From: an uncultured Candidatus Saccharibacteria bacterium | GTDB taxonomy: Bacteria > Patescibacteriota > Saccharimonadia > Saccharimonadales > JBBQAJ01 | Length of the DNA stretch: 64,000 nt | Assembly: GCA_964593805.1 (NCBI GenBank) | Contig: CAZQHP010000001.1 | Span: 91-64,090, forward strand | Reading direction: 5' to 3' | Shown: piece after piece, positions 1 through 64,000 of the stretch | Layout of the letters: each line of letters opens with the position of its first letter | Position numbering within the stretch: the first letter of the stretch is position 1 | The notes under the pieces: model-generated | Seen by the model: the letters and a program-made list of their open reading frames with translations, nothing else | Told to the model about the DNA's origin: nothing | Database searches by the model: none | Made by a program: the position numbers and the translations under genes

Positions 1-1199
1 CCAAAAATCGGGCCAGTGATATCCACATAGAACCCATGGAAAAAGAACTAAAAATTCGCTGCCGGATAGATGGAGTACTGCGTGAAATCATGAAACTGCC
101 CAAAGGTACCGAAGCCGCCCTGGTGTCCCGCGTCAAAATTCTCAGCAATCTAAAAATAGATGAGCACCGCATACCGCAAGACGGCCAGTTTACCGTGCAT
201 GTTGCTGGTAAAGACATTGACCTTCGTATCGCCATTTCTCCGGTGGTGTGGGGCGAACAAATCGTGATTCGTTTGCTGGACAAAACGGGAACCAGTCTCA
301 AGCTGGAGGCTATGGGTTACACGGGGCGCGCTTTGCGGGCGATTCGCAAGGGCCTGGAGCAGCCAAACGGCATGATACTCACTTCTGGCCCAACCGGTTC
401 CGGTAAATCCACCTCTTTGTACGCGCTACTGCAAGAAATCGTCAGTGATGAAATAAACATCGTGACGCTGGAAGACCCGGTTGAATACAAAATGCCAGGC
501 ATAAACCAGATACAAGTAAATCCAGACGTAGGACTGACATTTGCTACCGGGCTGCGGTCTATTCTGCGCCAAGATCCAGACGTAGTAATGGTTGGGGAAA
601 TTCGCGACAAAGAAACCGCGCAACTGGCAGTCCAAGCGGCGCTGACCGGTCACTTGGTATTTTCCACGCTGCACACAAACTCGGCGGCCGGAATTTTGCC
701 GCGTTTGCTTGACATGGGCATAGAACCGTTTCTGATTGCCAGCACCGTACATACCGTGATAGGCCAGCGCTTGGTACGCCGTGTCCGGCAGGACGACGGC
801 AAAAAAAGCTACCAGACAGAAAAGACCGAAACCGAAGCCATACACAGTATTCTTGGCCAACTATTGCCGCAAAAAGCAGCAGACATGGCCGCTGTCGCGG
901 AAGATTTAGGCTACAAATCCTTGCCACTTGCCAATGAAAACGCTTATACTTTATTTGAGGGTGCTGATGGAGCGGAAACACCCGGCGGTTACAAGGGGCG
1001 GATGGGGCTGTATGAAGTTTTTGGCGTTACGGAAGCAATCCAGGAACTGATTTTGAACCATTCAACCAGCGGAGACATCCAAAGAGCCGCCCAGGCCGAG
1101 GGCATGATTACCATGCAGGAAGATGGTTATCTGAAGGCTTTGGCAGGTCTTACTACGCTCAAAGAAGTAAACAGGGTGGCCGCAGCCGACAGCGCATAA
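1..1199 (+). CDS. pilB: Type IV pilus / T2SS assembly ATPase (PilB/GspE family), ATPase core and C-terminus. The 5' end is not in the window and no N-terminal domain is attached on this strand.
   Basis: Translation from nt 3 reads ..KNRASDIHIEP... It continues with Walker A GPTGSGKSTS, Asp box LRQDPDVVMVGEIRD and GHLVFSTLHTN. Stop at 1197-1199. Confidence 0.85.
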   Translation, partial: KNRASDIHIEPMEKELKIRCRIDGVLREIMKLPKGTEAALVSRVKILSNLKIDEHRIPQDGQFTVHVAGKDIDLRIAISPVVWGEQIVIRLLDKTGTSLKLEAMGYTGRALRAIRKGLEQPNGMILTSGPTGSGKSTSLYALLQEIVSDEINIVTLEDPVEYKMPGINQIQVNPDVGLTFATGLRSILRQDPDVVMVGEIRDKETAQLAVQAALTGHLVFSTLHTNSAAGILPRLLDMGIEPFLIASTVHTVIGQRLVRRVRQDDGKKSYQTEKTETEAIHSILGQLLPQKAADMAAVAEDLGYKSLPLANENAYTLFEGADGAETPGGYKGRMGLYEVFGVTEAIQELILNHSTSGDIQRAAQAEGMITMQEDGYLKALAGLTTLKEVNRVAAADSA

Positions 1200-1224
1200 T
1201 AATAAAGGATAGGTGGGTATAAAA

Positions 1225-1857
1225 ATGACAGCCGCACAACCGCGAATCGAAATACTACTGGAAGAAGTTATTAAGAAAAAAGCTTCAGACTTGCACCTAC
1301 AAGTCGGCCTGCCCCCAATGCTTAGGGTTGACGGAGCTTTAGGGCCCGTCACGGGAGCAGAAGCGCTGACCGAAGAGACCATAGAAGCGCTGATTTTTGC
1401 CATTTTAGACGAAGATCAGAAACAAATTTTGCTCAAAGACAAAGAGTTTGACTTTAGTTTTGCGTTTGGAGATCTGGGGCGCTTCCGTGTGAACGCGTTT
1501 CATGAACGCGGAAACTTAGCTGCGGCTTTGCGTTTAATCCCCAACGAAATGCTTACCGTGGAGCAGCTAGGTTTGCCACCCATAGTCAATAAATTTGCCG
1601 AATATCCCAGGGGGCTCGTGCTGGTTACCGGCCCGACCGGCTCTGGCAAATCAACCACGCTGGCGGCCATGATACATAAAATCAACCATGAGCGGGCGTC
1701 GCACATCATAACCATAGAAGATCCCATAGAGTTTACCCATAAAAGCCAAAAATCGGTGATTGTACAGAGGGAAGTGCATTACGACACTTACTCTTTTTCC
1801 GCCGCTCTCAGAAGCAGCTTGCGTGAAGACCCGGACGTGGTGCTGATTGGTGAATCT
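1225..1857 (+). pseudogene. pilT: PilT-type twitching-motility ATPase, N-terminal ~211 codons only (truncated at a rearrangement junction)
   Basis: ATG at 1225 follows a purine-rich RBS. ASDLHLQVG, Walker A GPTGSGKSTT and Asp box REDPDVVLIGE are present. After ~1857 the frame reads through antisense pilB N-domain DNA with no PilT similarity (no MRD, Walker B or His box). Confidence 0.75.
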
Positions 1858-2417
1858 TGCACGATAGTTTTGATGTTTTTGTCTTTATTGGTCTGGATAT
1901 CACCGTCTTTATCTTTTGCTAATTCCTGGCCGGCATCTGAATTTTCAATCGCATCAGCAACGCCTTCGCCCAGGCTAAGCGAATACTGTTTTAGGACTTG
2001 TCGAATTCCTTCTTCGCTAGCGGCATAGACTTTTAGCGGGCGGCCAATTTTGTTGGACAAAAAGTCCACCGCTTGTACATTGTCCGCGTCTAGCATAGCT
2101 ACCACTAGGCGCCGCTGCATTTCTCCTAACGGCACAGCCATGTAGCGTTCGGCTATATCTTGCGGCAAAAGGGCTAAGATGGCGGGGTCAATGGTAGCTT
2201 CCGCTAGATTTACGTAAGGCAGTTTGGTGACGTGAGCGGTGGTTTTGGTAAGTTGTTCGCTAGAAATCAGTTTTTCGTGGACGAGCATTGTAAGCAACGG
2301 AGTTTTTGTTTCAGCGGCCTTGGTTTTATAAGTTTTAAGCTGGTCGTTTGAAATAACGCCGTCTTTTATCAGAGACTCTTCTACCTGTTGTTGGGTGGCC
2401 GCCGATAAAACGCTCAC
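1858..2417 (-). pseudogene. pilB: PilB/GspE N-terminal (T2SSE_N-type) domain fragment, detached from its ATPase core
   Basis: GGAGG-N6-GTG start at 2417. The protein shows a typical PilB N-domain pattern (..LPYVNLAEATIDPAILALLPQDIAERYMAVPL..LVVAMLDADN..) and ends ..KTIVQDSPI at ~1860. The remaining ORF-track residues are antisense to pilT. Confidence 0.7.
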
Positions 2418-2451
2418 GATTTGCCTCCAGCCAATTTAGCGGATAGTAGCC

Positions 2452-2484
<33 letters not shown>

Positions 2485-2509
2485 TATGAAAAACCATGTT
2501 TTTCATGTG

Positions 2510-2761
2510 CTACTGCTTATTAAATGGTTGCTGATTGTTATTGTCGCCAATTCTGATGATTTGAGTGGGGTCTATGGCTTGGACGTTAAAGTATTTGTCG
2601 TCTTTGGCGGGTATCTTAAAGTCGGCAGTAATAGGTTCTACCACTTCTACCTTTTCTTGTCTGTTTTTTGGAGAAGCAAACAAATAGTTAGAAAGCAGCA
2701 AAGAAAATACACCGCTAATGAAAACAACCACCATGATTAAAATTATGTCTTTCTGTTTCAT
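2510..2761 (-). CDS. Small single-pass membrane protein in the pil operon (function unknown)
   Basis: ATG overlaps the pilO-like stop (ATGA). N-terminal TM segment IILIMVVVFISGVFSLLL. No prepilin G/FTLIE motif. Confidence 0.55.
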   Translation of the reverse strand: MKQKDIILIMVVVFISGVFSLLLSNYLFASPKNRQEKVEVVEPITADFKIPAKDDKYFNVQAIDPTQIIRIGDNNNQQPFNKQ

Positions 2762-3429
2762 TGGACTTCCTTAAGAGTAATCTTGACTGTTTTTTGCGGC
2801 TGGTAGTAGCTTTTGGCAGTGACGCTAACGTTCAGCGTGGTATCGGCGCCGCTAAATTCAATTTTTACGATTTGGATGGGTCGAATAGACAGCTGGAAAA
2901 CATCCAGCAAGCCCTGGGCCGCATCAAAATTGCCAGAAATTGTAGTCTCAAACGGGATTTCAACTGGTTGAATAGCTACTTCAGAGGCTTTTGATTGGTT
3001 CAGTTCGTCATCAATGCCAGTTATGGATTGAATTTTATAGTTTCTGGCTGTTAGGATTTTTTCTACGCTGGTTGCCAGCGCCGGGAAATCGTATTTGCTT
3101 GGCAGCGCGTCTAGCACAATTTTGGCGTTGTCGCCGTCACGATCACCGCTGCCCGAAGGCAGGCCGCCGATAATATTATCTGGAGCTGATACAAAAGCCT
3201 TGTAGGAATTTACTAGCTGGTCAGCCGCAATATTATTGGCCTTAAGTTGGGCCAGGGCCTTCTTTTTTTCGGTTATCACACGCGACTGGTAGCTTCGCTG
3301 GCTCAAAAGCGCCCGGCTAGCAACCAACGAAAATACCGCCACAAACGCCGCGACTGCCAGAAATACTACCATGCTGGCGTTGGCTTTATCTATTTGTAGT
3401 CTTTTACTGGAAATAAGTTTGTTGACCAT
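2758..3429 (-). CDS. pilO: PilO-like type IV pilus assembly protein
   Basis: Position after pilM-pilN. N-terminal TM followed by a coiled-coil-like segment. The call rests on synteny and architecture only. Confidence 0.55.
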   Translation of the reverse strand: MVNKLISSKRLQIDKANASMVVFLAVAAFVAVFSLVASRALLSQRSYQSRVITEKKKALAQLKANNIAADQLVNSYKAFVSAPDNIIGGLPSGSGDRDGDNAKIVLDALPSKYDFPALATSVEKILTARNYKIQSITGIDDELNQSKASEVAIQPVEIPFETTISGNFDAAQGLLDVFQLSIRPIQIVKIEFSGADTTLNVSVTAKSYYQPQKTVKITLKEVQ

Positions 3430-3433
3430 AGTA

Positions 3434-4120
3434 CTATTGTGTTTCTTCGTTAGGGTTGCTTAACGGCTGAAAAAGCGCTTCTGGTTTTTCAGTTTCGGAC
3501 CGGGTGGTGATTTTGCCTGGGGGCACGGTAAGTGTCACAGGACTATCATTGGAAAAAATAATCGGGTCATATTTGAAAGAAAGTTCGTAGCTTGCGCCCT
3601 TTTCGTCTCTGCCAAAGCTTGATAAAACAACTTCAGAAAACGCATTGCCTTCTTTGGCAGCATCTGTTTTGTAGGTAGTGAACTTCAACGTGTCGGCGAA
3701 TTTATTTACTGTACTGATAGCATCTGCGGAACCTGTGATTTTTATGGTTTGGGTCGAAAAGTCTATTTCCATAGTCGCTATACTGACTTTGGCTGGCGTT
3801 ACTTGCTTGACGTAGTTTAGTAGACGAGGAGCAACCGGTTTTTGATCATGTAGCGCTGGCAAGCTGGCAAGCTGATTCTGGATGGTCAGAATTTTGTTGA
3901 GATCTGGTGTGTTTTCTAACTTGGCACTTTCTGACTTTATGTCTTTAGACAAATCCGTTGAATACTTTTTCTGCACCAGCTGCACTCCGACAAACAAAAT
4001 CACCATAATTGCTAGTGTAGAGCCGGCAATCAAAACTGCCACCAGAAGTGTCATGCGTTTGTTGCGCCTGGCACGAACGTATTCCAGTTTTATATTTGGT
4101 AGTAAATTAAACTGAATCAT
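3434..4120 (-). CDS. pilN: PilN-type fimbrial assembly protein
   Basis: N-terminus MIQFNLLPN (the conserved INLLP-type PilN motif) followed by a TM segment. ATGA overlap with the pilM stop. Confidence 0.7.
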   Translation of the reverse strand: MIQFNLLPNIKLEYVRARRNKRMTLLVAVLIAGSTLAIMVILFVGVQLVQKKYSTDLSKDIKSESAKLENTPDLNKILTIQNQLASLPALHDQKPVAPRLLNYVKQVTPAKVSIATMEIDFSTQTIKITGSADAISTVNKFADTLKFTTYKTDAAKEGNAFSEVVLSSFGRDEKGASYELSFKYDPIIFSNDSPVTLTVPPGKITTRSETEKPEALFQPLSNPNEETQ

Positions 4121-5160
4121 TCTTGTCTCTCCGCTAGCCCGGCCGCTACGCCAAAGTGGTTAGATAGCGCCAGTAGTTCGTTTTGGCGATCGGCAGAAAA
4201 AGACACATTTCGCCAAGCGTTGCCTATTTCAACGCTAGCGCCGAATTTGTTAGCTATGTACAACGGAAACTCGGGCAAAGCAGATGCGCCGCCCGTTACA
4301 ATAATTCGGTCCAGTTTGGCGTTGTCTCCATAGCGCTTCTGGAAAAACTTTATGGACTTGTCTATTTCTGACATTAGTAAGTCTACTGTGCCAATTATTG
4401 CTTGGTAGATCTGGCCCTCCAGCTTGTCTTTGGACACGCCAAATTTAAATACAAACTGTTCGGCTTGTTTCTGGTCAATGTTTAGGTTTTGCATGGCTGA
4501 TTTTATGATGGCATCGGTACCAGTTGGGATAGAACGCGTCAGGCGTGGCGCGCCGTTCATTGCTACTACCATGTCGGTAGACAAGCTGCCCACGTCCACT
4601 ACCATCTGGGCTGTTGTGGCATCCGGTGCCAGAATTGCCCGGACTAGCGCCAAGTTGTCCGGCTCAAAAGCAATTACATTCAAACCAATTGCTTCCAGCA
4701 TGTCCAGACGTGCTTCCGCGAATTCGTTGCTTACGCTGGTGAGCAGGACCTCTACTTTGTTTTTGTCTGCCGGCGAATCGCCTATCTGAGCCCAATCAAG
4801 CGTGGCGTCCCCGATTGGCGTAGGAATTAGCGATTCGGCTTGGTACTGTATGGTTTTGGCTAGTTCCCCTGGGTCTAATCTGTCAAAATCCGCTACGGTG
4901 GTAAATACGCGCTGCGAAGGTAGACCAACTACAACGTTTCTGGTGGTTATTCGGGCTTGGGAAAGCAATTCTTGGAGATTATCAACCAATTTTTGCTGGT
5001 CTGCCTGCGCGTCAGATTGGGCAATTTTGACATCGATTGGGACGTAACCGTAACGTACCAGGTTTTTTACCGGCCCGCTCCCCTGTAGCTGCACGATTCG
5101 GATAGCAGTAGTGCCAATGTCCAGCCCAAAAAAATCAGATACCCCACTCAGTAGACTCAT
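4117..5160 (-). CDS. pilM: PilM, actin-like ATPase of the type IV pilus assembly platform
   Basis: GLDIGTTAIRIVQL phosphate-1 motif and ..IIVTGGASALPEF.. The ORF-track GTG at 5172 abuts a TATAGT -10 box, so the ATG at 5160 is preferred. Confidence 0.85.
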   Translation of the reverse strand: MSLLSGVSDFFGLDIGTTAIRIVQLQGSGPVKNLVRYGYVPIDVKIAQSDAQADQQKLVDNLQELLSQARITTRNVVVGLPSQRVFTTVADFDRLDPGELAKTIQYQAESLIPTPIGDATLDWAQIGDSPADKNKVEVLLTSVSNEFAEARLDMLEAIGLNVIAFEPDNLALVRAILAPDATTAQMVVDVGSLSTDMVVAMNGAPRLTRSIPTGTDAIIKSAMQNLNIDQKQAEQFVFKFGVSKDKLEGQIYQAIIGTVDLLMSEIDKSIKFFQKRYGDNAKLDRIIVTGGASALPEFPLYIANKFGASVEIGNAWRNVSFSADRQNELLALSNHFGVAAGLAERQE

Positions 5161-5297
5161 AATTGCTTTCACTATACCATAAGCTTTTTACAGTTACCAT
5201 CGTAAAACTATGAGCAGAATTTTCAAATAGCAATTTTCAATTTTCCAGATCGTAGTAGTTAGTTTTCATTGTCTGGTATCTGATATTTGAAAATTGA

Positions 5298-7625
5298 TTA
5301 TAGGATGGGTGGCAAGCTGGTGATGGCATCGTAGCCGGCGTTGCCGCCAGGAGTACAGCTTTCTGATATGGCACACGGTGTTGCCAACCAGGTAGCTGGC
5401 GAGGCGTTGAATGTTTCGGCAGGAGTATTTGCACTCAAAGTGCCAATGCTACGGTAAAGTTTTAATTCCTTTGCAATAAACGCGCCTTTTACGGTAAGCG
5501 TGGATTTGCAAATAGTATTAAGTTCGTTTGTAGCATTTGGTGGCCGCCAAGTATTAGGAAGAAGATCGGGAAACGCGCAGGTGTAAATCTTCCCTCTGTT
5601 GCCCGCACTATCCGGTTGTGCCACGTACACGCCGTCCAATTGCGAAACTCCGGGTGCAATGTATATATTACCCTTTACCACTAGGTAGAAATTGGGCATA
5701 TCGTCAATGGTTGTAGCTCCACCAGCAAGCTTTATATTTCCCGCTATGTAAGCATCGCCGTTGACATAAATTATCGGACGTTTTCCTAATGCTATCGGCG
5801 GAGTTCCAAACGGTGTTGTTATAGTTAGCGCACCATTTGAAAACCATGCCGTTTTAGTATCGATTGTCCCAGATGCGATTGTTAATACTATGGGATCGGG
5901 AGTAACGTTCTTGAGTGTGTCGTAATAATCAGTAGGGCACGGTATTATGCCATCCGCCAAGGAACCCCCAAACAATGACCCAAAAAGAATCGTATTTGCA
6001 AAACTAAGACCAATTGGGGGAGAAGGATTTGTACGATTTTGGGCACTCGCTATGCCGTTTATTAAACCCCGTGAAAATGTAGCAAGATTGGTACCTGCAC
6101 CTATATTCGGATTTGTTACTTGATTCCAAGATGTCAATACTGGACTAGCTATCCCAGCTCCCCAGCCAGTACAGCCCGCAATCGGAATACCAGCGGCTAC
6201 ATCCCCGTTTCTGGCTATAAAGAAAGGTTTGCTGACGACATTAAAACTAACCGTGCCCGGACAAGAAATGGATCCAGCGTTGCCGCCGCTAACATTCCAG
6301 TCAATCGTATAGGTGCCGGCAGTATTGGCAACTATGGAACCCGACGTAACGTTTACGCTTGAACCTCCCGCAATATCCGGTATGGTAATGTTTGACTGCG
6401 GCGAACCAGAGGTAGGCAGAGGCGAAACCGTCAAACTAGCTTTACCGCCGGTGTATGTCACGGCAGTACTGGGTGAGTTGCTTATGTTCACTGTACTAGT
6501 GAAAGCCTGGCCAATTTCCGGCGACGATGGACTTATACTCACAAGATTACAACTTACGGTAGGCGCTGGGGGTGGGGGCGTACAGTTCTGATCAAAGTTA
6601 ATACTATCGTATGGCAGCTGGAACTGTATGCCATTCCGGCTTTTTACGCCTAAAAGCTCCCATTCGTACCGTTTGCCTGGTTGTACGGTAATTGTTTTGC
6701 TGTCCGCAACTCCATTACCTCCTGTCAGCGGCCAAAAATTTACAGGCGTTCTGACCCCGGTAGATGAAACTTCATATAGAATTGTGGCTATTGTGTTTGG
6801 ATTGCCACTTGTGTCGGTCTGGTTGCTTACGCCAGCATCGGCATCAAACCATGAAATATCAACTGGAGTAGGAACTTTTACGCTACACGAAGGAGCAAAC
6901 TGCAAACGCATATCTGCCCAACGGTCTGGGTCTAGCCACAACTGACCCAGCGCGAACTTATTGGTAGAACCGGCATAATAACTCAGTTTGTCTTGTGCTT
7001 GGGCAGTTATACTAAAACCATTGATACCATTCACAAACCCGTTATTTTGAGCTCGAATATAAGCAACGCGGTAGCCCTCATGCCCGGGAACAGCTGAAGG
7101 TGTTAAGCTACTCATGTTTAAGGTAATGGTGGGATCTCTGTAAACACTTGGGTTTGGATTATTGCAGTCTAATCCAGCGTTTCCAAAAAATGTCAGTGGC
7201 GCCGACATGGCTTCACTTGATGCTGCAGAACCTGCCGTTGCAGAAAAGAAAATAAATGCCGTATCTGGAAATTCCCTGGGCGCCCCGGCCAGGCTATCTA
7301 TATTCACACCCGGCGGAGAAAAGTTGTTTGGACACCAAGCCGCGTTGTTTATGCGAACTGTCACTTGTGATCGGCCATCGTCTTTTACAAAAAGCTTCAC
7401 GGTGGCTTCCGGCGCATCCAGCGCGTAATTGGCTCCAGCAGCCGCAACTGAAAGATACACATCGCCAACCTGAGTTGACGTCCCTATGTTTGTAAATTGC
7501 CCCGAGGGCACGTCTGGTAGTTTATTTGTAGCGGCTGATGCTTTGGACCCGGGGATAAACAAAAACGTAGTCACAAAAAAAGCCAAAAACAAAGTGTAGC
7601 GTTGGTATTTTTTAGGCAAAATCAT
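5298..7625 (-). CDS. Large secreted protein (775 aa), Gly/Asn/Thr/Ser-rich, pilus-operon associated; function unknown
   Basis: Signal-peptide-like N-terminus (..LFLAFFVTTFLFIPGSKASA). Start abuts the stop of the upstream TPR gene. It lies directly upstream of pilM. Confidence 0.7.
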   Translation of the reverse strand: MILPKKYQRYTLFLAFFVTTFLFIPGSKASAATNKLPDVPSGQFTNIGTSTQVGDVYLSVAAAGANYALDAPEATVKLFVKDDGRSQVTVRINNAAWCPNNFSPPGVNIDSLAGAPREFPDTAFIFFSATAGSAASSEAMSAPLTFFGNAGLDCNNPNPSVYRDPTITLNMSSLTPSAVPGHEGYRVAYIRAQNNGFVNGINGFSITAQAQDKLSYYAGSTNKFALGQLWLDPDRWADMRLQFAPSCSVKVPTPVDISWFDADAGVSNQTDTSGNPNTIATILYEVSSTGVRTPVNFWPLTGGNGVADSKTITVQPGKRYEWELLGVKSRNGIQFQLPYDSINFDQNCTPPPPAPTVSCNLVSISPSSPEIGQAFTSTVNISNSPSTAVTYTGGKASLTVSPLPTSGSPQSNITIPDIAGGSSVNVTSGSIVANTAGTYTIDWNVSGGNAGSISCPGTVSFNVVSKPFFIARNGDVAAGIPIAGCTGWGAGIASPVLTSWNQVTNPNIGAGTNLATFSRGLINGIASAQNRTNPSPPIGLSFANTILFGSLFGGSLADGIIPCPTDYYDTLKNVTPDPIVLTIASGTIDTKTAWFSNGALTITTPFGTPPIALGKRPIIYVNGDAYIAGNIKLAGGATTIDDMPNFYLVVKGNIYIAPGVSQLDGVYVAQPDSAGNRGKIYTCAFPDLLPNTWRPPNATNELNTICKSTLTVKGAFIAKELKLYRSIGTLSANTPAETFNASPATWLATPCAISESCTPGGNAGYDAITSLPPIL

Positions 7626-8234
7626 CTAGAATTGCCCCGTTTCTTCTACCGCCTTAGGGAATGTGGCATCGTATTTTTGCTGGTATTCATCAGCGGTTTT
7701 GGTATCACCAATTTCCTTAGCAATTGTTATGATAGTTGAGTATTGCAAAGGATTGTTGGCAGACTTTAGTGTATCCAAAAGCGCTTGTCCCGTTTTGTTC
7801 GTTTCGTCCTTATCGCCAGCTGCTTTATACGAGTTGTACAGTCCCCGCAGTATAGAACTTTTTAGTTTGTCTATATTATAGGTCTGTGCTTTTTTAAACG
7901 TGCTTATTGCTTCAGTATGCATATTCCTGTGCTGGTAGCTTAAGCCAAGGTCAAGATAAGTTGCTGCTGCAACATCTGACGGAGTGTTGGAATCAATCTT
8001 GACCGCTTCCAGCTGGGTCAATATTTCGTCTTTTGCCACCGGTTTTCTTGAATCTTTTTGCGCATTGTGATTAAAAACAGCACCCGTAGTAACAAGTACA
8101 AGTAAAACTACCGCTACCAAAAAAGCCTGGTTGCGGGTGAGTTTATTTAACCGGACGTGTTTGACTCTAGAAAATAGCGTGGGCTTCAAATCCCCTGTCA
8201 CAACATCGCTATTGATCGTTTTCTTGTGCTTCAT
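7626..8234 (-). CDS. Membrane-anchored TPR-like protein
   Basis: TM segment FLVAVVLLVLVTTGAVF followed by helical repeat-like sequence (..LGLSYQHRNMHTEAISTFKKAQ..). Confidence 0.55.
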   Translation of the reverse strand: MKHKKTINSDVVTGDLKPTLFSRVKHVRLNKLTRNQAFLVAVVLLVLVTTGAVFNHNAQKDSRKPVAKDEILTQLEAVKIDSNTPSDVAAATYLDLGLSYQHRNMHTEAISTFKKAQTYNIDKLKSSILRGLYNSYKAAGDKDETNKTGQALLDTLKSANNPLQYSTIITIAKEIGDTKTADEYQQKYDATFPKAVEETGQF

Positions 8235-8383
8235 AACGCTTTTGTTTAGTTTAGCACAACCCCTTGAAAACGGACAAAATAACGCGCACCTTATAAATAC
8301 ACATTAAAACAGCCCGCGCTTTGTCTAATGCGCAGAATTCACACCATAGCACCCATACCAAGAACTAATATTCTAAACGCAAA

Positions 8384-8662
8384 TTATCCGTTGTCTGGTT
8401 TTGCCGGTACTGGAGTAGTAGGATTGTCTGGAGTCAAAATTACTCCGTCTTGACCAATATTGGCTTCGCTTGGGGGTGCAATTGTGGTTGTGATTTCAAT
8501 TGTCGAAGTCGATGGTTGTACTGGTGTGGGCTCGCCCGAATCACGCATTAAATTAAAACCTGCCAAAGCCGCCACCCCCGCAACCGTAGCTATTGCTGCA
8601 CGACCACGGGTAACGCGCGGTATTATATTGGCTATTCCAGATTCGTTTGCTGTGTTAGACAT
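8384..8662 (-). CDS. Small membrane-anchored Pro/Thr-rich protein, unknown function
   Basis: ATG at 8662 (MSNTANESG..). The ORF-track GTG at 8698 lies inside the promoter -10 box, so it is rejected as the start. TM segment AAIATVAGVAALAGF. Confidence 0.5.
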   Translation of the reverse strand: MSNTANESGIANIIPRVTRGRAAIATVAGVAALAGFNLMRDSGEPTPVQPSTSTIEITTTIAPPSEANIGQDGVILTPDNPTTPVPAKPDNG

Positions 8663-8689
8663 TTTAGTATTTACCAATTTACAATACTC

Positions 8690-8717
8690 ATTATACACGA
8701 ATTGCTGTTTTTGTCAA
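8690..8717 (-). promoter_or_regulatory. Sigma70-type promoter, TTGACA-N16-TATAAT
   Basis: Reverse complement reads TTGACAaaaacagcaattcgtgTATAAT, about 27 nt upstream of the ATG at 8662. Confidence 0.6.
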
Positions 8718-8778
8718 ACTATTTACTTGGCATGCGTTTAGGCTTAACATAAGCATAAAATTATATAGGAGTACCATC

Positions 8779-9873
8779 ATGGCTCGTGTCGTAAAGAACG
8801 CTTCAAGAAAAAACAACAAGTCTAGAACTAGCTCAAGAAGACTTGGCTTTCGAAACAAGGTTTATCTAAGAAGTTCGCGGGCGTGGATATTTGCGCTGGC
8901 ATTTGCAGTAGTTGGCACTGTTTTGGTGTATAGAAGTTTTGCAGCAAGTAATTTGCCAAGCTATTCAGACGATATTGTCGCTGGTTATATTAATATGACT
9001 CCAACCAGCATAGTTAGGGACAGTGCGGGAAACCTAAGCTACGAAATGTATCCGGCCTCTACATACGTGCAGGTAGATGGTACTCTTGTTTGTGACCAAG
9101 GCGCATCGAATGGCTCTACGGTCACCACGGGCGCTTTGACAAAACGAGAAGTTGGCAAACTACATAAGGATCTGAATAGTTCCGGAGCCTTATCTTTGCC
9201 AGACGAAGTTTCTGCCGGTGATAAGTCAGCGGTCGTCGAATTTGAAGGCATCGTGATAGGCGGAGCCGAGTCTGCTAAGGGAACGGCCATTTATCCAGGA
9301 GCCAAGAAGCCTGCCGCATTTACCGAAGCCCAGGAGATGATCCAAGCCCTTTGCGCCAAAGCCAATAGCACAGTGGAACGCTCCACCATCAAGACCCCCA
9401 AAGAACCCAAACTGAAAAGTACTAAGAAAAGCGCCGTAACTTTTGTAGATAATCTGTTCACTGCCAAAGCGTCCGCTTGTTGCAACACCGGTACAAGGGA
9501 TACCGCTTTTGAAACTACCCATGCCAGTGCCATCAATACGTACCGGGCAAACAACAGTCGCACACAGCTGCCAAGAATTGCCTGCTTGGATAAAACAGCG
9601 CTGAACTGGACCCACAAAATGACCAACGCCGGGGCCATAAGCCACAATCCGAACTTGGGCAGCGACGTTACGAATAACTGCTACGTCTACTGGACAAAGC
9701 TTGGTGAAAACGTTGGCGTCGGCTATGACTCCTCTGGACTTATGGATGCGTTCATAAACAGCCCCTCCCACAATGCCAATTTGCTTGACAAGGACTGGAA
9801 ATATATGGGCATTGGCGGCGTCAAACATCCGGATGGACGTCTCTTCGTAACGCAGAACTACGCCAAGTGGTAA
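8779..9873 (+). CDS. Secreted/membrane-anchored protein with a C-terminal CAP/SCP (PR-1-like) domain
   Basis: RBS GGAG 7 nt before the ATG. N-terminal TM. C-terminus ..GENVGVGYDSSGLMDAFINSPSHNANLLDKDWKYMGIGG.. is typical of bacterial CAP/YkwD-like domains. Confidence 0.7.
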   Translation: MARVVKNASRKNNKSRTSSRRLGFRNKVYLRSSRAWIFALAFAVVGTVLVYRSFAASNLPSYSDDIVAGYINMTPTSIVRDSAGNLSYEMYPASTYVQVDGTLVCDQGASNGSTVTTGALTKREVGKLHKDLNSSGALSLPDEVSAGDKSAVVEFEGIVIGGAESAKGTAIYPGAKKPAAFTEAQEMIQALCAKANSTVERSTIKTPKEPKLKSTKKSAVTFVDNLFTAKASACCNTGTRDTAFETTHASAINTYRANNSRTQLPRIACLDKTALNWTHKMTNAGAISHNPNLGSDVTNNCYVYWTKLGENVGVGYDSSGLMDAFINSPSHNANLLDKDWKYMGIGGVKHPDGRLFVTQNYAKW

Positions 9874-9889
9874 TTACCGCTAAACGGTA

Positions 9890-11455
9890 ATGAATCGCAA
9901 GCTTGCAAAGTTTCGGTATCAAATCTCAGCACTAAGCGGCCTGGCAGCCGGGGGAGTTTTCTCGTTTGGCTTACCATCAGTATTGCTACCCCTGTTTATA
10001 CTTCCCTATTTTTTGATTTTTGTTGCATCTCCTAAGATCCTGAATTTAAAACAAAGCCTGAAATTTTCAGGTTTGTTTTTTTTCAGCTTTTTTCTTGTAG
10101 TTCTGGGCTGGTTTCTTGAGGTTGACGCGACCTTGCTGGCTGGACTCGATGAAAAATATGCCGGGCTATTTCTTGCCCTCTGTTTGGTTATTATGGCTGT
10201 GGTGCTGGCACTGGCGTGTCTTCCCATGGGGTACGTGCTGTACAAACTTCAAAGTCGGCTTAAAACACCTTCGCTGAAAACCGCAGCCATACTAGCCAGC
10301 GCCTGGGTCGTTCTAGAATGGTTCCGAAGCGTGGTGTTTGCGGCTTTTCTGTATGCGCCCGGTGCGAGTATTGGAGACTACTGGAACTTTGGAAGTTTGG
10401 GTCTGGGTTTAATATCCAGCCCGGCGGGATATTTGAGCAGAATCATAGGTATGTACGGCTTAAGCGCGCTTGCAGTTGTATGCTCGATATCTTTGGCTTG
10501 GGCTTTGGGGAAACGCTATAAGCCGCTTGTCTGGGTTCTGGTCTTCACGTTCATAGGCAGTCTGGCAAGCTATTCACTTATCACGCCAGAAAATACCAGC
10601 CAACCACTTAAAGCGAGCGTACTGCAACGAGAGGGCTTATACACTGATCTGGACGGGCCTTCAGCTGCTATAAAATACAAAGACGATTCCCCAAAAGCCC
10701 TAATAGTCCTCAGCGAATATTCAGCTGTCCATATAGCTGGCAATGAAGCCTTTTCCAAAAGATACGTGGAGAATCGACTGAGCGAAGATGGAGTAAGTAT
10801 AGACTTGTCCGCGGATTTCATATCTAAACCCCGTTATAGCCTGCTTGAAGCACGCAGTAGCAAAGGAGAAATCATTGACCTTCAAACGAAACAATTACTC
10901 ATACCGACCGGCGAATATTTACCAGGCATCCTCCAGCTGTTTTATAAACTAACTGCCCAGAACCGTATCAACGACTCGTTCGCGGATACCAGACAACTTC
11001 TGCGCGGGCAACCGCCACACCCCATTTACACCAAGCACGTCACTATAGCGCCTGTGGCTTGTTCGGGAATCTTGGGCAGAAATATATACCGGCAACTAGT
11101 AAATGATGGCGGCGAAGTGCTGACAAACAGCGCTTCTCTACTAATTTTTAGCGGCTCTGAATCATATTTTAGGCAATCTTTACAGATGGCTAGATTTCAC
11201 GCCATTGCCAATGACCGCACCTATATCCAGGCTTCGATGGGCGCGCCGGCTTTCGCAATCGATAATAAAGGAAATTACATAGTCGCACCGGAAGGCAAAA
11301 AGACAACCTTTATTGACTTCGAATTTCAACCCAACGACTACAAAACTGTTTATACGCGTTTTGGCGAGTGGCCGTTGCTTCTTAGCGGCACGGTCATGGC
11401 AGTCCTAGCTCTAGCCCGAGTCAATCAAAGTCTCAAAAATCGTCGAAAATCTTGA
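9890..11455 (+). CDS. lnt: Apolipoprotein N-acyltransferase-like protein (polytopic membrane domain plus CN-hydrolase domain)
   Basis: Multiple N-terminal TM segments. Candidate E-K-C triad contexts: ..VLSEYS.., ..TKQLLIPTGEYLPG.. (compare K..LVPFGE in Lnt), ..APVACSG.. Confidence 0.6.
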   Translation: MNRKLAKFRYQISALSGLAAGGVFSFGLPSVLLPLFILPYFLIFVASPKILNLKQSLKFSGLFFFSFFLVVLGWFLEVDATLLAGLDEKYAGLFLALCLVIMAVVLALACLPMGYVLYKLQSRLKTPSLKTAAILASAWVVLEWFRSVVFAAFLYAPGASIGDYWNFGSLGLGLISSPAGYLSRIIGMYGLSALAVVCSISLAWALGKRYKPLVWVLVFTFIGSLASYSLITPENTSQPLKASVLQREGLYTDLDGPSAAIKYKDDSPKALIVLSEYSAVHIAGNEAFSKRYVENRLSEDGVSIDLSADFISKPRYSLLEARSSKGEIIDLQTKQLLIPTGEYLPGILQLFYKLTAQNRINDSFADTRQLLRGQPPHPIYTKHVTIAPVACSGILGRNIYRQLVNDGGEVLTNSASLLIFSGSESYFRQSLQMARFHAIANDRTYIQASMGAPAFAIDNKGNYIVAPEGKKTTFIDFEFQPNDYKTVYTRFGEWPLLLSGTVMAVLALARVNQSLKNRRKS

Positions 11456-11476
11456 CCTCTGTTACAATACTCTAAT

Positions 11477-12568
11477 ATGAGTTTATCAATCGGGATTGTC
11501 GGGTTGCCAAATGTCGGTAAGTCTACGCTGTTTAATGCGCTGACAGACGGTGATATTCTGGCTGCCAATTATCCTTTTGCAACCATTGAACCAAATACTG
11601 GCATTGTGCCCATACCAGACGAACGGCTGCAAAAACTGGCAGATGTATACAAGACAAAAAACATCGTCCCCGCGACGGTTACATTTGTAGACATTGCCGG
11701 CCTGGTTGCCGGCGCCAGCCAAGGCGAAGGCCTGGGCAACCAATTTCTAGCAAATATTCGTAGTTGCAATGCCGTCTGCCATGTTGTCCGAGCTTTTACG
11801 GACGATAATGTCCTGCATGTTGACGCCAAACATAATCCTCAGAAAGATATCGAGGTTATTAATACCGAGCTGGCGCTCGCGGACCTCCAGACCGTAGAAA
11901 AACGCTTGCCCCAAAGCGAAAAAATGGCCAAAGCTGACCCCAAACTCAAGCCCCAGGTAGATGCACTTCTCTGGGCACGAGATATCCTAAACGACAGCGT
12001 GCCTTTATTTGCAGCTCCCTCACGACTTGCAGCTCACGACTTGCTTCTTCAGGAGCTTCAGCTCCTGACGGCAAAGCCGACTATATATTTATTTAACGTA
12101 GATGAAGAAACGCTGGCCGATGACGCCAAAAAATCTCAGCTGGCTCAGCTAGTCGCACCTGCGGAAGCAGTTTTTGTCTGTGCAAAGTTAGAAAGCGAAC
12201 TAAAAAGCCTGGACACTGCAGACCGCGTAGAATTGCTAGGCAGCTATGGGGTTCAAGAATCCGGGCTGGTCCAATTAACCCACGCCGCCTACGATACGCT
12301 CGGCCTGCAGAGTTTTCTGACTGCCGGCGAAAAAGAAGTCCGGGCCTGGACAATCCCAAAAAGTGCAACCGCTCCGCAAGCCGCCGGCGTAATTCATGGC
12401 GATTTTGAGCGCGGCTTTATAGCCGCCCAAATTGTAGATTATGATGACCTGATAACGGCTGGTTCAGAAGCGGCCGCTAGGAGCTCTGGCAAAGTACGCA
12501 CCGAAGGCAAAGATTACGCAATGCGCCCCAACGATGTAGTAGAATTCCGTTTCAACGTATCAAAATAG
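11477..12568 (+). CDS. ychF: Ribosome-binding ATPase YchF
   Basis: GIVGLPNVGKSTLFNALT P-loop, ..VDIAGLV.GAS.GEGLGN.FL.., and a C-terminal TGS-like ..DFERGFI.A.. Confidence 0.95.
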   Translation: MSLSIGIVGLPNVGKSTLFNALTDGDILAANYPFATIEPNTGIVPIPDERLQKLADVYKTKNIVPATVTFVDIAGLVAGASQGEGLGNQFLANIRSCNAVCHVVRAFTDDNVLHVDAKHNPQKDIEVINTELALADLQTVEKRLPQSEKMAKADPKLKPQVDALLWARDILNDSVPLFAAPSRLAAHDLLLQELQLLTAKPTIYLFNVDEETLADDAKKSQLAQLVAPAEAVFVCAKLESELKSLDTADRVELLGSYGVQESGLVQLTHAAYDTLGLQSFLTAGEKEVRAWTIPKSATAPQAAGVIHGDFERGFIAAQIVDYDDLITAGSEAAARSSGKVRTEGKDYAMRPNDVVEFRFNVSK

Positions 12569-12620
12569 CTGTTAGCTGTTAGCTGTTAGCTGTTAGCTGT
12601 TAGCTGTTAGCTGTTAGCTA
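12567..12620. repeat. Tandem heptanucleotide array (AGCTGTT) x7.7 filling the whole convergent intergenic spacer
   Basis: Direct reading. The array begins within the ychF TAG stop and ends 2 nt before the stop of the convergent gene at 12623. Confidence 0.97.
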
Positions 12621-12622
12621 CA

Positions 12623-13297
12623 TTATAGTTTTACAGTTACGGAATTTATATCCCAGTTCATGCTGATGTTGCGGATAATTTTTAGAGCGTCATTGTGTCC
12701 CGGTATGTTGTTTTCTTCGTAGTAATGGTCGCTTTCCATCAAATTTTCCGTTACGCTCAGGCAATAAATTTCGTCTCCAACTAAATGCATCCGGTCCACG
12801 GCATTTATGCTGGCTATCGGCGTGGCTATTATAAGTTTTTTAACCTTGGTCGGTTTTAGAAAGTCGGCGGCGACTTCCAGCGAAACACCACTCTGAAGCG
12901 CGTCAGAAACCAATATAACTACATGGTGCCTCAAAAATTTGGGATCTATTTCTCCCCCGTCGCTTAACAGTTTGTTGAGTTCATGAAATTTCTCAACCCG
13001 CTGGTCTTCAATCATGCCGTGATATTCGCTGACAAACTCGTCTATTTCCCCCTGGGAAAGTTTTTGGTTATAGGTAAGGGTGTTGGTGGTCATAGAAGCA
13101 AGCGGTTCGGTTTCGCCTGGCAGGATTATATTGTCGCTCAAAAGTACCATAAGGTTGGCGTGCAGCCGCATGGCAATCTGCGCGCCTACCAGCACCCCGC
13201 CGCTGTTAAGCGCCACCACTGCGCATTGTTCGCTTTTGTATCTTTTTAGCTTCAGCGCCAATTGGCGCCCGGCCTCGGCCCGATTTTTGAAATACAT
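12623..13297 (-). CDS. Phosphoribosyltransferase-family protein
   Basis: MYFKNRAEAGRQLALKL..AVVALNSGGVLVGAQIA.. matches the putative-PRTase pattern. The ATG at 13297 sits 6 nt after a TATAAT box. Confidence 0.65.
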   Translation of the reverse strand: MYFKNRAEAGRQLALKLKRYKSEQCAVVALNSGGVLVGAQIAMRLHANLMVLLSDNIILPGETEPLASMTTNTLTYNQKLSQGEIDEFVSEYHGMIEDQRVEKFHELNKLLSDGGEIDPKFLRHHVVILVSDALQSGVSLEVAADFLKPTKVKKLIIATPIASINAVDRMHLVGDEIYCLSVTENLMESDHYYEENNIPGHNDALKIIRNISMNWDINSVTVKL

Positions 13298-13380
13298 ATG
13301 CTTATTATAGCGTGCAAGCACGCCCAACACGAAGAATATTCAACATTCGGGCGTCAATAATCAAGAGTTGGATATTTTGC

Positions 13381-13926
13381 TTAGTAGAACCTGGAAACTC
13401 GGCGTCTAATGATGACCGGCATATTATTGTAAGGATTGATTACCTGCTGTCGCGGCGCCGCAAAAGCCGTCTCTACTAAATCGGGCTGAAGCAGACTTGT
13501 TGGAGACACGGCTGCCTGCTGGGCTGCATTTTGCTGCTGGCGAAAAATCATAACCTGTTCTTGTATGTAGCTGGTAAAACTGCGCAGTTTTGGGTGGTTG
13601 TAGCCGGTAAAAGAGATTGTTTTGTGTACCGTTCCCAGCCGTACCGTGGCGTCAATTAGACGATGGTTGTACTGGACATCAGATATCATGTCATAGCGTA
13701 TGTCTTCCAGCGTAAGATAAAATGGTTTTTTGTCAATCAATAGCACGCGCTTGTTTGTGGCGCAAAACAGCGCAAAACCGCCTTCATATCGTCCAATCAG
13801 GATGTGTTGCAACTGCTCGCCTTCAAATAATATTTTGGGAAGCTCACGAATTTCCGGCCGGCACCAAAATTGAAATCTAGCGCCCAGCCTTTTTAATTGC
13901 CTGCTGACTTCGTCTGCATGTACCAT
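13381..13926 (-). CDS. Bacterial PH-domain-like (YokE-type) protein
   Basis: ..LPKILFEGEQLQHILIGRYEGGFALFCATNKRVLLIDKKP.. pattern. GGGAG RBS 8 nt before the ATG at 13926. Confidence 0.45.
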   Translation of the reverse strand: MVHADEVSRQLKRLGARFQFWCRPEIRELPKILFEGEQLQHILIGRYEGGFALFCATNKRVLLIDKKPFYLTLEDIRYDMISDVQYNHRLIDATVRLGTVHKTISFTGYNHPKLRSFTSYIQEQVMIFRQQQNAAQQAAVSPTSLLQPDLVETAFAAPRQQVINPYNNMPVIIRRRVSRFY

Positions 13927-14077
13927 GACGCGCACTCCCTTTACGTACTCACAGACTAGTCTATTTTTAAGTATTTGTCGGTACGTTTCATCACCGCAAT
14001 AGTGAGACTTTTATCACATACCCGGCTGAATGGTAATATAGGCTGTTAATTTTTAAACTTTGTGTCATAATTAATCT

Positions 14078-14725
14078 ATGTTGGCCAATACCGCATACAC
14101 CGACGCGTGGGTCACCGCCTTCGGGAATGGGACCAAACTCAAATACAATAAAGGGGAATTCATTATTCGCCCGGGTGACGCCCCTTCGGGCGTTTTTTTT
14201 ATAGAATCGGGGCTAGTAAAAGCCTACGACATCACCAAATACGGCGAAGAAAACCTGCTGCTTATACGCAAGGAACACGAAATTTTCCCGCTTATCTGGG
14301 CAGTTACCGGTGCCGAACGCCATATTATTTACCAGACACTTAGCCCGACTACGGTGTGGCGCTTGAGTCGCGAAGACTATCTGGCGCATATAAACTCAAG
14401 CCCGGAGGCCACGTCTGCACTACTTATGATGGCGATTGAAATGTACCGCGTTCATTCGGAACGCATAATAAATCTGGAATACCGGACTGTCCGCGAACGC
14501 CTAATATCATTTATGCTGACTACTTCCCGCCGTTTTGGCAAAGAAACTGCAGATGGCTTATTGCTGGACGTACCACTCCGGCAGCAAGACATAGCCAGTT
14601 CCATAAATGCCTCGCGTGAAACTACCAGCCGCGAACTTTCAGCACTGGAAAAAAAGGGTCTGATTGCTACCAGCCCGCAGTACATAATCATCAAAGACAA
14701 AGCCAAATTACGTTCGTATCTTTAG
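14078..14725 (+). CDS. Crp/Fnr-family transcriptional regulator
   Basis: N-terminal cNMP-binding-like beta-roll (..GVFFIESGLVKAY..). C-terminal HTH ..RERLISFML..QQDIASSINASRETTSRELSALEKKGLI.. Confidence 0.85.
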   Translation: MLANTAYTDAWVTAFGNGTKLKYNKGEFIIRPGDAPSGVFFIESGLVKAYDITKYGEENLLLIRKEHEIFPLIWAVTGAERHIIYQTLSPTTVWRLSREDYLAHINSSPEATSALLMMAIEMYRVHSERIINLEYRTVRERLISFMLTTSRRFGKETADGLLLDVPLRQQDIASSINASRETTSRELSALEKKGLIATSPQYIIIKDKAKLRSYL

Positions 14726-14728
14726 GTT

Positions 14729-15481
14729 TCAGTTGAGCTTTGCCAACACGTAAAAACGTTCACGGTTGCCCTTTGCGCCGGCCACTTTTGAATCGGCTTT
14801 TTTGATGACTTTGAACAATTTTTGTGTCCAAATTTCGAAGTCTTTTAAGATGTTACGCCGCATAGAATCGTTCTTTATGACCCCTTTGTGCTTGAGTTCC
14901 GCGCCGCTTTCAAATTGTGGTTTTACCATCACGATTATTTGGGTTTCTTTACTGCAAAGCTGAGCAACATGTGGCAAGATTTCACGCAGGCTTATGAACG
15001 AAACATCAGCCACAACCATGTCGATTTTATGGTCAGTTGCAAAGGAACGGATGTCGGTTTTTTCATGTAACTCAACGTGCGGATCATTTCGCAATCTCAC
15101 ATGCATTTGATCGGTACCTACGTCGACTGCGATCACTTTTTTGGCACCACCCCGAAGCGCCAATTCCGTAAAACCACCCGTAGAAGATCCTACGTCCAAC
15201 ACAACTTTGTCCTGGAAGTCTAGATTCAAAGCCTCAACTACTGAATGTAGCTTTTCCCCCGCTCGCGACACAAAACTCACTCTGGATTTCACTTCAATCG
15301 GCGTTTCTTGGTCTATTATAAATCCTGCTTTCGTTGCCACGACGCCTCTGACGCTTACAAACCCGCGGCGAATAATGTCTTCTGCTTGGGAACGCGAGCT
15401 AACCAGCCCCCGCCGAAGTAATTCCTTGTCCAGCCGTTGCTTATTTGATGCGCTCACGATAATTGCCTGTCGCGGTGTCAA
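14729..15481 (-). CDS. tlyA: TlyA-family rRNA 2'-O-methyltransferase (hemolysin A-like)
   Basis: S4-like RLDKELLRRGLVSSRSQAEDIIRRG.. and SAM motif VLDVGSSTGGFTE. The start is uncertain (TTG 15481 or GVG-context GTG 15457), and both overlap the efp 3' end. Confidence 0.85.
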   Translation of the reverse strand: MTPRQAIIVSASNKQRLDKELLRRGLVSSRSQAEDIIRRGFVSVRGVVATKAGFIIDQETPIEVKSRVSFVSRAGEKLHSVVEALNLDFQDKVVLDVGSSTGGFTELALRGGAKKVIAVDVGTDQMHVRLRNDPHVELHEKTDIRSFATDHKIDMVVADVSFISLREILPHVAQLCSKETQIIVMVKPQFESGAELKHKGVIKNDSMRRNILKDFEIWTQKLFKVIKKADSKVAGAKGNRERFYVLAKLN

Positions 15482-16001
15482 CAGAGATAACGTCGCCGGT
15501 TTTTACAAATGCCGGTACTTTAATAATCAATCCCGTTTCAACGGTCGCATCTTTAGTAATTGACGAACTAGTGTCGCCTTTTACGGCGTCTTCGGCATAG
15601 GTGACCTTCAGCGGCACATTTTTAGGAAGTTCTATGTTGATTACCCGCCCGTCGAAAAGCTGGGCTTGAACTGTATCACCCTCTTTCATATAACCGGCCT
15701 TCTCCGTCAAATCCTCAGCCGGCAGCTCAAACTGTTCAAAGGTGTTTTGATCCATGAAGTGGAAGCCGCTATCGCTGTACAAAAACTGTACGTTTTTGTT
15801 GGTCACGTCGGCCGGTTCTATGGAATCATTACCCTTGAATGTCTTGTTCAGCACCTTGCCGTCCAGTAAACTTTTTATTTTGACGTTCACAATAGAGCCG
15901 CCGCGTCCCATGACCTTCTGCCCATACTCAACCACCCGGTACGGTACGTCATCCAGTTGAAAAATCTGTCCTTTTTTTAAATCAGTCGGTCCAAACGCCA
16001 T
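15441..16001 (-). CDS. efp: Elongation factor P
   Basis: ..DLKKGQIFQLDDVPYRVVEYGQKVMGRGGSIVNVKIKSLLDGK.. Full length, 186 aa. Confidence 0.95.
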   Translation of the reverse strand: MAFGPTDLKKGQIFQLDDVPYRVVEYGQKVMGRGGSIVNVKIKSLLDGKVLNKTFKGNDSIEPADVTNKNVQFLYSDSGFHFMDQNTFEQFELPAEDLTEKAGYMKEGDTVQAQLFDGRVINIELPKNVPLKVTYAEDAVKGDTSSSITKDATVETGLIIKVPAFVKTGDVISVDTATGNYRERIK

Positions 16002-16023
16002 ACAAAATTTCTCCGAAATTTTG

Positions 16024-16058
16024 AGCTATCAGCTGTCAGCTGTCAGCTCTTAGCTAGT
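16024..16058. repeat. Degenerate tandem heptamer array (AGCTNTC-like) x5
   Basis: agctatc agctgtc agctgtc agctctt agctagt, between the ssb stop and the efp start. Confidence 0.9.
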
Positions 16059-16534
16059 TAAAACGGAATGTCATCTAGGTTTATTGGTTCGTCGCCGATG
16101 TCTTCAATGACTATGTCGTCTTTTTTGGGTGCTTTGCTGGGTTTTGGCGTCTGGTCACTTTGATCACCACCATCGCTATTGCTGGAACCACTACTTTGGC
16201 CGCCTGCTCCGCCAAGGAATGTTACGTCTTGAGCCACCACCTCTACCTTGCTGCGCTTCTGGCCGTCTTTTTCCCAGCTACTTGACTGCAAGCGTCCATT
16301 TACCAAGCAAGGCCGGCCCTTGGTCAGATACTGCGCCACGCGCTCTCCTAGCGGCCCCCAGGCCACAATATCCACGTAATCGGTAGCCTCTTTCCACTCG
16401 CCGTCGCCGCCTTTGAAACTGCGGTTGAGCGCCAAACTGAACGAACAAACGTTCTGTCCATTCGGCGTTTGCCGAAGTTCCGGGTCCCGAGTCAGGTTGC
16501 CCATTAATATTACTTGGTTAAAACTTCGAGCCAT
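16058..16534 (-). CDS. ssb: Single-stranded DNA-binding protein
   Basis: NQVILMGNLTRDPELR OB-fold start, Gly/Ser-rich linker, acidic tip ..DDIPF. GGAG RBS. Confidence 0.95.
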   Translation of the reverse strand: MARSFNQVILMGNLTRDPELRQTPNGQNVCSFSLALNRSFKGGDGEWKEATDYVDIVAWGPLGERVAQYLTKGRPCLVNGRLQSSSWEKDGQKRSKVEVVAQDVTFLGGAGGQSSGSSNSDGGDQSDQTPKPSKAPKKDDIVIEDIGDEPINLDDIPF

Positions 16535-16614
16535 TTTAATCTCCTTAGAAGAACTATGTCTTCGATTAATGTTAGTAATGCTACTTTACGCCCCGTAAAT
16601 TCGTGCGTCAAGTC

Positions 16615-16818
16615 TTAGTTTGAAGCCACAAAAGGCAAAAGGGCTATATGCCTGGCTCTTTTGATAGCAATCGCTAAACGGCGTTGTTCGTGCTCTTTCA
16701 AACCAGTTTTTTTACGTGATTCAATCTGTCCAAAGCCATTTACATAACGCTGGAGGGTTTTGAAATCTTTGTAGTCAAAATAAGCTACGTCAGTTCGGTG
16801 TTTAAAAATCTTGGCCAT
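16615..16818 (-). CDS. rpsR: 30S ribosomal protein S18
   Basis: ..FDYKDFKTLQRYV...GQI..RKKTGL...QRRLAIAIKRARHIALLPF. GGAAGG RBS. Confidence 0.95.
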   Translation of the reverse strand: MAKIFKHRTDVAYFDYKDFKTLQRYVNGFGQIESRKKTGLKEHEQRRLAIAIKRARHIALLPFVASN

Positions 16819-16836
16819 AAATTTAATCTTCCTTCC

Positions 16837-17055
16837 TTAATTACCTACTGTACATTTACCATTACTCACTATACGAAATATTTCTGATATCATTCTGTTA
16901 CCCAAAGCATATTTAACGCCTGCCAAAACGTCTGTTTCAGTTACACGCACTTCGTACACTGTTCCATCTGAATATATTTCAGGCTGATCGTCTGGTGGCA
17001 GTTTATTTAAAGGGCAAACTTCACATCGTTTTCCAGGTTCACAAACCCTTATCAC
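16837..17055 (-). CDS. Hypothetical 72-aa Cys-containing protein between rpsF and rpsR (coding status uncertain)
   Basis: The ORF starts at a GTG 2 nt after the rpsF stop. CEPGKRCEVC motif. The DNA is visibly more AT-rich than its flanks. I recognise no homolog. Confidence 0.35.
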   Translation of the reverse strand: MIRVCEPGKRCEVCPLNKLPPDDQPEIYSDGTVYEVRVTETDVLAGVKYALGNRMISEIFRIVSNGKCTVGN

Positions 17056-17057
17056 GT

Positions 17058-17447
17058 TTATTCCTCTTCCTTTTCTTCGTCGTCATCATCATTGGCACGA
17101 TCGCCGCGTTCAGCGTTTTTCTTGGCTTTTTCGGCTTTGGTGGCTTCAGCTTTGGCAATAGCCTTTAAGTCTGGGCGGGAAATCAGGTAGCGAATCACTT
17201 CGTCAGTTATATTCAGCGTGCTCTCCAGCTTCTTAACGCCTTCACCAGGCACTTCTACGGTGTAGAACACGTAAATTGCGTGTTCCTGCTTTTTTATGTC
17301 GTAGGCCAGCTTGCGCTTGCCCCAGTTATCCGCGGCCACCACTTTACCGCCGTTACTGGTGATGATTTTGGCCACCTTTTCTTCGGCTTTGGACAAATCC
17401 ACTTCCAAATCCGGGTGATACAATACCGCAATCTCGTATTGATTCAA
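17058..17447 (-). CDS. rpsF: 30S ribosomal protein S6 with acidic C-terminal tail
   Basis: AAGGAG-N6-TTG at 17447 gives LNQYEIAVLYHPD.., the typical S6 N-terminus. The longer ORF-track start at 17525 lacks an RBS. Confidence 0.9.
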   Translation of the reverse strand: MNQYEIAVLYHPDLEVDLSKAEEKVAKIITSNGGKVVAADNWGKRKLAYDIKKQEHAIYVFYTVEVPGEGVKKLESTLNITDEVIRYLISRPDLKAIAKAEATKAEKAKKNAERGDRANDDDDEEKEEE

Positions 17448-17554
17448 GAGAATCTCCTTTGGCTTAAAGCCTACACGCACGTTCTGGCTGTAAGCTGAGT
17501 TAATAGCCAGGTAAGTATATCGCACTCACCCCTGTTCGTCAACCCGGTGTCAGA

Positions 17555-19774
17555 CTACTCTTCTTCTGATTCGGTGTCCGGGAAGTTTTCGTCGTATACC
17601 GCGTCATCAACTACTTCTGAGTTAGCCAAAGGACTGCCAAACACGTCATCCAGGCTGCTTACCAGCACTTCACGCGGGCGGTTACCGTCGGCGTGGCCTA
17701 TTATTCCCTGTTCTTCCATGGTTTCAATCAACCTAGCGGCTCGACCATAGCCAATCCGTAGACGGCGCTGAAGTAGCGATGTGCTGGCTTTGTGCCCGTC
17801 TATCACGGCCCGCACGGCGTCTTTATACATCTCGTCATCCACGTCCTGGCCGCCGTAGTCCGCCACAATCCCGCCTTTGCCGTTCAGTTGCACGGGTTGG
17901 CTTACAACTTCGTCATCATACTGCGGCGGCCGCTGCATGCGTATAAAGTCATTTACTTTTAGCGCTTCGCCGTCTTCTATCAGTGCTGCTTGGACGCGGC
18001 GCGGTTTGGGATTATCCGCCGTGGTAAGCAACATATCGCCGCTGTTGAGCAGTTTCTCGGCGCCAATCTGGTCTATGATAGTACGGCTATCTACCTGGCT
18101 GGTGGTTGTAAAAGCAATCCGCGCCGGCACGTTGGCCTTAATCAAACCCGTTATTACGTCCACGCTCGGTCGCTGAGTCGCCAAAACGAGATGTATACCA
18201 ACGGCCCGAGCTTTTTGGGCAATACGCACAATCAGCGCCTCCACGTCGCGGGCGGCCGCCATCATCAGGTCGGACAATTCGTCAATTACCACCACAATGT
18301 AGGGCATGCCTTCTTCTTTCTTGAGGCTATTGTATTCGGCTATGTTCCGCCTATGGACTTCGCTTAGCGCCCGGTAGCGGCGCTCCATTTCGGCCACCGT
18401 CCATTTAAGCGCGCTGATGCACTTTTCGGGCTCCGTAATTACTGGCGTTAACAGATGCGGAATGTCATCGTACGGCTTCAGTTCAACTTGTTTGGGGTCA
18501 ACCAGAATAAGTTTGAGATCTGCCGGACTGTTGCGAAATAACAAACTGGTCAGAATACCGTTGATCATAACCGATTTACCGGAACCGGTTTGCCCGGCTA
18601 CCAGCAGGTGCGGCATTCTATCTAAGTCGCCCAATATCGGCGCGCCGGAAATGTCTTTGCCAATCACGAACGTCAGCGAACTTTTGGCGTCTTGCCATTC
18701 GCGAGTCTGCAAAATAGAACTTATTCTTACCGTCGCGGCTTTGATATTTGGAACTTCCACGCCAACGGCGCGCTTGCCAGGAATAGGCGCTTCTATGCGT
18801 ATGGATTGAGCCGCCAAATCAAGCGCCAAGTTATCTGCCAGAGCGGTAATTTTGGTTAGCTTGGCTCCAGCCGGCGGCCTGAGCATAAACTGCGTGACGC
18901 GGGGTCCTATGTTGGCGCCTTCCATTTCTACGTCCATATTAAAGTTAGCCAGTGTTTCTTTGATAATTTCGGCATTGCCCTCTATGTCGCCGGCGTCAGC
19001 TTTGTCTTGCTTTTGGTTCAGAAGGTCGATGCTGGGGAATTTCCAATCAGGGTCGCTGGCGGTAATCAGCGCGCTATGGCTTTCTTCCGGCGTAAGTTTC
19101 TGGGCGGTGTTTTTGAAGCTGCTGAGCCGGGGTGCGGATCCGCGGCCACTGTGGTGTTCCACCGGAACGCCTTCGTTGAGCTGAAAGCCGCTGGCCTTGG
19201 ACTTCAGATCCGCCAAATCAGTATCTTCTGATTTCTCTGGGAATAGGAACCTGAAAAGTGACACAATAACCTTCGGAGAGATGCTAAACGTCAGAAAAAA
19301 CAGCAGCAGCGCGAACACAAAAAACATAATTGCCGCCGGCGTTTGATCCAGAGCGTTCAGCGCCAGATCGCCGAAGAGTTTGCCAACTTCTCCCCCGTGG
19401 CCGCCAGCAAAGGTGCCGTCCATCAACTTTTCAGAAAACGCCACGTGTAGCCAGCTGGCACTCATGGTTATAAAAGCCAACATGCTGACCAGTTTTGCCA
19501 ATGGAATCTGCCGATCTTCGCTGTTAAATTTCAGTATTCCAAAAAATACCAGGCCAATCGGCACCAAAAAGCCGCCCCAGCCCAGCGCCCAATACGCGCC
19601 GCCAAACAATTTCTGCGGCAGCGGTCCGCCAGACCCAAAACCGCCAAGTATCATGAACGCCGCCAGCAAAAACATCAAAATAGCGCCAGCCAGCGGCCAA
19701 AACGTCGAATTGTCCCTGTAGGCTGGTTCCGATGCCTTTTTTCTACTTCTAGTATGTTTTTTCTTTTTAGCCAT
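17555..19774 (-). CDS. ftsK: DNA translocase FtsK/SpoIIIE
   Basis: N-terminal TM segments, Walker A ..VAGQTGSGKSV.., ..VVVIDELSDLMM.., and a C-terminal gamma-domain-like ..STSLLQRRLRIGYGRAARLIE.. Confidence 0.95.
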   Translation of the reverse strand: MAKKKKHTRSRKKASEPAYRDNSTFWPLAGAILMFLLAAFMILGGFGSGGPLPQKLFGGAYWALGWGGFLVPIGLVFFGILKFNSEDRQIPLAKLVSMLAFITMSASWLHVAFSEKLMDGTFAGGHGGEVGKLFGDLALNALDQTPAAIMFFVFALLLFFLTFSISPKVIVSLFRFLFPEKSEDTDLADLKSKASGFQLNEGVPVEHHSGRGSAPRLSSFKNTAQKLTPEESHSALITASDPDWKFPSIDLLNQKQDKADAGDIEGNAEIIKETLANFNMDVEMEGANIGPRVTQFMLRPPAGAKLTKITALADNLALDLAAQSIRIEAPIPGKRAVGVEVPNIKAATVRISSILQTREWQDAKSSLTFVIGKDISGAPILGDLDRMPHLLVAGQTGSGKSVMINGILTSLLFRNSPADLKLILVDPKQVELKPYDDIPHLLTPVITEPEKCISALKWTVAEMERRYRALSEVHRRNIAEYNSLKKEEGMPYIVVVIDELSDLMMAAARDVEALIVRIAQKARAVGIHLVLATQRPSVDVITGLIKANVPARIAFTTTSQVDSRTIIDQIGAEKLLNSGDMLLTTADNPKPRRVQAALIEDGEALKVNDFIRMQRPPQYDDEVVSQPVQLNGKGGIVADYGGQDVDDEMYKDAVRAVIDGHKASTSLLQRRLRIGYGRAARLIETMEEQGIIGHADGNRPREVLVSSLDDVFGSPLANSEVVDDAVYDENFPDTESEEE

Positions 19775-19793
19775 AGCTGAACTTATTATATCG

Positions 19794-20108
19794 TTACTCG
19801 CCCGCTTGCGGAAGCGGTTTGCCGGCTTTGCGTTCTTTTATGATCCTCTCAATGTCTTCCAAAGCTTCAAGGGGCGTTGAACTATCACGCAATAATTTCA
19901 GAAGTTTTTCGTCTGAAGCTCTACTTAATCCATCTAACCCGTAAGGATCTTCGTCTGAACCCGCAGGCCTTTTGGCCTGTTCAAGAATTTCATATAAGCG
20001 CTCTAGCTCTGTTGACGGGTCAAGCACTTCGCGTTCTAACGCGACGCGTTCCGCGACGGGGTCACGTGACTGGTCTGATGGCTGTCCGTTTTGATTCTGT
20101 TCTGCCAT
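19794..20108 (-). CDS. Hypothetical acidic 104-aa protein
   Basis: ORF with its own consensus promoter and a leaderless-type ATG. I recognise no domain. Confidence 0.5.
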   Translation of the reverse strand: MAEQNQNGQPSDQSRDPVAERVALEREVLDPSTELERLYEILEQAKRPAGSDEDPYGLDGLSRASDEKLLKLLRDSSTPLEALEDIERIIKERKAGKPLPQAGE

Positions 20109-20114
20109 GCCAAT

Positions 20115-20143
20115 AGCATAGCAATATTTACAACATTTGTCAA
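20115..20143 (-). promoter_or_regulatory. Sigma70-type promoter, TTGACA-N17-TATGCT, 6 nt before the ATG
   Basis: Reverse complement reads TTGACAaatgttgtaaatattgcTATGCTattggcATG. Confidence 0.6.
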
Positions 20144-20150
20144 TAGGTCT

Positions 20151-20420
20151 TTAGCGGTAGCTGTCTGGGTTTGCTACCACGCGGTCCAAATCTTTTGCCA
20201 TATGTTCAGTGGCAATAGCATGGTTGGCTTTATCAGCTGGAGTTACGGGAAGTGTTGCTGTGTCAGATGCAGCCATGGCAGCGGGAGTCCCAGCCTGCTC
20301 TGCACGAATAACTAATGGACCGGCGCTCCGGGCCGCTTCTTGCATTTTTGCGGCAACCTCAGCATCAGTTAGGGGTTGTGGAGCTTCGGGTCGTCTATGT
20401 AATAGTGATCTTATGTCCAT
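20151..20420 (-). CDS. Hypothetical Ala/Pro-rich 89-aa protein
   Basis: ORF with an AAGGAAAG RBS and its own consensus promoter. I recognise no domain. Confidence 0.5.
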   Translation of the reverse strand: MDIRSLLHRRPEAPQPLTDAEVAAKMQEAARSAGPLVIRAEQAGTPAAMAASDTATLPVTPADKANHAIATEHMAKDLDRVVANPDSYR

Positions 20421-20464
20421 ATTTTCTTTCCTTTTTATCTTAACTTAGTACGTTAACAATGCAT

Positions 20465-20493
20465 ATTGTAGCAAATAGTTGCGCGTTTGTCAA
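20465..20493 (-). promoter_or_regulatory. Sigma70-type promoter, TTGACA-N17-TACAAT
   Basis: Reverse complement reads TTGACAaacgcgcaactatttgcTACAAT, directly after the rnj stop. Confidence 0.65.
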
Positions 20494-20496
20494 TAA

Positions 20497-22620
20497 CTAG
20501 TCTGTGCGGGCATCTTGGCCTAGCAGTCGGGAGCGCATTTCTTCAAACCGCTTTTGCTGCTGCATGGCAATTTGCTCGGGAGTCTGAGGTACCTGAGGCA
20601 GTTGGGCTTGATCTGGTTGGCCAGGCCTGCTTGTCGCGGCGGACTTTGGTCCGCTGTTCTGCCCTGCCGGCTTGCTAACGCCAATAATGTTCACTACTGG
20701 GATTACAATCGGGCTGCCACCGGTATGTTCAAACAGAAAATGCGTGACGTGGTCTTTGAGTTCGGCTTTGAACCGGTCTATATCTATCCGCTTGAAGCGC
20801 TGTTGCACCGCTCGCTTCAACTCAATCCGGAAGGTGTTCATGAGCTCTTCGTTGTCACGCATGTATATGAAGCCGCGGCTGATGATATCCGGGCTGGTCA
20901 TGAGCTGGCCGGTTTTTTTGTCCAGAGTCAGCACCACAGCTACCAAGCCTTCTTCTGCCAGCATTAGGCGATCTTTTATGACCACGCCGCTGACAAGCGC
21001 GCCGGTTTGGTCAACCAGGATAGTTCCGGTCGGTACTTCGCCAATTATTTCCATTTTGTCAGGAGTCAGGGCAATCACCTGGCCATTTTCGGCATTTAGG
21101 GTGTCTTTACGAGGAATTCCTTCTTCTACGGCAATCTCTATGTGCTGGCGCTTGGCGGTAAAGTCGCCGTAAATGGGGATGAAGAACTTTGGTTTGGTCA
21201 TGCGAATCATGTCTTTGTATTCGTCTATGCTGGCGTGTCCGGAAACATGCAGCGGCCCCACACCGTCAATTTCGCGTGTTTCGTGGCGGAAAACATGGAC
21301 GCCTTTTTTGAACAGGTCGTCCACCATAGACCGGATTTTTCCATCGTTGCCGGAGTACGGAATTGGCGTGCTGGAAAGTATGACCGTATCCTGTTCTTTA
21401 AGTTTTATGTGGCGGTGGTCGCCAGCGGACATTTTCATGAGGGCGGAGTTTGGTTCGCCCTGCGAGCCAGTACAGACAACTACTAAATCATCGTCTTTCA
21501 TGCCGGCGGTGGCGGCGATGGGCACAAAAGTGCCTTTAGGTACTTTCACAAAGCCATGGCGGACTGCCATTTCAAGAGTACTGACCATGCTTCGGCCGTC
21601 CATGGCCACTTTTTTGTTGTTGTGCACTGCGGCGTTGATAATCATCTGTACGCGGTTCATATTGGTAGAAAACAATCCCACGAATATACGGCCCGGCGCG
21701 TTGTCCATGATGTCAATAAAGCTCTGTTCTATAGTGCTTTCTGATGGCGTGCGACCAGGTCGTTCGGTAGTGGTACTTTCTGACAATAGTGCCAAAACGC
21801 CTTCTTTGCCAAGCTGTTCCAGCCGCTCTGTGTCGGTGCGTTCATGGTCCAGCGGGTTAGGGTCTAGCCGGAAGTCACCGGTATTTATGATGCGGCCAAC
21901 TGGCGTATCCAGCACAATAACCGTGCTACCTGGGATAGAGTGCGTTACGCGGACTAGTTCTACAAAAAACGGGCCGACTTTGAGCCGTTCATGGGTATTT
22001 TCGTTCATCATAACCGTTCGCAGTTCAAAACCTTCAGGCATCGGCATGCCAAAATTGGCAAAAATTTCTTCTACACGGCCGATTGAGAATTTGGAACCGT
22101 AGATTGGTGCCGGAAACCTAGGCACAATGTGCGGCAAGCCGCCAATATGGTCCAAGTGGCCGTGGGTTATCAGGTAGCCGCGCAGTTTATGCTTGATACT
22201 TTCTAGGTAGGTAGTGTCGCAAATACCGTAGTTTATGCCTGGCAAATCAATGCCCAGGTCGTTGCCGCAGTCCATGATAACGGCGTCGTTTAGGTACTCC
22301 ACCAGAATCATGTTCTTGGAACCGCCGCCGTCCATTCCGCCCAGGCCGATAACTTTGAGGCGCGGAGAGTCGTCTATGAAATTAGCGCGTGGTTTTTCAT
22401 CTTGCGATGGCATATCCACGTACTGGTTTAGAGTGCGAGTGGCGTCATCTTGAGCCCGCCGCTGGGCACGGATGGCCGCCCCGCGCGAGGCGCCACGGCC
22501 GTTGCCGTTTGCTTGCCCGGAGCGCGTCGAAGGGCCGTTAGTGCCAGCGTTATTATTGCTATTACCTCCGCCCTGTTTAGGTCGTGGTTTGTTGTTTTGG
22601 TTAGGTTGTTTTGGATTCAT
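20497..22620 (-). CDS. rnj: Ribonuclease J (metallo-beta-lactamase / beta-CASP) with disordered N- and C-terminal extensions
   Basis: ..GYLITHGHLDHIGGLP.. motif and beta-CASP region. About 75 aa of N/G/R/Q-rich N-terminal extension and a Q/P-rich C-terminus. Confidence 0.9.
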   Translation of the reverse strand: MNPKQPNQNNKPRPKQGGGNSNNNAGTNGPSTRSGQANGNGRGASRGAAIRAQRRAQDDATRTLNQYVDMPSQDEKPRANFIDDSPRLKVIGLGGMDGGGSKNMILVEYLNDAVIMDCGNDLGIDLPGINYGICDTTYLESIKHKLRGYLITHGHLDHIGGLPHIVPRFPAPIYGSKFSIGRVEEIFANFGMPMPEGFELRTVMMNENTHERLKVGPFFVELVRVTHSIPGSTVIVLDTPVGRIINTGDFRLDPNPLDHERTDTERLEQLGKEGVLALLSESTTTERPGRTPSESTIEQSFIDIMDNAPGRIFVGLFSTNMNRVQMIINAAVHNNKKVAMDGRSMVSTLEMAVRHGFVKVPKGTFVPIAATAGMKDDDLVVVCTGSQGEPNSALMKMSAGDHRHIKLKEQDTVILSSTPIPYSGNDGKIRSMVDDLFKKGVHVFRHETREIDGVGPLHVSGHASIDEYKDMIRMTKPKFFIPIYGDFTAKRQHIEIAVEEGIPRKDTLNAENGQVIALTPDKMEIIGEVPTGTILVDQTGALVSGVVIKDRLMLAEEGLVAVVLTLDKKTGQLMTSPDIISRGFIYMRDNEELMNTFRIELKRAVQQRFKRIDIDRFKAELKDHVTHFLFEHTGGSPIVIPVVNIIGVSKPAGQNSGPKSAATSRPGQPDQAQLPQVPQTPEQIAMQQQKRFEEMRSRLLGQDARTD

Positions 22621-22646
22621 ATTTTCCTTTCTGATTATTCAGAAGT

Positions 22647-23216
22647 TTATTTAATTTTCTTAAGTATTAGTGGTATTTTGGCGAAATCATCTATGAGTGT
22701 TTGCCTAAGCCCTCCGTTGTAAAGCGCGGCTGCCGGATGAAACAAGGGCATATAAACGTAGCCCTGGTAGCGTTTTGGCTGCCCGTGCACCTCGCTGATT
22801 ATAAGGCCGGGGAGCAAGCTATCCATACTATGCCGTCCTAGCGTCACAATAAGTTTCGGATTTATAATATTGAGTTGTTTTTTAAGATATGGCAGGAAAG
22901 CCAGCTTCTCTTCTGGCAACGGATCGCGGTTGTTTGGCGGTCGGTATTTCACGATGTTGGTTATGTATACATCTAGCCGTTTGAGCCCAATCATCTCCAG
23001 CATTTCATTCAGAAACTTCCCCGCCGCTCCCACAAATGGCTCTCCCTGCAAATCTTCATTCTTTCCTGGTGCTTCGCCTATGAACACAATGTCCGATTCC
23101 GCATTTCCAACTCCGAAAACAAGCTGAGTAGCCTGCTTTGCCAAATCTGCACAAACTTTGTCTTCAGCGATTTGTTGAGCTAATTTATCTAGTTGTGTCT
23201 GCTTGGTTTTTGCCAT
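22647..23216 (-). CDS. Uracil-DNA glycosylase, family 4
   Basis: ..VFIGEAPGKNEDLQGEPFVGAAGKFLNEML.. and ..HPAAALY.. The ATG at 23216 lies 1 nt after the upstream stop. Confidence 0.85.
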   Translation of the reverse strand: MAKTKQTQLDKLAQQIAEDKVCADLAKQATQLVFGVGNAESDIVFIGEAPGKNEDLQGEPFVGAAGKFLNEMLEMIGLKRLDVYITNIVKYRPPNNRDPLPEEKLAFLPYLKKQLNIINPKLIVTLGRHSMDSLLPGLIISEVHGQPKRYQGYVYMPLFHPAAALYNGGLRQTLIDDFAKIPLILKKIK

Positions 23217-23217
23217 A

Positions 23218-23415
23218 TTAGTTCTTAGATTTGCTACCACGGGTAATCAAGCGAATACTCAGAACCAGCAGTAGTAATGTGCCCAGATACTGCCATACGC
23301 TCCCGGTGTCAAAAGCACGGGTTATCAGCAAATATGCCAGCACCAGTCCAACAATCCCCATTCCTATGCGTGCCGGGCGAGTTTTGAATTGATCTGGCGT
23401 ATGCAAACGTGACAT
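23218..23415 (-). CDS. Small two-TM membrane protein
   Basis: The ATG at 23415 lies 1 nt after the pnp stop. Hydrophobic segments [14 protein letters not shown] and [11 protein letters not shown]. Confidence 0.45.
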
Positions 23416-23416
23416 G

Positions 23417-25552
23417 CTATTTCTTTGCAAGCTCCCTGGCGGCTTGTTTCATGCTTAGGTTTAGGCGGCCTTTTTCATCTATGGCTACTAATTTTACCGT
23501 TACAAGGTCGCCTTCTTTTACGGCGTCACGCGGATTATTAATTCGCTCCTCGCTCATTTCAGACACGTGGACCAGGCCGTCTTTGCCGGGCAGGATTTGT
23601 ACAAAAGCGCCAAAATCCAGCACGCTGACCACTGGTACGTTTTCATAGATGGTCCCCACTTCTGGTTCCACCGTAATGTCTTGGACCATTTTGATGGCGG
23701 CGTCAATTGACTGCTTGTCCGGGCTGGAAATCATGACTGTACCGTCGTCTTTAATGTCAATTTCAGCGCCGGTTTCGGCAATTATACGGTTGATAGTGTC
23801 GCCGCCTTTGCCAATCACTTCGCGGATTTTGTCCGGGTTGATTTTGATAGCTTCTACGCGCGGTGCGTATTGGCTCATTTCTTTCCGAGGCTCGGCAATG
23901 GTGGTCAGCATATGTTCCAAGATGTGCAGCCGGCCTTCGCGGCCTTGGTCTAGCGCCTTTTGGAGCACTTCTACGGGCAAACCATGGACTTTCATATCCA
24001 TTTGCAGAGCGGTTATACCCTCTGTAGTCCCAGTTACTTTGAAGTCCATGTCACCAGCAAAGTCTTCCGCATCAGCGATATCACTAAGTACATAAGGCGT
24101 GTTGCCATCCATCATCAGTCCCATGGCAATACCGCTAACCGCTCGCTTGAGCGGCACGCCGGCATCCATCAGCGCCAAACAGCTGGAACAGGTCGCCGCC
24201 ATACTGGTACTGCCATTCTGGCTCATTATTTCGGTTACGGAACGTATCATGTACGGAAACTCTGCTTCCGTAGGTAATACCGCTGCCAGAGCGCGCTCGG
24301 CCAGATAGCCGTGCCCGATTTCACGCCGGCCGGGAGAACCCAAACGCTTGACTTCGCCCACCGTGTAGCCCGGCGCGTTGTAGTGGTGCAGGTAGCGCCG
24401 TTCGCCTTCGCGTTCCATGGTATCAACCAGCTGTACATAACTAAGCGGAGCCAAAGTCACAATGTTCAAACCTTGGGTCATGCCGCGGGTAAACAGTGCT
24501 GATCCGTGCGTTCGCGGCAGCACGCCAACTTCACTGGACAACTGCCGAATTTCCGTAAGTTTACGGCCGTCCGGACGAGTTTGGTCTTTGACAATTCCTT
24601 TGCGCACGTCTTTGTGCAGTGCCATTACGAAAGCCTCGTCATAGTCGGCGCGTAAATCACCGTGGTATGCTTCCCCCAGCTTTTCCTCCATGGTAAGGTG
24701 AAAAGCTTCTTTGAGGCTCTGGATCAGTTCATTGCGCTCCGGGTACGGAGCGCGTAAGCCTTCGCCCAATTTGCCATCCACCCATTTTTCTACGTCAGCC
24801 TGGATGGTTTCATTTGGCAAAACTAATTCGTACTCGCGCTTGGTTACGCCTACTTTTTTGACCAATTCTTCCTGCAGCTTGATTGCCGGCTGCATGGCTT
24901 CAAACGCGTAAGCCATGGCTTCAACTATCTGCTTTTCGCTAACTTCGCTGGCTCCAGCTTCCACCATCATAATCCCGTCTTTGGTACCAGCAACCACTAG
25001 GTCCAGGTCTCCTTTTTCCAGCTCTTCAGGAGTGGCAAAGCCTTTGTATTTGCCGTCTACTAGTCCTACGCGCAGTCCGGCTACCGGCCCTTCAAAAGGT
25101 CCGCCGCTCAGCATAAAAGCCGTGCTCATGGCAATCATGGCCACCATGTCCGGGCGAAAAGTTGGATCCATGCTCAGCACAGTTGCCACGCCTTGGACTT
25201 CTTGACGGTAGCCTTTGGGCCATAGCGGGCGGATGGGGCGGTCAATCAGACGGCCGATTAGAATAGCGTCATCAGATGGGCGGCCTTCCCTCTTAATAAA
25301 GCGCGAACCGCTGACTTTGCCGGCCGCATACATTTTTTCTTCATAATCAATACTAAGCGGAAAGTAGTCCATGCCTTGGATAGATCTGTCGCTCAATTGC
25401 GCACTGCCGAGTATTACCGTGTCGCCGTAGGTTGCCAGCACACTGCCAGTGGTACGAAACCCCACGCGGTTTACTTCCAAACTAAGCGTGCGTCCACACA
25501 ACTGTGTTTCTACTTTTACGATGTCTTTGCCAAATGGATTTATTGTTGCCAT
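23417..25552 (-). CDS. pnp: Polyribonucleotide nucleotidyltransferase (PNPase)
   Basis: Two RNase PH domains, KH (..[11 protein letters not shown]..) and a C-terminal S1 (..[18 protein letters not shown]..). Confidence 0.95.
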
Positions 25553-25678
25553 TTATAGCCTTTCATATGGAGTTCGTCCGCAAGGTGCAAATATACTTTC
25601 GCTCTTGTGCTGTGCGTGCGTATATCTGGTCTTTGCGTACGAAAACCTCGTCTGATTAATTAATGTGCACAAGCTTGT

Positions 25679-25698
25679 GGCCTTGATTGTTCAAGGCC
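25679..25698 (-). terminator. Stem-loop downstream of rpsO (possible attenuator/terminator or pnp-leader processing hairpin)
   Basis: GGCCTTGA-acaa-TCAAGGCC perfect 8-bp stem. There is no clear U-tract, so confidence is low. Confidence 0.35.
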
Positions 25699-25714
25699 AG
25701 TGGTCTATGCAAAA

Positions 25715-25981
25715 TTACTTGCGGAGGCCGAGTTTTTTTACAAGGTCTAAATAGGCTTTGCCATCTTGCTCTGCCAAATACTTAAGTAGTTTTTTTCGCT
25801 TGCCAACCGCCTGTAATAGGCCGCGGCGAGCCATGAAATCATGCTTATGCGTCTTCAAATGTGCCGTAAGTTCCGTAATTCGTTCCGTCAATATGGCCAC
25901 CTGCACCTGGGGTGAACCGGTGTCAGTTTTGCTGGTTTGGTTTTCGCTAACAATCTTACTTTTCTTCTCTACCGAAATCAT
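25715..25981 (-). CDS. rpsO: 30S ribosomal protein S15
   Basis: ..DTGSPQVQVAILTERI..LT.HLK.HKHD..RRGLL..VGKRKKLL.YL.. Confidence 0.95.
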   Translation of the reverse strand: MISVEKKSKIVSENQTSKTDTGSPQVQVAILTERITELTAHLKTHKHDFMARRGLLQAVGKRKKLLKYLAEQDGKAYLDLVKKLGLRK

Positions 25982-26094
25982 CTATTTCCAATCTGCTACC
26001 TGTTAAATAATGAAGAGAATAATTGCGTTACTCAGATAATAACACACCCGCCCCTGTTAGGCAACGCCTATTTCAAAAAATATATAACCAGCTA

Positions 26095-26427
26095 CTATCC
26101 CTTTGGCTGGGTCAGGTCTTTGAAAGCACCCATATCAATATTGCTAGCCGTTCCTTGATCGTTCCCTACACCGATTTGAACCAGTGGTTTGCCGCCGTTT
26201 TTATCATAACCCGTAACACCAACATCTTGTGTAGTCCCATCAGAGAATGTCAGAGTTGCTCCTTCACCTGGGGCTGGAAACTTTGCGGCGCTGGTTGCAA
26301 GTTCGCCAACTTTTGCAAGTTCCTCCTGACGAACTGTAGCAGGTATTACTTTACGATCCTCTTCTTTAGCCGAAAGAACATCTAGTGCAGAAGCAGATAA
26401 AACGTCTGGTGTTTTTGGTGCTGGCAT
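26095..26427 (-). CDS. Hypothetical 110-aa protein
   Basis: ORF with its own consensus promoter. I recognise no domain. Confidence 0.5.
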   Translation of the reverse strand: MPAPKTPDVLSASALDVLSAKEEDRKVIPATVRQEELAKVGELATSAAKFPAPGEGATLTFSDGTTQDVGVTGYDKNGGKPLVQIGVGNDQGTASNIDMGAFKDLTQPKG

Positions 26428-26473
26428 TTTTTAAATTCCTGATTACTTTTTTCTTTTTAACTGAACAGACACT

Positions 26474-26502
26474 ATTGTAGCAAATTATTGCTATTTTGTC
26501 AA
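26474..26502 (-). promoter_or_regulatory. Sigma70-type promoter, TTGACA-N17-TACAAT
   Basis: Reverse complement reads TTGACAaaatagcaataatttgcTACAAT. It overlaps the stop of the upstream 111-aa gene. Confidence 0.65.
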
Positions 26503-26834
26503 GAATTTATAAAATCCGTCCTGTCAGACAACTCTCTAGCCCGCATATTGTACTCCTGTGAGTAAGGTGCTGCTGACGGAGTTCGCATTCGGCGCGTAAA
26601 GTACCTGTTGCTGCCGGAACCTTGGCGCACGGCGATTCCTCTATCAGCAAGCACTGCCAAATTCAGTGCATTTTCTCTTTCATTGGCTCCTGCAAAGACT
26701 CCCACCGCCACTTCACCAACCCCCGCCTTAATAGGAAAAGGGATTATTTCTGCATCACGACCTTCTTGGCCGCCTGGTGTAACAGGCTCAATTTTCGTGG
26801 GTTGTTTGTGTTCGTAAGCTTCTAGTGCTGACAT
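26499..26834 (-). CDS. Hypothetical 111-aa protein
   Basis: ORF with an upstream TTGACA-N17-TAAAGT element. I recognise no domain. Confidence 0.5.
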   Translation of the reverse strand: MSALEAYEHKQPTKIEPVTPGGQEGRDAEIIPFPIKAGVGEVAVGVFAGANERENALNLAVLADRGIAVRQGSGSNRYFTRRMRTPSAAPYSQEYNMRARELSDRTDFINS

Positions 26835-26865
26835 GATTTTTCTTTTCGGATAGCTTGCTTGTTAT

Positions 26866-26894
26866 ACTTTAGCAATTTCTTACTTGTTTGTCAA
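26866..26894 (-). promoter_or_regulatory. Putative promoter, TTGACA-N17-TAAAGT
   Basis: Reverse complement reads TTGACAaacaagtaagaaattgcTAAAGT. It overlaps the truB 3' end. Confidence 0.45.
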
Positions 26895-27614
26895 TGTTTT
26901 GGAGAAATCTATCTCTGTTGGTGACTGTGCATATGATACGTCAAATTCGCCTACTTGGGTGCGGCGGAGGGCGGTCATGTAGGCGCTAGTTCCTAGTTCT
27001 TTGCCTATATCTTCTACCAAACTGCGGATATACGTGCCGGAAGAAACTTTGGCGGTGAATTTCACCTCTGGATATGCATAATCCACATCAGAAATGCTGT
27101 AAATCGTCACCCTTCGAGGCTCAAGCACCACTTCTTTGCCCTCTCTGGCTAATTTGTAAGCCCGTTGGCCATTTACTTTGACGGCGCTGAACTTGTGCGG
27201 CGTTTGCATGATTTCGCCCTGGAACGACCCCAAGACTGCCATAAAAGCTTTTTCTGATGGTTTTTCACCAGATACAATGGTCTTTTCACCCTCTTCATCG
27301 CCAGTTGTGCTGGTTTGGCCCAGTTTCATAGTCACTTCGTATACTTTGTCTAGTTTGCTAAACTCATGCGCCCGTTTGCAGTAACTGCCAAGGAGAATTA
27401 CCAAAAGTCCGGTTGCGAGCGGATCCAGAGTGCCGGCGTGGCCAACCTTCACCTTCCGTGAAGGAGTACTGAGTCGAGAGTCCTGAGTCGAGAGTTTTTC
27501 GCTCCGTACTCCGTACTCTGTACTCTGTGACTGGCGCAAAAGTCCCCTGACTTTTGCGACTACGTCAAACGACGTCCAGCCAGACGGCTTATCAATCAGT
27601 AAAATTCCATCCAC
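26880..27614 (-). CDS. truB: tRNA pseudouridine-55 synthase TruB, with a repeat-encoded insertion
   Basis: GTG start. GILLIDKPSGWTSFDVV.. and catalytic ..GHAGTLDPLATGLLVILLG. An extra ~21-24 aa lies between these motifs. Confidence 0.92.
   Translation of the reverse strand: MDGILLIDKPSGWTSFDVVAKVRGLLRQSQSTEYGVRSEKLSTQDSRLSTPSRKVKVGHAGTLDPLATGLLVILLGSYCKRAHEFSKLDKVYEVTMKLGQTSTTGDEEGEKTIVSGEKPSEKAFMAVLGSFQGEIMQTPHKFSAVKVNGQRAYKLAREGKEVVLEPRRVTIYSISDVDYAYPEVKFTAKVSSGTYIRSLVEDIGKELGTSAYMTALRRTQVGEFDVSYAQSPTEIDFSKTLTNK
27469..27531. repeat. 7-nt-periodic tract inside truB (9 units, 63 nt)
   Basis: ctgagtc gagagtc ctgagtc gagagtt tttcgct ccgtact ccgtact ctgtact ctgtgac. It encodes ..SQSTEYGVRSEKLSTQDSRLS.. 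Confidence 0.9.
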
Positions 27615-27628
27615 GAACGCAGTATAAC

Positions 27629-29341
27629 CTACGCGGGTGTGTTGCCGGGGGTGTTGGCATCATCTGCGAGAGGCATAATGGGCGGTATCAAAGGTGGAGG
27701 CACTGGCGGCGGCGCAGTTGGATTAGCTAGCGAAGCGGCGGTGCTGTCCGCGGGCAGACCGGAACCTGGCATTACTAGTCCCGCCGGCAAATTGGGATCC
27801 GCCGCTGGAGTCAAGGTTGGGGTAGCTGGAGCCGATGCATCACTTTTGTTTAGATCCACCGGAAAAGCGTTTAGGGATTGAACCGGTTCGAGCATCTGTG
27901 GCGGCGTGCCGCTGACTGCTTGCATGACAGCGCTTCGGGCATCAGAAACTCCGCTGCCGGTTTGGTTTGTGGAAGCGAGCGGTCCGGGCGTCTGAGCCAA
28001 ATGCGGGCTGCCGACCACTTTTTCCAAGTCAGAGAGAGTGCTTAGCGATTGGTTCGGTTCTGGCGCCGGGCTAGAAGCAGGACCACTAATATCTTCGGCT
28101 GTTGGCTGAAAAATACTTGTTGCCGGCGCATTTTGGCTGGTTGCCGGTGTTTCATGAGAAAGCAAAGGGCCTTGTGCGGCATTTGCGCCCAGTGGATCGA
28201 TGCTTGGATCTAGGCCTTCTGGGGTGCTGTTGGCTGTTAGCGTACCTCCAAGCGTGGGCGGCTGTGTGATTAGGCGAGAACCGGCCGAATATTCGTTAGC
28301 CTCTTCTGTTGGAAGCGGTTCAATCACTTTTTGCTTCATGGCCTCAATGTCTTTGGCTCGTTTTAGTATGCCCTCTTTGTCTATGTCTATTTGCTCTAAC
28401 GGGTTTTCTTCTGGTTCTTCGCTGTCTGGCAAAGCATTTAGATCAATTAGGGGCTTTTTGTTGCCATGATCAATCTCTAGCGAGCCGTCATCAACTTCTT
28501 CGACTTTTGTTTCAACCATTTCAGCCGGTGCCGCCGCCTGTTTGCTCTCTGTGACTTCTGGCAGTTCTGCATCGTCTTCTGCGGGAGCCTCCGTTACGGT
28601 CTGGGGCTGTAGTTGGCTGGCCACCAGTTGCTGGTTGGCGCCGGCTGCCATCAGCTTGGCGCTTAGCTGCATGGTTGCCGAAGAGGTTTTTTCATTACTA
28701 AAACGATTGGTTTCCGCCACAATACCGGTTAGAAAGGCAGTGGCCATCTGACCGTCTAGTACATCTGCTTTCAAGCTGAGACCCATGTCTAGCAGCATTT
28801 CGCATAGGCTGCTGGCATCTGGCTGCACCCAGTTTATACTGCCCAAGTTGGCCCCGTCTTGAGTGTTTACGCTTACCACCGTGGCATCGTGCAAAATACG
28901 GCCGTGAGAAGTGATGGCTTGGTCCAAATCTTTCTGCTCGTTTACCCCCAGAGCCATGACCACGTCTACGTTAAAATCACCTTGGCTGAATTCTAGGTCT
29001 TTGTCGCTTATAGAGGTCCGGTACGGCGTTATGAAAATTTTGACCATCTGGTCTTCTACTTTATAGCGCAGTTTGTCGGCTTTGGATTTGTCCAGAGCAA
29101 TTATAAAATCTCGCAGACTGTCGGTGTTTTTTTCAAGCGTCTTTTCCGGCTGCAAAAACTCAATGGTATTAGGAACCACGCCGCTAAAAACAGCTGTGGC
29201 GTGTTTGCCTAGTTTGTTGAGTAGCAAAGTCAGACCTATAACGGCCGCCAACTGATCTACCGAAGGATTAGCACGCACGGTCACTAAGACGTTATTTGCC
29301 TGCTTCAATCTGTCGGTAATCTGCTTTTTGGGGGAGTCCAT
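27629..29341 (-). CDS. DHH/DHHA1-family (NrnA-like) protein with degenerate catalytic motifs and a ~300-aa Pro/Ala/Ser-rich C-terminal extension
   Basis: ..ATAFLTGIVAETNRFS.. resembles the NrnA linker/DHHA1 region. It sits upstream of truB, as in many rbfA-nrnA-truB clusters. No canonical DHH residues were seen. Confidence 0.5.
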   Translation of the reverse strand: MDSPKKQITDRLKQANNVLVTVRANPSVDQLAAVIGLTLLLNKLGKHATAVFSGVVPNTIEFLQPEKTLEKNTDSLRDFIIALDKSKADKLRYKVEDQMVKIFITPYRTSISDKDLEFSQGDFNVDVVMALGVNEQKDLDQAITSHGRILHDATVVSVNTQDGANLGSINWVQPDASSLCEMLLDMGLSLKADVLDGQMATAFLTGIVAETNRFSNEKTSSATMQLSAKLMAAGANQQLVASQLQPQTVTEAPAEDDAELPEVTESKQAAAPAEMVETKVEEVDDGSLEIDHGNKKPLIDLNALPDSEEPEENPLEQIDIDKEGILKRAKDIEAMKQKVIEPLPTEEANEYSAGSRLITQPPTLGGTLTANSTPEGLDPSIDPLGANAAQGPLLSHETPATSQNAPATSIFQPTAEDISGPASSPAPEPNQSLSTLSDLEKVVGSPHLAQTPGPLASTNQTGSGVSDARSAVMQAVSGTPPQMLEPVQSLNAFPVDLNKSDASAPATPTLTPAADPNLPAGLVMPGSGLPADSTAASLANPTAPPPVPPPLIPPIMPLADDANTPGNTPA

Positions 29342-29405
29342 TTTTGTTTTTTGATCCTCTGGTGGTCATCTTAGCATAAAACGTAAGCATTGTCCACGCG
29401 TATTC

Positions 29406-29434
29406 TTTACAAAAACCGCCTCTGTCGGTATAGT
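29406..29434 (+). promoter_or_regulatory. Sigma70-type promoter, TTTACA-N17-TATAGT, for rpsT
   Basis: TTTACAaaaaccgcctctgtcggTATAGT, about 43 nt before the rpsT ATG. Confidence 0.6.
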
Positions 29435-29477
29435 GTAGACCTGACTAATCATCAACTGTAAGCAAGATAGGAAACTA

Positions 29478-29834
29478 ATGCCCATTATCAAATCAGCTAA
29501 AAAGCGTGTTCGAGTTGCCCGCAAGGCTACCGTGCGCAATGCCAAAACCAAGCGTAATCTGCGCCTGGCTCTGAAATCTTTTCAGTCTTCAGCAAGCGGC
29601 AGTACGCACAGCAAGGCCCAAAGCGCCCTAGACAAAGCTGGCAAAAAAGGCTTGCTCCACAAGAACAAAATTGCCCGCAAAAAGCGCCAGCTGGCCGCGG
29701 CCGCCAAAAAAGCCGGCGTAAAGACCGCTGGAATCGCCAAAGCCAAAAAAGTCGTTACAAAGAAACCAGCCGTAAAGAAAGCAGCTCCAAAGAAGGTAGT
29801 CGCCAAAAAGAAACCAGCAACAAAGAAAAAATAA
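29478..29834 (+). CDS. rpsT: 30S ribosomal protein S20 with a Lys/Ala/Pro-rich C-terminal extension
   Basis: MPIIKSAKKRVRVARKATVRNAKTKRNLR.. is the canonical S20 start. The last ~45 aa are AKKA/PKK repeats. Confidence 0.92.
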   Translation: MPIIKSAKKRVRVARKATVRNAKTKRNLRLALKSFQSSASGSTHSKAQSALDKAGKKGLLHKNKIARKKRQLAAAAKKAGVKTAGIAKAKKVVTKKPAVKKAAPKKVVAKKKPATKKK

Positions 29835-29860
29835 GCTTTTTATAAGACCAGTGTCGCAAC

Positions 29861-30325
29861 GCACGCTTCGCTCGCTTAAACCATACTTTTTGGTCAGCAA
29901 AAAGTAAGCAAAAACTGACGCCATGGGCTGCGAAACGTGACTGAATCATCTACCATGCATATGAGGCGCCAGCAGAATAGCGACTTCGTAGTTCTTTGGG
30001 ATTACTCACGTATGCTGCTGGCTCTACTCCTCATATACCTGAGATGATGCAATCAGTTTCTTGAATGGCGGGAACAAGCAGAGCCCCGCAAGCGAGCCAA
30101 ATCTATAATCCGCCGGAGGCGGATACCTTGGAGGCTTCTCAGACTCTGGAGGTTCCTGAAAAGCGTAGTGTCAAAGCTACCATTTGAGAGAGGAGTCCAC
30201 CGCGGCGGACGACGAGCATGGTAGCGCTTGACGACGAAGCTTATCAAGAACTGGAAGGGCTGTCATTTCTTTGGTTACTTTCTTGTTGACACAAGAAAGT
30301 AACTCAGCAACTGAGCCGAACGCGC
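29861..30325. ncRNA. Copy A of a two-copy ~465-nt non-coding, helix-rich element (candidate structured RNA or non-autonomous mobile element; class unknown, strand undetermined)
   Basis: Aligns with 45531-46005 in conserved blocks separated by non-homologous but self-complementary segments. No conserved ORF. It lies between the convergent rpsT and holA stops. Confidence 0.55.
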
Positions 30326-30338
30326 GCGTGAATGTGCT

Positions 30339-31238
30339 TTAAATGTTTAATAAAAATGCTTGCACTCCGTCGTCGGCGTCTATGGCGGTCGTTTTTAATT
30401 GCACGTCCAATTGCGCCAGTTCATGAACCAGTTGTTTAAGTTTTTCGGGTGGTAAATTACGAGTAATTTTGCGGCTTTTGCTGACTACAAACGGATTGAT
30501 TTTGGCATCGGCGGCAATGTTTGCGTCACTACGATCCCCAGCCGCTTTGACCACAGCCAGCACATGCAGCTGCCAGGCGAGCATGGCAATGATTTGTTGC
30601 GGTTCAACCCGGCTGGCACGCTGCTGCGCGTAGAGTTTTAGCATATGTTTTTGGTCGCCAGCAAAAGCGGAGTCTAGCAGCTGGAATATCGTGCTCCGCG
30701 GATTTGGTTCTGTTAGCAAATCAATTTCCGCACGCGTGACTTTGGAATTGTACGTTGCCAGTTTTGCCAGCTCGTTGACGAGCAATTGCTGATTGGCACC
30801 TACCCGTTCTACTAAGTATTGTGCGTCAGATTGGCTTATGTCTGCCTGCTCGGTAATCCATTTCGCCAGTCCGTATTCATCCAGCTCATTAAATTCTTTG
30901 TATTCGGTGTTTTTCTTCAGATATTTGTAGTAACTAGAGCGTTTGTCTAGTTTGGGTTCGTGAATAATCACGTCTGTTGTTTCTGGCAAATTACTCAAAA
31001 GTTGTTCAACTTTTTCTACAAACTCTTTGTTGGCACTTGGAGCCCGTAAAACCACCAACTTTTTGCTGGCCAAAAAAGGCAAACTTTCCAGCGCTTCCCG
31101 AATCCGGTCATATTCCGCTTCTTCCCCATCTATCCTATCCAACCCCATGTCTGTGTATTCTTTGATAAACGTCGAAGCCAGCCGTTGAAGCTCGGCCTGC
31201 ACCAAATACGAATTACTCCCCGAAAGCGTAGTTATCAT
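30339..31238 (-). CDS. holA: DNA polymerase III delta subunit
   Basis: MITTLSGSNSYLVQAEL.. and ..KLVVLRAPS.. show the HolA pattern. The ATG at 31238 lies 14 nt after the mutM stop. The longer ORF-track start overlaps mutM. Confidence 0.8.
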   Translation of the reverse strand: MITTLSGSNSYLVQAELQRLASTFIKEYTDMGLDRIDGEEAEYDRIREALESLPFLASKKLVVLRAPSANKEFVEKVEQLLSNLPETTDVIIHEPKLDKRSSYYKYLKKNTEYKEFNELDEYGLAKWITEQADISQSDAQYLVERVGANQQLLVNELAKLATYNSKVTRAEIDLLTEPNPRSTIFQLLDSAFAGDQKHMLKLYAQQRASRVEPQQIIAMLAWQLHVLAVVKAAGDRSDANIAADAKINPFVVSKSRKITRNLPPEKLKQLVHELAQLDVQLKTTAIDADDGVQAFLLNI

Positions 31239-31252
31239 CGTGGTGGAGATTA

Positions 31253-32161
31253 TCACGCCTTTTGGCATTTGGGGCAAGTGTGGGTGCCGCGGCCGGCTAC
31301 TCGAGTCTTTGTAATTATTGTACCGCAGCGTGGACACTCTTGACCCTCACGGCGGAATACACGCGCAAAACTGAGGTAGCTGCCCTTTTTGCCTTCCGCA
31401 TTCACATAATTTCTATCTGTTGAACCGCCTTTTGCTATAGCTAGATTTAGGACAAATTGAAGTTTGGTAAATAATTTGTATATTTTGACTTTGGAAAGAT
31501 TTTTTACCAATGTAGCCGGGTGGATTTTGGCGTCCCATAGGCTTTCGTCGGCGTATATATTGCCTACGCCCGCTATCACGGTTTGGTCCAAAAGTGCGGC
31601 TTTAATATTTGTATTCGGCCGGCGTAAAAGCCGCTCCTGAAAGGCTTTTTTGGTAAAATCAGCAGCCAATGGCTCGGGTCCAACGCGTCTAAAAAAGTCT
31701 ATGTTTGGCACCTCGATGGTGGGCAAAAGTTTCATCCAGCCAAATTTGCGCTGGTCGTTGAAGAAAAGTTCGGAGCCGTCTGTGAAGGTAATAATTACCC
31801 TAGTTGATTTGTCGGGTAAGCCTCCGACCAAAGATTCACTCGGGTGTCCAGCCCCAAACCTTTCTTCAGCTGTCAGCTGTCCGCTACTAGCTGTTAGCTT
31901 GTGCGCTTCGCGCACATAAACCATTTGTCCGGTCATTTTGAGATGACTCACGAGTGTGTGTCCGGAAGACAAATCAATGAGCAATATTTTTGCACGCCGC
32001 CGGACACCAATGATTTTGGAACCCACCAAAAACGCCTTTACGTCCGCCTCAGCGTTTGGAAATGATTTGGCCCAGTCGTGCGTAATGCCAGCAATGGCCT
32101 TACCAATAACAAATTTATTTAGTCCTGTTCGGACCGTTTCAACCTCAGGTAGTTCTGGCAT
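31253..32161 (-). CDS. mutM: Formamidopyrimidine-DNA glycosylase (Fpg/MutM), with a repeat-encoded insertion
   Basis: MPELPEVETVR N-terminus, H2TH region, and C-terminal zinc finger CPRCG...CPKCQ. Confidence 0.93.
   Translation of the reverse strand: MPELPEVETVRTGLNKFVIGKAIAGITHDWAKSFPNAEADVKAFLVGSKIIGVRRRAKILLIDLSSGHTLVSHLKMTGQMVYVREAHKLTASSGQLTAEERFGAGHPSESLVGGLPDKSTRVIITFTDGSELFFNDQRKFGWMKLLPTIEVPNIDFFRRVGPEPLAADFTKKAFQERLLRRPNTNIKAALLDQTVIAGVGNIYADESLWDAKIHPATLVKNLSKVKIYKLFTKLQFVLNLAIAKGGSTDRNYVNAEGKKGSYLSFARVFRREGQECPRCGTIITKTRVAGRGTHTCPKCQKA
31867..31901. repeat. Tandem heptamers inside mutM
   Basis: cagctgt cagctgt ccgctac tagctgt tagcttg. It encodes ..HKLTASSGQLTAE.. Confidence 0.9.
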
Positions 32162-32186
32162 GGTCTATTCATTGTACAATAAGGGT

Positions 32187-32429
32187 ATGAGCGAGTCTCT
32201 GGGTGATCTATTGGCCAAGAAAAATCTGCGGGAACCGGCAGAAATATTGGTTATCCGAACTTTTTTGCATGAAAACTACCAAGCCGACTGCCAAATTACC
32301 ACCAGCCCGCGACAAATTGTGATTGCGGTCAAAGGAGCTTCCCTGGCTGGCGCAGTGCGGGTTCGTTTGCACGAACTGCAAGCACTCTGCCAAACAGACA
32401 AACGTTTAGTCTTAAGAATAATCAACTAG
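32187..32429 (+). CDS. DUF721/DciA-like small protein
   Basis: MSESLGDLL....IAVKGASLAGAVRVRLHELQ..LVLRI shows a DUF721-like pattern. TACAAT lies 6 nt before the ATG. The N-terminal part of ORF-track 31956.. is antisense to mutM. Confidence 0.45.
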   Translation: MSESLGDLLAKKNLREPAEILVIRTFLHENYQADCQITTSPRQIVIAVKGASLAGAVRVRLHELQALCQTDKRLVLRIIN

Positions 32430-32649
32430 CCATCCGAGAATAGACGGCCATTTCACCAACGTGGCGTATTGGAGATGCAGCGTGTTGAGATGCATCAGCT
32501 TCAACCCTTTGTACAAGTTCTCTGGCCTGTTGGGTAGTGTCAGAAGCGGGATCAACTTCATGAATAACATAGGCTTTTGGAATATCCGGTAATGGTACGC
32601 GCAGAGCCACATGGCCCCCAAAATCTATAGTTGGTATTCGTTCCGCCAT
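32422..32649 (-). CDS. Hypothetical 75-aa protein
   Basis: ORF only. I recognise no domain. Confidence 0.35.
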   Translation of the reverse strand: MAERIPTIDFGGHVALRVPLPDIPKAYVIHEVDPASDTTQQARELVQRVEADASQHAASPIRHVGEMAVYSRMAS

Positions 32650-32755
32650 GTTTGTTTCCTTTTGTTTATGTTTATAAACTAACTATCATTATAAATCTTC
32701 GTGTCAACTTTTGCGGGCTTTTGTGATAAAAAGCACAAGCATTATATTTTTAACG

Positions 32756-33331
32756 TCACACGTGAGATAAAATCACGTCCAGTTCTGCTTTGAACTGTGA
32801 AAAGTCTCTGTACCAGACCGCCTGCATGCCAATTGCCCGCGCCGCTTCGCAGTAGCCTTCGCTGTCGTCAGTAAACACGCATTCGCTCGCTTCCGCGCCA
32901 AGTTTTTGCGCGGCAAGCTGGTAAATTTCGGCGTTCGGTTTCATCATGCCAACCTCTGCAGAGACAATAAGGGCATCAAACAAAGCAAGTTGGGTTGGGT
33001 TGAATTTGCGCTGCAACGTGCCGACGTTTGCATTGCTCAATATGGCAATTTTGTAGTTTTGTTTGAGTTCCCTGATATACGTTAGTAAATCTTCATTTGG
33101 CTGTTCGCCTTTGCGTACAGTGTCATACCACACGTTATAGGGCATCCCTATTCTGTCCGCTACCTTTTGGTGCATATCGCGGCTGGATATAAAGCCCTGG
33201 TTTGCCGTAGACAGAACGTCATCTAGAAAAACACTGTCTTTGGCCAAATCTCCGCCGGCCTGCCTATATATTTCTTTGAACCCACTGCCTACGAGCACCC
33301 CGAAACAGTCAAAAATAATGCCTTTTATCAC
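32756..33331 (-). CDS. HAD-superfamily hydrolase
   Basis: GTG start. Motif I IIFDCFGVL and ..ILSNAN.. / ..FTDDSE.. motifs. Confidence 0.85.
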   Translation of the reverse strand: MIKGIIFDCFGVLVGSGFKEIYRQAGGDLAKDSVFLDDVLSTANQGFISSRDMHQKVADRIGMPYNVWYDTVRKGEQPNEDLLTYIRELKQNYKIAILSNANVGTLQRKFNPTQLALFDALIVSAEVGMMKPNAEIYQLAAQKLGAEASECVFTDDSEGYCEAARAIGMQAVWYRDFSQFKAELDVILSHV

Positions 33332-33374
33332 CTTAATATCTTAACAGATTAAAGATGTTGGAGCTTATGGGCTT

Positions 33375-33944
33375 TTAGAGAACGACGCCGCTTATAAACT
33401 TGTTGTAGTCCGTAATCTGGGCTTTGAAAAGCTGGCCAATTAGCTGGGTAGTGTTGCCGCCGCCAAAAGGACCGTCGGAAGTTGCACAGCTATCTGACCA
33501 AGTGCGCATGATTTCCTGCCCGGCGTCTGTCAGGCGGTAAATAAAACGGCTGCCGAGCGGGCAAACGCCGCGTTCATCTGGTTGTTTGACCGCGCGCTCT
33601 TTGCCAAAATTGGCGGTGTCTAGCCCCCGGACAAAGGCGGCAAAAGCATCGGGGCTATTGGTAAACTCCGTGCTGCGCTCTGCTCGTTCGGGATAACCAG
33701 CCAGTACTTCAACGGTGCGTTTGCTACGCGTTACGGTTACACGAATAGCCCGGCGCTGATCTTCGCCCACCAGGCGCCCCTGCTGGGTCCAGCTCACGCT
33801 GGCTGAATCTTTGGCATCATAGTCTGTCAATTTAGTTATGCGCGCGGTGGAGCGGGCAGGGCCGGAATTGCCACGCCCAATCAGGGCCGCCGCGCCAACG
33901 ATGACCAGAAAAGCTATAACTAAAATTGTAAGTCCGTATCTCAT
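33375..33944 (-). CDS. Membrane-anchored/secreted hypothetical protein
   Basis: N-terminal TM LTILVIAFLVIVGAAALIG. I recognise no domain. Confidence 0.5.
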   Translation of the reverse strand: MRYGLTILVIAFLVIVGAAALIGRGNSGPARSTARITKLTDYDAKDSASVSWTQQGRLVGEDQRRAIRVTVTRSKRTVEVLAGYPERAERSTEFTNSPDAFAAFVRGLDTANFGKERAVKQPDERGVCPLGSRFIYRLTDAGQEIMRTWSDSCATSDGPFGGGNTTQLIGQLFKAQITDYNKFISGVVL

Positions 33945-33987
33945 AACACCTCAATAACAGGCTAACAATAACACAAAACTATGATAA

Positions 33988-34401
33988 TTACAATGCTTCG
34001 AGAGCTTTCAGAATGGTTGCTTGACTGGGATCGCTTATCAGCTCTTTTACCCTGCCGGCATCTGCCCACTCCCATTCCAAGTGTTCTTCGCTCAGCTTTG
34101 GATCGCCGACAAACTCGGCCTGCACACGGTAGTAAACCAACATCAGGCTTTTTCGTCCCCACACATCATGATGCAGGCGGTGGACGCCCAAGAGTTCACC
34201 GACTTTGATGTCTTGGATGTTGAGCAATTCTTCGCTTAGTTCACGTGTAAGCGCCTGCTCTATAGTTTCGTTTCCCTCTACGCGCCCTCCAGCCACTTCC
34301 CAGCGCGCACCCCTGGCTTCGTGTTCGGGGTTTGTGCGCAACAGAAGCACTTTTTCATCCCGCACAATCACCCCTTTTATCCCCACATAAAACGTCTTCA
34401 T
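33988..34401 (-). CDS. NUDIX hydrolase
   Basis: Nudix box GGRVEGNETIEQALTRELSEELL. The ATG at 34401 overlaps the upstream stop (ATGA). Confidence 0.88.
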   Translation of the reverse strand: MKTFYVGIKGVIVRDEKVLLLRTNPEHEARGARWEVAGGRVEGNETIEQALTRELSEELLNIQDIKVGELLGVHRLHHDVWGRKSLMLVYYRVQAEFVGDPKLSEEHLEWEWADAGRVKELISDPSQATILKALEAL

Positions 34402-35042
34402 GTTTTGCGTGCCCCGCAATCTATAAAATTTGAAACATAGCCGTCGTAAATACCTGTAGCCTCTTCGAGTTTAAGTATTGAAAAATCTTCTAGGAGACTT
34501 TTGGCATAATCAACACTAAAGAAGTGCCTGACATGACCTTTCCGCACAAACATATCCGCCTCAATCTCATCACCTTCCCCGTACAGAAGATCGGTTGTTG
34601 ACTTGCACCTAAACGTAAGTAAGCCGTTAGGTTTCAAAATACGGTGTATTTCTTGAAATGTCGCTTTGGTTTGTTTGTGTTTGAAGTAGTGCAATGAAAG
34701 ACACGCATATACGCAGTCGAAGGTCTCGTCTGGATATGGATATTTACTAGTAATATCGAGTATTTCAAACTCTAGATTATTGTATTTATTTGTCGCCTTA
34801 TTTTGAGCAATTGTCTGATCCGCAAAATCAGTTGCCAGCGTTTTTATGCCATTCTGGGCAAATAATCCCGCGTCCAGCCCAACCCCACAGCCCAGCTCCA
34901 AAAGCTTGTCGCCTGCTTTAATAAATTTCAATACTTCTAAGGCAAAATCACTTGGTTCTTGCAGGCGCACTGCCATGGAATCAAGTCCATCATTCCAAAG
35001 TTTTCTTTGATCTGGAATCATAAGTTTTCCTGTACCTAGCAT
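34398..35042 (-). CDS. Class I SAM-dependent methyltransferase
   Basis: Motif I LLELGCGVGLDA and ..LKPNGLL.. The DNA looks AT-richer than its neighbours. Confidence 0.85.
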   Translation of the reverse strand: MLGTGKLMIPDQRKLWNDGLDSMAVRLQEPSDFALEVLKFIKAGDKLLELGCGVGLDAGLFAQNGIKTLATDFADQTIAQNKATNKYNNLEFEILDITSKYPYPDETFDCVYACLSLHYFKHKQTKATFQEIHRILKPNGLLTFRCKSTTDLLYGEGDEIEADMFVRKGHVRHFFSVDYAKSLLEDFSILKLEEATGIYDGYVSNFIDCGARKT

Positions 35043-35054
35043 AGCAAGAAAGGA

Positions 35055-37241
35055 TTATTTCAGCTTGGCGAGTTTTTGCAGAACTTTATGGACTTCGTCT
35101 ACGGAATTTACTCGATAGCGGGCTAGGGTTTTGCCCCTACCCACTTTTACGGTGTAGGCAAAATCTGGTAACGCGGCAAAAGTGTCTTCATCTGTATAGT
35201 CGTCTCCAAACGCCAGTACAAAATCGTGCTTTTTGTTTAGCCAATCTTGGGCTGCCACGCCTTTGTTGGCTTCTGGAGATTTAATTTCCAGAACTCCGTT
35301 GCCTCTGTACATGGCCAGCCCCATGGGTTTGAGCAGCGGCTGGAGCGTTCGGCGGAGAATAGTGATATTTTTTTGCGCGTAAAACTCTGGTGATGTGCGA
35401 TGATGCCACACCAGCGAACATTCTTTTTCCTCAACGAACGCTCCAGGTGTTTTGTGGGCGTATTTTTGCAAGACAGGCTGTATGAGCTTTTTCCAATTGG
35501 ACGGCACGTCAACAACTTTGCGCCACTTAGCACTGGTACTCGGGCGCATTAGAGCTCCGTGTTCGGCTGCCAAAGTTACTGGGATGTTGCCTAGCCAGTC
35601 GTCAAGATTTTGCCGGCTGCGGCCGCTGATAACCAGCACTCCGCCAGCTACTTTGCCTGCCAGCTCGCGCAGCAATTTCAGGGTGCCAGTAGACGGCTTT
35701 GCTTCGCTTGGCTTGTCCGCTAACCCTGTCAATACGCCGTCATAGTCAAGCAACAGCGTTGGGTGTTTGGCTCTAGCGAAGTCGCTTAGCATTTGGTCCA
35801 GCGTGGCGCCGGCCAGATGTTTGGTACGTTCTTGAAAATTTACGTTCGAAGATTGCAAAGAACTCATAAAGGCGCGTTTCCAATGATGAATCGTATTGGT
35901 CGCCAGCTGATGCCTCATGCCTTTCAATCGCTGCTGTAACTCTTTGGGGCGCATAGTCAGTGCTAGCGACAAGCCTTCTACCAGTGAGTTTGGGAGTTTT
36001 GGATTTACCAGTAGCGCGTCAGTAAGTTCCTGAGCCGCGCCGGCGGTTTCACTCAGTACAAGCACGCCAAGTTTGTCCGGCCGGCTAGCCACGTATTCTT
36101 TGGCAACCAAGTTCATGCCGTCTTTGATAGGTGCAATGAAAGCTACGTCTGCCACCCGGTACAGGGCGGCAAGTTCTTCAAATGGTACAGTCTGGTACAT
36201 GTAGTGAACTGGCTGCCAACGGCGCTTGCCATAGGTGTTGTTAATGTCTGCCACCAGTTTTTCCATGTGTTTTTTTAATTGCTTATAAACTTCAATTTCT
36301 GCTCGGGATGGCATGGCCAGCATGACCATTATCACCTTTTTATGCAGCCGTTTGTTGGCCCGCAAAAGTTCTTCGTACGCCTGCAAGCGCTCAACTAAAC
36401 CCTTGGTGGGGTCGAGCCTGTCGACTGTCAGAATTATTTTGCGCCGGCGGCCGTATTTTTTCCGATTGGCACGAATATGCTGCTGCACTACGGCAGACGT
36501 GCCGGCTCGTGAAAATTTGGTGTAATCAATGCCCAGGGGGAAATCTATAACTCGTACGTCTCTTTGGTCAAATAGTATTCCCTCGGCTGATGGTTTGCCC
36601 ACATGCAGTTTCTGGCAGCATTCCAGAAAATCTTGCACATAAGCGTCGGTGTGAAAACCAACTAAGTCAGAACCTAGCATGCCTTTCAGCAAGCTTTTTC
36701 CATGGGGTAGTTCTTTGAATACGTTGGCAGGCGGAAAAGGAGTGTGCAGGAAAAACCCTACCAGTTCATACGGCCGCTCGGCGCGCAGGATTTCTGGAAC
36801 CAGCAACAGTTGGTAGTCATGAACCCAGATGGTGCTTTCCGGTTCGCTCAGCCCCATGACTGTTTCTGCAAACAGCTGGTTGACTTGTTTGTAAACCGTC
36901 CAGTGGTGGTGCTGGTCGGTCAGCCCTACGGGCAAATTGTGAAAAAACGGCCACAAAATACCGTTGCTGTAGCCGTTGTAGTAACCATCAATCTGTTTCT
37001 GAGTCAAAAACACGGGGTAGCAGTTGTGCGTTTCCAGTTCTTTGCTGATGGCTTCCATGTCTTCATCCGTCAAATCATCGGACACAATCCCCGGCCAGCC
37101 AACCCATTTGTTCTTTTTATCTTCAGCGTAAGACGCCAGACCAGTAGCCAGCCCGCCCACGCTCGGGTAAAACTGAAGCCTGCCCCCAGCCTTTTTCACG
37201 CTGATAGGCAGCCTGTTAGAAACAATCGTCACCTGCGCCAT
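35055..37241 (-). CDS. otsA: Bifunctional trehalose-6-phosphate synthase / phosphatase (GT20 OtsA domain fused to HAD OtsB domain)
   Basis: N-terminus ..IVSNRLP.. with ..GFFLHTPFP.. (GT20). C-terminus ..LLLDYDGVL.. with ..[12 protein letters not shown].. (TPP). Confidence 0.88.
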
Positions 37242-37265
37242 GGATTATCTATTATGCGCCAGTTA

Positions 37266-37823
37266 TCAAATATATGCAGCAATCAGTAGCGAAAGGTCAA
37301 AAAGTAGAAAGTATGTCATCTGCACATAGAGATGTCGCTCTTTTGCTTTTGTAAAGGTCGCGAACACGGTAATTATTGTCATCTGGCAGGCCAATGCGAG
37401 CGCTACGAAAGCTCTTGCAATCACCGATAAGCCTGGAGATAGGAACAAAATGGTTAAAATTGGTACAAATAATAAGGATGCCCCATATGCGCAAAACGAA
37501 TGCACCGCTCCTTTCCATCCAGCTTTATCAGGAATAATCGCAGCCAATAAAAATCCAACGAAAGACAGACTTATGAGAACCTCATAAAGTATTGGCAGAT
37601 CAAATGTTGGTGCAATCCACTTAACTGCAAAAAGGTAAAATAGCGCAAAAACTACCGTCTCAACTAGCAGCATCATAATATAGGCTCCCTTATGAGCTGC
37701 TGCATGTCTGCTAATTGACATTGATTTATCGCCTCTCCAGTTGTAGAGAAGATAGGCAATAGATACCCATGCAAGTGCAAACGCAATAGGTCCGATAGTT
37801 TTATAAATTTCGGGCGGGTTCAC
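37266..37823 (-). CDS. Polytopic membrane protein, unknown function
   Basis: At least 5 hydrophobic segments. The GTG start overlaps the polA stop by 1 nt. The DNA looks AT-richer. Confidence 0.55.
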   Translation of the reverse strand: MNPPEIYKTIGPIAFALAWVSIAYLLYNWRGDKSMSISRHAAAHKGAYIMMLLVETVVFALFYLFAVKWIAPTFDLPILYEVLISLSFVGFLLAAIIPDKAGWKGAVHSFCAYGASLLFVPILTILFLSPGLSVIARAFVALALACQMTIITVFATFTKAKERHLYVQMTYFLLFDLSLLIAAYI

Positions 37824-40534
37824 TACAATTCGCCCCAGTTTTTGCCGGTGGTGGCGTCTACGGTTAGCTTTACAGGGAGTTTGTGGACGTTTTCCATGGT
37901 GTCTTTGAGTAGTTTGGCGGTCGCTTCGGCTTCTTTTTCATCACATTCTACAATTAGGGAGTCATGAATTTGCAGCAGAATGCGAGCTTCTCCCGCAGGA
38001 GCAGGAAGTAAGGAGTAGGAAGAAGGGTGGGCTGTATTTTTGCCTTGCTCCTTGCTCCTTGCTCCTTGCTCCGCAAAAGCATCTAGCTTTTGCTGGACGT
38101 GAACCATGGCTAGTTTCATGATGTCGGCCGCTGTTCCCTGGAACGGCACGTTTACGGCGGCCCGTATAGCGGATTCTCGTACGACGAAGTTGCTGGAGTG
38201 CACGTCTGGCGTGGGGCGGCGTCGGCCAAACAGCGTTTCCACGTAGCCGTCTTTGCGCGCCTGCTCTTTGACGGATTCTATGTAGCCCAACAGTTTAGGA
38301 CGGACTTCAAAGTATTTGTCTATAAAGTGCTTGGCTTGTTCGTATGTCATGCCGGTAGCGGCTACCAAACCGTGCGTGCTTAGGCCGTACATGACACCAA
38401 AATTCACTACTTTGGCATCGCGGCGCATATTTTTGGTCACGTCTTGCTCTTCTCTGTCATAAATCAGCGCCGCGGTGGCAGTATGGACGTCTACGTCGCG
38501 GTTAAACATGTCTATCAGGTTGTCGTCTCCGCACAAATAAGCCGCCAGGCGCAGTTCAAACTGGCTGTAGTCGGCGCTAACCAGCATTTTGCCCGGTCCG
38601 GCTACAAAAGCCGTACGGATTTGCCGGCCCAGATCTGTTTTGACAGGAATGTTTTGGAGGTTCGGGTCATTGGAACTCAGCCGGCCAGTTTGGGCTACTG
38701 TGAGCGCAAAGGTGGTATGGACGCGGGAGTTTTCGTCTACCATAGTCGGCAAAGTATCTACGTAGGTGTTTTTGAGCTTGGTGACTTCGCGGTACTGAGT
38801 TATGAAATCAATAATTGGGTGCGCTTCCCGCAGTTTGACCAGTTCGCTGGCGGCGGTTGAATAACCGGTTTTGCCTTTTTTGATATTGGCAGTAGGCAAA
38901 TTTAGTTTGTTGAACAATATATCTGCCAGCTGGGCTGGAGAGGCTATGTTAAACTCTTGGTCGGCGTAGCCGTAAATTTGTTGTTCAAGGTCGGAAACGG
39001 CGTCATTTAACTGTTCTGCCATGAGCCCTAGGTAGTTGGTATCCAGCTGTATGCCTTCGTATTCCATGCGCGCCAGCACGGGGATAACTGGAAATTCAAT
39101 GTCTTTGGCCAGCTTGGCAACTTTTGGCATACCAGCCAGATCTTTCGCTTGCTCCTTATGTAACATGGCGATTAAACCGATAATTTCTGATCCTCTTGCC
39201 GCGTATTCTTCGGTACTTAAATCTTCTATTGAACCCTCGAAACCAATGTCTTCAGCAGCGAGAGTTTGCAAAGAAACTTCTCTACGCAAGCTATTTATAA
39301 GGAAAGCGCCAACCATCACATCGTGCTCCACGTGCGGCAGCTTTATGCCCAGTCCAATCAGTACTTTCAAGGTGTTCTTTATGTCGTAGCCAATAACAGA
39401 GTTAAGGGTTGAGAGCAGAGGGTTGAGAGCTTTAGCCGATACCTTTGAAAGATCAATAGCGTATGTTTTCTTTCCATCCTTGCTTACAAGTAATATCAGA
39501 GGATTTTGACCGTGTTTACCAGCGGAGCGGCTGTCTATAAAAATGTTTTTTGCGTCTTTAAGATCAAGTTTTGCCAAATCAGCATCGCTGCTAATCAAAC
39601 TGCTGGCGCTGCCATTGTGCTCAAATACATTTCGTTCTTTATGTTGCTCTTGCAGCTGCATTATATCCGGCAGTTGGCGGACTAGGCTGCGGAATTCCAG
39701 TTTTTGCAAAATGTCACGGATGCGTTCGGGGTGGGCTTTGGTGCCGTCTACTTCTTTCAGGTTCAGTTTTATGGGCGCATCTGTCCATATGCTGGCCAGT
39801 TTTTTACTCAGGTACGCCATGTCTTTGCCAGCTTCTAATTTTTTGCGAGTAGTTTCTTTTATCAGCACCAGATTTTCATACACTTTGTCTAGTGTGCCGT
39901 ACGCTTTAAGCAATTCAATCGCACCCTTTTCGCCTATTCCAGGCACCCCAGGGATGTTGTCTGAACTATCGCCTTTTAGCGCTTTTAGATCCAGAAACTG
40001 TGAAGCGTTTATGCCGTATTTGGCCTCAAAACTTTCCGGATGAAACAGTTCTATGTTGCTGAGTCCTTTTTTAAGTGCATATACGCTCACGTGCCAGTCA
40101 ACCATCTGCAACATATCTAAATCAGACGTTACGAGCATGGTCTCAATGTCTTTTGAGGTTGCTTGTATAGCAAGAGTCCCCATAATGTCATCGGCCTCAT
40201 AATCATCCAGCTCATATAAAGGCCAGCCAAAAGCATCTAACAGGTCATGAAGTATAGGAATTTGTTCATAAAAATCTGGCGGCGGCGGTTTGCGCCCGGC
40301 TTTGTACTCAGGGTACAGTTCCAAGCGTTTGCGAATGTTGGTTTTGGGCTTGTCCCACGCCACGCAGACATAATCCGGCTTGAGACGTTTTATAACTTCT
40401 AGCGCCATAGTGGCAAAACCAAACACGCCGCCAGTGGGTGTACCGTCTTTGGTACTCAGATTTGGCATGGCATAGTAACCACGGTAAAAGACTGACTTGC
40501 CATCAATAATCGCTAGTTTTTTGCGCTCCGCCAT
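37823..40534 (-). CDS. polA: DNA polymerase I
   Basis: 5' nuclease domain (..DNIPGVPGIGEKGA..), a 3'-5' exo-like region, and polymerase motifs ..DYSQFELR.., ..RRDAKVVNFG..YG.., ..QIHDSLIVE.. Confidence 0.95.
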   Translation of the reverse strand: MAERKKLAIIDGKSVFYRGYYAMPNLSTKDGTPTGGVFGFATMALEVIKRLKPDYVCVAWDKPKTNIRKRLELYPEYKAGRKPPPPDFYEQIPILHDLLDAFGWPLYELDDYEADDIMGTLAIQATSKDIETMLVTSDLDMLQMVDWHVSVYALKKGLSNIELFHPESFEAKYGINASQFLDLKALKGDSSDNIPGVPGIGEKGAIELLKAYGTLDKVYENLVLIKETTRKKLEAGKDMAYLSKKLASIWTDAPIKLNLKEVDGTKAHPERIRDILQKLEFRSLVRQLPDIMQLQEQHKERNVFEHNGSASSLISSDADLAKLDLKDAKNIFIDSRSAGKHGQNPLILLVSKDGKKTYAIDLSKVSAKALNPLLSTLNSVIGYDIKNTLKVLIGLGIKLPHVEHDVMVGAFLINSLRREVSLQTLAAEDIGFEGSIEDLSTEEYAARGSEIIGLIAMLHKEQAKDLAGMPKVAKLAKDIEFPVIPVLARMEYEGIQLDTNYLGLMAEQLNDAVSDLEQQIYGYADQEFNIASPAQLADILFNKLNLPTANIKKGKTGYSTAASELVKLREAHPIIDFITQYREVTKLKNTYVDTLPTMVDENSRVHTTFALTVAQTGRLSSNDPNLQNIPVKTDLGRQIRTAFVAGPGKMLVSADYSQFELRLAAYLCGDDNLIDMFNRDVDVHTATAALIYDREEQDVTKNMRRDAKVVNFGVMYGLSTHGLVAATGMTYEQAKHFIDKYFEVRPKLLGYIESVKEQARKDGYVETLFGRRRPTPDVHSSNFVVRESAIRAAVNVPFQGTAADIMKLAMVHVQQKLDAFAEQGARSKEQGKNTAHPSSYSLLPAPAGEARILLQIHDSLIVECDEKEAEATAKLLKDTMENVHKLPVKLTVDATTGKNWGEL
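37994..38070. repeat. 7-nt-periodic tract inside polA ending in (CCTTGCT) x4
   Basis: ..gcaggaa gtaagga gtaggaa gaagggt .. ccttgct ccttgct ccttgct ccttgct. It encodes ..EQGARSKEQGKNTAHPSSYSLLPAPAGEA.. just upstream of polymerase motif C. Confidence 0.85.
39405..39432. repeat. 14-nt (2x7) direct repeat inside polA
   Basis: agggttgagagca gagggttgagagct. It encodes ..KALNPLLSTLNS.. Confidence 0.8.
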
Positions 40535-40603
40535 CGTAGTTATAGTATACGCTGACAGATGCCAAAACGAATAAGTCGCTAGCGCTTTCTAAAATGCTAC
40601 ACT

Positions 40604-41266
40604 ATGACTATGAAACATCGTCCGATTAGCGAAGCTGAGATATTTCAAGCGCTGTTTGCGCTGCTTGGCGCAGTCAGCTTGCAGATTTTGACCACTCGCT
40701 TTGGCGCAAATGTTGTTCCGGGAGCACATTATTTCATCGTGTTCGCAGAATTGGTGCTAGCCGCACTGCTGGCGTTTAGTATCAACCTCCGTCGAGCTCG
40801 TATCTGGGGGCTACATCATGTTTTTGCCGTGGGGCTGCTGGGTTTGATTTCAATCGCCAATGTCAGTGGTTTGGTATTTGTGCTCAATTCCCTAATCGTG
40901 GGGCATGGCACGCTGGTCGGCGAGCAACTGCTAGCCTCTGCTATCACCATATTTTTGACCAACATCATCGTTTTCGCGCTCTGGTACTGGGAAATTGACA
41001 GTCCAGGGCTTACGAATGCCCGTTGGTCAAAGAACGAAAAAGATTTCCAGTTTACACAGCAGGATTTGTCACGTGAGTTTCCAAATTGGCAGCCACAGTT
41101 TGGCGACTATCTGTACCTGTCGGTGACGAACGCCGTAAATTTTGCCCCAGCCGATTCACGACCCATAACCCTTCAAGCCAAGATGCTCATGTCACTCCAG
41201 GCTTTAATTTCCGTTTTTACGCTGGCACTGCTGATCGCCCGTTCAGTCAGCATCCTCGGTTCCTAA
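40604..41266 (+). CDS. Polytopic membrane protein (DUF1345-like)
   Basis: Several TM segments. C-terminal ..DYLYLSVTNAVNFAPADSRP.. resembles the DUF1345 signature. The start may be the ATG at 40610. Confidence 0.45.
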   Translation: MTMKHRPISEAEIFQALFALLGAVSLQILTTRFGANVVPGAHYFIVFAELVLAALLAFSINLRRARIWGLHHVFAVGLLGLISIANVSGLVFVLNSLIVGHGTLVGEQLLASAITIFLTNIIVFALWYWEIDSPGLTNARWSKNEKDFQFTQQDLSREFPNWQPQFGDYLYLSVTNAVNFAPADSRPITLQAKMLMSLQALISVFTLALLIARSVSILGS

Positions 41267-41814
41267 GTTAGTGCTGTTTCGAGCTTCCGTATAAATTCAG
41301 CTTTACTACCGTCGTTTATTATTACAATGTCTGCAATTGATTCAATGGCACTTATATCAAAGGCTGGGTCGGCACCGCCGTTCTCTACTTCTTCCCGCTT
41401 TTTGAAATCTTCAAAACTCAAGTCACCTTCCTCGGCCCTGGCTCTGCCCCGCAGTCGCTTAAAGCGCATCTGCTCCGGCGCATCAGAGAAGATAATCGTA
41501 CCACCTTTGTCTTTCACGGCCTGTGCTTCGGCAATAGCCCGGAAACCGCTAATTACCAAACCGCTGTATTGGTCTTTTACCTTTTCAAACCGCTCCATAG
41601 CCATGTGGCTCAAGGCATCGTGGCCGCGGTTGGCACGGATTTCATTGGCTGTCTTGTACAGAACCGGCCGTTCTATAGAACCATATTTTTTCATGGCCTC
41701 TTCGCGCACAATGTCGCTGGTTGAGATATGACAAAAGCCCTTTTCATCAACTAAGTACTGCGCCACAGTGTCTTTACCGCTGGCGTGTGTTCCTGCCAAC
41801 CCTACAATTTTCAT
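41263..41814 (-). CDS. P-loop nucleotide/nucleoside kinase-like protein (dephospho-CoA kinase / dNMP kinase-like)
   Basis: MKIVGLAGTHASGKDTVAQYL P-loop. Small size (183 aa). Confidence 0.6.
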   Translation of the reverse strand: MKIVGLAGTHASGKDTVAQYLVDEKGFCHISTSDIVREEAMKKYGSIERPVLYKTANEIRANRGHDALSHMAMERFEKVKDQYSGLVISGFRAIAEAQAVKDKGGTIIFSDAPEQMRFKRLRGRARAEEGDLSFEDFKKREEVENGGADPAFDISAIESIADIVIINDGSKAEFIRKLETALT

Positions 41815-41841
41815 AGGCTCATTGTATCCTAGCTTCTGGAT

Positions 41842-42963
41842 TTACTTAATGTAATCGTGGAGTTTGCGGGCGTCTTTGTGTTTGCGCAGTTTGGCGAGAG
41901 CTTTAGCTTCTATCTGACGAATGCGCTCGCGGGTAACGCTAAATTCTTGGCCTACTTCTTCCAGAGTGTGGCTTTTGCCATCTTCTAGCCCGAAACGCAG
42001 TTTCAAAATCTTTTGTTCACGCTCGGTCAGCGCCCCCAGCATGTCTTTGACGTGCTCTTTAAGCAACTGGTTGGTAGCTGATTCTTCGGGCGAGATGGTG
42101 TCTTCGTCTTCAATGAAATCTGCCAGTACGCTGTCTTCTTCGTCATCCCGGACTGAGGCATCGAGAGATGAGATATCTTGTTTGATTTTCATAATGTGCT
42201 CGACTTTTTCAACGTCAATCTCCATTTCTTTGGCGATTTCTTCGTTGGTAGGTTCGCGGTTGAGTTCCTGGGTCAGACGGCGCTGGGTACGCAGCAGTTT
42301 GTTTATAGTTTCTACCATGTGGACTGGGATGCGGATGGTGCGCGCCTGGTCGGCAATCGCGCGGGTTATGGCCTGGCGAATCCACCAAGTTGCGTAGGTG
42401 CTGAATTTGAAACCTTTGTCTGGGTCGAATTTCTCAACTGCGCGGAGCAAACCGGTGTTGCCTTCTTGGATGAGGTCCAAAAGGTCTAGGCCGCGGCCTA
42501 CGTAACGCTTGGCAATGCTCACCACCAGGCGCATGTTGGCTTCGGCCATCTTATCTTTGGCGCCTTTGTCGCCAGCCACCACTTGGTTGGCCAGCGCCAG
42601 TTCTTCTGGCGCGGTTAGAAGCGGGATTTTGCCGATTTCACGCAAATACAGCCGCACTGAGTCGTCTGCGATGTCGTCCATATAGACCTTTTCGTCTATC
42701 ACAATTTCTTCGTCGTCATCCGCTGTCCAGGCGTCGCCGGTGGCAGTGGCTGGCTCTACGCCAGTAATGATAATGCTGGCGTCGGCCAGTTCGGTGTATA
42801 GCTGGTCCAAAATATCCACGTGTTCCGGGGTATCGGGGATTGCTTTAAATATTTCTTGCTGGGAAATTTTGCCGTCTTTTTTGGCTTTTTCTACCAAATC
42901 GGCTTTGGCAGTGGCCAAAATGGGGTCAATACTATCATCCGCTACGGGTGCTTCATCTGCCAT
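41842..42963 (-). CDS. rpoD: Primary RNA polymerase sigma factor (sigma-70 / RpoD family)
   Basis: Region 2 ..[36 protein letters not shown].., region 3, and region 4 ..[24 protein letters not shown].. Confidence 0.95.
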
Positions 42964-44718
42964 CTAATAGGTCTCCTGACTGGTGTTTAGTAAACTATCG
43001 AGTGCTTTGGCGCGAGCAAGTAATTTCTGTGACGTTGATTCGTCGGCGTCTTGCAGGGCTTCGGCTATTTGTACTTTTTTGGTTTTAACAAACATATCGA
43101 TAAGGCGGATCCGGAGCCGGTTGGCCGTATAACGTGCCTCGTGCTCATCGAGATCAATAAATAACGCCTCGTATTGTAGTGCTACTATTTTAACATAGTC
43201 TGCGATGTCCTGCAACAGAGGTGCGTTGGAAAGGTTTCCGTCAAACTCCGGATGAGCTTGCAGGTACTCAAGCAGTTTGCGGGCAGTCTCTTGCGGTAGC
43301 ATTTCCGGGTCCAGCAGCTCCAACTGGTCGCGCAGATCGGGACGCATAAGCGCTAAAGACAACAAATGATCTTGGGTTTTGGCCCACTCCAATTGCATTT
43401 GGTCAGTTTGAACACTTCTTGTACCCGATTTCTTTTTCAGGCGCTTAGGGTTTTCGTCTATCGCAAACTTGGTGTCCAGCGCTTCAACTCTGATCCCTGT
43501 AATTTTAGCAATTTCCTGCAAGTAGTGGTCTTGTTCTACGGCATCGTTCAGGCCCCTGATAGTTGGTAGCAATACGTCGCTGAAACGCCGTTTGCCCTGC
43601 CCAGTATCCAGGTCCAGCTGTTTCTGATAGCGTTCAATCAGCCAATCTAGTGCGTACTGGTGTTTGGTGATAGCTTGTTCCCAGAGTTTTGGGTCGTTTT
43701 TGATTAGGTCGTCCGGGTCTTTGCCTTCTGGGATGCTAATAATGCTAAGCGAAACATTTACGCGGCTAGCGATTGGTATGGCCCGTTCGGTGGCTGCCAG
43801 TCCGGCTTTGTCGGCATCAAACGCCAGCCGGATATCGCCGGCAAAACGGCCGATTGTCTTTAGATGCGGTTCAGTCAGCGCGGTGCCGGCCGTTGCTGCC
43901 ACATTTGTTACGCCCGCCTGATGGCTGGCAATTACGTCTAAATTGCCCTCTACCAGCACCGCAAAACCTTGGCGTCGTATAGCATCTTTTGCCAAATGCA
44001 GGCCGTAGACGTGCCGGGATTTGTCGTACAGCAGTGTAGCCGGCGTATTGATGTATTTGGGAGCGTTTGGATCTGAGTCTAACTGCCGAGCCGTAAAGCC
44101 TATCACCGCCCCTCTAGTATCTTGCAGCGGAATCATCAGCCTGCCACGAAACATGTCACCCAGACCTTTATAGCGCCGCGCCGACAGCCCTGCTTTTTGA
44201 ATTTCTTCATCTGTAAAACCGTGCTTTTTAAGAAAATCTACCAGTGCCGTACCGTTATTTGGAGCGTACCCCAGTCGAAACAGCAGTGCAGTGTCTTTTG
44301 AAAACTTCCGATCTTTCAACACATAATCCAACGCTTGTTTGTGCTTGCTAAACTGTACTTGATAAAACTTGGCGGCAAGTTCCAATGCCTCATACAGACA
44401 TTCTTTTAGTTTTGTATTGCTGCCGCTTCTGCTGCCGAATTGATCCAAGTCGACGCCGGCTTTTCGAGCCAAAAGTTCCAAAGCACCCCTGAAATCAAGC
44501 CCTTCCATCTCCATAACAAAGCTAAACACATTGCCGCCTTTCCCGCTGCTAAAATCGTGCCAGATTTGTTTTTCCGGGCTAACCATAAAACTGGGTGTTT
44601 TTTCGTCACCAAACGGGCTAAGCCCCTTGAAATTCCGCCCAGCGCGCTTAAGCTGGACATATTCGCCAATAACATCCTCTATACTGAGTCTAGATTTAAC
44701 TTCCTCCACAGCATCCAT
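42964..44718 (-). CDS. dnaG: DNA primase
   Basis: Zinc-binding-region context ..GLSPFGDEKTPSFMVSPEKQIWHDFSSGKGGNVFSF.. and TOPRIM ..VLVEGNLDVI... Its stop abuts the rpoD start. Confidence 0.93.
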   Translation of the reverse strand: MDAVEEVKSRLSIEDVIGEYVQLKRAGRNFKGLSPFGDEKTPSFMVSPEKQIWHDFSSGKGGNVFSFVMEMEGLDFRGALELLARKAGVDLDQFGSRSGSNTKLKECLYEALELAAKFYQVQFSKHKQALDYVLKDRKFSKDTALLFRLGYAPNNGTALVDFLKKHGFTDEEIQKAGLSARRYKGLGDMFRGRLMIPLQDTRGAVIGFTARQLDSDPNAPKYINTPATLLYDKSRHVYGLHLAKDAIRRQGFAVLVEGNLDVIASHQAGVTNVAATAGTALTEPHLKTIGRFAGDIRLAFDADKAGLAATERAIPIASRVNVSLSIISIPEGKDPDDLIKNDPKLWEQAITKHQYALDWLIERYQKQLDLDTGQGKRRFSDVLLPTIRGLNDAVEQDHYLQEIAKITGIRVEALDTKFAIDENPKRLKKKSGTRSVQTDQMQLEWAKTQDHLLSLALMRPDLRDQLELLDPEMLPQETARKLLEYLQAHPEFDGNLSNAPLLQDIADYVKIVALQYEALFIDLDEHEARYTANRLRIRLIDMFVKTKKVQIAEALQDADESTSQKLLARAKALDSLLNTSQETY

Positions 44719-44724
44719 ATAACT

Positions 44725-44803
44725 AGCGTACAGCTTTTAGCTGACAGCGTACAGCATAAGAAGTTAGAACTAACCGCTACAAGCTAACTGCTGACAGCTG
44801 GTA
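44725..44803. repeat. Degenerate 7-nt-periodic tract (AGCGTAC/AGCTGAC/CCGCTAC-type units) filling the dnaG-divergent intergenic region
   Basis: agcgtac agctttt agctgac agcgtac agcataa gaagtta gaactaa ccgctac aagctaa ctgctga cagctgg. It ends at a TACAAT box. Confidence 0.8.
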
Positions 44804-44814
44804 CAATAATGCTT

Positions 44815-45519
44815 ATGCCAAGCGACAAACTTTCTGGACTTCTACTGCACAAAGATCCGTCTGATAGTGCTGACAATGCCAATGAGCTTCCGGCAGCGCC
44901 TCCCGCGCCACCGCCGCTTCAGCGCGTAACGGCTCAGCACAACCCTTACGATTTTATTACCAACCCCGGGGCTCCCGCGAAGAAAAAGCTGCTGCCTGGC
45001 GGTAATTCAAAGACCGGCCGGTTACTTTTGGCGGCCGCGGCTGGCGTGGTACTGATTGTGCTGGCTTTGGTCGTTATGGCGGTCCTAAACAGCGGAAGTT
45101 CCGCACTCAAAACAGATTACGCGAACCTTGCTCAGCAGCAAGCAGAATTAATACGTGTTAGCGGTGTTGGCGCCACCAAAGCCCGCCAGGCGGAAGCTAA
45201 AAACCTGGCAATCACCACGCAGTACACGCTTACTTCACAGCAGCCTGGTATTTTATCGCTTGCCAAAAAAGCCGGCGCCTCTACAGATGCTAAAACGCTG
45301 ACGCTCGGCAAAGATGCTCAGACAGATGCCGCGCTCACCAGCGCCGACCAAGCCAATCAATTCGACGAAGTTTTTACCAAAACTCTGCGGGAAGGCCTGC
45401 AAAAATACCAGCAAGCGCTTAAGAAAATTTACGACGCCACAAGTAGTAGCTCTACCAGAGACACCCTATCCAAAGATTACAATGCCATAGATGCCCTTCT
45501 GGGCAATAAAGTGGAATAG
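44815..45519 (+). CDS. Membrane-anchored hypothetical protein
   Basis: TM segment LLLAAAAGVVLIVLALVVMAV. The ATG at 44815 lies 7 nt after TACAAT (44802-44807). The ORF-track ATG at 44809 is too close to the -10 box. Confidence 0.55.
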   Translation: MPSDKLSGLLLHKDPSDSADNANELPAAPPAPPPLQRVTAQHNPYDFITNPGAPAKKKLLPGGNSKTGRLLLAAAAGVVLIVLALVVMAVLNSGSSALKTDYANLAQQQAELIRVSGVGATKARQAEAKNLAITTQYTLTSQQPGILSLAKKAGASTDAKTLTLGKDAQTDAALTSADQANQFDEVFTKTLREGLQKYQQALKKIYDATSSSSTRDTLSKDYNAIDALLGNKVE

Positions 45520-45530
45520 AACCTCTTAGC

Positions 45531-46005
45531 GCACACCTCGCTTGCTTAAACCATACTTTTTGGTCAGCAAAAAGTATGCAAAAACTGACGCCATGGGCCG
45601 CGAAACATGATTGTCCCCATAACCAGCCAACTGCTGCGCCGAAACGACTAAAGGCCCAAACTTTTATTTGGGATCAGTTTGGACGAGTTCCGGCTTGATT
45701 CAGCAGTTGTCTGAATGAGTGCATCAGTTTCTTGAATGGCGGGAACAAGCAGAGTCCCGCACCGCGGGACAAATTAAATAATCCGCCTATGGCGGATGCC
45801 ATGGTCTTGTTCAGGCTCTGGAAGTTCCTGATGACGGAGTTGTTAAAACTACCATTAGAGTGAGGAGTCCGCCGCGGCGGATGACGAGTATGGTGGTTTT
45901 GACAATGGAGACATCAAGAACTGGAAGTGGCTGTCGCTCTTTTTGCATACTTTTTCTTCGACAAGAAAAAGTATGGCGGGAAGTCCGCTGTGGCGGACGC
46001 CGAAA
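45531..46005. ncRNA. Copy B of the two-copy ~465-nt non-coding helix-rich element
   Basis: Homologous blocks shared with 29861-30325. It lies between the convergent stops of the 44815 gene and the yjbR-like gene. It has terminal hairpins with identical stems, CATACTTTTT/AAAAAGTATG. Confidence 0.55.
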
Positions 46006-46011
46006 CTGTCT

Positions 46012-46359
46012 TTATTCTACTGTCGGTGCCGATTGACTACCTTCTCCGCTCACTAAATTATACGAATGCAGTATTAGACCTCGTACTTCTTCCCACGGGA
46101 GTTGTCCAGTGAGTATGACGGTATTCCAATGCTTTTTGTTCAGATGATAGCCCTCCAGCACCGTTTCAAATTTGTCGCGCAAAATAACCGCCAGCTGAGG
46201 GTCGCATTTTAAACTTATGCGCAGCGGATTAGTACCCTCGCTGATTAGCGCGAACATTTTGTCTTTTACCTTATACACAGCCACGCCCTCGCCAAACGGA
46301 TAATCCAGCCGCGCTTTCGGCATGCTCAACACATATTCTTCAACTGTCTTATGATCCAT
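46012..46359 (-). CDS. MmcQ/YjbR-family protein
   Basis: ..ARLDYPFGEGVAVYKVKDKMFALI....RISLKCDP......LNKKHWNTV.. shows the YjbR pattern. Confidence 0.75.
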   Translation of the reverse strand: MDHKTVEEYVLSMPKARLDYPFGEGVAVYKVKDKMFALISEGTNPLRISLKCDPQLAVILRDKFETVLEGYHLNKKHWNTVILTGQLPWEEVRGLILHSYNLVSGEGSQSAPTVE

Positions 46360-46906
46360 TTTGTTTGAAAAAATCTAAATAGCTCTGCAGTTCCGCGATT
46401 GAGGCTTGGATGTCGTCGAAGGCTCGGTGGACTTCTTTTTTCTCGTAATTCACGCCGTATTTGGCCTGCATGACAACTTTCCACGCCGTAACGTCCAGCA
46501 TGCGGTAGTGTAGCTTGAGATCAAGCGCGGGCATCCACTGTTTTATAAATACGCGGTCGTTGTGTATGGAGTTGCCTGCCAGCACGGCTGGTTCGTCGCC
46601 AAAATGTTTTTCTACCAGCGCAATCATTTCTTGCTCAGCGGTTGCCAGCGGTTTGCCCTGCGGAAGCTTCTGAATAAATTCGTCGCGGTTGGCCGGGTAA
46701 TCGCGCCACCATATGTTGGCTTGCATCCGTGATATTACGGTGTTGTGATCCTGCTGGATACGCGTTTCATAACTGGCCAGCGTTTTAAAGTTGAAATCAG
46801 TCACTTCGCCGGCAATTTCCAAAATAACGTCTTTGGCCGGATCTAGCCCGGTCATTTCTAAATCAACCCAGAGCAGTTTAGTTGGTATGGCAGTTTTATC
46901 TATCAT
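46349..46906 (-). CDS. orn: Oligoribonuclease
   Basis: ..LLWVDLEMTGLDP..D.ILEIA.. and ..GNSIHNDRVFI.. ..HYRMLDV.. DEDDh exonuclease motifs. Confidence 0.9.
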   Translation of the reverse strand: MIDKTAIPTKLLWVDLEMTGLDPAKDVILEIAGEVTDFNFKTLASYETRIQQDHNTVISRMQANIWWRDYPANRDEFIQKLPQGKPLATAEQEMIALVEKHFGDEPAVLAGNSIHNDRVFIKQWMPALDLKLHYRMLDVTAWKVVMQAKYGVNYEKKEVHRAFDDIQASIAELQSYLDFFKQNGS

Positions 46907-46974
46907 GAGTGCGATTATACCTTACTCTTTCATGCATTTCGCAGTCAGCCTGATTACGGAGGTATAATGAAAGC

Positions 46975-47748
46975 GTGAAAATGGTTCGAATTAAAAAATC
47001 AATCTGGCGAATCAGTATCATCCTGGCTTTCAGCATATTTCTACTGCTGTTTGCCAAAGATGCCAGCGCCCCGAGCAACCAAGAACAGCCTAACTCGGCT
47101 GCCACAGATTCTAGCCAGCAGAGTTCCTTTGACAAGAAAGCGCACGCCCTGGATGAACCGGACAGCATCTGGTGGATTGTCAGCAAAGTTCGGCCTCTGA
47201 ACCCTATATCATACGCGCCCTCGGACCTGGTAGTACCCAACATCCCCCTGAGAGCCAGCCGCGGCGACGGCGAAATGCGTTTGCGCCAGGAAACCGCGGT
47301 GGCACTGGAAGAAATGGTGGCTGCAGCCAAAGTGTCCGGCATCAAACTACTGCTCGCCAGCGGCTACCGCTCTTACCAATTACAAGTCTCTGTCTACAAC
47401 GGCTACGTGCAACAGGAAGGCCAAGCATGGGCGGATAAATATAGTGCCCGCCCTGGCACAAGCGAGCATCAGACAGGTCTGGCGGTAGATTTAGGAGCCG
47501 CCAGCCGACAATGCGAACTTGAAATTTGCTTTGCTGACCTGCCCGAAGGAAAATGGCTGGCTGTCAATGCCTATTTGTACGGTTTTGTAATCCGCTACCC
47601 CGAGGGCAAATACGAAGTTACAGGGTACGAGTTCGAACCCTGGCATTTCCGCTACGTGGGCAAAGAGTTGTCAGCCGAACTGCACAAACAAAACATCCAA
47701 ACCCTAGAAGAATTCTTTGGCGTCGTCCCCAACAAACAACCTTATTAG
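46975..47748 (+). CDS. M15-family D-alanyl-D-alanine carboxypeptidase (VanY-like)
   Basis: ..LLASGYRSYQLQ.., ..SEHQTGLAVD.., ..EPWHFRYVG.. zinc-ligand contexts. N-terminal TM. The start is GTG 46975 or ATG 46981. Confidence 0.88.
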   Translation: MKMVRIKKSIWRISIILAFSIFLLLFAKDASAPSNQEQPNSAATDSSQQSSFDKKAHALDEPDSIWWIVSKVRPLNPISYAPSDLVVPNIPLRASRGDGEMRLRQETAVALEEMVAAAKVSGIKLLLASGYRSYQLQVSVYNGYVQQEGQAWADKYSARPGTSEHQTGLAVDLGAASRQCELEICFADLPEGKWLAVNAYLYGFVIRYPEGKYEVTGYEFEPWHFRYVGKELSAELHKQNIQTLEEFFGVVPNKQPY

Positions 47749-47774
47749 CGGTTAGCTGACTGCTACCAGCTAGA
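47747..47774. repeat. Degenerate tandem heptamers x4 spanning a convergent gene junction
   Basis: agcggtt agctgac tgctacc agctaga. It overlaps both stop codons (47748 and 47770). Confidence 0.8.
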
Positions 47775-49146
47775 ATTCCGTGCTTTTTATTACTTGGATA
47801 GGCGTAAATGTGTTCACGATGCCAGTGACTCGAGTGGTTTGGGCTTCTACGGTTGTGCCGTTCAGAGACTTTGCTAGCGGTTCAGCCGCCAAGTCTAGCG
47901 GGAACAGCTTGAAATCGTGGCGAGCATTGACATTTCCGGCGGCCTTTTGAGCGGCTGTCCATTCGTAGTGCATATAAACCGGTATAAGTTTTGGGGTTTT
48001 AATCTTCAGCGTAGCGGCATCTATGTCCATTACGGCCATGCCGCCAATCAGATTATTGATAGGTAGTTGAGAGTTTAGGAAATTGCCCAAACTAAACCAT
48101 ACCAACGTTTGATGCCCATCAGTGCCAGTCAGGAGTTTTGCCGGTTGTAGAACACGCGGACCGCTGCCAACCACCGCGTCAACATTTTGGGTGGCCAAAA
48201 ATTGAGCAATCCTGTCTTGGTCGGCATTAATATCCAAACCATCTTCCACGCCCCAATGCATGCTGACAATAACCATTTTTGCATTTTTGCGCGCTTCGGC
48301 AATCTGTTTGCTAGCCAATTCATCGCTGTATAGATTTACACCAAATGGCGTCACCTGCTTGTTCAGAGTGTTCGTGGTATATGCCAAATACGCGAACTTC
48401 AGACCCTTGACGCTAAAATAGGTTATCTTTGATTGCTCCTCAGCCGAACGGTTGGCGCCAGCGATTGCCAACATATTCTGCGCGGCGTCCCACGTAGTCC
48501 TGGTGGCATCTATGGCCGGCTGGCCTTTGTCGTTCATGTGGTCGCTCGCCAGGTTGATTAGGTTGCAGCCCGCGCCCGCAAAGCCGCTAGACCACGCTAG
48601 CGGTGCGTTGAAGCTAGGGTAGCCGCTGATGTCTCCTCCTCCGCCAGAGGTTGTCTGGTTGCATAGGCGAATGTCTGATTTATCAAAAAACGGTTTGAAA
48701 GCGCTCATCATGGGCGCATAGTCGTAACTGCCGTCCGGCTGTTTGGCGGCGTTGTTTATAGATTCAAAAGCCCAGCTGTCGCCCACTGCCACAAAGCGAA
48801 TGGTGCCGGTGAGTTTTGGCTCTTCGGTTTTTGTAACTTGCGGAGTCTCAGTCTGTTGTGCCGGTCTGTTGGCGTATTTACGTAGGTACAGAGCATAGCC
48901 AGCACCGCCTGCAATCAACAGAATTACAAAAAGAAAAATCAGTAATTTAACTTTTTTGGAGCGCTTGCGACGATGTTTTTTGGCTTTGGGCGGTTTTGCC
49001 GGCTTAGGTTTAGGCGGTTCGGGTTTAGGAGTTGTGGACGCCTCTACATGGCTTTGTGGAACCGAAGGACGGGGCTGATACATGGGCGCGTTGTCACGAG
49101 CCCCACGCGATATTCCTCGGAAGCGATCACGAATATCATCATCCAT
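47770..49146 (-). CDS. CapA/PgsA-family metallophosphatase-like protein, membrane anchored
   Basis: N-terminal K/P-rich region plus a TM segment. ..FVAVGDSW.. and ..VVSMHWGVE.. are typical of the CapA family. Confidence 0.7.
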   Translation of the reverse strand: MDDDIRDRFRGISRGARDNAPMYQPRPSVPQSHVEASTTPKPEPPKPKPAKPPKAKKHRRKRSKKVKLLIFLFVILLIAGGAGYALYLRKYANRPAQQTETPQVTKTEEPKLTGTIRFVAVGDSWAFESINNAAKQPDGSYDYAPMMSAFKPFFDKSDIRLCNQTTSGGGGDISGYPSFNAPLAWSSGFAGAGCNLINLASDHMNDKGQPAIDATRTTWDAAQNMLAIAGANRSAEEQSKITYFSVKGLKFAYLAYTTNTLNKQVTPFGVNLYSDELASKQIAEARKNAKMVIVSMHWGVEDGLDINADQDRIAQFLATQNVDAVVGSGPRVLQPAKLLTGTDGHQTLVWFSLGNFLNSQLPINNLIGGMAVMDIDAATLKIKTPKLIPVYMHYEWTAAQKAAGNVNARHDFKLFPLDLAAEPLAKSLNGTTVEAQTTRVTGIVNTFTPIQVIKSTEF

Positions 49147-49182
49147 CTACTACCATTGTACCAGCATTATTGTCTAGCAATT

Positions 49183-49593
49183 CTAGCTGGACTTTTTTTC
49201 GGGCTCGAATTTGAGACAGACGGAGTTTATACAGTAATGTTTGCCTGTTGGCGTATCGTCCACTCCGTCAAAAACATGTCCAAGGTGGCTTCCGCAATTA
49301 GAACAAACTGCTTCTAACCGGTACATTCCCATGGATTTATCATCTACCAATTCCACCGCACCACCTTTGGCAACGTCAGCAAAACTAGGCCAACCAATTA
49401 ACCCTGGAGTTTTTGAGTCGTGCTTGTCGTTACTTGAAAAAAGCATTGCTCCGCAAGCAGCGCAATTATATACACCGGGTTTAGTATTTTTTGCAAAATC
49501 GCCACTAAATGGAGCTTCTGTCCCCTTTTGCCGCAAAATTCTATATTGCTCGGGTGTGAGTTTTTTCTTCCACTCGTCCTCAGAAAGCTGCAT
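49183..49593 (-). CDS. msrB: Peptide-methionine (R)-S-oxide reductase
   Basis: ..[20 protein letters not shown].. and ..[14 protein letters not shown].. Two CxxC pairs are present. Confidence 0.92.
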
Positions 49594-49594
49594 G

Positions 49595-50014
49595 CTAATC
49601 AGCTTTCTTTTTGTCTAGTTTTTCCAAATGTAGCCCTTTGAACACAAAGTACACGACTGCGGCCACAGTGACAAAACTTATGAACTGGCTTACAAACGCT
49701 CCCCACAAAAAATCTTGCGTTTTTCCGTTCAGACTCAGCGCAAAAGACTTTTCAGCCAAGGTGCCTTCGCCTGGCAAAACCAAGCCGACAATAGGGTTGA
49801 TAAAACTTATCACCATCTGGTCGACCAACGTTTTGACCTGCGTGCCAAGTACTAAACCAATCGCCAACCCCACCACGCCCTGTTCGCGGACAAATACCAT
49901 AAAACCGGCTAACTGGCTCTTTACTTTCCTGCCAGGAATTTTTTCCAGCTGTTCGCGCGCCGCTTCCACCCGCTTGAGAACTTCGGCCTTAGTAGGCTGC
50001 TTATTATTTAACAT
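49595..50014 (-). CDS. mscL: Large-conductance mechanosensitive channel
   Basis: ..[20 protein letters not shown].....V..MV..FINP.. Confidence 0.9.
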
Positions 50015-50043
50015 GCTTTGTCTCCTTTAAAGTCTAGTATACG

Positions 50044-50670
50044 TCATACTACAGGTATCAGTTTTAGGATATCTTTGGGATGACTGGCGACTGCTGTGGG
50101 GTTGGCCGCCCGCAGTGTGTCCGGATGCTGCAAGCCCCAAGTGACGGCAATACTTTGTATGCCTGCTTTTTTGGCAGCTTCTACGTCCCGCAGTTCGTCG
50201 CCCACCAGCCAAACGTCTCGCTTTGCCAGCCTGCGGCCGCGCATAAAACGTTTTAGGGCTGGGGCTTTACCAAAGAGGCCGCTGGAGGGCAAAACTGTGA
50301 GTTTATCTGCTAGTTCCTGCCGTTTTAACACGGCACTAATGAGTTTTCTACTATTTGTACTCAACACAAACAATTCATGCCCAGCCCCATGCAGTGTCCC
50401 GACAAGTTCGCGAATGCCTGGAAAGAGTTCTATTTCGCCAGTCCTGAGCGCCAGCATGCGCTTGGCCTGCAACAGGGCAAAAGGCACGTCCCGAAGCGGT
50501 ATGCCCAAGCGTTTGAGGCCGTCTTTTATATTGCCTTTGCTGAGCTCTTGATACGTAGCCTCATCTACCGCCGGCCAGCCTTTCCGCGCGGCAATTTCGT
50601 TGCCTACTTCCATTATCAGGCGTTTCATGTCCGCCAGCGTGCCGTCAAAATCAAATACTATATAAGCCAT
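50044..50670 (-). CDS. HAD-superfamily hydrolase (phosphoglycolate phosphatase-like)
   Basis: Motif I IVFDFDGTLAD and ..VLSTNS.. / ..LVGDELRDVEAA.. Confidence 0.85.
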   Translation of the reverse strand: MAYIVFDFDGTLADMKRLIMEVGNEIAARKGWPAVDEATYQELSKGNIKDGLKRLGIPLRDVPFALLQAKRMLALRTGEIELFPGIRELVGTLHGAGHELFVLSTNSRKLISAVLKRQELADKLTVLPSSGLFGKAPALKRFMRGRRLAKRDVWLVGDELRDVEAAKKAGIQSIAVTWGLQHPDTLRAANPTAVASHPKDILKLIPVV

Positions 50671-50672
50671 AC

Positions 50673-52325
50673 CTACATCCTGTCTGGCGCGGGAATGTTG
50701 AGAAGTTCCAGACCGCTTTTTAGCGTGTCGGCATAAGCTTGAACTAAATTCAAACGGACAGCTTGGCGCGGGTCGTCCAGCACGCGGTTGTTTTCATAAA
50801 AACGGTTAAAAACCTGCGCTAGTTCGTATAAATACGTGCAGACATGATGCGGCATGAGTTCCTGTACTGCCCTGTCCACCACCTCTGTATATTCACCAAT
50901 CTTCCTTAGCAGGCTTCTTTCATCCTTTTGGAGTTTTTCTGAAGACTTTGGACTTTGGACTTTGGACTTAGCGAGAATACTTCTCGCCCTGGCGTGCGCG
51001 TACTGCAGGTACGGCCCGCTGTTGCCCTCCAGTGCCACTGATTCTGCCGGATCGTAAATGACGTCTCCGCCCATGCGATTTTTTAATAGTGCGTATTTGA
51101 CTGCCGCCAGCGCCGTAGTTTCGTCGTCTTTGCCAGTAGTTTTTTGGTTGGCCGCGCGAGCCGCGTCAATCACATCAATGGCGCGCAGTATGTTGCCCTT
51201 GCGGCTGCTCATTTTCACACCGCCAGCCAGTTTCACCATGCCGTGAGTTAGGTGCGTAGTGGCTGTTGACAATTCAGGTGCGAATTGCTCAATCGCTTTT
51301 AACACCACAGCCATGTACTGGGCTTGTTCGTTGCCGGTTATGACGACTGATTTGTCAAAGTTGTAGTCGCGCTTTTTGGCCACAATCAGCCCCACATCTT
51401 TGGCTTCGTAGGTTGGCAAACCTTCGGAGTTTACAAAAACGCGAGTGTGCAAATCATGGTCTTCGCCTTTGAACACAATTGCGCCCTCCGACTCCACGAA
51501 AACATCTGGAATGTGCTCTTTAACAGTTTGGACCCCCAGCTCTGCGACTTCGCTTTCCGGGTAGTATTTTTCAAAACTACTGCCTATGCGCTTATAGAAT
51601 TCGTCGAAATAGTCATAGCTCCACTGCCGGCATGTCCAATATATTTGCGCAAACGCAGATTCTTTGTCGCCGTCTGCGTGCAGCTGGTATACGCGTTTAT
51701 TCAGTGTGGTAATTTCGGCCTTTGCGGCTTCGTTTTCATCGTAAGCAGTCGTACCTTCTATGTAAGCCTTGGTCAGCCATTCGGCATGGTTTTCAATCGC
51801 CTTGAGCCCGTCTGGATTTTCACCGCCGAGCTCTCGCAAAATGGCCCACATGGTTTTGCCAACGTGCAGACCAACATCGCCGCCAAAGTTCACGCGGTGG
51901 ACTTTGGCTCCGGCCGCTTCCAACAAAGATGCTATCCCGTCCCCCACCACGGAGGTATACAAATGGCCAGCATGCAGGACTTTGAATGGGTTCGGGTCGG
52001 AATATTCCGCTACGACTTCTTTGCCTGCCAAGACGCGCATTGGCTTCTGAGCCGCAAGCTTAGTCAGAGCTGCGTCTGTCAACGTTAAATTTATAAACCC
52101 CGGGCCAGCGATATCTGCGGACACAATGCTGGGATGTTTCAGAGCCGATTTAAGGGTTTCGGCAACTTCGCGCGGGTTTTTATCCAGCCGTTTGCCCAAC
52201 TGAAGGGCAACGCTGGTAGCGTAATCGCCGAATTGCTCGTCGGGGCGCGTCAAATCCACCTCAACGTCAACGTTGAACAATTCTTTGCACGCCCCCGCGA
52301 TTGCCTGCTCCAGTTCTTGCCTCAT
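50673..52325 (-). CDS. argS: Arginine--tRNA ligase, with a repeat-encoded insertion
   Basis: ..YSDPNPFKVLHAGHL.. (HIGH-type), ..MSSRKGN.. (KMSK-type), and a C-terminal DALR anticodon-binding region. Confidence 0.95.
   Translation of the reverse strand: MRQELEQAIAGACKELFNVDVEVDLTRPDEQFGDYATSVALQLGKRLDKNPREVAETLKSALKHPSIVSADIAGPGFINLTLTDAALTKLAAQKPMRVLAGKEVVAEYSDPNPFKVLHAGHLYTSVVGDGIASLLEAAGAKVHRVNFGGDVGLHVGKTMWAILRELGGENPDGLKAIENHAEWLTKAYIEGTTAYDENEAAKAEITTLNKRVYQLHADGDKESAFAQIYWTCRQWSYDYFDEFYKRIGSSFEKYYPESEVAELGVQTVKEHIPDVFVESEGAIVFKGEDHDLHTRVFVNSEGLPTYEAKDVGLIVAKKRDYNFDKSVVITGNEQAQYMAVVLKAIEQFAPELSTATTHLTHGMVKLAGGVKMSSRKGNILRAIDVIDAARAANQKTTGKDDETTALAAVKYALLKNRMGGDVIYDPAESVALEGNSGPYLQYAHARARSILAKSKVQSPKSSEKLQKDERSLLRKIGEYTEVVDRAVQELMPHHVCTYLYELAQVFNRFYENNRVLDDPRQAVRLNLVQAYADTLKSGLELLNIPAPDRM
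50944..50971. repeat. Tandem heptamers (GACTTTG) x3 plus one degenerate unit inside argS
   Basis: gactttg gactttg gactttg gacttag. It encodes ..KSKVQSPKS.. Confidence 0.95.
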
Positions 52326-52344
52326 GGCTTTACTATAGCAAAGA

Positions 52345-53019
52345 TTAGCGCTCGGGTTTTAGCGTTAGTGCCTGGACTAAATTCCAAACCACGGCATAGA
52401 TGCTGCCAATCAGCGCAAAAAAAGTCAGTGTAGTTACAAACGCCTGCGGGTGCGCCAGCGGATGGATTATCCGTTCTGACACGTCAAACAGCAGTCCGGC
52501 CGGGCTTACCAGCAAATCCCAGGTGTTCCAGCGCAAACTTCGTCCCAGATAAATTGCAAAGCTATTTGCTAGCAAAACGCCCGTAATAAGCAATGTCGCA
52601 AAATTTGCAGTACGGCGTTTAAGCAGCTGGCGGTGAACCATGATCAGGCTAATTATTCCGGCCAACAAGCCGTTCCAGATGCATGACAGAAATAGCACAA
52701 TGTCAAACAGCAGGCCAATGTCTCCGGTATTACGCAAATGAATCAGATCGCTCATGAGGTAAAAACTATTGGGCAAAAATCCCAACCACAGCAGCGTTAG
52801 CAATATAGGTATGGGCTCTTTCCAGCTTTGACTTTTCAATTTGTTCGCCAAAAGCCACGCAAAAAGCACTGGCGTCCAGCCCAATAGTAGATTCCAGAAC
52901 AAAAACCAGTATTGCGTGTTGTCCGTCCCCGCTACGCGCAACCCAAACAGCACTACGCTCACCAGGTTGGATAGCAAAATCGCCCGCACAACTCCCCGGC
53001 TCGCAGCCTTTGCAGTCAT
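52345..53019 (-). CDS. Polytopic membrane protein (DUF1361-like)
   Basis: At least 6 TM segments. ..FWNLLLGWTPVLFAW.. resembles the DUF1361 signature. Confidence 0.5.
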   Translation of the reverse strand: MTAKAASRGVVRAILLSNLVSVVLFGLRVAGTDNTQYWFLFWNLLLGWTPVLFAWLLANKLKSQSWKEPIPILLTLLWLGFLPNSFYLMSDLIHLRNTGDIGLLFDIVLFLSCIWNGLLAGIISLIMVHRQLLKRRTANFATLLITGVLLANSFAIYLGRSLRWNTWDLLVSPAGLLFDVSERIIHPLAHPQAFVTTLTFFALIGSIYAVVWNLVQALTLKPER

Positions 53020-53102
53020 AATCCATACAGTATAGCAATTAACAGATAACGAAACGAATACATATTGACATATTTAAATGTTTAGATATATACTCTTAAA
53101 TT

Positions 53103-53372
53103 ATGGCTGATGAAATAACTGTCAATCTGCTCAAGGCACTGGCAGACAAAACCCGCCTGGACATAGTGCGCAAACTGGCTAAGGAGGAATCCTGTAGTAG
53201 TTGTAGCAACGTCAGCCGCGTGTCTTCTCTGTCCCAGCCGGCCATGAGCCATCATTTTCACAAACTAGTAGAGGCTGGCGTGATTTTGGAGGAAAAAGAC
53301 GGCAAACAAAAGCTATACACGCTTAATAAAGAACTAATGGAAGCCAAAGGCATCAGCCCAGATTTGCTATAG
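53103..53372 (+). CDS. ArsR/SmtB-family transcriptional regulator
   Basis: ..LKALADKTRLDIVRKL.....SQPAMSHHFHKLVEAGVI.. TTGACA-N18-TATACT lies upstream, 8 nt before the ATG. Confidence 0.88.
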   Translation: MADEITVNLLKALADKTRLDIVRKLAKEESCSSCSNVSRVSSLSQPAMSHHFHKLVEAGVILEEKDGKQKLYTLNKELMEAKGISPDLL

Positions 53373-53416
53373 GGTCGCACCCTATAGCAGGAATAACAGA
53401 TTTAAAAGGAGGATTT

Positions 53417-53971
53417 ATGAAACTTATGATAATAAATGGCAGCGTGCGCGAAGGCCGCCGGGCGGATACGGTACAAAAATGGGCTGTGCCGCTGCTACGG
53501 GCTGACCCGGATATTGAGCTTGATATTGCCGACTTGAAAGAAGTTGATTTGCCGTTTTTTAACGAAGCGGTGACGCCTGATGCCGCCAACGGCCAGTTTC
53601 AAAACCCCAAAGGCACGGCATGGGCAAAGCGCGTGGCAGATGCCGACGCGTTTATTTTTCTAACGGCAGAGTACAACCACGGCCCTACCGCGGTACTAAA
53701 AAACGCAATTGATTGGGTATATCACGGCTGGCTGAACAAACCGGTTGGGTTTATCAGTTACGGCGGCTTGGTTGGCGGTTCGCGGGCTGTCGAGCAGCTC
53801 AAGCAGATTGTGCTTCACGTCAAACTTTTCCCCGTTTCAACCGTCATAACCATACCGGCTATTGGCAGCGCTTTTGATGAATCTGGGCAGCCGAAGCATA
53901 AAGGTATGGATGCAAGCCTGGAGAAGCTCGTCGGTGAACTCAAAGATTTACAGAGATGCTTAGCCAGCTAA
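53417..53971 (+). CDS. NAD(P)H-dependent FMN reductase family protein
   Basis: GGAGG RBS. ..IINGSVREGR.. and ..FLTAEYNHG.. motifs. Confidence 0.85.
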   Translation: MKLMIINGSVREGRRADTVQKWAVPLLRADPDIELDIADLKEVDLPFFNEAVTPDAANGQFQNPKGTAWAKRVADADAFIFLTAEYNHGPTAVLKNAIDWVYHGWLNKPVGFISYGGLVGGSRAVEQLKQIVLHVKLFPVSTVITIPAIGSAFDESGQPKHKGMDASLEKLVGELKDLQRCLAS

Positions 53972-53996
53972 CAGATATAGCGTATAATACTGGCTA

Positions 53997-54632
53997 ATGA
54001 ATGCCGCGTTGGACTTGGTAACAAATGCCGTACGTTCGCTGATGTTTAGGTTGGCAAAAATACTGAACACGGTTAGTGGCGGCAAATTGTCGCCAAATTT
54101 TATAACTTGGCTCGGTTTCCTTATGCACGTGCCGATCGCGTGGCTAATCGCTTTTGAAAAAAACGAACTAGCCGCCGTACTGCTAGTTGTGTTTGGGTTG
54201 TTTGATGCACTCGATGGCGCGTTGGCAAAAGTTCAGAATAAAGCGAGCGATGCCGGTATGGTGCTAGACGCCACGACCGACCGGATGAAAGAAGTGCTGC
54301 TTTACACTGGTGCCGCTTTTGCAATTACTGCTGGCGATCAGCCACGAATGGCGGCTTGGGCTGTTGCTGCCTGCGGGGCTAGTCTATGCGTTAGCTACGT
54401 CAAAGCGAAGGGCGAAACCGCACTAAAAGCTAGCAAGCTGACTCCAAACGAGATTAATCGGCTGTTCTCCGACGGCTTCTTTAGATTCCAGGTTCGTATG
54501 TTGTTTCTAATAGTTGGTCTGCTGAGCGACCAACTGGTCCTGGCGCTCGTAGTGATAGCTATCGGTTCTGCCCTAACTGCATTTAGCCGCTTATTCACCA
54601 TTCAAAAGAAACTACGAAATGTACAAAATTGA
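53997..54632 (+). CDS. CDP-alcohol phosphatidyltransferase family protein
   Basis: ..DALDGALAK.......G..LDATTDR.. (DG(x)2AR...D(x)3D-like signature) plus multiple TM segments. Confidence 0.8.
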   Translation: MNAALDLVTNAVRSLMFRLAKILNTVSGGKLSPNFITWLGFLMHVPIAWLIAFEKNELAAVLLVVFGLFDALDGALAKVQNKASDAGMVLDATTDRMKEVLLYTGAAFAITAGDQPRMAAWAVAACGASLCVSYVKAKGETALKASKLTPNEINRLFSDGFFRFQVRMLFLIVGLLSDQLVLALVVIAIGSALTAFSRLFTIQKKLRNVQN

Positions 54633-55269
54633 CCTGCATACGCACTCCACTGCCTCGCATGACGGCGGGATTACAGCCGACCAGTACGCCAAGGCGCTTA
54701 GCACCAACGTGCTGGACGTGATTGCCGTTACTGATCATAACCAGCTGGATTTTGCGGTCGGGCTGCGGCGGCAGCTGGGCGACCGGATAATTGTGGGCGA
54801 AGAAATTATGACCACCGGCGGCGAGATTATCGGTTTATATCTAACCGAGCGCATCCGCCCTGGTCTTTCACCGCTGGAAACCATTGGGCTAATCAAAGAA
54901 CAGGGCGGGCTAGTGTATGTGCCGCATCCGTTTGAAAGCGTTCGCAAAGGCCTGCATCCGGGGACTATGGAAGAACTAGTGGACTACTTGGACATAATTG
55001 AAGTTTGCAACGGCCGGGCTTTTTTGCAAAACCGCAGCGCCCAGACGGTGATTTGGGCAAAACTGAACCATATAATCGGCGCCGCCAGCAGCGATGCCCA
55101 CGGCATGCGCGGCCTAGGCAAAACCTACACCCGGGTGAAAAAACTGCCAGCCGCTGGTGATTTGATAGAAACTATTGCTGCCGGCACGCCAGTAACCGAC
55201 AGGCCTGGCGTGCGCTCTCTGCTCTACCCCAAATATCATCGACTTAGAAAAAAACTAAAGCGTTCATGA
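54619..55269 (+). CDS. PHP-domain phosphoesterase
   Basis: ..IDLHTHSTASHDG.. and ..VPHPF.. / ..SDAHG.. metal-ligand contexts. The start overlaps the upstream gene. Confidence 0.8.
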   Translation: MYKIDLHTHSTASHDGGITADQYAKALSTNVLDVIAVTDHNQLDFAVGLRRQLGDRIIVGEEIMTTGGEIIGLYLTERIRPGLSPLETIGLIKEQGGLVYVPHPFESVRKGLHPGTMEELVDYLDIIEVCNGRAFLQNRSAQTVIWAKLNHIIGAASSDAHGMRGLGKTYTRVKKLPAAGDLIETIAAGTPVTDRPGVRSLLYPKYHRLRKKLKRS

Positions 55270-55787
55270 ACGACTATATAGCGGCTCTACTGTTTTTTCT
55301 TCCGGCTGGAGTGGGTAATATGAGCCCGGTGATTGCCAACAGACTGCCGCTTATCAAAAACTGGAACGCGCCAATGGATTTTGGCAAAAGCTGGCGCGGC
55401 CAGCGGATTTTGGGCGGCAATAAACGGCTCCGGGGCATTGTATTCGGCACAATCATGGGCGGTTTGACGGCTGTTGTTGTCAGTAAATTCAACGCCAATA
55501 CGGTGGTCACCATCGCGCCGTTTTGGGCCGGTTGCCTGCTGGGCTTTGGCGCTTTGGCCGGAGACGCCGTGGAAAGCTTTTTCAAGCGCCAGCACGGATT
55601 GGATCCTGGTGCCAGTTGGTTTCCGTTTGATCAAATTGATTACATAGCCGGCGGCTTGCTGGTAATTTATCCATTTGTCCAGTTGCCTCAATGGTCCATG
55701 GTAACGATTGTGGTGGTATATTTTGGCCTGCATCTCACCACCGCCTACAGCGCGTTTCTGCTAGGCCTCAAAGACAAACCTATTTAG
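55266..55787 (+). CDS. CDP-archaeol synthase-like (CarS / DUF46) membrane protein
   Basis: ..GNMSPVIANRLP....PMDFGKSWRGQRILGGNKRLRG.. and ..GDAVESFFKRQ.....G....FDQIDY.. match the CarS family pattern. ATGA overlap with the PHP gene. Confidence 0.7.
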   Translation: MNDYIAALLFFLPAGVGNMSPVIANRLPLIKNWNAPMDFGKSWRGQRILGGNKRLRGIVFGTIMGGLTAVVVSKFNANTVVTIAPFWAGCLLGFGALAGDAVESFFKRQHGLDPGASWFPFDQIDYIAGGLLVIYPFVQLPQWSMVTIVVVYFGLHLTTAYSAFLLGLKDKPI

Positions 55788-55795
55788 GTATGGGT

Positions 55796-56827
55796 TTATT
55801 CGTCTAGGGCTTTTTTGAACTTTTCTACCAAATCTACAGGGGTGGGGTTGAGACCATTTAAAAGCGCCAGGTATAAGCTGACAAAATCGCCGAACATACT
55901 GGCCCAAAAAATTTGTTTGGCCAAGCTCTCCCCTTGCGGCTCAATAACATGCGGCGCCGGACGTTTGCCGGAAAGCATGCGCTCGCTGACTGCAAAGCGT
56001 TTTTGGACGCGTTTGTGCTCCAGATTGCTGCGGATTTCAATCACCACAAATGGCTTGTCTACGGGGTGGCTTGACCAGCCTATGAATTCGTTATGGTTGA
56101 ATTCGGGATATTGGTTCCACCAGGCAAGGTTTTTGGCATTTTCGTTCATGCAGATTTTCATCTTGTTGGCCACGGGCGCGAGCAGAGGCCCGCTGTAAAT
56201 AATCGGTGTTTTGCCCACGATTTCCAGTGCTAGCTTTTTGGCGGGATTGTCTTTGGTTGGTGTAGTTGGCCCCCATGAACCAGTTTGCTGGCTTAACCAT
56301 TCAGAGACCTGTTTGCGTTCTTCCAGACTGGCTGGATCAACAAAGCCAAGCGGCGCGAATAGTTCAAGTAACGCGGCGATGAAATAAAATGACGACATTC
56401 TGGGCTGTGTGCCCTGCGGGATTGAAAACAACGGCAGATTTTTTTCTTTGGCTTCCGCTGCCAGCTGTCCGCCAGCGGCCATTACCACAATTTGCGCCTG
56501 GTGCTTTTCTGCTTCGTGCAGGGCAGAAAGCGTTTCTTCGGTGTTGCCGGAATAACTGGAAGCTATAAACAGCGTGTGTTCGTTTACGTATTTTGGCAGG
56601 CTGTAGTTGCTCACTACTTCAAAAGGCAACCCTACGCCCGGCCAAGATTTCAAATACAGCGCCGGCCAACCAGACCCGCCCATGCCGCCAAGCATAACGT
56701 TGCGTATCTCTGCCTTGGGCTTAAAAGTAACGCCAAACTGATGCGTTAATTGCTGCCATTGCTTCTCCACCACCCCCAGTGCGTCTTCGGCGTCGCGTTC
56801 GTGAATATACTTTAAGTCGTCCAGCAA
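55796..56827 (-). CDS. Bifunctional phosphoglucose/phosphomannose isomerase (SIS domains)
   Basis: GGAGG-N7-TTG start. ..MLGGMGGSG.., ..FIASSYSGNTEETL.. and ..NPAKKLA.. are typical of the PGI/PMI family. Confidence 0.8.
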   Translation of the reverse strand: MLDDLKYIHERDAEDALGVVEKQWQQLTHQFGVTFKPKAEIRNVMLGGMGGSGWPALYLKSWPGVGLPFEVVSNYSLPKYVNEHTLFIASSYSGNTEETLSALHEAEKHQAQIVVMAAGGQLAAEAKEKNLPLFSIPQGTQPRMSSFYFIAALLELFAPLGFVDPASLEERKQVSEWLSQQTGSWGPTTPTKDNPAKKLALEIVGKTPIIYSGPLLAPVANKMKICMNENAKNLAWWNQYPEFNHNEFIGWSSHPVDKPFVVIEIRSNLEHKRVQKRFAVSERMLSGKRPAPHVIEPQGESLAKQIFWASMFGDFVSLYLALLNGLNPTPVDLVEKFKKALDE

Positions 56828-56908
56828 AACTTTGCCTCCTAAAACGTTTATGTTTTATACTCCATGTGTATATACTATATATGAAATACGAATCTAGGGG
56901 GTGGTTTT

Positions 56909-57469
56909 ATGTTCGGTCACGACGATAATCAGAAGCAGCCAAAAGATACGACTGGTATCATGCCGGCTGTAGTGCCGGATCCAATCGTTACTGCTGGCTT
57001 GAACGGCAGCTCCCCTGCGCCTAGTACGGTGTTTGGCGCTCCCACAGGCGCTCCTGTTGTCCCAGATACCCCCGCCTTTGTTGCTTCAACACCAGATGCC
57101 GCGGATAGTTCGGACTCCACGCCCGCAAATGAAGACCTGTCTGCTTCTGTGTCGCTTCATGAGGGTGACGATTCTTCTAAAACAGATGATGCCACGCCGG
57201 CTACGGACACATCGCCAGCAGATGACGACCTGATGAACCTCAAGCAGCAAGCTTTGCAGCAGCTCAGCCCGCTGGTGGGCCAGCTGGATCAGACGCCAGA
57301 AGAAAAATTCCGCACCACTATGATGATGATCCAGGCTAGCGATGATAAGTCGCTCGTAAAAACGGCTTTTGAATCGGCTCAAAAGATTACAGACGACAAA
57401 GCTCGCGCTCAGGCATTGCTAGACGTTATAAACGAAATCAACTACTTCACTCAGCACAAATCCGAGTAA
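56909..57469 (+). CDS. Hypothetical acidic, Pro/Asp/Ala-rich protein
   Basis: ORF with a G-rich RBS. Low-complexity N-terminal half and a helical C-terminal ~70 aa. Confidence 0.5.
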   Translation: MFGHDDNQKQPKDTTGIMPAVVPDPIVTAGLNGSSPAPSTVFGAPTGAPVVPDTPAFVASTPDAADSSDSTPANEDLSASVSLHEGDDSSKTDDATPATDTSPADDDLMNLKQQALQQLSPLVGQLDQTPEEKFRTTMMMIQASDDKSLVKTAFESAQKITDDKARAQALLDVINEINYFTQHKSE

Positions 57470-57475
57470 AGTATC

Positions 57476-57928
57476 TTAGGCCGTCAAAAAACGGCGATGG
57501 GCTATGTAGGCTAGAACCGAAACGGCTACAAAAATTGCTAGCGTGTCTTCTGGACCGGTACTCGGTAAGTTGGAATTTCTAGCAGAAGTTGGCGTGGTAG
57601 CAGGTGCTGGCGCTGGACTGCCCGTGCTTGGTGACGGCGTTTGCGCTGGAGGTGTGGCTGGTGCAGGCTCGGCGGCTTTGGTACCCTGGTCTTTTGCTGT
57701 GTCCGTTTGCACCGCTACTGGTGCCGGCTTGTCATTATTTTTCAGCTTGCGGAAAGCCCAGCGTCCGCCAAAAAATAGCCCCAGGACAACCAAAACTGTA
57801 ACTAGCAGTGTTGCAAGCGCTAACAGCCAAGCCACGCCGGTGCGTTCACGGCCTTCGGCTTTGTAATAATCTTGAACCTCGGTTGGCATGCCTGCCTGGT
57901 CTATCCTGTTCCTGCGAAATAATGCCAT
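57476..57928 (-). CDS. Small LPXTG-type sortase substrate with an N-terminal membrane anchor and a Pro-rich stalk
   Basis: C-terminal LPSTG, hydrophobic segment LAIFVAVSVLAYIA, and basic tail HRRF. N-terminal TM VAWLLALATLLVTVLVVLGLFF. Confidence 0.7.
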   Translation of the reverse strand: MALFRRNRIDQAGMPTEVQDYYKAEGRERTGVAWLLALATLLVTVLVVLGLFFGGRWAFRKLKNNDKPAPVAVQTDTAKDQGTKAAEPAPATPPAQTPSPSTGSPAPAPATTPTSARNSNLPSTGPEDTLAIFVAVSVLAYIAHRRFLTA

Positions 57929-58108
57929 GAGTGCAAACTCCCTAACTTATGTAATTACCATAGTACAAAATGGCTTTTTAAGCAAGTTGAACTGCTGGCA
58001 TAGAAAAGCTTGTGCTTATTTATCCCTGAGGGAAAAGAGCAGCCGAAGCGTCGGATTCATTCCGCTCCTCGCGCGACGAGAAAAACCGTAGGTTTGTCTC
58101 TGTTACTC

Positions 58109-59779
58109 TTACATCATGCCCATGCCGCCCATGCCTGGGTCGGCAGCTGCGGCTGGTTTTGGTTCTGGGACTTCGACTACGAGCGCACCCATGGTCATGC
58201 TGGTACCGGCAATACTAATTGCATTTCTAATAACTTCTCTGGTTACGCGGGCAGGGTCAATGACGCCCTCACCGATTAGATCTTTTATTGGAGCATCGGG
58301 ATAGTTTACATCGAAGCCCTGTCCGTCTTTTGTTGACCCAAGAATCTCTTCCATCTTTGAGTCAATTGCTTTAACACCCGCATTTCCCATGAGTTGAACG
58401 AACGGCTGCTTGAGCGCTTCTTTGACAAGAGCCCAGCCCGCATGATGCGTACTAACACCCTCTTTTTCTTTAATTCTTTTTGACAGGTCTAAGAATGTTA
58501 CTGCACCACCGGCAACAATACCTTCCGCAAGTGCTGCTTTCACGGCGTGAACTGCATCATCTACGCGGAATTTCTTTTCTTCTATTTCTGTTTCGGTTGC
58601 ACCACCGACTTTTATGACTGCTACCTTGCCTTCCAGTGCGGCTCGGCGCTTTTCTAGGTTTTCTTTGTCGTATTCGCTTGTGGCAGCTTTGGTCTGGGTA
58701 TTAATTTGAGCAATTCTGGCCTTCACCTCACTGACTGAACCACCACCTTCTATGATGGTTGTTTCATCTTTGGTCACAATAATCTTGCGAGCCGTACCTA
58801 CTACATCCAGCTCGACGTTTTCAAAGCTCATGCCACGGTCGTCGGTAATCACTTCCGCACCAGTCAAGATAGCGATGTCATTCAACACGTCTTTGCGGCG
58901 GTCGCCAAAGGCCGGCGCTTTGATGGCAATAGTGTTGAACACGCCCTTTAATCTGTTCAGTATCAGCGTACCCAGCGCTTCGCCGTCTACGTCTTCGGCT
59001 ATTAATACTAGATCTTTTTTGCCAGCCTGGGCTAGTTTTTCCAGAAGCGGCAAGAATTCCTGTATGGAGCTGATTTTTTTGTCGGTAATCACAATGGCTG
59101 GTTTGTCATAAACTGCTTCCATGCGGGAAGTGTCCGTAACCATGTACGGGCTCACAAAACCTCTGTCAAACGTAAAGCCTTCTACTACTTCGCTTTCCAG
59201 TGCCAAGCCTTGGCCTTCTTCTACGGTCACCACGCCATCTTTGCCGACTTTTTCTATCACGTCGGCGATTAGCTTACCAATACCGCTATCACCAGCAGAT
59301 ATGGTGGCGACTTGTGCGATCTTTTCTTTGTTCTTGCCGATATCCTTTTTCATACCATCGAGTTCTTTAATTAGATACTCACCCGCCTCTGCAACAGCCC
59401 TGCTTAGTTCCATTGGATCATGCTTAGCGGTGATGAGTCGATTTGCCTCTTCCAGCAGATGATATGTAAGTACCGTAACAGATGTTGTGCCGTCACCAGC
59501 TACATCGTTCATCTTAGTAGCAGCTTGTTTGATTAGCTCAGCGCCAACCTTATAGCCAAGAGTATCTATTTTCTCTTTTTCATCATATTTTTCCTCCACC
59601 TCCACACTTTTGGCTACTGTCACGCCGTCGTGCGTAACTGTTGGGTGGCCGTAGCTTTTGCTGATAATCACGTTGCGGCCTTTTGGGCCCATGGTGGTTT
59701 TTACGGCGTCATACAAAACCTGCGCCCCGGCCAGCACTCGGCGGCGGGCGTCGTCATCATAAAATACTTTTTTAGCCAT
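58109..59779 (-). CDS. groL: Chaperonin GroEL
   Basis: ..AVKVTMGPKGRNV.. type N-terminus, ..ATVSEIGK.. type motifs, and a C-terminal GMGGMGMM tail. Confidence 0.97.
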   Translation of the reverse strand: MAKKVFYDDDARRRVLAGAQVLYDAVKTTMGPKGRNVIISKSYGHPTVTHDGVTVAKSVEVEEKYDEKEKIDTLGYKVGAELIKQAATKMNDVAGDGTTSVTVLTYHLLEEANRLITAKHDPMELSRAVAEAGEYLIKELDGMKKDIGKNKEKIAQVATISAGDSGIGKLIADVIEKVGKDGVVTVEEGQGLALESEVVEGFTFDRGFVSPYMVTDTSRMEAVYDKPAIVITDKKISSIQEFLPLLEKLAQAGKKDLVLIAEDVDGEALGTLILNRLKGVFNTIAIKAPAFGDRRKDVLNDIAILTGAEVITDDRGMSFENVELDVVGTARKIIVTKDETTIIEGGGSVSEVKARIAQINTQTKAATSEYDKENLEKRRAALEGKVAVIKVGGATETEIEEKKFRVDDAVHAVKAALAEGIVAGGAVTFLDLSKRIKEKEGVSTHHAGWALVKEALKQPFVQLMGNAGVKAIDSKMEEILGSTKDGQGFDVNYPDAPIKDLIGEGVIDPARVTREVIRNAISIAGTSMTMGALVVEVPEPKPAAAADPGMGGMGMM

Positions 59780-59790
59780 GTATGCTCCCC

Positions 59791-60057
59791 TTATTTAACC
59801 GTCGCTAGGACGTCTTCTTCTTTTACCAAAATATAGTCGTCTTTGCCAAGTTTCACATCGGTAGTGCTGTAGCCTTTATAGATAATTCGGTCGCCCACTT
59901 TAACACCTTTAACTTCTTTGCCAACGGCCAAAACTTTGGCCACTTTTGGCTTTTCCTGCGCCCCGCCCGGCAAATACAGCCCGCTGGCAGTTTTGGTTTC
60001 GGCCTCTTCTTGCTGCGCGACCACGTAGTCGGCCAGCGGTTGAATAGGTACACTCAT
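59791..60057 (-). CDS. groS: Co-chaperonin GroES
   Basis: GGAGG RBS and then the ATG at 60057: MSVPIQPLADYVV..ETKTASGLYLP.....KPKVAKVLAVG.. Confidence 0.93.
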   Translation of the reverse strand: MSVPIQPLADYVVAQQEEAETKTASGLYLPGGAQEKPKVAKVLAVGKEVKGVKVGDRIIYKGYSTTDVKLGKDDYILVKEEDVLATVK

Positions 60058-60189
60058 AGTAAGAACTCCTCCCGTTAGATTTATCATTTACCAATTTACA
60101 TTTCCCAGTTATTTGCCATTTGTCATTTCTGAAAAATGCTACCTTGCAAATAATTTGGTAAATGGACAATGGAAACTTAGTAAATGTTT

Positions 60190-60216
60190 CTAGCACTCAC
60201 TATACTAGACTGCCAA
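60190..60216. promoter_or_regulatory. CIRCE-like inverted repeat (putative HrcA operator)
   Basis: cTAGCACTC-N9-GAcTGCcAA compared with consensus TTAGCACTC-N9-GAGTGCTAA (15/18 matches). It overlaps the -10 box of the groES promoter. Confidence 0.6.
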
Positions 60217-60228
60217 TTCCCCTGTCAA
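60199..60228 (-). promoter_or_regulatory. Sigma70-type promoter, TTGACA-N18-TATAGT, for groES-groEL
   Basis: Reverse complement reads TTGACAggggaattggcagtctagTATAGT, about 140 nt upstream of the groES ATG. Confidence 0.6.
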
Positions 60229-60262
60229 GCGATGGCAACTTCTGTCTGGCCAATAGCTTGCG

Positions 60263-60478
60263 TTACCGAGTAATTCTATCGGGGCCGCCAAGCCGAGACT
60301 TAAAAATCAGGGCCAACATTTGTGCGGTTTTAACATCAGCTTCCACTGAGCCTAAATCTGTAAATGCCCGGATATCAGAGACAACGATTGCCTCTACACG
60401 CTCTTCGTATAGGGGAGCTGGTGATGCAGAGCTTGCATGTAATGGCTCGCCTGAAAAAAAATCAATCACTTCCCCCAT
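60263..60478 (-). CDS. Hypothetical 71-aa protein, probably co-transcribed with the upstream 254-aa gene
   Basis: ATG 6 nt after the upstream stop. I recognise no domain. Confidence 0.45.
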   Translation of the reverse strand: MGEVIDFFSGEPLHASSASPAPLYEERVEAIVVSDIRAFTDLGSVEADVKTAQMLALIFKSRLGGPDRITR

Positions 60479-60484
60479 ATTTGT

Positions 60485-61249
60485 TTACTTCTTGCCCGGT
60501 CTATTCGTCGGCCAGTGTTTTCTACTTCTAAGATAAGGACGATAATCCGGCGATTGGCCTTCTTCATAGCTCCGGTGGGCTTGTTTGAGGATTTCCACCT
60601 TTTGGGCATGACTTAGGTCAAAGTCAGCTATGGTTTGACCAATTTCACGTACTAAAGTTGGCAAAGAAACATGCCCTAGTTTTGTTTTTACACTCCCAAC
60701 AGCTACTTCGCTTCCAAGCACAACGTGGCCAAGATGGTAGGCCTTGGCGAGCTTTTCGGCAAAATCATTACCAATAATTTCCAAATCGCTGTCATCGCCC
60801 CCCACAAACAGGTATCTTTCGCTGTAATTATCTAAAATATATGAAGGCAAACCGAAAGTTTGACCCTTAACACGACTTTTACCCTTTCCAGCAGTAAGGT
60901 GGTCAACAAGGTTATGCGCCCGCGTTCTCACGGACAGATGGGGATTAAAATAAGAAGTTCCGATATTTTCTCGCATAAGCGCGCTCGCACCTGGAACCAC
61001 TTCTACTGCACCGAACGGGGTAGGGCGAGTCGCGTCTATGCCATAAGTAACTCCCGGTAGCATACGCGCACCTCTCAACTCCTCAGGGATAAAGCCCGCG
61101 TCAACCATCAGCGGAGTAAAAAGCTGGTCGTGCGAAGCGGCCTGCACGTTGTTCTCAACTTCACCAGCATGCGTGCCAAAACTCACAACTTCCCTTGTGG
61201 GATGGTCGGATCCAGATGACGTATTGGGTTCTGTCATATTAGCTAGCAT
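60485..61249 (-). CDS. Hypothetical 254-aa protein
   Basis: ORF with its own TTGCGA-N16-TATAAT promoter. I recognise no domain. Confidence 0.55.
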   Translation of the reverse strand: MLANMTEPNTSSGSDHPTREVVSFGTHAGEVENNVQAASHDQLFTPLMVDAGFIPEELRGARMLPGVTYGIDATRPTPFGAVEVVPGASALMRENIGTSYFNPHLSVRTRAHNLVDHLTAGKGKSRVKGQTFGLPSYILDNYSERYLFVGGDDSDLEIIGNDFAEKLAKAYHLGHVVLGSEVAVGSVKTKLGHVSLPTLVREIGQTIADFDLSHAQKVEILKQAHRSYEEGQSPDYRPYLRSRKHWPTNRPGKK

Positions 61250-61292
61250 AGCATATTTTTGTTATTAAAGCAAGTATACAGTCCTCATTTTT

Positions 61293-61320
61293 ATTATACT
61301 CTCGGCTCTAATTGTCGCAA
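61293..61320 (-). promoter_or_regulatory. Sigma70-type promoter, TTGCGA-N16-TATAAT
   Basis: Reverse complement reads TTGCGAcaattagagccgagagTATAAT, about 44 nt before the ATG at 61249. Confidence 0.6.
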
Positions 61321-61342
61321 GCATAATTTTAGTAATTAAACT

Positions 61343-62629
61343 TTATCTAGCTTTGACTAGGAGTTTGCGGGCGATTTGGCGTTCGTCCCATGGGACTAGT
61401 TTTCCGCCCAGGTTGCGGCTGTCTTGGTGGCCTAAGCCTGCGAGTATTACCAGGTCGCCTTTTTTGGCTTCTTGGAAAGCCGTTTTGATGGCTTGCCTGC
61501 GGTCGGCTATCACCTGGGTTTTTTTCTGGCCTTTGGCGATTTCTATGCCGGCGTAAACGGCCCTACGGATGGCTTCCGGGTCTTCTTTGTAGGTTTCGTC
61601 ATCTGTTAGGTAAATTTTGTCAGCGTGTTTGGCGGCAATTTCACCCATAATTGGCCGTTTGCCGCGGTCGCGGTCGCCAGTGGCGCCAAAAACCAAGCTG
61701 ACTTTGCCAGCAGCCGCCTGCCGGGCAGCTTCCAGCACTTTGGCCAGGGCGTCAGGCGTGACGGCGTAATCAACCCACACCGTAAACGGCTGGCCGGCGT
61801 CTATGCTTTCCATCCTGCCGGGCACGAGCTTCAGCCCTGCCAAGCCTTTGGCAATAGCCGGCGGCTTAAGCCCCAGCAGTAGCCCCACGGCGGCGGCGGC
61901 GCTGGCGTTATAGACGTTAAACAACCCGGTTAGCTGGATCCGGAGATCAAGCGGTTTTTCGCCGTTCATCAGCTGCCAGCTCATGCCTTTTTTGTCTGGT
62001 TTGACCAAAGTAATTCGTTCTGTGCTGTCCGGTCCCTGGCCATAGCTGACAACTTGCCCTGATGACTGCAGCATAAAGTAGTCATATTTGGCATCGTCGG
62101 CGTTGAGCACGCAAAAAGACGGTTTCATGTAGTCGTTGAACAGCCGGGCTTTGGCCGCCGCGTAGCTGTCCATAGTCCGATGATAATCCAGATGATCCTG
62201 GGTCAGATTAGTCAGCACGGCGAATTCTATGGGAATACCCAGCATTTTGTGCTGGTGCAGAGCCTGGCTGGGAGCCTCCAGCACCACAAAATCCACTTTT
62301 GAGCGTTTGGCATCGCGCAAAAAACGCAGCAATTGTTCGGTTGGCGGCAAGGTAAGGTGTGTTTTGTTGGGCTTGGCTTTGCCATTTACTTCAATAATGG
62401 CCGTTGTGTACATGGCGGTTTTGTGGCCGGCACTTTTGAGCATTTCATTTATAAAACAGCAGGTGGTGGTCTTGCCATTGGTTCCCGTAACCGCAATTAC
62501 CCGCAGGCCTTTGGCTGGAAAGCCAAACCGGGCCTGCAAACTGTAAATCCGGCCTTTGCGATAGCCTTCTTCGGCTAATCGTATGCCTTTGACTGGGAGA
62601 ACTTTGCGAACAAGTTTCTTTGGATCCAT
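61343..62629 (-). CDS. murE: Mur ligase family protein, MurE-like (short N-terminus)
   Basis: ..VIAVTGTNGKTTT.. P-loop, ..LEAPSQAL.., and a C-terminal ..GATGDRD..KRP.MG.. No DNPR motif was seen (..TDDETYKEDP..). The start is uncertain (ATG 62629 preferred; the ORF-track start would overlap tsaD). Confidence 0.75.
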   Translation of the reverse strand: MDPKKLVRKVLPVKGIRLAEEGYRKGRIYSLQARFGFPAKGLRVIAVTGTNGKTTTCCFINEMLKSAGHKTAMYTTAIIEVNGKAKPNKTHLTLPPTEQLLRFLRDAKRSKVDFVVLEAPSQALHQHKMLGIPIEFAVLTNLTQDHLDYHRTMDSYAAAKARLFNDYMKPSFCVLNADDAKYDYFMLQSSGQVVSYGQGPDSTERITLVKPDKKGMSWQLMNGEKPLDLRIQLTGLFNVYNASAAAAVGLLLGLKPPAIAKGLAGLKLVPGRMESIDAGQPFTVWVDYAVTPDALAKVLEAARQAAAGKVSLVFGATGDRDRGKRPIMGEIAAKHADKIYLTDDETYKEDPEAIRRAVYAGIEIAKGQKKTQVIADRRQAIKTAFQEAKKGDLVILAGLGHQDSRNLGGKLVPWDERQIARKLLVKAR

Positions 62630-62651
62630 CCCTCCTAGTATACTTGCTCTC

Positions 62652-63731
62652 ATGATAATTCTTGGCATAGAAACCAGCTGTGATGAAACGGCTTGCGGGA
62701 TTGTGCAGAACGGCAAAAAACTTTTGGCAAATGCAGTGCTTTCCAGCATGGATTTGCATGCCGTATACGGCGGCGTAGTCCCGGAAATCGCCGCCAGAAG
62801 CCACATTGAAGCGATTATCCCTGTTATTCAGCAAGCTTTAGGGCAAGCAAACTGTACTTGGGACGACATTGACGGAATTGCGGTAACCTACGGTGCTGGG
62901 CTGGGCGGTTGCCTGCTGGTGGGCGTCATGACCGCCCGCACGCTGGCAATTGCCAAAAACAAGCCCATGTACGCCGTCAACCACGTTGAAGCGCACGCTT
63001 ATGCCAACTTCCTAACGGAAGTAGCTAACAGCTTACAGCTGACAGCTGACAGCTATAAATTACCGCATTCCGCACCTTCCTTTCCCATGTTAGGGCTAAT
63101 AGTCAGTGGCGGGCATTCGCAGCTGGTCCTCTGGCGCAATCACTTTGATTACACCTTGCTAGGGCAAACGCAAGACGACGCTATAGGTGAAGCGTTCGAC
63201 AAAGTCGCCAAAATACTTGGTCTCCCCTACCCTGGCGGCCCCAGTCTGGAGACATTTGCCAAAAACGGCGACCCAAATGCCTTTAGTTTCCCCAAAGCCA
63301 AGATGAGCAACAGATACGACTACTCATTTAGCGGCATCAAAACAGCCGTTTTGCGCGCTGCCCAGAAATTAATAGGTGAAAACCACGACTTCCCTTCCCA
63401 TAAGCTTTCAGAACGGCTCTCAGAGGCTCAGAAAGCAGACATTGCGGCCAGCTTCCAGCGTGTGGCCGTGGAAACAGTAGTAGACAAGACGTTACAGGCC
63501 TATGAGGAGTTCAATCCACGAAGCGTTGTCATCGGCGGCGGCGTAGCCGCCAGCCCGGAACTTCGCCGCCAATTAGCCGAACGCCTTCCCATCCCTATCG
63601 AATATACAGACATGAAACTATGCACCGACAACGGCGCCATGATAGCCACCCTCGGCTGCTTCAAAGCTATGAATAATCAAGAAAAAGCCGACCCCTACTC
63701 TCTAGAAATCGCCCCAAATTTATCAATGTAA
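62652..63731 (+). CDS. tsaD: tRNA N6-adenosine threonylcarbamoyltransferase TsaD, with a repeat-encoded insertion
   Basis: MIILGIETSCDETA.. and ..NHVEAH...VSGGHS.. The ATG at 62652 lies 7 nt after TATACT. Confidence 0.93.
   Translation: MIILGIETSCDETACGIVQNGKKLLANAVLSSMDLHAVYGGVVPEIAARSHIEAIIPVIQQALGQANCTWDDIDGIAVTYGAGLGGCLLVGVMTARTLAIAKNKPMYAVNHVEAHAYANFLTEVANSLQLTADSYKLPHSAPSFPMLGLIVSGGHSQLVLWRNHFDYTLLGQTQDDAIGEAFDKVAKILGLPYPGGPSLETFAKNGDPNAFSFPKAKMSNRYDYSFSGIKTAVLRAAQKLIGENHDFPSHKLSERLSEAQKADIAASFQRVAVETVVDKTLQAYEEFNPRSVVIGGGVAASPELRRQLAERLPIPIEYTDMKLCTDNGAMIATLGCFKAMNNQEKADPYSLEIAPNLSM
63021..63055. repeat. Tandem heptamers (ACAGCTG-type) x5 inside tsaD
   Basis: gtagcta acagctt acagctg acagctg acagcta. 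It encodes ..VANSLQLTADSY.. between the HxxxH region and the VSGGHS motif. Confidence 0.92.
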
Positions 63732-63845
63732 ACCAGAACAGCAGTTGAACTATTTGTCAATGTTACTTCTCTGTTTGTGTTTTTGGTTTCATGTGAAAGC
63801 GACCTCTGTTTGGCGTTATGTAACAGAGGTGGTATGATGTTGCTC

Positions 63846-64000
63846 ATGCAGCTGCCTAAAGTTTACGAACCAAAAGAATATGAAAGCGACATCTACGCCC
63901 TCTGGGAGAAAAGCGGCGCGTTTGCGCCGTCGGGCAAGGGAAAGCCATTTAGCATCATTATGCCGCCGCCAAACGCCAATGGTTCGCTCCACTGGGGACA
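63846..64000 (+). CDS. valS: Valine--tRNA ligase, N-terminal fragment (runs off the window)
   Basis: MQLPKVYEPKEYESDIYALWEKSGAF....KPFSIIMPPPNANGSLHWG (HIGH region context). TATGAT lies 7 nt before the ATG. Confidence 0.8.
   Translation, partial: MQLPKVYEPKEYESDIYALWEKSGAFAPSGKGKPFSIIMPPPNANGSLHWG

Follow-up and report, generated by a model that had tools for sequence, protein, structure and literature searches.

An inserted, non-coding, helix-rich element at two convergent gene junctions of a Saccharibacteria contig

Few known genomes are as compact as those of CPR/Saccharibacteria, in which repeats and mobile DNA are usually said to be almost lacking. The stretch analysed here (the window, 64,000 nt) holds only two non-coding stretches of more than 300 nt, and these two, copies A and B, raise the question of what they are and how they came to lie between genes. 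An earlier note on the letters had called them paralogous structured RNAs. Our results agree that they are paralogous, non-coding, helix-rich with compensatory change, and uncatalogued, but that description had missed their insertion, their inverted repeats and their relatives.

Two copies between convergent genes

The two copies and their neighbours are located as follows.

29478..29834, plus strand: ribosomal protein S20 gene, left of copy A (Pfam PF01649, E=5e-12)
29835..30338, no strand assigned: copy A, whole insertion of 504 nt, between the S20 stop (29832-29834) and the holA stop (30339-30341)
30339..31337, minus strand: DNA polymerase III delta gene (holA), right of copy A (Pfam PF06144 and PF21694; called product 299 aa)
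44809..45519, plus strand: gene for a 236-aa protein without Pfam family, left of copy B (ortholog at the same position in L031 and L035)
45520..46011, no strand assigned: copy B, whole insertion of 492 nt, between the stop of the 236-aa gene (45517-45519) and the YjbR stop (46012-46014)
46012..46359, minus strand: gene for a YjbR/MmcQ-family protein, right of copy B (Pfam PF04237, E=4e-28)

Both copies fill the ends of convergent genes, as had been described before: S20/holA for copy A and the 236-aa gene/YjbR for copy B. Of the 12 convergent junctions in the window they fill 2, and they are in none of the ~58 other junctions, a count (n=2) that covers 64 kb of the 776,748-nt contig. Among the ~60 window genes scanned against Pfam there was no transposase, RT or recombinase, and no Y1 transposase, RAYT, TnpA or TnpB was found among the window genes. 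A terminator-like hairpin directly follows the holA stop, and the small G+C hairpin inside the element, which has a U-rich tail on the minus strand (seen in copy B), is also terminator-like. On the plus strand no canonical intrinsic terminator was found for S20 or the 236-aa gene, and no conserved promoter was found on either strand of the element.

The end-to-end alignment of the copies reported earlier was reproduced with both MAFFT (80-84% column identity) and blastn (74% over 456 nt, E=1e-64), and identity was 75% once the fast-evolving hairpin of ~108 nt was left out. The homology of the units first delimited (29861-30325 and 45531-46005) therefore stood, but their extent did not, as the whole gaps 29835-30338 and 45520-46011 are filled. 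All five near-identical blocks quoted in the earlier note were found. The 32-mer ATCAGTTTCTTGAATGGCGGGAACAAGCAGAG occurs exactly 2 times in the window, compared with 0 expected, and the point in the block ATCAAGAACTGGAAG.GGCTGTC is a 1-nt indel with no substitution. Conservation was uneven against the 25% background divergence: three runs, of 33, 32 and 21 nt, are identical. The longest run exceeded the expectation for uniform divergence (P=0.004), and the summed length of the top three was matched in 0 of 20000 shuffles.

Each copy opens on the left with an inverted-repeat module. A long hairpin whose arms evolve fast comes next, then a conserved junction block, a small G+C hairpin and a three-tier stem, and a second inverted-repeat module closes the right end. 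A and B agree better in their interior blocks than in the right terminus, and the best conserved is the core block.

30052..30090, no strand assigned: core block of copy A, the most conserved (ATCAGTTTCTTGAATGGCGGGAACAAGCAGAGCCCCGCA; first 32 nt the same in copy B)
45723..45761, no strand assigned: conserved core block of copy B (32-nt identity with copy A)

Neither copy has coding capacity. That no ORF is conserved, as already pointed out, was confirmed by stops in every frame and by indels that shift the frame between the copies. No assembly carries a gene call at the element. When the concatenated six-frame translation of both copies was compared, in a weak test, with 5.8 billion predicted proteins, nothing was found among the 8000 most word-sharing candidates scored. 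A decayed protein-coding or small-protein gene would fit a 29-codon ORF in copy A, which encodes a hydrophobic peptide (MHMRRQQNSDFVVLWDYSRMLLALLLIYLR), but copy B lacks this ORF. Together with the stops in all six frames, the frame-shifting indels and the empty gene calls and protein query, this leaves a coding origin scarcely credible.

Terminal inverted repeats and empty sites in relatives

Each copy is bounded by terminal inverted repeats of 50-75 nt (~75 nt in A and ~50 nt in B), and in both copies the score of the left end against the reverse complement of the right end was reached by 0 of 500 shuffles. Terminal inverted repeats are one of the marks of a MITE, and both copies carry them. 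Their sizes of 492-504 nt also lie in the small range of MITEs, and they hold no internal transposase.

29858..29922, plus strand: left terminal inverted repeat of copy A (aligns over ~75 nt with the reverse-complemented right end)
30256..30330, minus strand: right terminal inverted repeat of copy A (hairpin 30275-30302)
45528..45592, plus strand: left terminal inverted repeat of copy B (hairpin 45554-45576)
45922..46011, minus strand: right terminal inverted repeat of copy B (hairpin 45946-45975, CATACTTTTTCTT-CGAC-AAGAAAAAGTATG on the plus strand)

Counted outward from the stop, a terminal module begins with an outer segment and an A/U-rich hairpin of 10 bp, followed by the linker GCAAAAA and a 4-5 nt complement of the hairpin loop. 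This layout has the geometry of an H-type pseudoknot, and both terminal modules face the adjoining gene in the sense direction. At the left end of copy A, the hairpin at 29884-29906 (TACTTTTTG-GTCAG-CAAAAAGTA) is followed by GCAAAAA and by CTGAC (29915-29919), complementary to the loop GTCAG (29893-29897); the left end of copy B has the loop at 45563-45567 and the partner at 45585-45589. At the right end of copy A, the minus-strand loop TGTCA (TGACA on the plus strand, 30287-30291) is complementary to minus-strand TGACA (30261-30265 on the plus strand), and a short CTCAG..CTGAG hairpin comes next (30304-30316). The minus-strand loop of the right end of copy B, TGTCG, is complementary to CGACA, and here the outer hairpin is GTCCGC-TGTG-GCGGAC. 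The pairing of loop and downstream segment covaries over five distinct modules (GTCAG/CTGAC, TGTCA/TGACA, TGTCG/CGACA, TCGT/ACGA and GTCGT/ACGAC).

The outer segments differ between the two ends of A and B. Candidate end sequences of the element are ACGC(A/G)CGC..TTCGCTC and CCGAAACTGTCTT, and the right terminus of copy B (CGCCGAAACTGTCTTTA) is also present in a related locus, L004. The one possible target-site duplication seen is an ambiguous TA/TTA by the right-type terminus, where it coincides with the stop codons. The lack of a clear target-site duplication and of an observed transposase with matching ends counts against a mobile reading, as does a total of only two copies seen over 64 kb.

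Both insertions are specific to the lineage. Five relatives (L001, L002, L003, L014 and L015; holA 70-81% identical) have nothing at site A, their holA and S20 stops being separated by 0-2 nt. At site B the element is missing from five loci, with abutting stops in L031-L034 and overlapping genes in L035. Presence/absence polymorphism at orthologous sites, another mark of a MITE, thus occurs at both A and B. Site A is filled in L007 (holA 87% identical), with 64 of 66 nt identical in the assembled part; the tail of the element is 97% identical to the window, and identity is similarly high, 92-95%, over the final 200 nt of holA. An identical twin of copy B is present in a second assembly (L013).

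Related pieces were found in three other Saccharimonadales assemblies. In L004 (holA 66%), holA and S20 are separated by 2.3 kb bounded by two inverted right-end modules, each beginning at a stop codon. This insertion also holds ~270 nt of the 3' half of the element, about half of the core, and its cargo of three ORFs showed one ACT domain and nothing related to mobility in a Pfam scan. In L036 a left-end module lies beside yjbR, the opposite orientation. Empty junctions, inverted repeats and relatives that vary in orientation and content together are the signature of a mobile repeat element and not of an ordinary, vertically inherited RNA gene.

Folding, compensatory change and database searches

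The folded domains of the two copies are listed below, with no strand assigned to any of them.

29932..30060: long imperfect hairpin of copy A (base GAAAC.TGA / TCAGTTTC and apex TTTGGGAT conserved, arms of ~108 nt fast-evolving)
45602..45731: long hairpin of copy B (arms without sequence relation to A, pairing kept)
30108..30124: small G+C hairpin of copy A, ATCCGCC-GGA-GGCGGAT (stem conserved, loop unlike copy B)
45781..45797: small hairpin of copy B, ATCCGCC-TAT-GGCGGAT
30140..30262: 3' domain of copy A, a three-tier stem (compared with copy B and L004)
45812..45933: 3' domain of copy B (compared with copy A and L004)

Both strands of both copies folded far better than shuffled sequences (z -5 to -7.6). 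Helices are kept between A and B by 19 compensatory pairs, and the covariation as a whole is drawn from two to three sequences (A, B and partly L004). The dissimilar segment of ~110 nt singled out earlier (columns 89-196) is only 45% identical, with differences falling on all bases, yet it forms a long hairpin in both copies. RNAalifold on A and B showed 11 pairs in it that changed on both sides, on either strand, under the shared apex TTTGGGAT.

The covarying helix proposed before (GCTACCAT/ATGGTAGC in A, ACTACCAT/ATGGTGGT in B) is real, with a change from G-C to A-U plus one from U-A to U.G, and it is retained in the third sequence, L004, with further compensatory changes. The long-range pairing CAGTTTCTTGA/TCAAGAACTG suggested in the same place fared worse, since two other pairings have more support. 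One joins CAGTTTC to GAAAC.TGA at the foot of the long hairpin; the other, TCAAGAAC with GTTCCTGA, covaries in L004 (GCTCC/GAGC). The tiers of the 3' stem in copy A are CAG.C/G.CTG, then GTTCCTGA/TCAAGAAC with a conserved C.A, then TGTCAAAGCTACCAT/ATGGTAGC..TTGACG, with an apical GTCC.CCGCGGCGGAC. Over A, B and L004, 90.4% of the cells in this domain were paired and 9 pairs had changed on both sides; an equally good result was obtained in 0 of 500 shuffles, and slid registers gave 32-53%. CGCCAT/ATGGCG and GCTCGCTT/AAGCAGAGC are candidate junction helices.

In the strand-symmetric helices, single-sided changes were kept as G.U on the plus strand in 11 cells vs 5, a strand bias that is not significant. 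The C.A common to A, B and L004 becomes G.U if read on the minus strand. With its exact blocks and its compensatory turnover of stems, the folded core looks like sequence under selection.

The note had also found no hallmark motif of tmRNA, RNase P, SRP or riboswitches, and the Rfam check bore this out: Rfam 15 gave zero matches at gathering thresholds over the whole window. With permissive filters (E<=10), both copies gave only snoRNA, miRNA and Moco-II noise (E 0.64-8), far below gathering. The families covered included RNase P, tmRNA, SRP, 6S, OLE, ROOL, GOLLD, raiA, HEARO, group I/II introns, riboswitches and ribozymes. ARAGORN found neither tRNA nor tmRNA. The L004 insertion had no Rfam match at E<=1, and eight viral loci had none at gathering thresholds.

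The exact core 21-mer was absent from 185,579 GTDB representative genomes except for one match in a Methanolinea MAG contig, which is taken as chance because the common sequence is only 22 nt. The core 20-mer gave three matches in JGI metagenomes, all likewise chance, being the Methanolinea-like sequence again and a coding region of high G+C. In IMG/VR viral contigs, five patterns drawn from the core, a terminus or a hairpin loop gave nothing, and blastn of copy B found no match in phage and plasmid collections. The hairpin motif does occur in viral contigs. A search of the literature for structured RNAs or MITEs of CPR/Saccharibacteria, or for the module sequence, found nothing relevant.

Several known classes were considered and rejected. 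The strings AAUGGCGGGAA, AAUCCGCC and UCAGA resemble the P/Q/R elements of group I introns, but P5/P6 spacing, exon context and a model match are all missing. For group II intron domain V, GAGCCG is present and the matching 3' arm is missing. A retron msr-msd or DGR template is opposed by the lack of an RT within 64 kb and by a variable segment that is not adenine-restricted. An integron attC or IS200/IS605 guide-type hairpin has the wrong orientation and geometry, and for an IS200/IS605-derived PATE or omega-RNA the modules are inverted, with no TnpA/TnpB in the window and no HEARO match. REP/BIME was set aside on its A/T-rich terminal hairpins (TACTTTTT/AAAAAGTA), the lack of GTAG and the lack of a Y1 transposase among window genes.

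Possible origins and comparison with known systems

The reading we favour, tentatively and a little short of calling it probable, is that A and B belong to a small lineage-restricted family of non-autonomous, modular, MITE/BOX/SPRITE-like mobile elements, which sit at convergent gene ends as passively transcribed 3'-UTRs and carry a selected folded core. An enzyme encoded elsewhere would recognise the inverted termini and move the element in trans. In a compact genome the element would survive only where it is harmless, which here means the 0-3 nt separating convergent stop codons that abut. We further propose passive transcription of the element as the 3'-UTR of each adjoining gene; no promoter of its own was found. 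The nested hairpins could then act as 3'-end barriers or terminator-like insulators between converging transcription units, and such a role would subject the fold to purifying selection. Of all this, the insertion polymorphism, the inverted repeats, the covarying helices and the missing coding capacity were observed, and we infer movement in trans, transcription and the role as 3'-UTR or insulator. A 490-nt multi-domain fold goes far beyond the needs of a terminator, which counts against this reading, as do the missing plus-strand terminators of S20 and the 236-aa gene and the ability of template switching to keep hairpin arms complementary without selection.

Conservation in a typical MITE is limited to the termini. 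Here the interior is better conserved than the right terminus, so the core itself may have a function, which counts against a plain MITE. The ~350-nt core (long variable hairpin, conserved junction and three-tier stem) might be active as an RNA, working as a ribozyme, serving a trans-encoded enzyme as guide or scaffold, or propagating itself. The element would then be a new mobile, ORF-less class of structured RNA in CPR bacteria, with hairpin-pseudoknot termini as processing or recognition sites, spreading like ORF-less introns or omega-RNA elements. We regard this as unlikely.

Doubtful as well, and yet deserving real weight, is a family of dedicated RNA genes, horizontally acquired and duplicated, whose large structured product acts in trans (as an RNP scaffold or like a ribozyme). 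The inverted termini would be the closing helix and terminal hairpins of this RNA, and convergent junctions would be a landing place for a gene that requires no promoter. Exact blocks of 21-33 nt beside stems diverged to 45% that keep their pairing and apical loop, a 3' domain retained in a distant third sequence with its 9 double changes, and folding z of -5 to -7.6 all argue for it. So do the G.U changes that lie mostly on the plus strand (11 cells against 5), a pseudoknot geometry with an A-rich linker typical of RNA, and the lack of an ORF. However, neither strand has a conserved promoter, a plus-strand terminator was not found, and the C.A shared by A, B and L004 would pair as G.U when read from the minus strand. 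The distribution is extremely narrow, with only chance matches to the core 20-21-mers in GTDB and JGI. Sister lineages should also have an RNA that matters to the cell, yet their sites are empty, and L004 keeps only half of the core. Highly improbable, and largely refuted, is cis-regulation of one adjoining gene, such as S20 autoregulation or a riboswitch-like 3'-UTR: copy A does lie directly 3' of rpsT, which is highly expressed and autoregulated, but the neighbours of copy B (236-aa protein/YjbR) are unrelated, relatives with the same genes lack the element, and no riboswitch or leader family matched.

At the other extreme, the copies might be purely selfish palindromic DNA, with blocks left by recent transposition or gene conversion and hairpins kept by template switching or as DNA structures for mobilisation. 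Insertion polymorphism and inverted repeats suit this explanation; strands that fold equally well, with G.U counts lacking a significant strand bias, and domains that are all DNA palindromes agree with it, as do Logan assemblies that break inside the element at 31-mers common to both copies. But the best-conserved blocks are unpaired or ambiguous in the fold (e.g. GAATGGCGGGAACAAGCAGAG), and maintenance of palindromes does not explain them. Copy A was already at its site before the L007 lineage split off (holA DNA 82% identical), so the copies are not recent, and sustained constraint is required to account for a 108-nt stem that is 45% identical and has 11 compensated pairs. We consider this explanation quite unlikely.

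The only long non-coding stretches in 64 kb are thus two copies of one inserted element. On the favoured reading, that of a mobile element with a selected fold, its single-nucleotide placement between abutting stops would be a case of selfish or semi-domesticated DNA finding room in a reduced genome. The block-conserved core with compensatory stem turnover is a candidate functional RNA fold absent from catalogues. Should the insulator role hold, genomes with spacer-less convergent genes would have in the element a portable transcription boundary; should the core be an active RNA, it would represent a new large RNA class.

Among large ornate RNAs, HEARO, introns and GOLLD/ROOL on phages have some link to mobile DNA. 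The element shares with OLE, ROOL, GOLLD, raiA, HEARO/omega RNA and ORF-less group I/II introns a length of several hundred nt, multiple helices and pseudoknots. However, their covariance models gave no match to A or B even at E<=10, and no associated protein gene was seen among the window genes. Unlike an intron, the element interrupts no gene and so has no exon context.

Similar to SPRITE and REP/BIME, the element has terminator- or stabiliser-like hairpins at strain-variable positions (PMC3184786; bioRxiv 10.64898/2026.03.23.713779), and REPs have been reported as dual terminator/stabiliser 3'-UTR elements (bioRxiv 10.64898/2026.03.23.713779). In contrast to the REP, a G+C-rich palindrome of ~35 nt with a 5' GTAG that is mobilised by RAYT, and to the short terminator-like SPRITE unit, it has ten times the length and, at its ends, A/T-rich hairpins with a loop complement, and the window holds no RAYT. 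With classical MITEs (Correia/CREE, RUP, Chunjie and Nezha) it shares terminal inverted repeats, the lack of a transposase, insertion polymorphism and a stable RNA fold (PMC3184786). It differs from them in showing no clear target-site duplication beyond an ambiguous TA/TTA, and in an interior of separate local domains, with no simple left-right fold-back, that is better conserved than one terminus.

BOX of Streptococcus pneumoniae are modular MITE-like repeats of 67-637 nt (PMC3184786), a range that covers the 490 nt of the element. BOX exceed 100 copies per genome and have repeated boxB units, whereas the element was seen twice (n=2) and has a unique core with covarying stems and exact blocks; the two show no sequence similarity, and the host of the element is a reduced CPR genome. 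Both are non-coding and modular, with mutually complementary ends and stable multi-hairpin folds (PMC3184786). BOX are intergenic, transcribed with their neighbours and non-autonomous (PMC3184786), and we propose the same for the element.

Two homologous insertions between convergent genes

The earlier note had described two diverged, helix-rich copies of one element, and judged by their alignment the two are real homologs:

29835-30338, copy A, between S20 and holA (site A)
45520-46011, copy B, between a 236-aa protein gene and YjbR (site B)

Column identity was 84% between 29856-30338 and 45526-46011 (MAFFT), and blastn gave 74% over 456 nt (E=1e-64). Every conserved block quoted in that note was found in both copies, and the 32-mer ATCAGTTTCTTGAATGGCGGGAACAAGCAGAG occurred exactly twice in the window (0 expected by chance). 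Identity was 75% outside alignment columns 89-196 and 45% within them. Runs of identity reached 33, 32, and 21 nt, far above the uniform-divergence expectation (P=0.004 for the longest; top three matched in 0/20000 shuffles). The claim that no ORF is conserved also held, with stops in 6/6 frames and the frame shifted between copies by indels, and no gene was called within the element in any assembly.

Comparison with the sequences of relatives indicates that both copies are insertions. Site A was empty in five relatives (L001, L002, L003, L014, and L015; holA 70-81% identical), in which the holA and S20 stops lie 0-2 nt apart, and was filled in the closest relative (L007, holA 87%), where 64/66 positions match the window copy. 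This high identity is uninformative because the adjoining holA end is also 92-95% identical. Site B was empty in L031-L034 (YjbR 86%), where the stops abut, and in L035 (YjbR 90%) the two flanking genes overlap; all five share the synteny of the window (PGA_cap, VanY, RNase T, YjbR, a 222-236-aa protein, and DnaG). The C-termini of the flanking proteins were unchanged at both sites, and therefore 504 and 492 nt were added within a few nucleotides.

The window belongs to the core chromosome of a CPR bacterium, Candidatus Saccharimonadales, the name that homologs of holA carry; its source contig is ENA ERZ27284378 k139_508325 (776,748 nt). A Pfam scan of ~60 window genes matched only housekeeping genes (type IV pilus ATPases, FtsK, RNase J, PNPase, Pol I, sigma-70, DnaG, ArgRS, GroEL, MurE-like, and others), with no transposase, integrase, reverse transcriptase, or TnpB among them. 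The 64-kb window showed no gene for a tRNA, a tmRNA, or any further catalogued RNA (ARAGORN; Rfam at gathering thresholds). The genome is highly compact: apart from copies A and B, no non-coding stretch in the 64 kb exceeds 300 nt, and the copies occupy two of the 12 convergent junctions, the remaining 10 having overlapping genes or gaps of 3-113 nt.

Two conserved Saccharimonadales proteins without a Pfam family adjoin the elements, and are not part of them because syntenic orthologs occur in element-free relatives. Dispersed tandem arrays of the heptamers AGCTGTT/AGCTGAC (3-9 units each, both orientations) were also seen.

27629-29341 (-), 570-aa protein, weak DHH match only
44809-45519 (+), 236-aa protein, no Pfam match, not even a weak one
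2454-2478, heptamer array, intergenic, upstream of an ORF
12565-12626, heptamer array, intergenic, at a convergent junction
16017-16059, heptamer array
31866-31899, heptamer array
44770-44803, heptamer array, intergenic, just upstream of the 236-aa gene adjoining copy B
63019-63061, heptamer array, in frame within the long open frame 62565-63728, encoding VANSLQLTADSYKL

Judged by eye from its translation, this open frame resembles tsaD.

Termini and interior fold

In each copy the left end and the reverse-complemented right end align (~75 nt in A, ~50 nt in B), with a score equalled by 0/500 shuffles. Each terminus contains a hairpin rich in A/T (TACTTTTT-loop-AAAAAGTA) followed by GCAAAAA and by 4-5 nt that can pair with the loop. 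The loop pairing covaries over five distinct modules with GTC/GAC constant (GTCAG/CTGAC, TGTCA/TGACA, TGTCG/CGACA, TCGT/ACGA, and GTCGT/ACGAC). The module comprises stem 1 (10 bp), stem 2 (5 bp), and a crossing strand of 6-9 nt rich in A, a geometry from which we infer an H-type pseudoknot. All terminal modules read sense from the adjoining stop codon. Within the holA coding sequence, CCTTTTTTGGCCAGCAAAAAGTTGG (31058-31076, minus strand, encoding LPFLASKKLVV) equals the left hairpin at 18/19 nt, most likely by coincidence.

Interior covariation was assessed on the two full copies and one half copy (L004, a holA/S20 locus of a relative). The left half is a long hairpin with conserved base (GAAAC.TGA/TCAGTTTC) and apex (TTTGGGAT), whose arms are turned over between A and B with 11 compensated pairs. 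The middle holds the best conserved block and then a small hairpin, ATCCGCC-NNN-GGCGGAT. The right half is a three-tier stem in which 90.4% of cells pair across A, B, and L004 (32-53% in slid registers) and nine pairs are changed on both sides; 0/500 shuffles reached any of five measures. Here the comparison favours GTTCCTGA/TCAAGAAC (GCTCC/GAGC in L004) over the pairing CAGTTTCTTGA/TCAAGAACTG proposed earlier. Folding stability was well beyond shuffles on both strands of A and B (z -5.1 to -7.6).

Related pieces and distribution

The element family is also present in other ARRANGEMENTS. In L004 (holA 66%), 2.3 kb separates holA from S20, bounded by inverted copies of the right-end module that each begin at a stop codon (...CGCCGAAACTGTCTTTA). 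The insert shares homology with the 3' half of the element over ~270 nt and also carries three unrelated ORFs, one an ACT-domain protein, with no mobility-related function among them by Pfam. In L036 (YjbR 88%), a left-end module adjoins yjbR, the opposite orientation to copy B, and reads CCATACCTTTTTGGTCAGCAAAAAGGT with one additional compensated C-G pair. The same two junctions were therefore hit independently. Just inside the S20-side module of L004 lies another non-coding stretch rich in hairpins (5400-5640, ~240 nt, GGTCCAGACCGAGTCAGTGACACAAAGTCAGTGTCCCGCGG...), which had no sequence relation to the window element and no Rfam match.

Logan contigs break inside the element, L007 (63 nt in) and L036 within palindromic terminal hairpins and L006 285 nt into copy A, where A/B-shared blocks of 31+ nt start; short-read assemblies can therefore be expected to under-report it systematically.

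An Rfam 15 search of both copies, the check proposed in the earlier note, matched no family. Core 20-21-mers were absent from 185,579 GTDB representative genomes and JGI metagenomes, barring chance matches sharing only the queried bases. Core, terminus, and hairpin-loop patterns had no match in IMG/VR, blastn found nothing in phage and plasmid collections, and a six-frame protein query had no match. On these results the element appears restricted to a narrow clade within Saccharimonadales.

The module pattern TACTTTTT-N5-12-AAAAAGTA-N-GCAAAAA matched 15 contigs of IMG/VR; several have a G+C content of 42-63%, at which such a match would hardly arise by chance. Loci included:

L018, 1262-1299 and 2767-2804, two inverted copies 1.5 kb apart
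L022, 1569-1602
L023, 1498-1531 and 1601-1633
L026/L029
L028, 260-291
L019, 9642-9672

These viral motifs lie between genes in the structural regions of phages (following the capsid gene, near terminase), often directly after a G+C-rich hairpin, and lack Rfam matches. In some, the loop can pair with the nucleotides that follow GCAAAAA (L028: AAGCGT/ACGCTT). The hairpin may be a widespread motif or a convergent one.

Interpretation and closest known elements

Insertion polymorphism, inverted termini, no coding capacity, junction reuse, and variable inter-terminal content together argue for a non-autonomous mobile element. Our tentative reading, which we hold to be quite possible, is that it would be tolerated only in the tiny gap of abutting convergent stops, putatively transcribed as the 3'-UTR of both neighbours, and that selection may maintain its fold as an insulator or a barrier at 3' ends. 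On the minus strand, terminator-like hairpins occur within the element and immediately past the stop codon of holA.

A serious if less likely rival is a gene dedicated to a trans-acting structured RNA. G.U cells in the strand-symmetric helices number 11 on the plus strand vs 5 on the minus, but a C.A conserved in A, B, and L004 corresponds to G.U on the minus, and RNAalifold support is similar on both strands. No conserved promoter and no plus-strand terminators were found for the element. Inert selfish DNA is the lesser rival and we consider it improbable; exact unpaired blocks stand beside stems changing only by compensation, and the core itself is therefore constrained.

Among known kinds, the mobile element that we favor comes closest to BOX elements, which are modular and MITE-like (67-637 nt). 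It differs in two ways: no clear target-site duplication was found for it, nor a parent transposase among the ~60 window genes scanned, and its interior is better conserved than one of its termini.

Follow-up and report, generated by a model that had tools for sequence, protein, structure and literature searches.

The locus analysed here raises the question whether a run of AGCT-rich heptamers inside fpg/mutM of an uncultured Candidatus Saccharibacteria bacterium is a feature of the protein or of the DNA. Repeats whose unit length cannot be divided by three are as a rule eliminated from genes, since any slip alters the reading frame. The gene was studied within a window of 64,000 nucleotides, which is the whole stretch of DNA that was analysed, and was compared with Fpg genes of other Saccharimonadales. 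Its product carries the Pfam domains Fapy_DNA_glyco, H2TH and zf-FPG_IleRS, all above cut-off, and shows the hallmarks of Fpg/MutM, namely an MPELPEVE N-terminus with the catalytic residues Pro2/Glu3, the H2TH region and a C-terminal four-Cys zinc finger (CPRCG...CPKCQ). It matched the MutM structure 1l1t with E = 1.6e-55, and a database protein (P0001), encoded on a contig of 776,748 bp, is 100% identical to it. The gene and its parts are:

31253..32161, minus strand: Fpg/MutM gene, 302 aa, host of the repeat (open reading frame, Pfam, PDB homologs)
31799..31858, minus strand: Saccharimonadales-specific conserved Fpg segment FGAGHP...DKSTR, residues 102-121, non-repetitive, flanking the insert (alignments)
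31859..31915, minus strand: entire variable Fpg loop of 19 codons, VREAHKLTASSGQLTAEER (ortholog alignment, AlphaFold)
31865..31900, minus strand: in-frame AGCT-core heptamer array AAGCTAA CAGCTAG TAGCGGA CAGCTGA CAGCTGA A (sequence, TRF, lag-7 scan)
31901..31915, minus strand: 15-nt hairpin GTGCGC-GAA-GCGCAC at the 5' edge of the insert, codons VREAH, residues 83-87 (covariation)

Re-reading of the letters and of the reading frame confirmed that the plus strand at 31867-31901 reads cagctgt cagctgt ccgctac tagctgt tagcttg inside Fpg/MutM, as an earlier note on this DNA had described. On the coding strand, AAG CTA ACA GCT AGT AGC GGA CAG CTG ACA GCT GAA specifies KLTASSGQLTAE (residues 88-99), just upstream of RFGAGHPS; this translation agrees with the loop position proposed for the peptide. 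The array is decayed and consists of five AGCT-core heptamers with only two identical adjacent units and a lag-7 self-identity of 19-20/28. Period 7 was called by TRF at 31866-31885 and at nine further sites in the window.

An alignment of Fpg orthologs, the check named in the earlier note, revealed that the peptide is absent from 60/80 Saccharimonadales species, which have no insert and a loop of 5-8 residues, and from solved MutM/Fpg structures, which lack the loop segment and left query residues 82-117 unaligned in the PDB comparison. As the loops of relatives are mostly 5-6 codons long, the fpg insert amounts to a net gain of 14 codons (42 nt), the length of six heptamers. AlphaFold models the insert of the window protein as a low-confidence surface loop (pLDDT <50 at residues 92-97, mean 87.5). 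In the 20 species with an insert and the window, the distance from KMTGQ to FGAGHP ranges from 25 to 75 residues, and all inserts (21/21) are in frame and stop-free. The lag-7 identity of the insert DNA is 0.46-0.60 in 8 lineages. The peptide pattern V[RG]xA[HD]KLxAxSxxLxAEER was seen in 13 lineages, and wherever it recurs its DNA is repetitive, with AGCT cores and 7-nt spacing kept down to codon choice. The result that the earlier note named as refuting its view, a peptide conserved in distant Fpg proteins whose DNA is not repetitive, was not obtained. AGCT-type loops have 12 (P0040, VRAAHKRTAEER), 19 or 26 codons (P0059) and thus step by 21 nt. Steps of 7 codons were rejected as a general rule and are claimed for the AGCT type alone, since their significance (p = 5e-6 with this type) was lost without it (9/41, p = 0.12); all statistics given here count lineages as independent, though they are not. 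Outside the loop, Fpg identity among carriers (0.707) is close to that between carriers and other species (0.708), and the closest relatives, up to 84% (Fpg) and 89% (PolA) identical, have no insert. Nearest-neighbour identities for both proteins ruled out that carriers form a single clade. Carriers of the AGCT-type insert are polyphyletic by these comparisons, and the inserts are patchily spread among species; the neighbour-joining tree is based on Fpg as its single gene and is weakly resolved.

Conservation of the AGCT cores and of the hairpin beside them lies in the nucleotides, not in the peptide. Third-position identity among 12 AGCT-type lineages is 0.66 in the repeat vs 0.38 in the remaining gene. 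Within the cores, Lys is encoded by AAG in 16/16 cases (background 36%), Ser by AGC in 11/11 (29%), Leu by CTN in 21/21 (69%) and Ala by GCT in 19/24 (24%), vs 0/9 for Ala outside the cores. Spacers can be lineage-specific: L084 has (CAA/CCA)x2, L043 has AGCCAAC x2 followed by AGCTTAA x2, and the spacer GAC is common to the window, L085 and L089. For the 6-bp stem of the hairpin, 97% of the cells in 12 lineages are paired, vs just 15-43% for slid controls, with double compensatory changes at 3/6 pairs and a score reached by 0/500 shuffles. This covariation couples the synonymous third base of a Val codon with the first base of a His/Asp codon, and of the four cells without a Watson-Crick pair, three are G-U in the sense strand. 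Coding copies do avoid in-frame stops, which the earlier note had suggested checking: a perfect (AGCTRAC)n contains AGC-TGA or AGC-TAA in every frame, and the only fpg unit read in the stop-prone phase is TAGCGGA (AGC GGA). Such avoidance is a necessity for any open reading frame and not independent evidence.

The same 7-nt period recurs elsewhere in the window: besides fpg, heptamer arrays lie in frame in tsaD, truB, polA and argS, and five intergenic sites carry them too. Those characterised outside fpg are:

2452..2484, no strand assigned: intergenic perfect (CCGCTGA)x4.7, different unit, same 7-nt period (TRF)
12566..12619, no strand assigned: perfect (TAGCTGT)x7.7, filling the 54-nt gap between convergent ychF (plus) and a phosphoribosyltransferase gene (minus) (TRF)
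16024..16056, no strand assigned: AGCT-type array AGCTATC AGCTGTC AGCTGTC AGCTCTT AGCT, between the ssb stop and the efp start (TRF)
27464..27525, minus strand: two inverted heptamer arrays (GAGTACN type and complement), in frame in truB, encoding QSTEYGVRSEKLSTQDSRLSTP (TRF)
37997..38072, minus strand: perfect (GAGCAAG)x4.3 with an inverted degenerate arm, in frame in the polA polymerase domain (TRF, Pfam)
44725..44810, no strand assigned: degenerate AGCT-type heptamers in a pair of inverted arms, separating divergent dnaG from the next gene (fold z -2.6)
50944..50969, minus strand: perfect (AAGTCCA)x3.7, in frame in the variable linker of the argS DALR domain (KSKVQSPKS) (TRF, Pfam)
63023..63054, plus strand: AGCT-type array in frame within tsaD, encoding VANSLQLTADSY (TRF, Pfam, orthologs)

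The arrays at 12566, 16024 and 44725 are built on the same AGCT core as the fpg array, as had been claimed, and were all confirmed in the sequence. The further suggestion that one family colonises coding and non-coding DNA was supported, as the family does occur in both (fpg and tsaD; 12566, 16024 and 44725). The word 'colonises' would imply mobility, however, and biased in-situ expansion of hairpin-forming units would look alike. The ychF stop codon TAG forms the first three bases of the array at 12566, whose RNA folds with -28.3 kcal/mol (z -2.6). The array at 16024 reads AGCTGTC on the plus strand and AGCUGAC in mRNA sense, and all AGCT arrays that can be oriented (4/4) read AGCURAC in mRNA sense. 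The truB (fold z -2.6) and polA arrays (-38.1 kcal/mol, z -4.0) are missing in most orthologs; the latter directly precedes the QIHDS motif. Across the fpg, truB, polA, tsaD, 12566 and 44725 arrays, fold z-scores are -2.0 to -4.0. At the tsaD site most orthologs read TETSLPGY, heptamer-type inserts were found only in L090 and L120 among the 20/80 loci recovered by the motif filter, and the array has the same length in L170 (83% DNA identity), the sole close relative compared. The peptide ANSLQLTA is also found in the unrelated TsaD. For argS, a net insertion was not supported, as the E. coli ArgRS linker is equally long.

Period 7 stands out statistically. The window contains 9 lag-7 segments, vs 0-1 at each other lag within 4-11 and 0.09 expected per window under a first-order Markov null, while the count of AGCTGT hexamers alone (43 vs 34.5 expected) was not significant. 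The signal thus resides in the tandem 7-nt phasing, and a chance origin was rejected on this phased signal. In 1.38 Mb, 56 arrays with at least three copies have period 7, compared to 13, 5 and 11 for periods 6, 8 and 9, which shows that tandem repeats in these genomes have 7 as their prevailing period. By an approximate, ORF-based split, 29/61 arrays lie deep in open reading frames and 29/61 are intergenic; ORF-deep DNA makes up 76% of the sequence, so heptamer arrays are enriched in intergenic DNA (about 24% of the sequence lies outside deep ORFs). The 61 arrays comprise 49 distinct canonical units, with copy number and arm layout varying per site. Internal 4-mer palindromes occur in 34/61 units (36% expected, p = 0.0015) and 6-mer palindromes in 12/61 (10.7% expected, p = 0.03). 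In genomes that carry an Fpg insert, 425 kb of sequence contain 38 further heptamer arrays, vs 16 in 934 kb for those without (Mann-Whitney p = 3e-4); for AGCT-type arrays outside fpg, the numbers are 8 in 178 kb of carrier loci vs 4 in 1,286 kb. Some genomes use related units at several loci: CAAAGCT in fpg and, inverted, in polA of L084, AAGCTNA in fpg and truB of L060, and AGCT units in fpg and polA of L043. The polA inserts of the window and of L045, a distant species, have common flanks, TTTGCGGAG...CTCCTGCGGG.

We consider it somewhat probable (about 0.58) that the fpg segment forms the central part of an in-frame heptamer array of 42 nt, preceded by a 15-nt hairpin, which originated at the DNA level and encodes a passenger peptide. 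This array, with an AGCT or CAGCTG core, would have extended a permissive beta-hairpin loop of Fpg and would be one of the hairpin-forming 7-nt arrays that are spread genome-wide in some Saccharimonadales. Such arrays may arise and turn over through template switching or slippage during replication, with slipped intermediates presumably stabilised by self-complementary units (CAGCTG, AGATCT, TCTAGA and others) or inverted arms, and birth and death of units could homogenise them within a lineage in a form of concerted evolution. About half of the arrays lie in open reading frames, in frame, stop-free and at recurrent loop hot spots (fpg, truB, polA, tsaD). These coding survivors would be only the frame-keeping versions without AGC-TRA stops, which would lead to AGCT-type loops of 12, 19 and 26 codons, while the peptide may be a mere passenger in a disordered surface loop dispensable to Fpg.

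Slippage alone does not explain why one AGCT family turns up five or more times within 64 kb and, in other genomes, in fpg together with polA or truB, why an insert of the same length, frame and flanks occurs in 13 unclustered lineages, why the non-repeat 5' hairpin shows compensatory covariation, or why no copy-number polymorphism was seen in the tsaD array of the one relative compared. With only two perfect units in fpg, present-day slippage there should be rare. An alternative is a small mobile palindromic element, copied into intergenic DNA and in frame into gene loops in the manner of Rickettsia palindromic elements (RPEs) or MITEs. On this view the insert in fpg would stem from insertion, either as several separate gains or by movement between lineages, and not from expansion in situ. 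The presence of one unit family at coding and non-coding loci of one genome, the polyphyletic insert with identical length, frame and flanks, the palindromic architecture with inverted arms and a flank-complementary hairpin, the polA flanks common to the window and distant L045, and the AGCT-heptamer palindromes in intergenic gaps of temperate phages (L188, L197) all point in this direction, and in-frame colonisation of genes by RPEs provides a precedent (PMC10969869). We nevertheless regard such an element as unlikely: there is no full-length consensus, with 49 canonical units among 61 arrays and a layout that differs everywhere; neither terminal inverted repeats with target-site duplication nor a transposase were identified in the 64-kb window; perfect arrays such as (TAGCTGT)x7.7 resemble in-situ expansion; and the nearest annotated relative of the phage contigs has no heptamer arrays. 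A further scenario is offered tentatively, with odds well below even. It holds that some Saccharimonadales and some temperate phages carry self-propagating elements of a class not described before, each made of a hairpin plus a heptamer array, which insert or are regenerated at particular sites, among them, in frame, loops of essential enzymes. They would be kept as nucleic acid, by compensatory changes in the stem and conserved synonymous sites, perhaps with the help of a dedicated enzyme or of template switching in replication. If true, they would be a CPR counterpart of the RPEs with a new architecture.

Conservation at the nucleotide level could also mean that hairpin and array are a selected structure in mRNA or single-stranded DNA with the peptide as a by-product; the structure might pause translation, offer a site to an RNase, confer stability or bind a protein, while intergenic copies would be terminator-like or 5'-UTR elements. 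The stem covariation in 12 lineages, the synonymous-site conservation of the AGCT cores, the G-U cells on the sense strand, the uniform AGCURAC orientation and the exact fit of the array at 12566 into a convergent-gene gap agree with this idea. However, most relatives lack the insert at the same site, units differ widely between sites, and complementary arms are also produced by independent fold-back (template-switch) origins or by the survivorship of arrays beside a slippage-promoting hairpin. Known RNA families and intrinsic terminators were rejected as well: the arrays have no Rfam match and, as they have no T tail, were not called terminator-like. Taken together, we judge a selected structure to be quite unlikely. 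Far less probable is a protein-level adaptive feature of Fpg, such as a short heptad-like helix or a partner-binding peptide, to which the DNA period is incidental. The peptide pattern recurs in 13 lineages and the 21-nt period equals seven residues, but conservation falls precisely on the residues that AGCT cores encode, with one codon each despite synonymous options, ANSLQLTA recurs in TsaD, the loop is modelled as disordered and the nearest relatives lack it. This explanation is already disfavoured, and a conserved protein loop was ruled out by ortholog alignments, PDB alignment and codon-level tests. Hardly credible at all is a contingency locus in which heptamer slippage toggles mutM and thus a reversible mutator state. 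Gain or loss of one unit would indeed shift the frame of a DNA-repair gene, and heptamer tracts drive phase variation in some pathogens according to the literature. Against this stand the small number of identical adjacent units in the fpg tract (only two), the 21/21 in-frame inserts and the similar arrays in essential polA, argS and tsaD, where a switch-off would be lethal.

The array favoured here as a DNA-level insert is best read as a hairpin-forming heptamer repeat of the LSSR or STRR kind, tolerated only in permissive loops. A full-text literature search found nothing specific on heptamer repeats of Saccharibacteria or Patescibacteria. Heptanucleotides are the commonest class of bacterial long simple sequence repeats (LSSRs), for which polymerase slippage was put forward as the cause, as far as later papers relate (Mrazek 2007, via PMC4679880, PMC4692102). 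By the same second-hand account, the arrays described here resemble them in tandem 7-nt units with period 7 prevailing over neighbouring periods, many dispersed arrays per genome, intergenic enrichment and sporadic lineages, and differ in that half of the arrays lie in frame in conserved housekeeping enzymes, 7 not being a multiple of 3, and in that units are palindrome-enriched or set as inverted arms. TAACTGA repeats are found in Beggiatoaceae, Cyanobacteria and Bacteroidetes, alongside the cyanobacterial STRR heptamers (MacGregor 2015, PMC4679880). Like the arrays in our data, they represent one heptamer family at many intergenic sites, often by start or stop codons; their 'forward' orientation has stops in all three frames, which constrains copies in open reading frames, and a few copies do lie in such frames and encode peptides with a 7-residue period. 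Their coding copies are mostly located at protein ends or in hypothetical proteins, in contrast to ours, which occupy loops within Fpg, TruB, Pol I and TsaD at recurrent hot spots, and the unit sequence differs from ours, where several unit families coexist (PMC4679880). The GGGAATC and GGGGAYT repeats of Xanthomonas and Nostoc likewise form heptameric arrays (Rehm 2015, PMC4692102); about 90% of them are intergenic, near the 3' end of the upstream ORF, and their length varies between related species. They are G-rich and form G-quadruplexes, whereas the present arrays are based on AGCT or other palindromes, form hairpins and are frequently coding (PMC4692102). Like RPEs and intragenic MITEs, the arrays are palindromic, are found in intergenic DNA as well as in frame within unrelated housekeeping genes, and there add peptide segments that are tolerated; RPEs, however, span about 150 bp, have a family consensus and encode a conserved peptide, while the arrays measure 20-90 nt, vary in unit and copy number and have no element-length consensus (PMC10969869).

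Perfect and decayed 7-nt arrays are thus present in fpg, polA, argS, tsaD and truB of a symbiont with a tiny genome, and arrays hold the same loops in many species with conservation on DNA or RNA rather than peptide. This provides a testable case of DNA-level processes that create and maintain protein insertions, flags a mutational burden or mechanism peculiar to a CPR lineage, and warns annotators that lineage-specific 'loops' of CPR proteins may be passengers of repeats. It also links chromosomal arrays to very similar intergenic palindromes of phage genomes. Some temperate-phage contigs, which code for a terminase, a portal protein and an integrase, have nearly all their intergenic gaps filled by AGCT-heptamer palindromes around a GC-rich centre. 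The AGCT-rich phages include IMGVR_UViG_3300028833_000521 and IMGVR_UViG_3300021255_003533. The closest annotated relative of the phage terminase belongs to an unverified human-faecal phage, in which no heptamer arrays were found. The contigs L188 and L197 themselves contain 17-18 arrays per 10-14 kb, with fold z-scores of -5.4 and -6.3.

The heptamers at 31867–31901 (plus strand, cagctgt cagctgt ccgctac tagctgt tagcttg) lie within a minus-strand ORF of 302 aa (31253–32161) with three of three Fpg/MutM Pfam domains, the N-terminus MPELPEVE and a C-terminal zinc finger, which confirmed the location inside mutM (fpg) reported in an earlier note. The coding strand of the array, AAG CTA ACA GCT AGT AGC GGA CAG CTG ACA GCT GAA, encodes KLTASSGQLTAE (Fpg residues 88–99). 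TRF assigned a period of 7 to this array, which reached 19–20/28 in a sliding scan for self-identity at an offset of 7 nt (lag 7). In the 64 kb that represent the source genome here, nine segments of such score were found at lag 7 and 0–1 at lags 4–11, as compared to 0.09 lag-7 segments per window expected under a first-order Markov null.

For comparison, 80 ortholog loci from a species-level genome collection were used, almost all of them titled Candidatus Saccharibacteria, Saccharimonadales or Patescibacteria. The distance from KMTGQxVx to FGAGHP in Fpg was 19–22 residues in 60 of these 80 species and 25–75 residues in the remaining 20 and in the window. Every insert (20 species and the window) was stop-free and in frame and is therefore translated, not spliced out. 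The modal length of Fpg was 291 aa among 120 database homologs, with length differences mapping to a single site, the insert site. An AlphaFold2 model based on 87 homologs showed a mean pLDDT of 87.5, with residues 92–97 below 50 and block 91–100 averaging 51; this segment forms the loop joining strands 78–83 and 101–105. Solved MutM structures aligned to query residues 1–81 and 118–301 only. Residues 102–121 (31799–31858, minus strand) belong to a repeat-free segment of about 20 residues, FGAGHPxxSLxGxLPDKSTR, which is common to all Saccharimonadales Fpg, missing from solved MutM structures and a structural addition specific to the lineage.

The loop pattern V[RG]xA[HD]KLxAxSxxLxAEER (19 codons) was found in 13 lineages, with length variants of 12 and 26 codons in the database homologs P0040 and P0059, respectively. 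In the DNA of 12 lineages with an AGCT-type insert (carriers), the conserved residues were exactly those encoded by the AGCT core, with a single codon used for each of them.

Codon use in the loop of carriers, with background
Lys, AAG: 16/16 (background 36%)
Ser, AGC: 11/11 (background 29%)
Ala (core), GCT: 19/24 (background 24%)
Ala (non-core), GCT: 0/9 (background 24%)
Leu, CTN: 21/21 by recount, 22 in the codon test (background 69%)

Third-position identity was 0.66 across the 11-codon repeat versus 0.38 in the remainder of the gene, and spacers were homogenised within lineages (e.g. L084 and L043), consistent with unit turnover. Judged from these sequences, conservation of the AGCT-type insert acts on DNA.

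Four further housekeeping genes of the window carry heptamer arrays in frame:
27464–27525, truB: two inverted arrays encoding QSTEYGVRSEKLSTQDSRLSTP, flanked by VRGLLRQS and KVKVGHAGTLDP
37997–38072, polA: perfect (GAGCAAG)x4.3 array accompanied by an inverted arm, immediately before QIHDS
50944–50969, argS: perfect (AAGTCCA)x3.7
63023–63054, tsaD: AGCT-type array encoding VANSLQLTADSY

Ortholog alignments revealed the array positions of truB, polA and tsaD as insertion hot spots, occupied in a patchy subset of species and often by the heptamer family of the respective genome. The argS array was rejected as a net insertion, as it lies in a variable linker with no net gain relative to E. coli ArgRS. 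Perfect four-unit tracts are present in polA and argS, both essential; slippage by one unit there would cause a frameshift. In polA, the inserts of the window and of the distant species L045 (2186–2275) have the common flanks TTTGCGGAG...CTCCTGCGGG (window 38073–38080 and 37990–37996) and different units, GAGCAAG and AGAAAGM + CACTCCT, respectively. The truB gene of locus L060 (6035–6508) contains four arrays: AAGCTCA and AGCTTTC form an inverted pair, and two of ACAGGTT type lie in direct orientation at a distance of about 190 nt.

The proposal that a single repeat family occupies coding and non-coding DNA was supported: the intergenic arrays at 12566, 16024 and 44725 are real and share the AGCT core with fpg. 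The units found in fpg, tsaD, 16024 and 44725 are AGCTGAC and AGCTAAC, and that of 12566 is AGCTGTT. The pattern is repeated in related genomes, with (CNAAGCT)x5 in fpg and inverted CNAAGCT in polA of L084, AAGCTNA units in fpg and truB of L060, and AGCT units in fpg and polA of L043; in L029, units of AAGAAAY type are present in fpg as well as in three neighbouring arrays. Outside fpg, the 178 kb of carrier loci contained 8 AGCT arrays with at least three units, and the other 1,286 kb contained 4. Read in mRNA sense, the arrays show AGCURAC in 4/4 orientable cases (16018–16046 on the minus strand, 44725–44810, 31865–31900 and 63023–63054). CTGACA within AGCTGACAGCT matches the −35 hexamer in 5/6 positions, and CTGACA-17-CAAAAT was listed upstream of efp in a promoter scan, in which the total count of promoter-like sites was not above chance.

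Since 7 and 3 have no common factor, a perfect (AGCTRAC)n meets AGC-TGA or AGC-TAA in all frames. The suspected avoidance of in-frame stops in coding copies was borne out in fpg, where the unit in the stop-giving phase is TAGCGGA and relatives have GGA, TCA, TCT, TCG, TTA, CAT or CTG at the stop position, and in tsaD (TTA or TAT). This is weak as added evidence, because any ORF requires it.

Heptamers also dominated the 1.38 Mb comprising window and 80 loci, with 56 arrays of at least three copies at period 7, 13 at period 6, 5 at period 8 and 11 at period 9; units were diverse among arrays. In the window, L043, L060, L069, L001, L045, L076 and, less strongly, L021, insert DNA showed lag-7 identities of 0.46–0.60 versus about 0.25 at other lags; units were of AGCT type in the window, L043 and L060, and TCAAATA in L069. 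At other sites, heptamer arrays were about five times as frequent in genomes with an Fpg insert (38 per 425 kb) as in the remaining genomes (16 per 934 kb), with a Mann-Whitney p of 3e-4; here and throughout, lineages are non-independent samples. Classified by ORF length alone and over all loci, 29/61 arrays were deep in ORFs and 29/61 intergenic; ORF-deep positions made up 76% of the sequence. The second commonest class was period 15 (28 arrays with at least three copies; in the window CAAAGAAACCAGCCC x2.5 at 29758–29794), which may code for pentapeptides. Intergenic A/T-rich arrays with an AATT core (AATTTTC, CAATTCA, TTGAAAA, TCAATTA) recurred:
L014, 13227–13686
L045, 13207–13638
L060, 10617–10660
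window, 5218–5245
In L014 and L045, they lie downstream of fpg at similar distances of about 3 kb; AATT-core arrays may indicate a conserved region with a regulatory or replication-related role.

Codons 1–5 of the insert make up a hairpin with 6 bp in the stem and 3 nt in the loop, GTGCGC-GAA-GCGCAC in the window and GTCGGC-NNN-GCCGAC, GTCCGC-AAT-GCGGAC or GTGCCT-TAT-GGGCAC elsewhere. Across 12 lineages 97% of cells were paired, with double compensatory changes in 3/6 pairs; 0/500 shuffles matched the covariation score and slid registers paired only 15–43%. A hairpin of at least 4 bp from the Val codon of the insert was present in 9/21 insert-bearing loci versus 1/59 others. Fold z values versus shuffles were −4.0 for polA, −2.7 for fpg, −2.6 for truB, 12566 and 44720, and −2.0 for tsaD, and internal palindromes, e.g. 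CAGCTG, AGATCT and TCTAGA, were enriched in units. Hairpin propensity is general among heptamer arrays. The AAGAAAY-family fpg insert of L029 (about 2416–2500) is bordered by two related hairpins (5′ GTTGCC-GA-GGCAAC, 3′ GCAAC-TGA-GTTGC), which resemble a duplicated palindromic boundary.

Carriers are polyphyletic by sequence identity (the tree covers one gene): Fpg identity outside the loop was 0.707 between carriers and 0.708 between carriers and non-carriers, and the nearest relatives of carriers, with Fpg identities of up to 84%, lacked the insert. The same holds for the C-terminal half of PolA (nearest relatives up to 89% identical). Such a distribution therefore implies many gains, many losses, or both at the site. 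Most likely, arrays arise by hairpin-stabilised slippage or template switching and their units turn over, while frame and stop constraints would filter coding arrays in permissive loops. Two live alternatives are compatible with this mechanism. One is a selected RNA or DNA structure; the stem covariation fits such selection and also repeated fold-back origins copying the local flank. The other is a mobile palindromic element; that housekeeping genes can be colonised in frame has its precedent in Rickettsia palindromic elements (PMC10969869).

As summarised in two studies (PMC4679880, PMC4692102), heptanucleotides are the most frequent class among long simple sequence repeats of bacteria, slippage tied to the polymerase footprint has been proposed to generate them, and the units expected in genes are those with a multiple of three. 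TAACTGA repeats follow the same all-frames stop rule as AGCTRAC arrays and have a few ORF copies, mostly at protein ends (PMC4679880). Full-text literature searches yielded no account of heptamer repeats in Saccharibacteria. Thirty viral contigs carried at least three AGCTRAC units. Several are temperate phages encoding terminase, portal protein, major head protein, endolysin and integrase, with 15–18 arrays per 10–14 kb and a GC content of 0.55–0.58. AGCT-array phage contigs are:
L188 + L198 (IMGVR_UViG_3300028833_000521)
L197 + L189 (IMGVR_UViG_3300021255_003533)
L171, L190 and L192
The phage palindrome fills nearly every intergenic gap and consists of (AGCTGTT)~4.6, a GC-rich centre GCGCGCTGCGG... 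and (AGCTAAY)~5, in many cases with GGAGG and a start codon coming next; these palindromes fold at −58 to −89 kcal/mol (z −5.4 to −6.3).

What the first reader, a model, noticed from the sequence alone, without database searches (positions are those of the whole stretch)
37994..38070. About 11 heptamer units, ending in (CCTTGCT) x4, inserted next to polA polymerase motif C
Seen: a 7-periodic tract encodes ..EQGARSKEQGKNTAHPSSYSLLPAPAGEA.. immediately N-terminal to ..RILLQIHDSLIVE (motif C). Established: in Pol I family enzymes this region is a short loop. A second 14-nt duplication (39405-39432) lies in the exo-like domain. Finding such insertions in the replicative-repair polymerase suggests they are tolerated surface loops, or that they serve a function.
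Basis: partly seen in the sequence, partly recalled or inferred. Interest (0 to 1): 0.55.

Follow-up and report, generated by a model that had tools for sequence, protein, structure and literature searches.

The report
Heptamer-repeat hairpin insert in polA loop
A 28-codon stretch built from 7-base repeats sits in a dispensable surface loop of this Saccharibacteria DNA polymerase I; it is one of many such 7-base repeat tracts in this genome, most of which butt against small hairpins and four of which lie inside housekeeping genes.

Summary
Confirmed: (CCTTGCT)x4.3 is perfect at 38043-38072. It lies in frame in polA (37823-40534, minus strand), just upstream of motif C. Against Taq Pol I, 31 residues replace 3. 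Among 120 Saccharimonadales orthologues this segment is 39 aa against a mode of 11. AlphaFold models it as an extension of helix Q plus a disordered loop, with the core fold intact.

"Eleven units" is only partly right. The other half (37997-38027) is a degenerate inverted copy of the array. The second site (39405-39432) is a repeat but not an insertion.

The tract is not special to polA. Period 7 is the only enriched tandem period in the window, with 11 arrays in 64 kb. Four lie in housekeeping genes (polA, truB, tsaD, argS). Six abut a perfect hairpin (permutation P<5e-5) whose outer arm is native sequence and whose inner arm is its inverted copy. The same polA loop and the same truB site carry heptamer arrays of unrelated sequence in other Saccharimonadales.

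Best reading: a DNA-level slippage and fold-back process writes these tracts, and only in-frame, stop-free ones in permissive loops survive. A dedicated protein function is unlikely. I found no published description.

The parts
37823..40534 (-). polA, DNA polymerase I, 903 aa (5'-nuclease, inactive-looking exo-like domain, family A polymerase domain)
   Evidence: ORF. Pfam DNA_pol_A 5.4e-138, 5_3_exonuc_N 1.4e-49, 5_3_exonuc 8e-30. Taq Pol I 3.4e-154. AF2 model matches KlenTaq/Bst with TMt 0.82-0.90.
37988..38080 (-). Inserted segment, codons 819-849 (AFAEQGARSKEQGKNTAHPSSYSLLPAPAGE), where Taq has 3 residues
   Evidence: HMMER alignment to Taq splits at query 818/850 = Taq 773/777. Orthologue alignment. 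AF2 gives a helix through residue 831, then pLDDT<50 for 833-848.
38043..38072 (.). Perfect heptamer array, (CCTTGCT)x4.3 on the + strand = (GGAGCAA)n on the coding strand; encodes EQGARSKEQG
   Evidence: TRF 100% matches, score 60. 23/23 lag-7 identity. Absent as such from the closest relative L001 (27-nt gap in the alignment).
37997..38027 (.). Degenerate heptamer array, the inverted complement of the perfect array; encodes PSSYSLLPAP. It is homologous to (CTCACTT)x3.9 in relative L001.
   Evidence: TRF period 14, 88%. Inverted repeat I1, 30 nt, 73% complementary. Alignment with L001. TRF on L001 at 4678-4704.
38028..38042 (.). 15-nt spacer, the loop of the long hairpin
   Evidence: the repeat finder I1. 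MFE structures.
38073..38093 (.). Perfect small hairpin (8-bp stem, 5-nt loop) that abuts the array. Its outer arm is native coding sequence (QKLD) and its inner arm (AFA) is the inverted copy.
   Evidence: Hairpin scan. L001 has CAAGCGC-TGGAT-GCGCTTG at the same place, with two fully compensatory pair changes.
37982..37996 (.). Small imperfect hairpin on the other flank of the insert (GCGAG-CTTCT-CCCGC on the + strand). It is perfect (7-bp stem) in L001.
   Evidence: Sequence. MFE structures. L001 hairpin 4707-4723.
37958..37972 (-). Motif C, QIHDS (catalytic Asp858). Ser replaces the usual Glu.
   Evidence: Alignment to Taq QVHDE. H857, D858 and S859 are invariant in 46 orthologues.
39405..39432 (.). 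Second site: a 14-nt-period repeat in the exo-like domain (codons about 367-376, ALNPLLSTLN). No length change versus orthologues.
   Evidence: 12/14 lag-14 matches. (no insertion). The same codons carry heptamer arrays in L001 (GYTCTCA)x3, L038 (AGCTATC/AGCCATC)x5 and L029 (GTAACCY)x4.
27446..27558 (.). Same module in truB (CDS 26880-27614, minus strand): hairpin 27446-27464, arrays 27464-27495 and 27502-27525 in inverted orientation, hairpin 27535-27558. This is a 26-aa insert just before the catalytic GHAGTLDP.
   Evidence: TRF. Fold z -2.5 and -3.1 as DNA, -3.7 and -4.0 as RNA. M. tuberculosis TruB alignment: query 26-55 against chain 30-33. Orthologues.
63007..63054 (.). Same module in tsaD (+ strand): 6-bp hairpin 63007-63022, then (AGCTNAC)x4.6 at 63023-63054 encoding VANSLQLTADS. 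About 16 aa are inserted just after the HxxxH metal motif.
   Evidence: TRF. Sequence. Translation. Alignment to T. maritima TsaD 6nak_B.
50944..50987 (.). (GACTTTG)x3.7 in argS (CDS 50673-52325, minus strand; encodes KSKVQSPKS), followed by the 7-bp hairpin 50971-50987. No net insertion versus E. coli ArgRS.
12566..12619 (.). Longest array, (TAGCTGT)x7.7. It starts with the stop codon of ychF and lies between convergent genes.
   Evidence: It is the second most stable 110-nt fold in the window.
16003..16056 (.). Intergenic (ssb-efp): 9-bp hairpin 16003-16023 abutting the (AGCTGTC)-type array 16024-16056
2452..2506 (.). Intergenic: (CCGCTGA)x4.7 at 2452-2484, then the 9-bp hairpin 2486-2506
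31866..31916 (.). Intergenic: (TCAGCTG)-type array 31866-31899, then the 7-bp hairpin 31900-31916

Best explanation
The tract is a lineage-specific, in-frame insertion of about 78-84 nt in polA. It was written by a DNA-level process, not shaped for a protein role.

Its anatomy on the coding strand is: a small perfect hairpin (native sequence plus its inverted copy); then a perfect (GGAGCAA)x4.3 array; then a 15-nt loop; then a degenerate inverted array; then a second small hairpin.

The same module, or parts of it, recurs across this genome and in some related Saccharimonadales, with a different 7-nt unit at each locus.

I infer that replication or repair synthesis stalls or folds back at a short hairpin. 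The 3' end then re-primes repeatedly in 7-nt steps, giving direct arrays, or switches to the complementary arm, giving inverted arrays and compensatory changes in the stems.

Arrays arise everywhere. Inside genes, only those that keep the frame, contain no stop codon in any of the three frames, and fall in permissive surface loops survive.

In Pol I the site is the end of helix Q, just before the beta-strand that carries motif C. There the extra 26-28 residues are translated as a helix extension plus a disordered loop.

Shown: the anatomy, the period-7 specificity, the hairpin association, recurrence at homologous sites, the loop's permissiveness, and the preserved fold. Inferred: the slippage and fold-back mechanism, and neutrality at the protein level.
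For: (1) Period specificity. There are 121 windows of 28 nt with at least 75% lag-7 identity, against 0-5 for every lag from 3 to 13. There are 6 perfect period-7 tracts, against at most 1 for any other period from 4 to 15.

(2) Hairpin association. 6 of 11 arrays lie within 1 nt of one of only 36 perfect hairpins with a stem of at least 7 bp. Random placement gave a mean of 0.48 and never reached 6 in 20,000 trials. A seventh array (tsaD) abuts a 6-bp hairpin. The same holds in relatives L001, L034, L035, L037 and L038.

(3) In polA, truB and tsaD the outer hairpin arm is conserved native coding sequence and the inner arm is its inverted copy inside the insert.

(4) The same polA loop carries arrays of unrelated units in three independent lineages: the window with L001, L037 (GTCGAAA/GTGAAAA)x4, and L038 (GAYTACA)x5. 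The same truB site carries (ACAGAGT), (TGAAAGT) or (AAAYAGG) arrays, each with its own matching inverted arm.

(5) Both strands fold equally well (polA z -5.1 sense, -4.3 antisense). This fits DNA-level palindromy rather than an mRNA structure.

(6) The perfect array is missing from the 85%-identical relative, whereas the degenerate arm is shared. The array is therefore young or being homogenised.

(7) Permissive loop. Segment length ranges from 10 to 39 aa in 120 orthologues. pLDDT is below 50 for residues 833-848 with flanks above 90. The fold matches KlenTaq/Bst with TMt 0.82-0.90.

(8) Arrays inside genes use units with no stop in any frame of the coding strand, while several intergenic units (TAGCTGT, CCGCTGA) contain stops (read).

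(9) The three most stable 110-nt folds in the 64-kb window are the polA insert, the (TAGCTGT) array and the truB module.
Against: The mechanism is inferred from anatomy only: no read-level polymorphism or experiment is available. Nothing explains why the step is 7 nt.

The central polA arms alone are only 73% complementary. Folded as DNA they are not significantly more stable than shuffles (z -1.7 and -1.5; 14-15 of 200 shuffles do as well).

Compensatory changes in the flanking stems, and persistence of the hairpin architecture in truB across lineages, could equally reflect selection on a structure.

Five arrays share an AGCT-core unit. That hints at a sequence preference, or at a bound factor, and pure slippage does not predict it.

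Three of the four genic arrays lie within about 10 residues of a catalytic motif. This is unexplained.

No length variant of this polA exists in the protein database cluster (1 member).
Confidence: 0.6

Rival explanations
1. The module is a selected cis-acting nucleic-acid element. Either the hairpins, as DNA cruciforms or RNA stem-loops, or the heptamer arrays, as iterated binding sites for a protein, do something such as pausing, processing, nucleoid organisation or recombination. The coding insertions are then the price of placing them there.
For: Hairpin architecture is kept at the same truB and polA sites while the sequences change, including two fully compensatory base-pair changes in the polA flanking stem between the window and L001. 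The polA module is the most stable fold in the 64 kb, with RNA z -5.1 and 0 of 200 shuffles as stable. Five arrays share an AGCT-core unit. In Geobacter metallireducens, elements of four heptanucleotide repeats, found both within and between genes, were annotated as putative regulatory elements (PMC2700814).
Against: Units differ completely between loci, and between lineages at the same locus, which is hard to reconcile with a sequence-specific binder. There is no strand asymmetry in folding. There is no Rfam match in the window. Locations are heterogeneous: inside four unrelated genes, and between convergent, divergent and tandem genes. Template switching within quasi-palindromes also produces 'compensatory' changes without selection (established knowledge on quasipalindrome mutagenesis).
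Confidence: 0.15
2. The insert is a functional addition to Pol I, analogous to the palm inserts of DNA polymerase theta. It would change how the enzyme handles primer termini or lesions.
For: Pol theta has a 33-aa Insert 3 in the palm whose deletion abolishes AP-site bypass (PMC9962433). From memory, not tested here, that insert lies just N-terminal to motif C. The window's insert is 31 aa and ends 9 residues before Asp858. The reading frame is maintained.
Against: The peptide is not conserved even in the 85%-identical relative, and most orthologues lack it. It is modelled as disordered. Its regularity is in 7-nt DNA units, not in amino acids. The same kind of tract sits in truB, tsaD and argS.
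Confidence: 0.08
3. The array is a contingency (phase-variation) locus. Gain or loss of one or two units shifts the frame and switches off the polymerase domain, while leaving the 5'-nuclease intact.
For: The unit length is not a multiple of 3. Simulated changes of 1 or 2 units in either direction give stops at residues 852-864, before motif C, while changes of 3 units stay in frame. The array is perfect, as in known slippage-prone tracts.
Against: Four units is short for efficient slippage. The same tracts sit in argS, tsaD and truB, where switching off would be harmful or lethal. No length variant is known: two assemblies are identical over 15.5 kb and the protein cluster has one member. Most arrays are intergenic.
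Confidence: 0.07
4. The insert is a copy of a small mobile palindromic element (MITE, or like the Rickettsia palindromic elements) that landed in frame.
For: It is an in-frame, roughly 80-110-nt, hairpin-forming insertion in housekeeping genes, as described for Rickettsia palindromic elements (papers listed, e.g. PMC1779305 and PMC10969869; cited from titles and established knowledge).
Against: There is no shared consensus between modules, since each has its own unit and its own stems. The outer hairpin arms are native gene sequence, not element termini. No target-site duplication is evident. (AGCTGTC)x4 is absent from viral contigs.
Confidence: 0.05
5. The tract is an assembly or sequencing artefact.
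For: Short tandem repeats can be mis-assembled. One relative's contig (L030) ends in a heptamer array.
Against: An ENA assembly and a Logan assembly agree base for base over 15,520 nt, including this array. The frame is preserved in four genes. Homologous arrays occur in MAGs from other samples.
Confidence: 0.01

Closest known systems
Heptanucleotide tandem repeats of other bacteria: STRR sequences of heterocystous cyanobacteria (from memory) and the four-heptamer elements of Geobacter metallireducens (PMC2700814)
   Same: They are tandem arrays of about 4-8 copies of a 7-nt unit scattered round a bacterial chromosome. In Geobacter they occur both within and between genes. Their function is unknown or only guessed.
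   Different: In those genomes, one or a few unit sequences are shared by all copies (GGACCGG in 49 Geobacter elements). Here nearly every locus has its own unit. Most arrays here abut a small perfect hairpin, and several come as inverted pairs. The host is a reduced-genome Saccharimonadales (CPR) bacterium.
Rickettsia palindromic elements (RPE): selfish palindromic DNA inserted in frame in protein-coding genes
   Same: They are hairpin-forming inserts of roughly 100 nt, translated as extra surface peptide in conserved housekeeping proteins without destroying them.
   Different: RPEs form sequence families with a recognisable consensus and behave as (former) mobile elements.
Templated and inverted insertions made by fold-back or snap-back synthesis at DNA breaks (e.g. 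yeast, PMC11724301, abstract seen; polymerase-theta end joining), and quasi-palindrome template-switch mutagenesis in E. coli (from memory)
   Same: They produce short inverted copies of the adjacent native sequence, repeated re-priming, and 'compensatory' changes that perfect a palindrome.
   Different: Those events are rare, single scars. Here they would have to recur with a fixed 7-nt step and be fixed at many loci. No enzyme is identified.
Insert 3 of DNA polymerase theta (PMC9962433)
   Same: It is a roughly 30-residue insertion in the palm of a family A polymerase.
   Different: The Pol theta insert is conserved and needed for lesion bypass. This one is hypervariable and predicted to be disordered. 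Positional equivalence was not tested here.
Simple-sequence contingency loci (e.g. Haemophilus and Neisseria tetra- to heptanucleotide repeats)
   Same: They are perfect tandem repeats inside an ORF whose unit length is not a multiple of three.
   Different: Those loci usually have many more copies, sit in surface or modification genes, and vary between strains. None of this is seen here.

Membership tests
Family A DNA polymerase (bacterial Pol I) | Pfam DNA_pol_A domain together with the N-terminal 5'-3' exonuclease domains | tested here: met
   PF00476 5.4e-138, PF02739 1.4e-49, PF01367 8e-30. Taq Pol I 3.4e-154.
Family A DNA polymerase (bacterial Pol I) | Catalytic motif C, HDE, with both acidic residues | tested here: inconclusive
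   The Asp is present (D858), but the following residue is Ser, not Glu (QIHDS). This is invariant in 46 Saccharimonadales orthologues. The consequence was not tested.
Family A DNA polymerase (bacterial Pol I) | Klenow/KlenTaq-like fold of the polymerase domain | tested here: met
   AF2 mean pLDDT 84.5. Foldseek TMt 0.82-0.90 to KlenTaq and Bst large fragments.
Heptanucleotide tandem-repeat families (cyanobacterial STRR, Geobacter four-heptamer elements) | Tandem arrays of a 7-nt unit, several copies, at many loci of one genome | tested here: met
   11 arrays in 64 kb. Period 7 is the only enriched period.
Heptanucleotide tandem-repeat families (cyanobacterial STRR, Geobacter four-heptamer elements) | One or a few unit sequences shared by all copies | tested here: not met
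   The units are CCTTGCT, GACTTTG, CCGCTGA, GAGTACG-like, AATTTTC, AGCGTAC and ATTTGCC. Only five loci share an AGCT-core unit.
Rickettsia-palindromic-element-like in-frame selfish DNA | In-frame palindromic insertion in conserved protein-coding genes | tested here: met
   polA, truB and tsaD.
Rickettsia-palindromic-element-like in-frame selfish DNA | Copies belong to a sequence family with a consensus, as evidence of mobility | tested here: not met
   There is no similarity between modules within the window or between lineages at the same site.
Phase-variable simple-sequence contingency locus | Repeat unit not divisible by 3, inside an ORF, so that copy-number change shifts the frame | tested here: met
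   Changes of 1 or 2 units in either direction give premature stops at residues 852-864.
Phase-variable simple-sequence contingency locus | Copy number varies within or between strains | not testable with these tools
   No reads are available. Two assemblies are identical. The protein cluster has a single member. The metagenome scan returned only a chance match.
Polymerase theta-type palm insert (Insert 3) | Conserved insert at a fixed position that is required for activity | tested here: not met
   The insert is not conserved among close orthologues and most of them lack it. It is predicted to be disordered. Positional equivalence to Insert 3 rests on memory only.

The most novel reading that the evidence does not exclude
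Some Saccharimonadales possess a so-far undescribed mutational system. In it, hairpin-primed template switching re-primes in 7-nt steps, a behaviour reminiscent of the templated insertions of polymerase-theta end joining. This system would continually write and rewrite hairpin-bracketed heptamer arrays into the chromosome, including permissive loops next to the active sites of essential enzymes (Pol I, TruB, TsaD, ArgRS). The polA insert would be a fresh product of that system. The system would be a source of protein loop innovation, and of genome instability, in ultra-small CPR genomes.
Probability: 0.3. Interest if true: 0.75.

Novelty: new variant of a known kind. Interest (0 to 1): 0.55.

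Why it matters
As a Pol I feature alone, the insert is a minor curiosity: one more variable surface loop.

The context is what matters. In a bacterium with a genome of roughly 0.8 Mb (this window's polA lies on a 776,748-bp contig), a single tandem period (7 nt) accounts for nearly all short tandem repeats. These arrays are physically tied to small hairpins built from native sequence plus its inverted copy. They have been fixed inside at least four housekeeping genes in 64 kb.

Homologous sites in other lineages carry arrays of unrelated sequence but the same architecture. So the arrays are either rebuilt continually or selected as structures.

Either way, this is a tractable natural example of how slippage and fold-back synthesis create new peptide segments in essential proteins. 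It could also help explain the long-unexplained heptamer repeats of cyanobacteria and Geobacter.

It is a practical warning as well. Such tracts break contigs (L030 ends in one) and mislead gene callers: the database's gene call for this truB (219 aa against the 244-aa ORF) starts about 25 codons downstream of the ORF start and so loses the conserved N-terminus.

Tried and rejected
(1) Strain-level length variation. The 90% protein cluster has one member. The Logan and ENA assemblies are identical.

(2) (AGCTGTC)x4 in viral contigs: no hit.

(3) Known RNA families and tRNAs in the window: none.

(4) Test for mRNA-level selection by strand asymmetry of folding: no consistent asymmetry.

(5) The central polA arms alone, folded as DNA, are not significantly more stable than shuffles (z -1.7 and -1.5). 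Significance appears only when the flanking hairpins are included and G-U pairs are allowed.

(6) Over-representation of the unit heptamers outside the arrays: none. Only CAGCTG is enriched, 40 observed against 14.7 expected.

(7) Heptamer arrays as a general Saccharibacteria trait: rejected. Most of the roughly 24 other Saccharibacteria loci fetched (the comparison set totals 464 kb) have none. They cluster in the window's close relatives and a few other lineages.

(8) Single origin of the long form of truB: a rough NJ/parsimony test gave 24 state changes against 38 for shuffled states. There is phylogenetic signal, but also much gain or loss, or tree noise.

(9) Literature: no paper links Saccharibacteria or CPR with heptamer repeats. 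The residue numbers of Pol theta Insert 3 could not be verified.

(10) My first ORF map missed tsaD, so I first counted the 63023 array as intergenic. This was corrected.


Full report
WHAT IS THERE

The window is a piece of a Candidatus Saccharimonadales (TM7, Patescibacteria) chromosome. The polA product is identical to a protein found on a 776,748-bp contig. Its nearest named homologues are all Saccharimonadales or Saccharibacteria Pol I. GC content is 48.7%.

The ORF 37823-40534 on the minus strand encodes a 903-aa DNA polymerase I. It has both 5'-nuclease domains and a family A polymerase domain. Only a sub-threshold match to the Pol I exo-like domain was found, as in Taq.

Tandem Repeats Finder reports (CCTTGCT)x4.3 at 38043-38072 with 100% matches. 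On the coding strand this reads (GGAGCAA)n and encodes EQGARSKEQG.

IS IT AN INSERTION?

Yes. HMMER aligns the protein to Taq Pol I in separate blocks that end at query residue 818 (Taq 773) and resume at query 850 (Taq 777). So 31 residues stand where Taq has three, directly before the strand that carries the motif C aspartate.

In 120 Saccharimonadales orthologues, the segment between the start of helix Q and LLQIHDS has a mode of 11 aa (62 sequences). A second class has 21 aa (31 sequences). The window, at 39 aa, is the longest.

An AlphaFold2 model built on 46 orthologues (mean pLDDT 84.5) continues helix Q to residue 831. It then gives pLDDT below 50 for residues 833-848, with flanks above 90. 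The model superposes on KlenTaq and Bst large fragments with target-normalised TM scores of 0.82-0.90.

From established Pol I structures, helix Q runs from the minor-groove contacts outwards. The loop after it therefore lies far from the DNA. I could not measure that distance with these tools.

Cut in register, the 77 nt from 37994 give four perfect units, two unrelated units, and about five units of a degenerate array (15/24 lag-7 matches at 37997-38027). That degenerate array is not a continuation of the perfect one. It is its imperfect inverted complement (30-nt arms, 73% complementary, 15-nt spacer).

The second feature (39405-39432) is a real 12-nt sequence repeated at 14-nt spacing. But polA has the same length there as its orthologues, so it is not an insertion.

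Oddly, the same codons carry heptamer-periodic DNA in three other lineages: (GYTCTCA)x3 in L001, (AGCTATC/AGCCATC)x5 in L038 and (GTAACCY)x4 in L029.

THE INSERT HAS A DEFINED ANATOMY

On the coding strand the order is as follows.
- A perfect small hairpin, CAAAAGC-TAGAT-GCTTTTG (window 38073-38093).
- The perfect array.
- A 15-nt loop.
- The degenerate inverted array.
- A second small hairpin (37982-37996, imperfect here).

The outer arm of the first hairpin is native coding sequence (QKLD, conserved in orthologues). The inner arm (AFA) is its inverted copy.

The closest relative (L001, 85% protein identity, from a different assembly) has CAAGCGC-TGGAT-GCGCTTG at that place. That is two fully compensatory base-pair changes that also change two amino acids. 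It also has a perfect 7-bp hairpin on the other flank.

L001 shares the degenerate arm, as (CTCACTT)x3.9. In place of the perfect array it has only two imperfect units; the alignment shows a 27-nt gap.

Folded as RNA, the 114-nt module has an MFE of -46 kcal/mol and z = -5.1 on the sense strand, and z = -4.3 on the antisense strand. The central arms alone, folded as DNA, are not significant (z about -1.6).

In a sliding 110-nt scan, this is the most stable segment of the whole 64 kb.

IT IS NOT SPECIAL TO polA

Period 7 is essentially the only tandem period in the window.
- There are six perfect period-7 tracts, against at most one for any other period from 4 to 15.
- There are 121 windows of 28 nt with at least 75% lag-7 identity, against 0-5 for every lag from 3 to 13.

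TRF at a low threshold gives 11 heptamer loci in 64 kb. Four are inside housekeeping genes.

1. polA, described above.

2. truB (26880-27614, minus strand). It has a roughly 26-aa insert directly before the catalytic GHAGTLDP motif, relative to M. tuberculosis TruB. The insert is made of two inverted heptamer arrays bracketed by perfect hairpins at 27446-27464 and 27535-27558.

3. tsaD (+ strand; I had first missed the gene). Here (AGCTNAC)x4.6 encodes VANSLQLTADS within a roughly 16-aa insertion just after the HxxxH metal motif, relative to T. maritima TsaD. A 6-bp hairpin abuts it.

4. argS. Here (GACTTTG)x3.7 encodes KSKVQSPKS with no net insertion relative to E. coli ArgRS. A 7-bp hairpin follows it.

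The other arrays are intergenic. Five of the eleven loci, four intergenic and the one in tsaD, share an AGCT-core unit (AGCTGTC, AGCTGAC, AGCTGTT), which is 6/7 self-complementary.

THE HAIRPIN LINK IS STATISTICALLY STRONG

The window holds 36 perfect hairpins with a stem of at least 7 bp and a loop of 3-8 nt. Six of the 11 arrays lie within 1 nt of one. With randomly placed arrays, the mean number within 10 nt was 0.48, and 6 was never reached in 20,000 trials. Seven of the 36 hairpins have a flank with lag-7 identity of at least 0.67, against a background 99th percentile of 0.52.

THE SAME SITES IN OTHER LINEAGES

The polA loop carries heptamer arrays of unrelated sequence in two further, independent lineages. 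These are (GTCGAAA/GTGAAAA)x4 in L037 (protein P0052) and (GAYTACA)x5 in L038 (P0029). Each has a perfect hairpin next to it.

At the truB site, 67 of 120 orthologues have the long form. The four whose DNA I fetched have different units, each with its own matching inverted arm and flanking small hairpins:
- ACAGAGT/ACGGAGT in the window;
- ACAGAGT in L034;
- TGAAAGT in L035;
- AAAYAGG in L036.

The RNA fold z-scores for these four range from -1.6 to -3.9 on the sense strand.

The phenomenon is restricted. Most of the roughly 24 other Saccharibacteria loci fetched have no such arrays; the comparison set, which also includes two Melainabacteria-type loci and one archaeal locus, totals 464 kb. 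The arrays cluster in the window's close relatives and a few other lineages.

HOW IT MOST LIKELY WORKS

The regularity is in 7-nt DNA units that read through all three frames. The peptides are hypervariable. Both strands fold equally well. The hairpins consist of native sequence plus an inverted copy.

I therefore take the module to be the product of a DNA-level process. Synthesis stalls at, or folds back on, a short hairpin. The 3' end then re-primes repeatedly with a 7-nt offset, giving direct arrays, or switches to the complementary arm, giving inverted arrays and stem 'correction'.

Selection then filters the products. Genic arrays keep the frame and use units without stops in any frame. 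Intergenic units such as TAGCTGT and CCGCTGA contain stops.

The perfection of the polA array, set against the divergence of the flanking gene from L001, implies that it is young or being homogenised.

The cumulative GC skew falls steadily across the window, and most genes are on the minus strand. Most arrays lie on the low-coordinate side of their hairpin. That is where lagging-strand synthesis would stall. The numbers are too small to test this.

The mechanism, the reason for a 7-nt step and the enzyme responsible are all inferred or unknown.

RIVALS

- A selected structural or binding element. This is the main alternative. It is supported by the compensatory stem changes and by the conserved architecture. 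It is weakened by the lack of any shared sequence, by the lack of strand asymmetry, and by the heterogeneous locations.
- A functional Pol I insert like Pol theta Insert 3 (33 aa in the palm, needed for AP-site bypass; PMC9962433). This is unlikely, because the peptide is not conserved and is predicted to be disordered.
- Phase variation. It is mechanically possible: changes of 1 or 2 units truncate the protein before motif C. But it is implausible, given only four units and the presence of the same tracts in argS and tsaD.
- A mobile palindromic element. This fails for want of a consensus.
- An assembly artefact. This is excluded by two concordant assemblies and by homologous arrays in other MAGs.

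COMPARISON WITH WHAT IS KNOWN

Heptanucleotide tandem repeats are known in heterocystous cyanobacteria (STRR; from memory). They are also known in Geobacter metallireducens, where 49 elements of four GGACCGG repeats lie within and between genes (PMC2700814).

In-frame palindromic inserts in housekeeping genes are known from Rickettsia (RPE; papers listed).

The present case combines traits of both, but it fails the defining 'shared consensus' feature of each. It also adds the tight link to hairpins built from native sequence.

I found no paper that links Saccharibacteria or CPR bacteria with heptamer repeats.

VERDICT

The 'tolerated loop' reading is right for the motif C insert and wrong for the second site.

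The interesting part is the genome-wide class of hairpin-associated heptamer arrays, of which the polA insert is one member. I rate it a new variant of a known kind, with interest 0.55.

Noticed in passing
window 27446-27558 (truB, CDS 26880-27614, minus strand); loci L034, L035, L036: truB carries a roughly 26-aa insert just before the catalytic GHAGTLDP motif. It is made of inverted heptamer arrays bracketed by perfect hairpins. 67 of 120 Saccharimonadales TruB orthologues have a hypervariable insert at exactly this site. Peptides such as SEKLKVESEK...LSTLDFQLST are what (AAGTTGA)n and its inverted complement would encode (the DNA was checked only for L035).
   Followed up: yes
window 63007-63054 (tsaD, + strand, reading frame of 62703): (AGCTNAC)x4.6 lies in frame in tsaD and encodes VANSLQLTADS. 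It is part of a roughly 16-aa insertion right after the HxxxH metal-binding motif, and a 6-bp hairpin abuts it. The tsaD 5' end also overlaps the long minus-strand Mur-ligase ORF 61343-62806, so that ORF's true start is probably further in.
   Followed up: partly
window 50944-50987 (argS, CDS 50673-52325, minus strand): (GACTTTG)x3.7 lies in frame in the linker before the DALR domain, followed by the 7-bp hairpin GCGAGAA-TAC-TTCTCGC. There is no net length change versus E. coli ArgRS.
   Followed up: partly
window 37958-37972 (polA motif C): Motif C reads QIHDS, with Ser in place of the near-universal second acidic residue (HDE in Taq, Klenow and T7). The Ser is invariant in all 46 aligned Saccharimonadales Pol I sequences.
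   Followed up: no
window 12566-12619, 16024-16056, 31866-31899, 63023-63054, 2452-2484; L036 10523-10550; L038 1195-1233: A recurrent unit family with an AGCT or CAGCTG core (AGCTGTC, AGCTGAC, AGCTGTT, AGCTATC; GCTGACC is one base away). Such arrays are 6/7 self-complementary. The family appears in several lineages and in both genic and intergenic positions. CAGCTG itself is 2.7-fold over-represented outside the arrays (40 observed against 14.7 expected).
   Followed up: partly
window 39405-39432 and the homologous codons in L001 3299-3328, L038 1195-1233, L029 11124-11157: The same roughly 10 codons of the polA exo-like domain are heptamer- or 14-nt-periodic in four lineages, with different units and no change in protein length. 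No hairpin lies next to them. I have no explanation for this.
   Followed up: partly
window 26880-27614 versus database protein P0121: The database's gene call for this truB is 219 aa, about 25 codons shorter than the 244-aa ORF. It therefore drops the conserved N-terminus (VDGILLIDKPSGWTSFDVVAKVRGL). The full ORF begins with GTG.
   Followed up: no
window 5218-5300: The (AATTTTC)x4 array at 5218-5245 is followed about 40 nt later by an inverted copy (..TTGAAAATTGATT..). Together they form the fourth most stable 110-nt fold in the window.
   Followed up: no
window 30274-30303 and 45946-45975: Two perfect hairpins with 13-bp stems and 4-nt loops. The one at 45946-45975 lies in an intergenic gap and looks like a terminator. 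Neither is associated with a heptamer array.
   Followed up: no
L036 2702-2729, 3099-3130, 9915-9944: An AT-rich sequence (TTTTAAATTTAAAATTCGAAATTTAAAATT) with 7- and 14-nt periodicity occurs three times in 20 kb of another Saccharimonadales genome. Two of the copies lie next to genes with the 23S_rRNA_IVP domain.
   Followed up: no
L030 11896-11931: The contig of the 82%-identical relative ends in a perfect (ACAGTAA)x4.3 array, so such arrays probably break short-read assemblies.
   Followed up: no
whole window: There is no tRNA, tmRNA or Rfam-level RNA gene in the 64 kb.
   Followed up: yes
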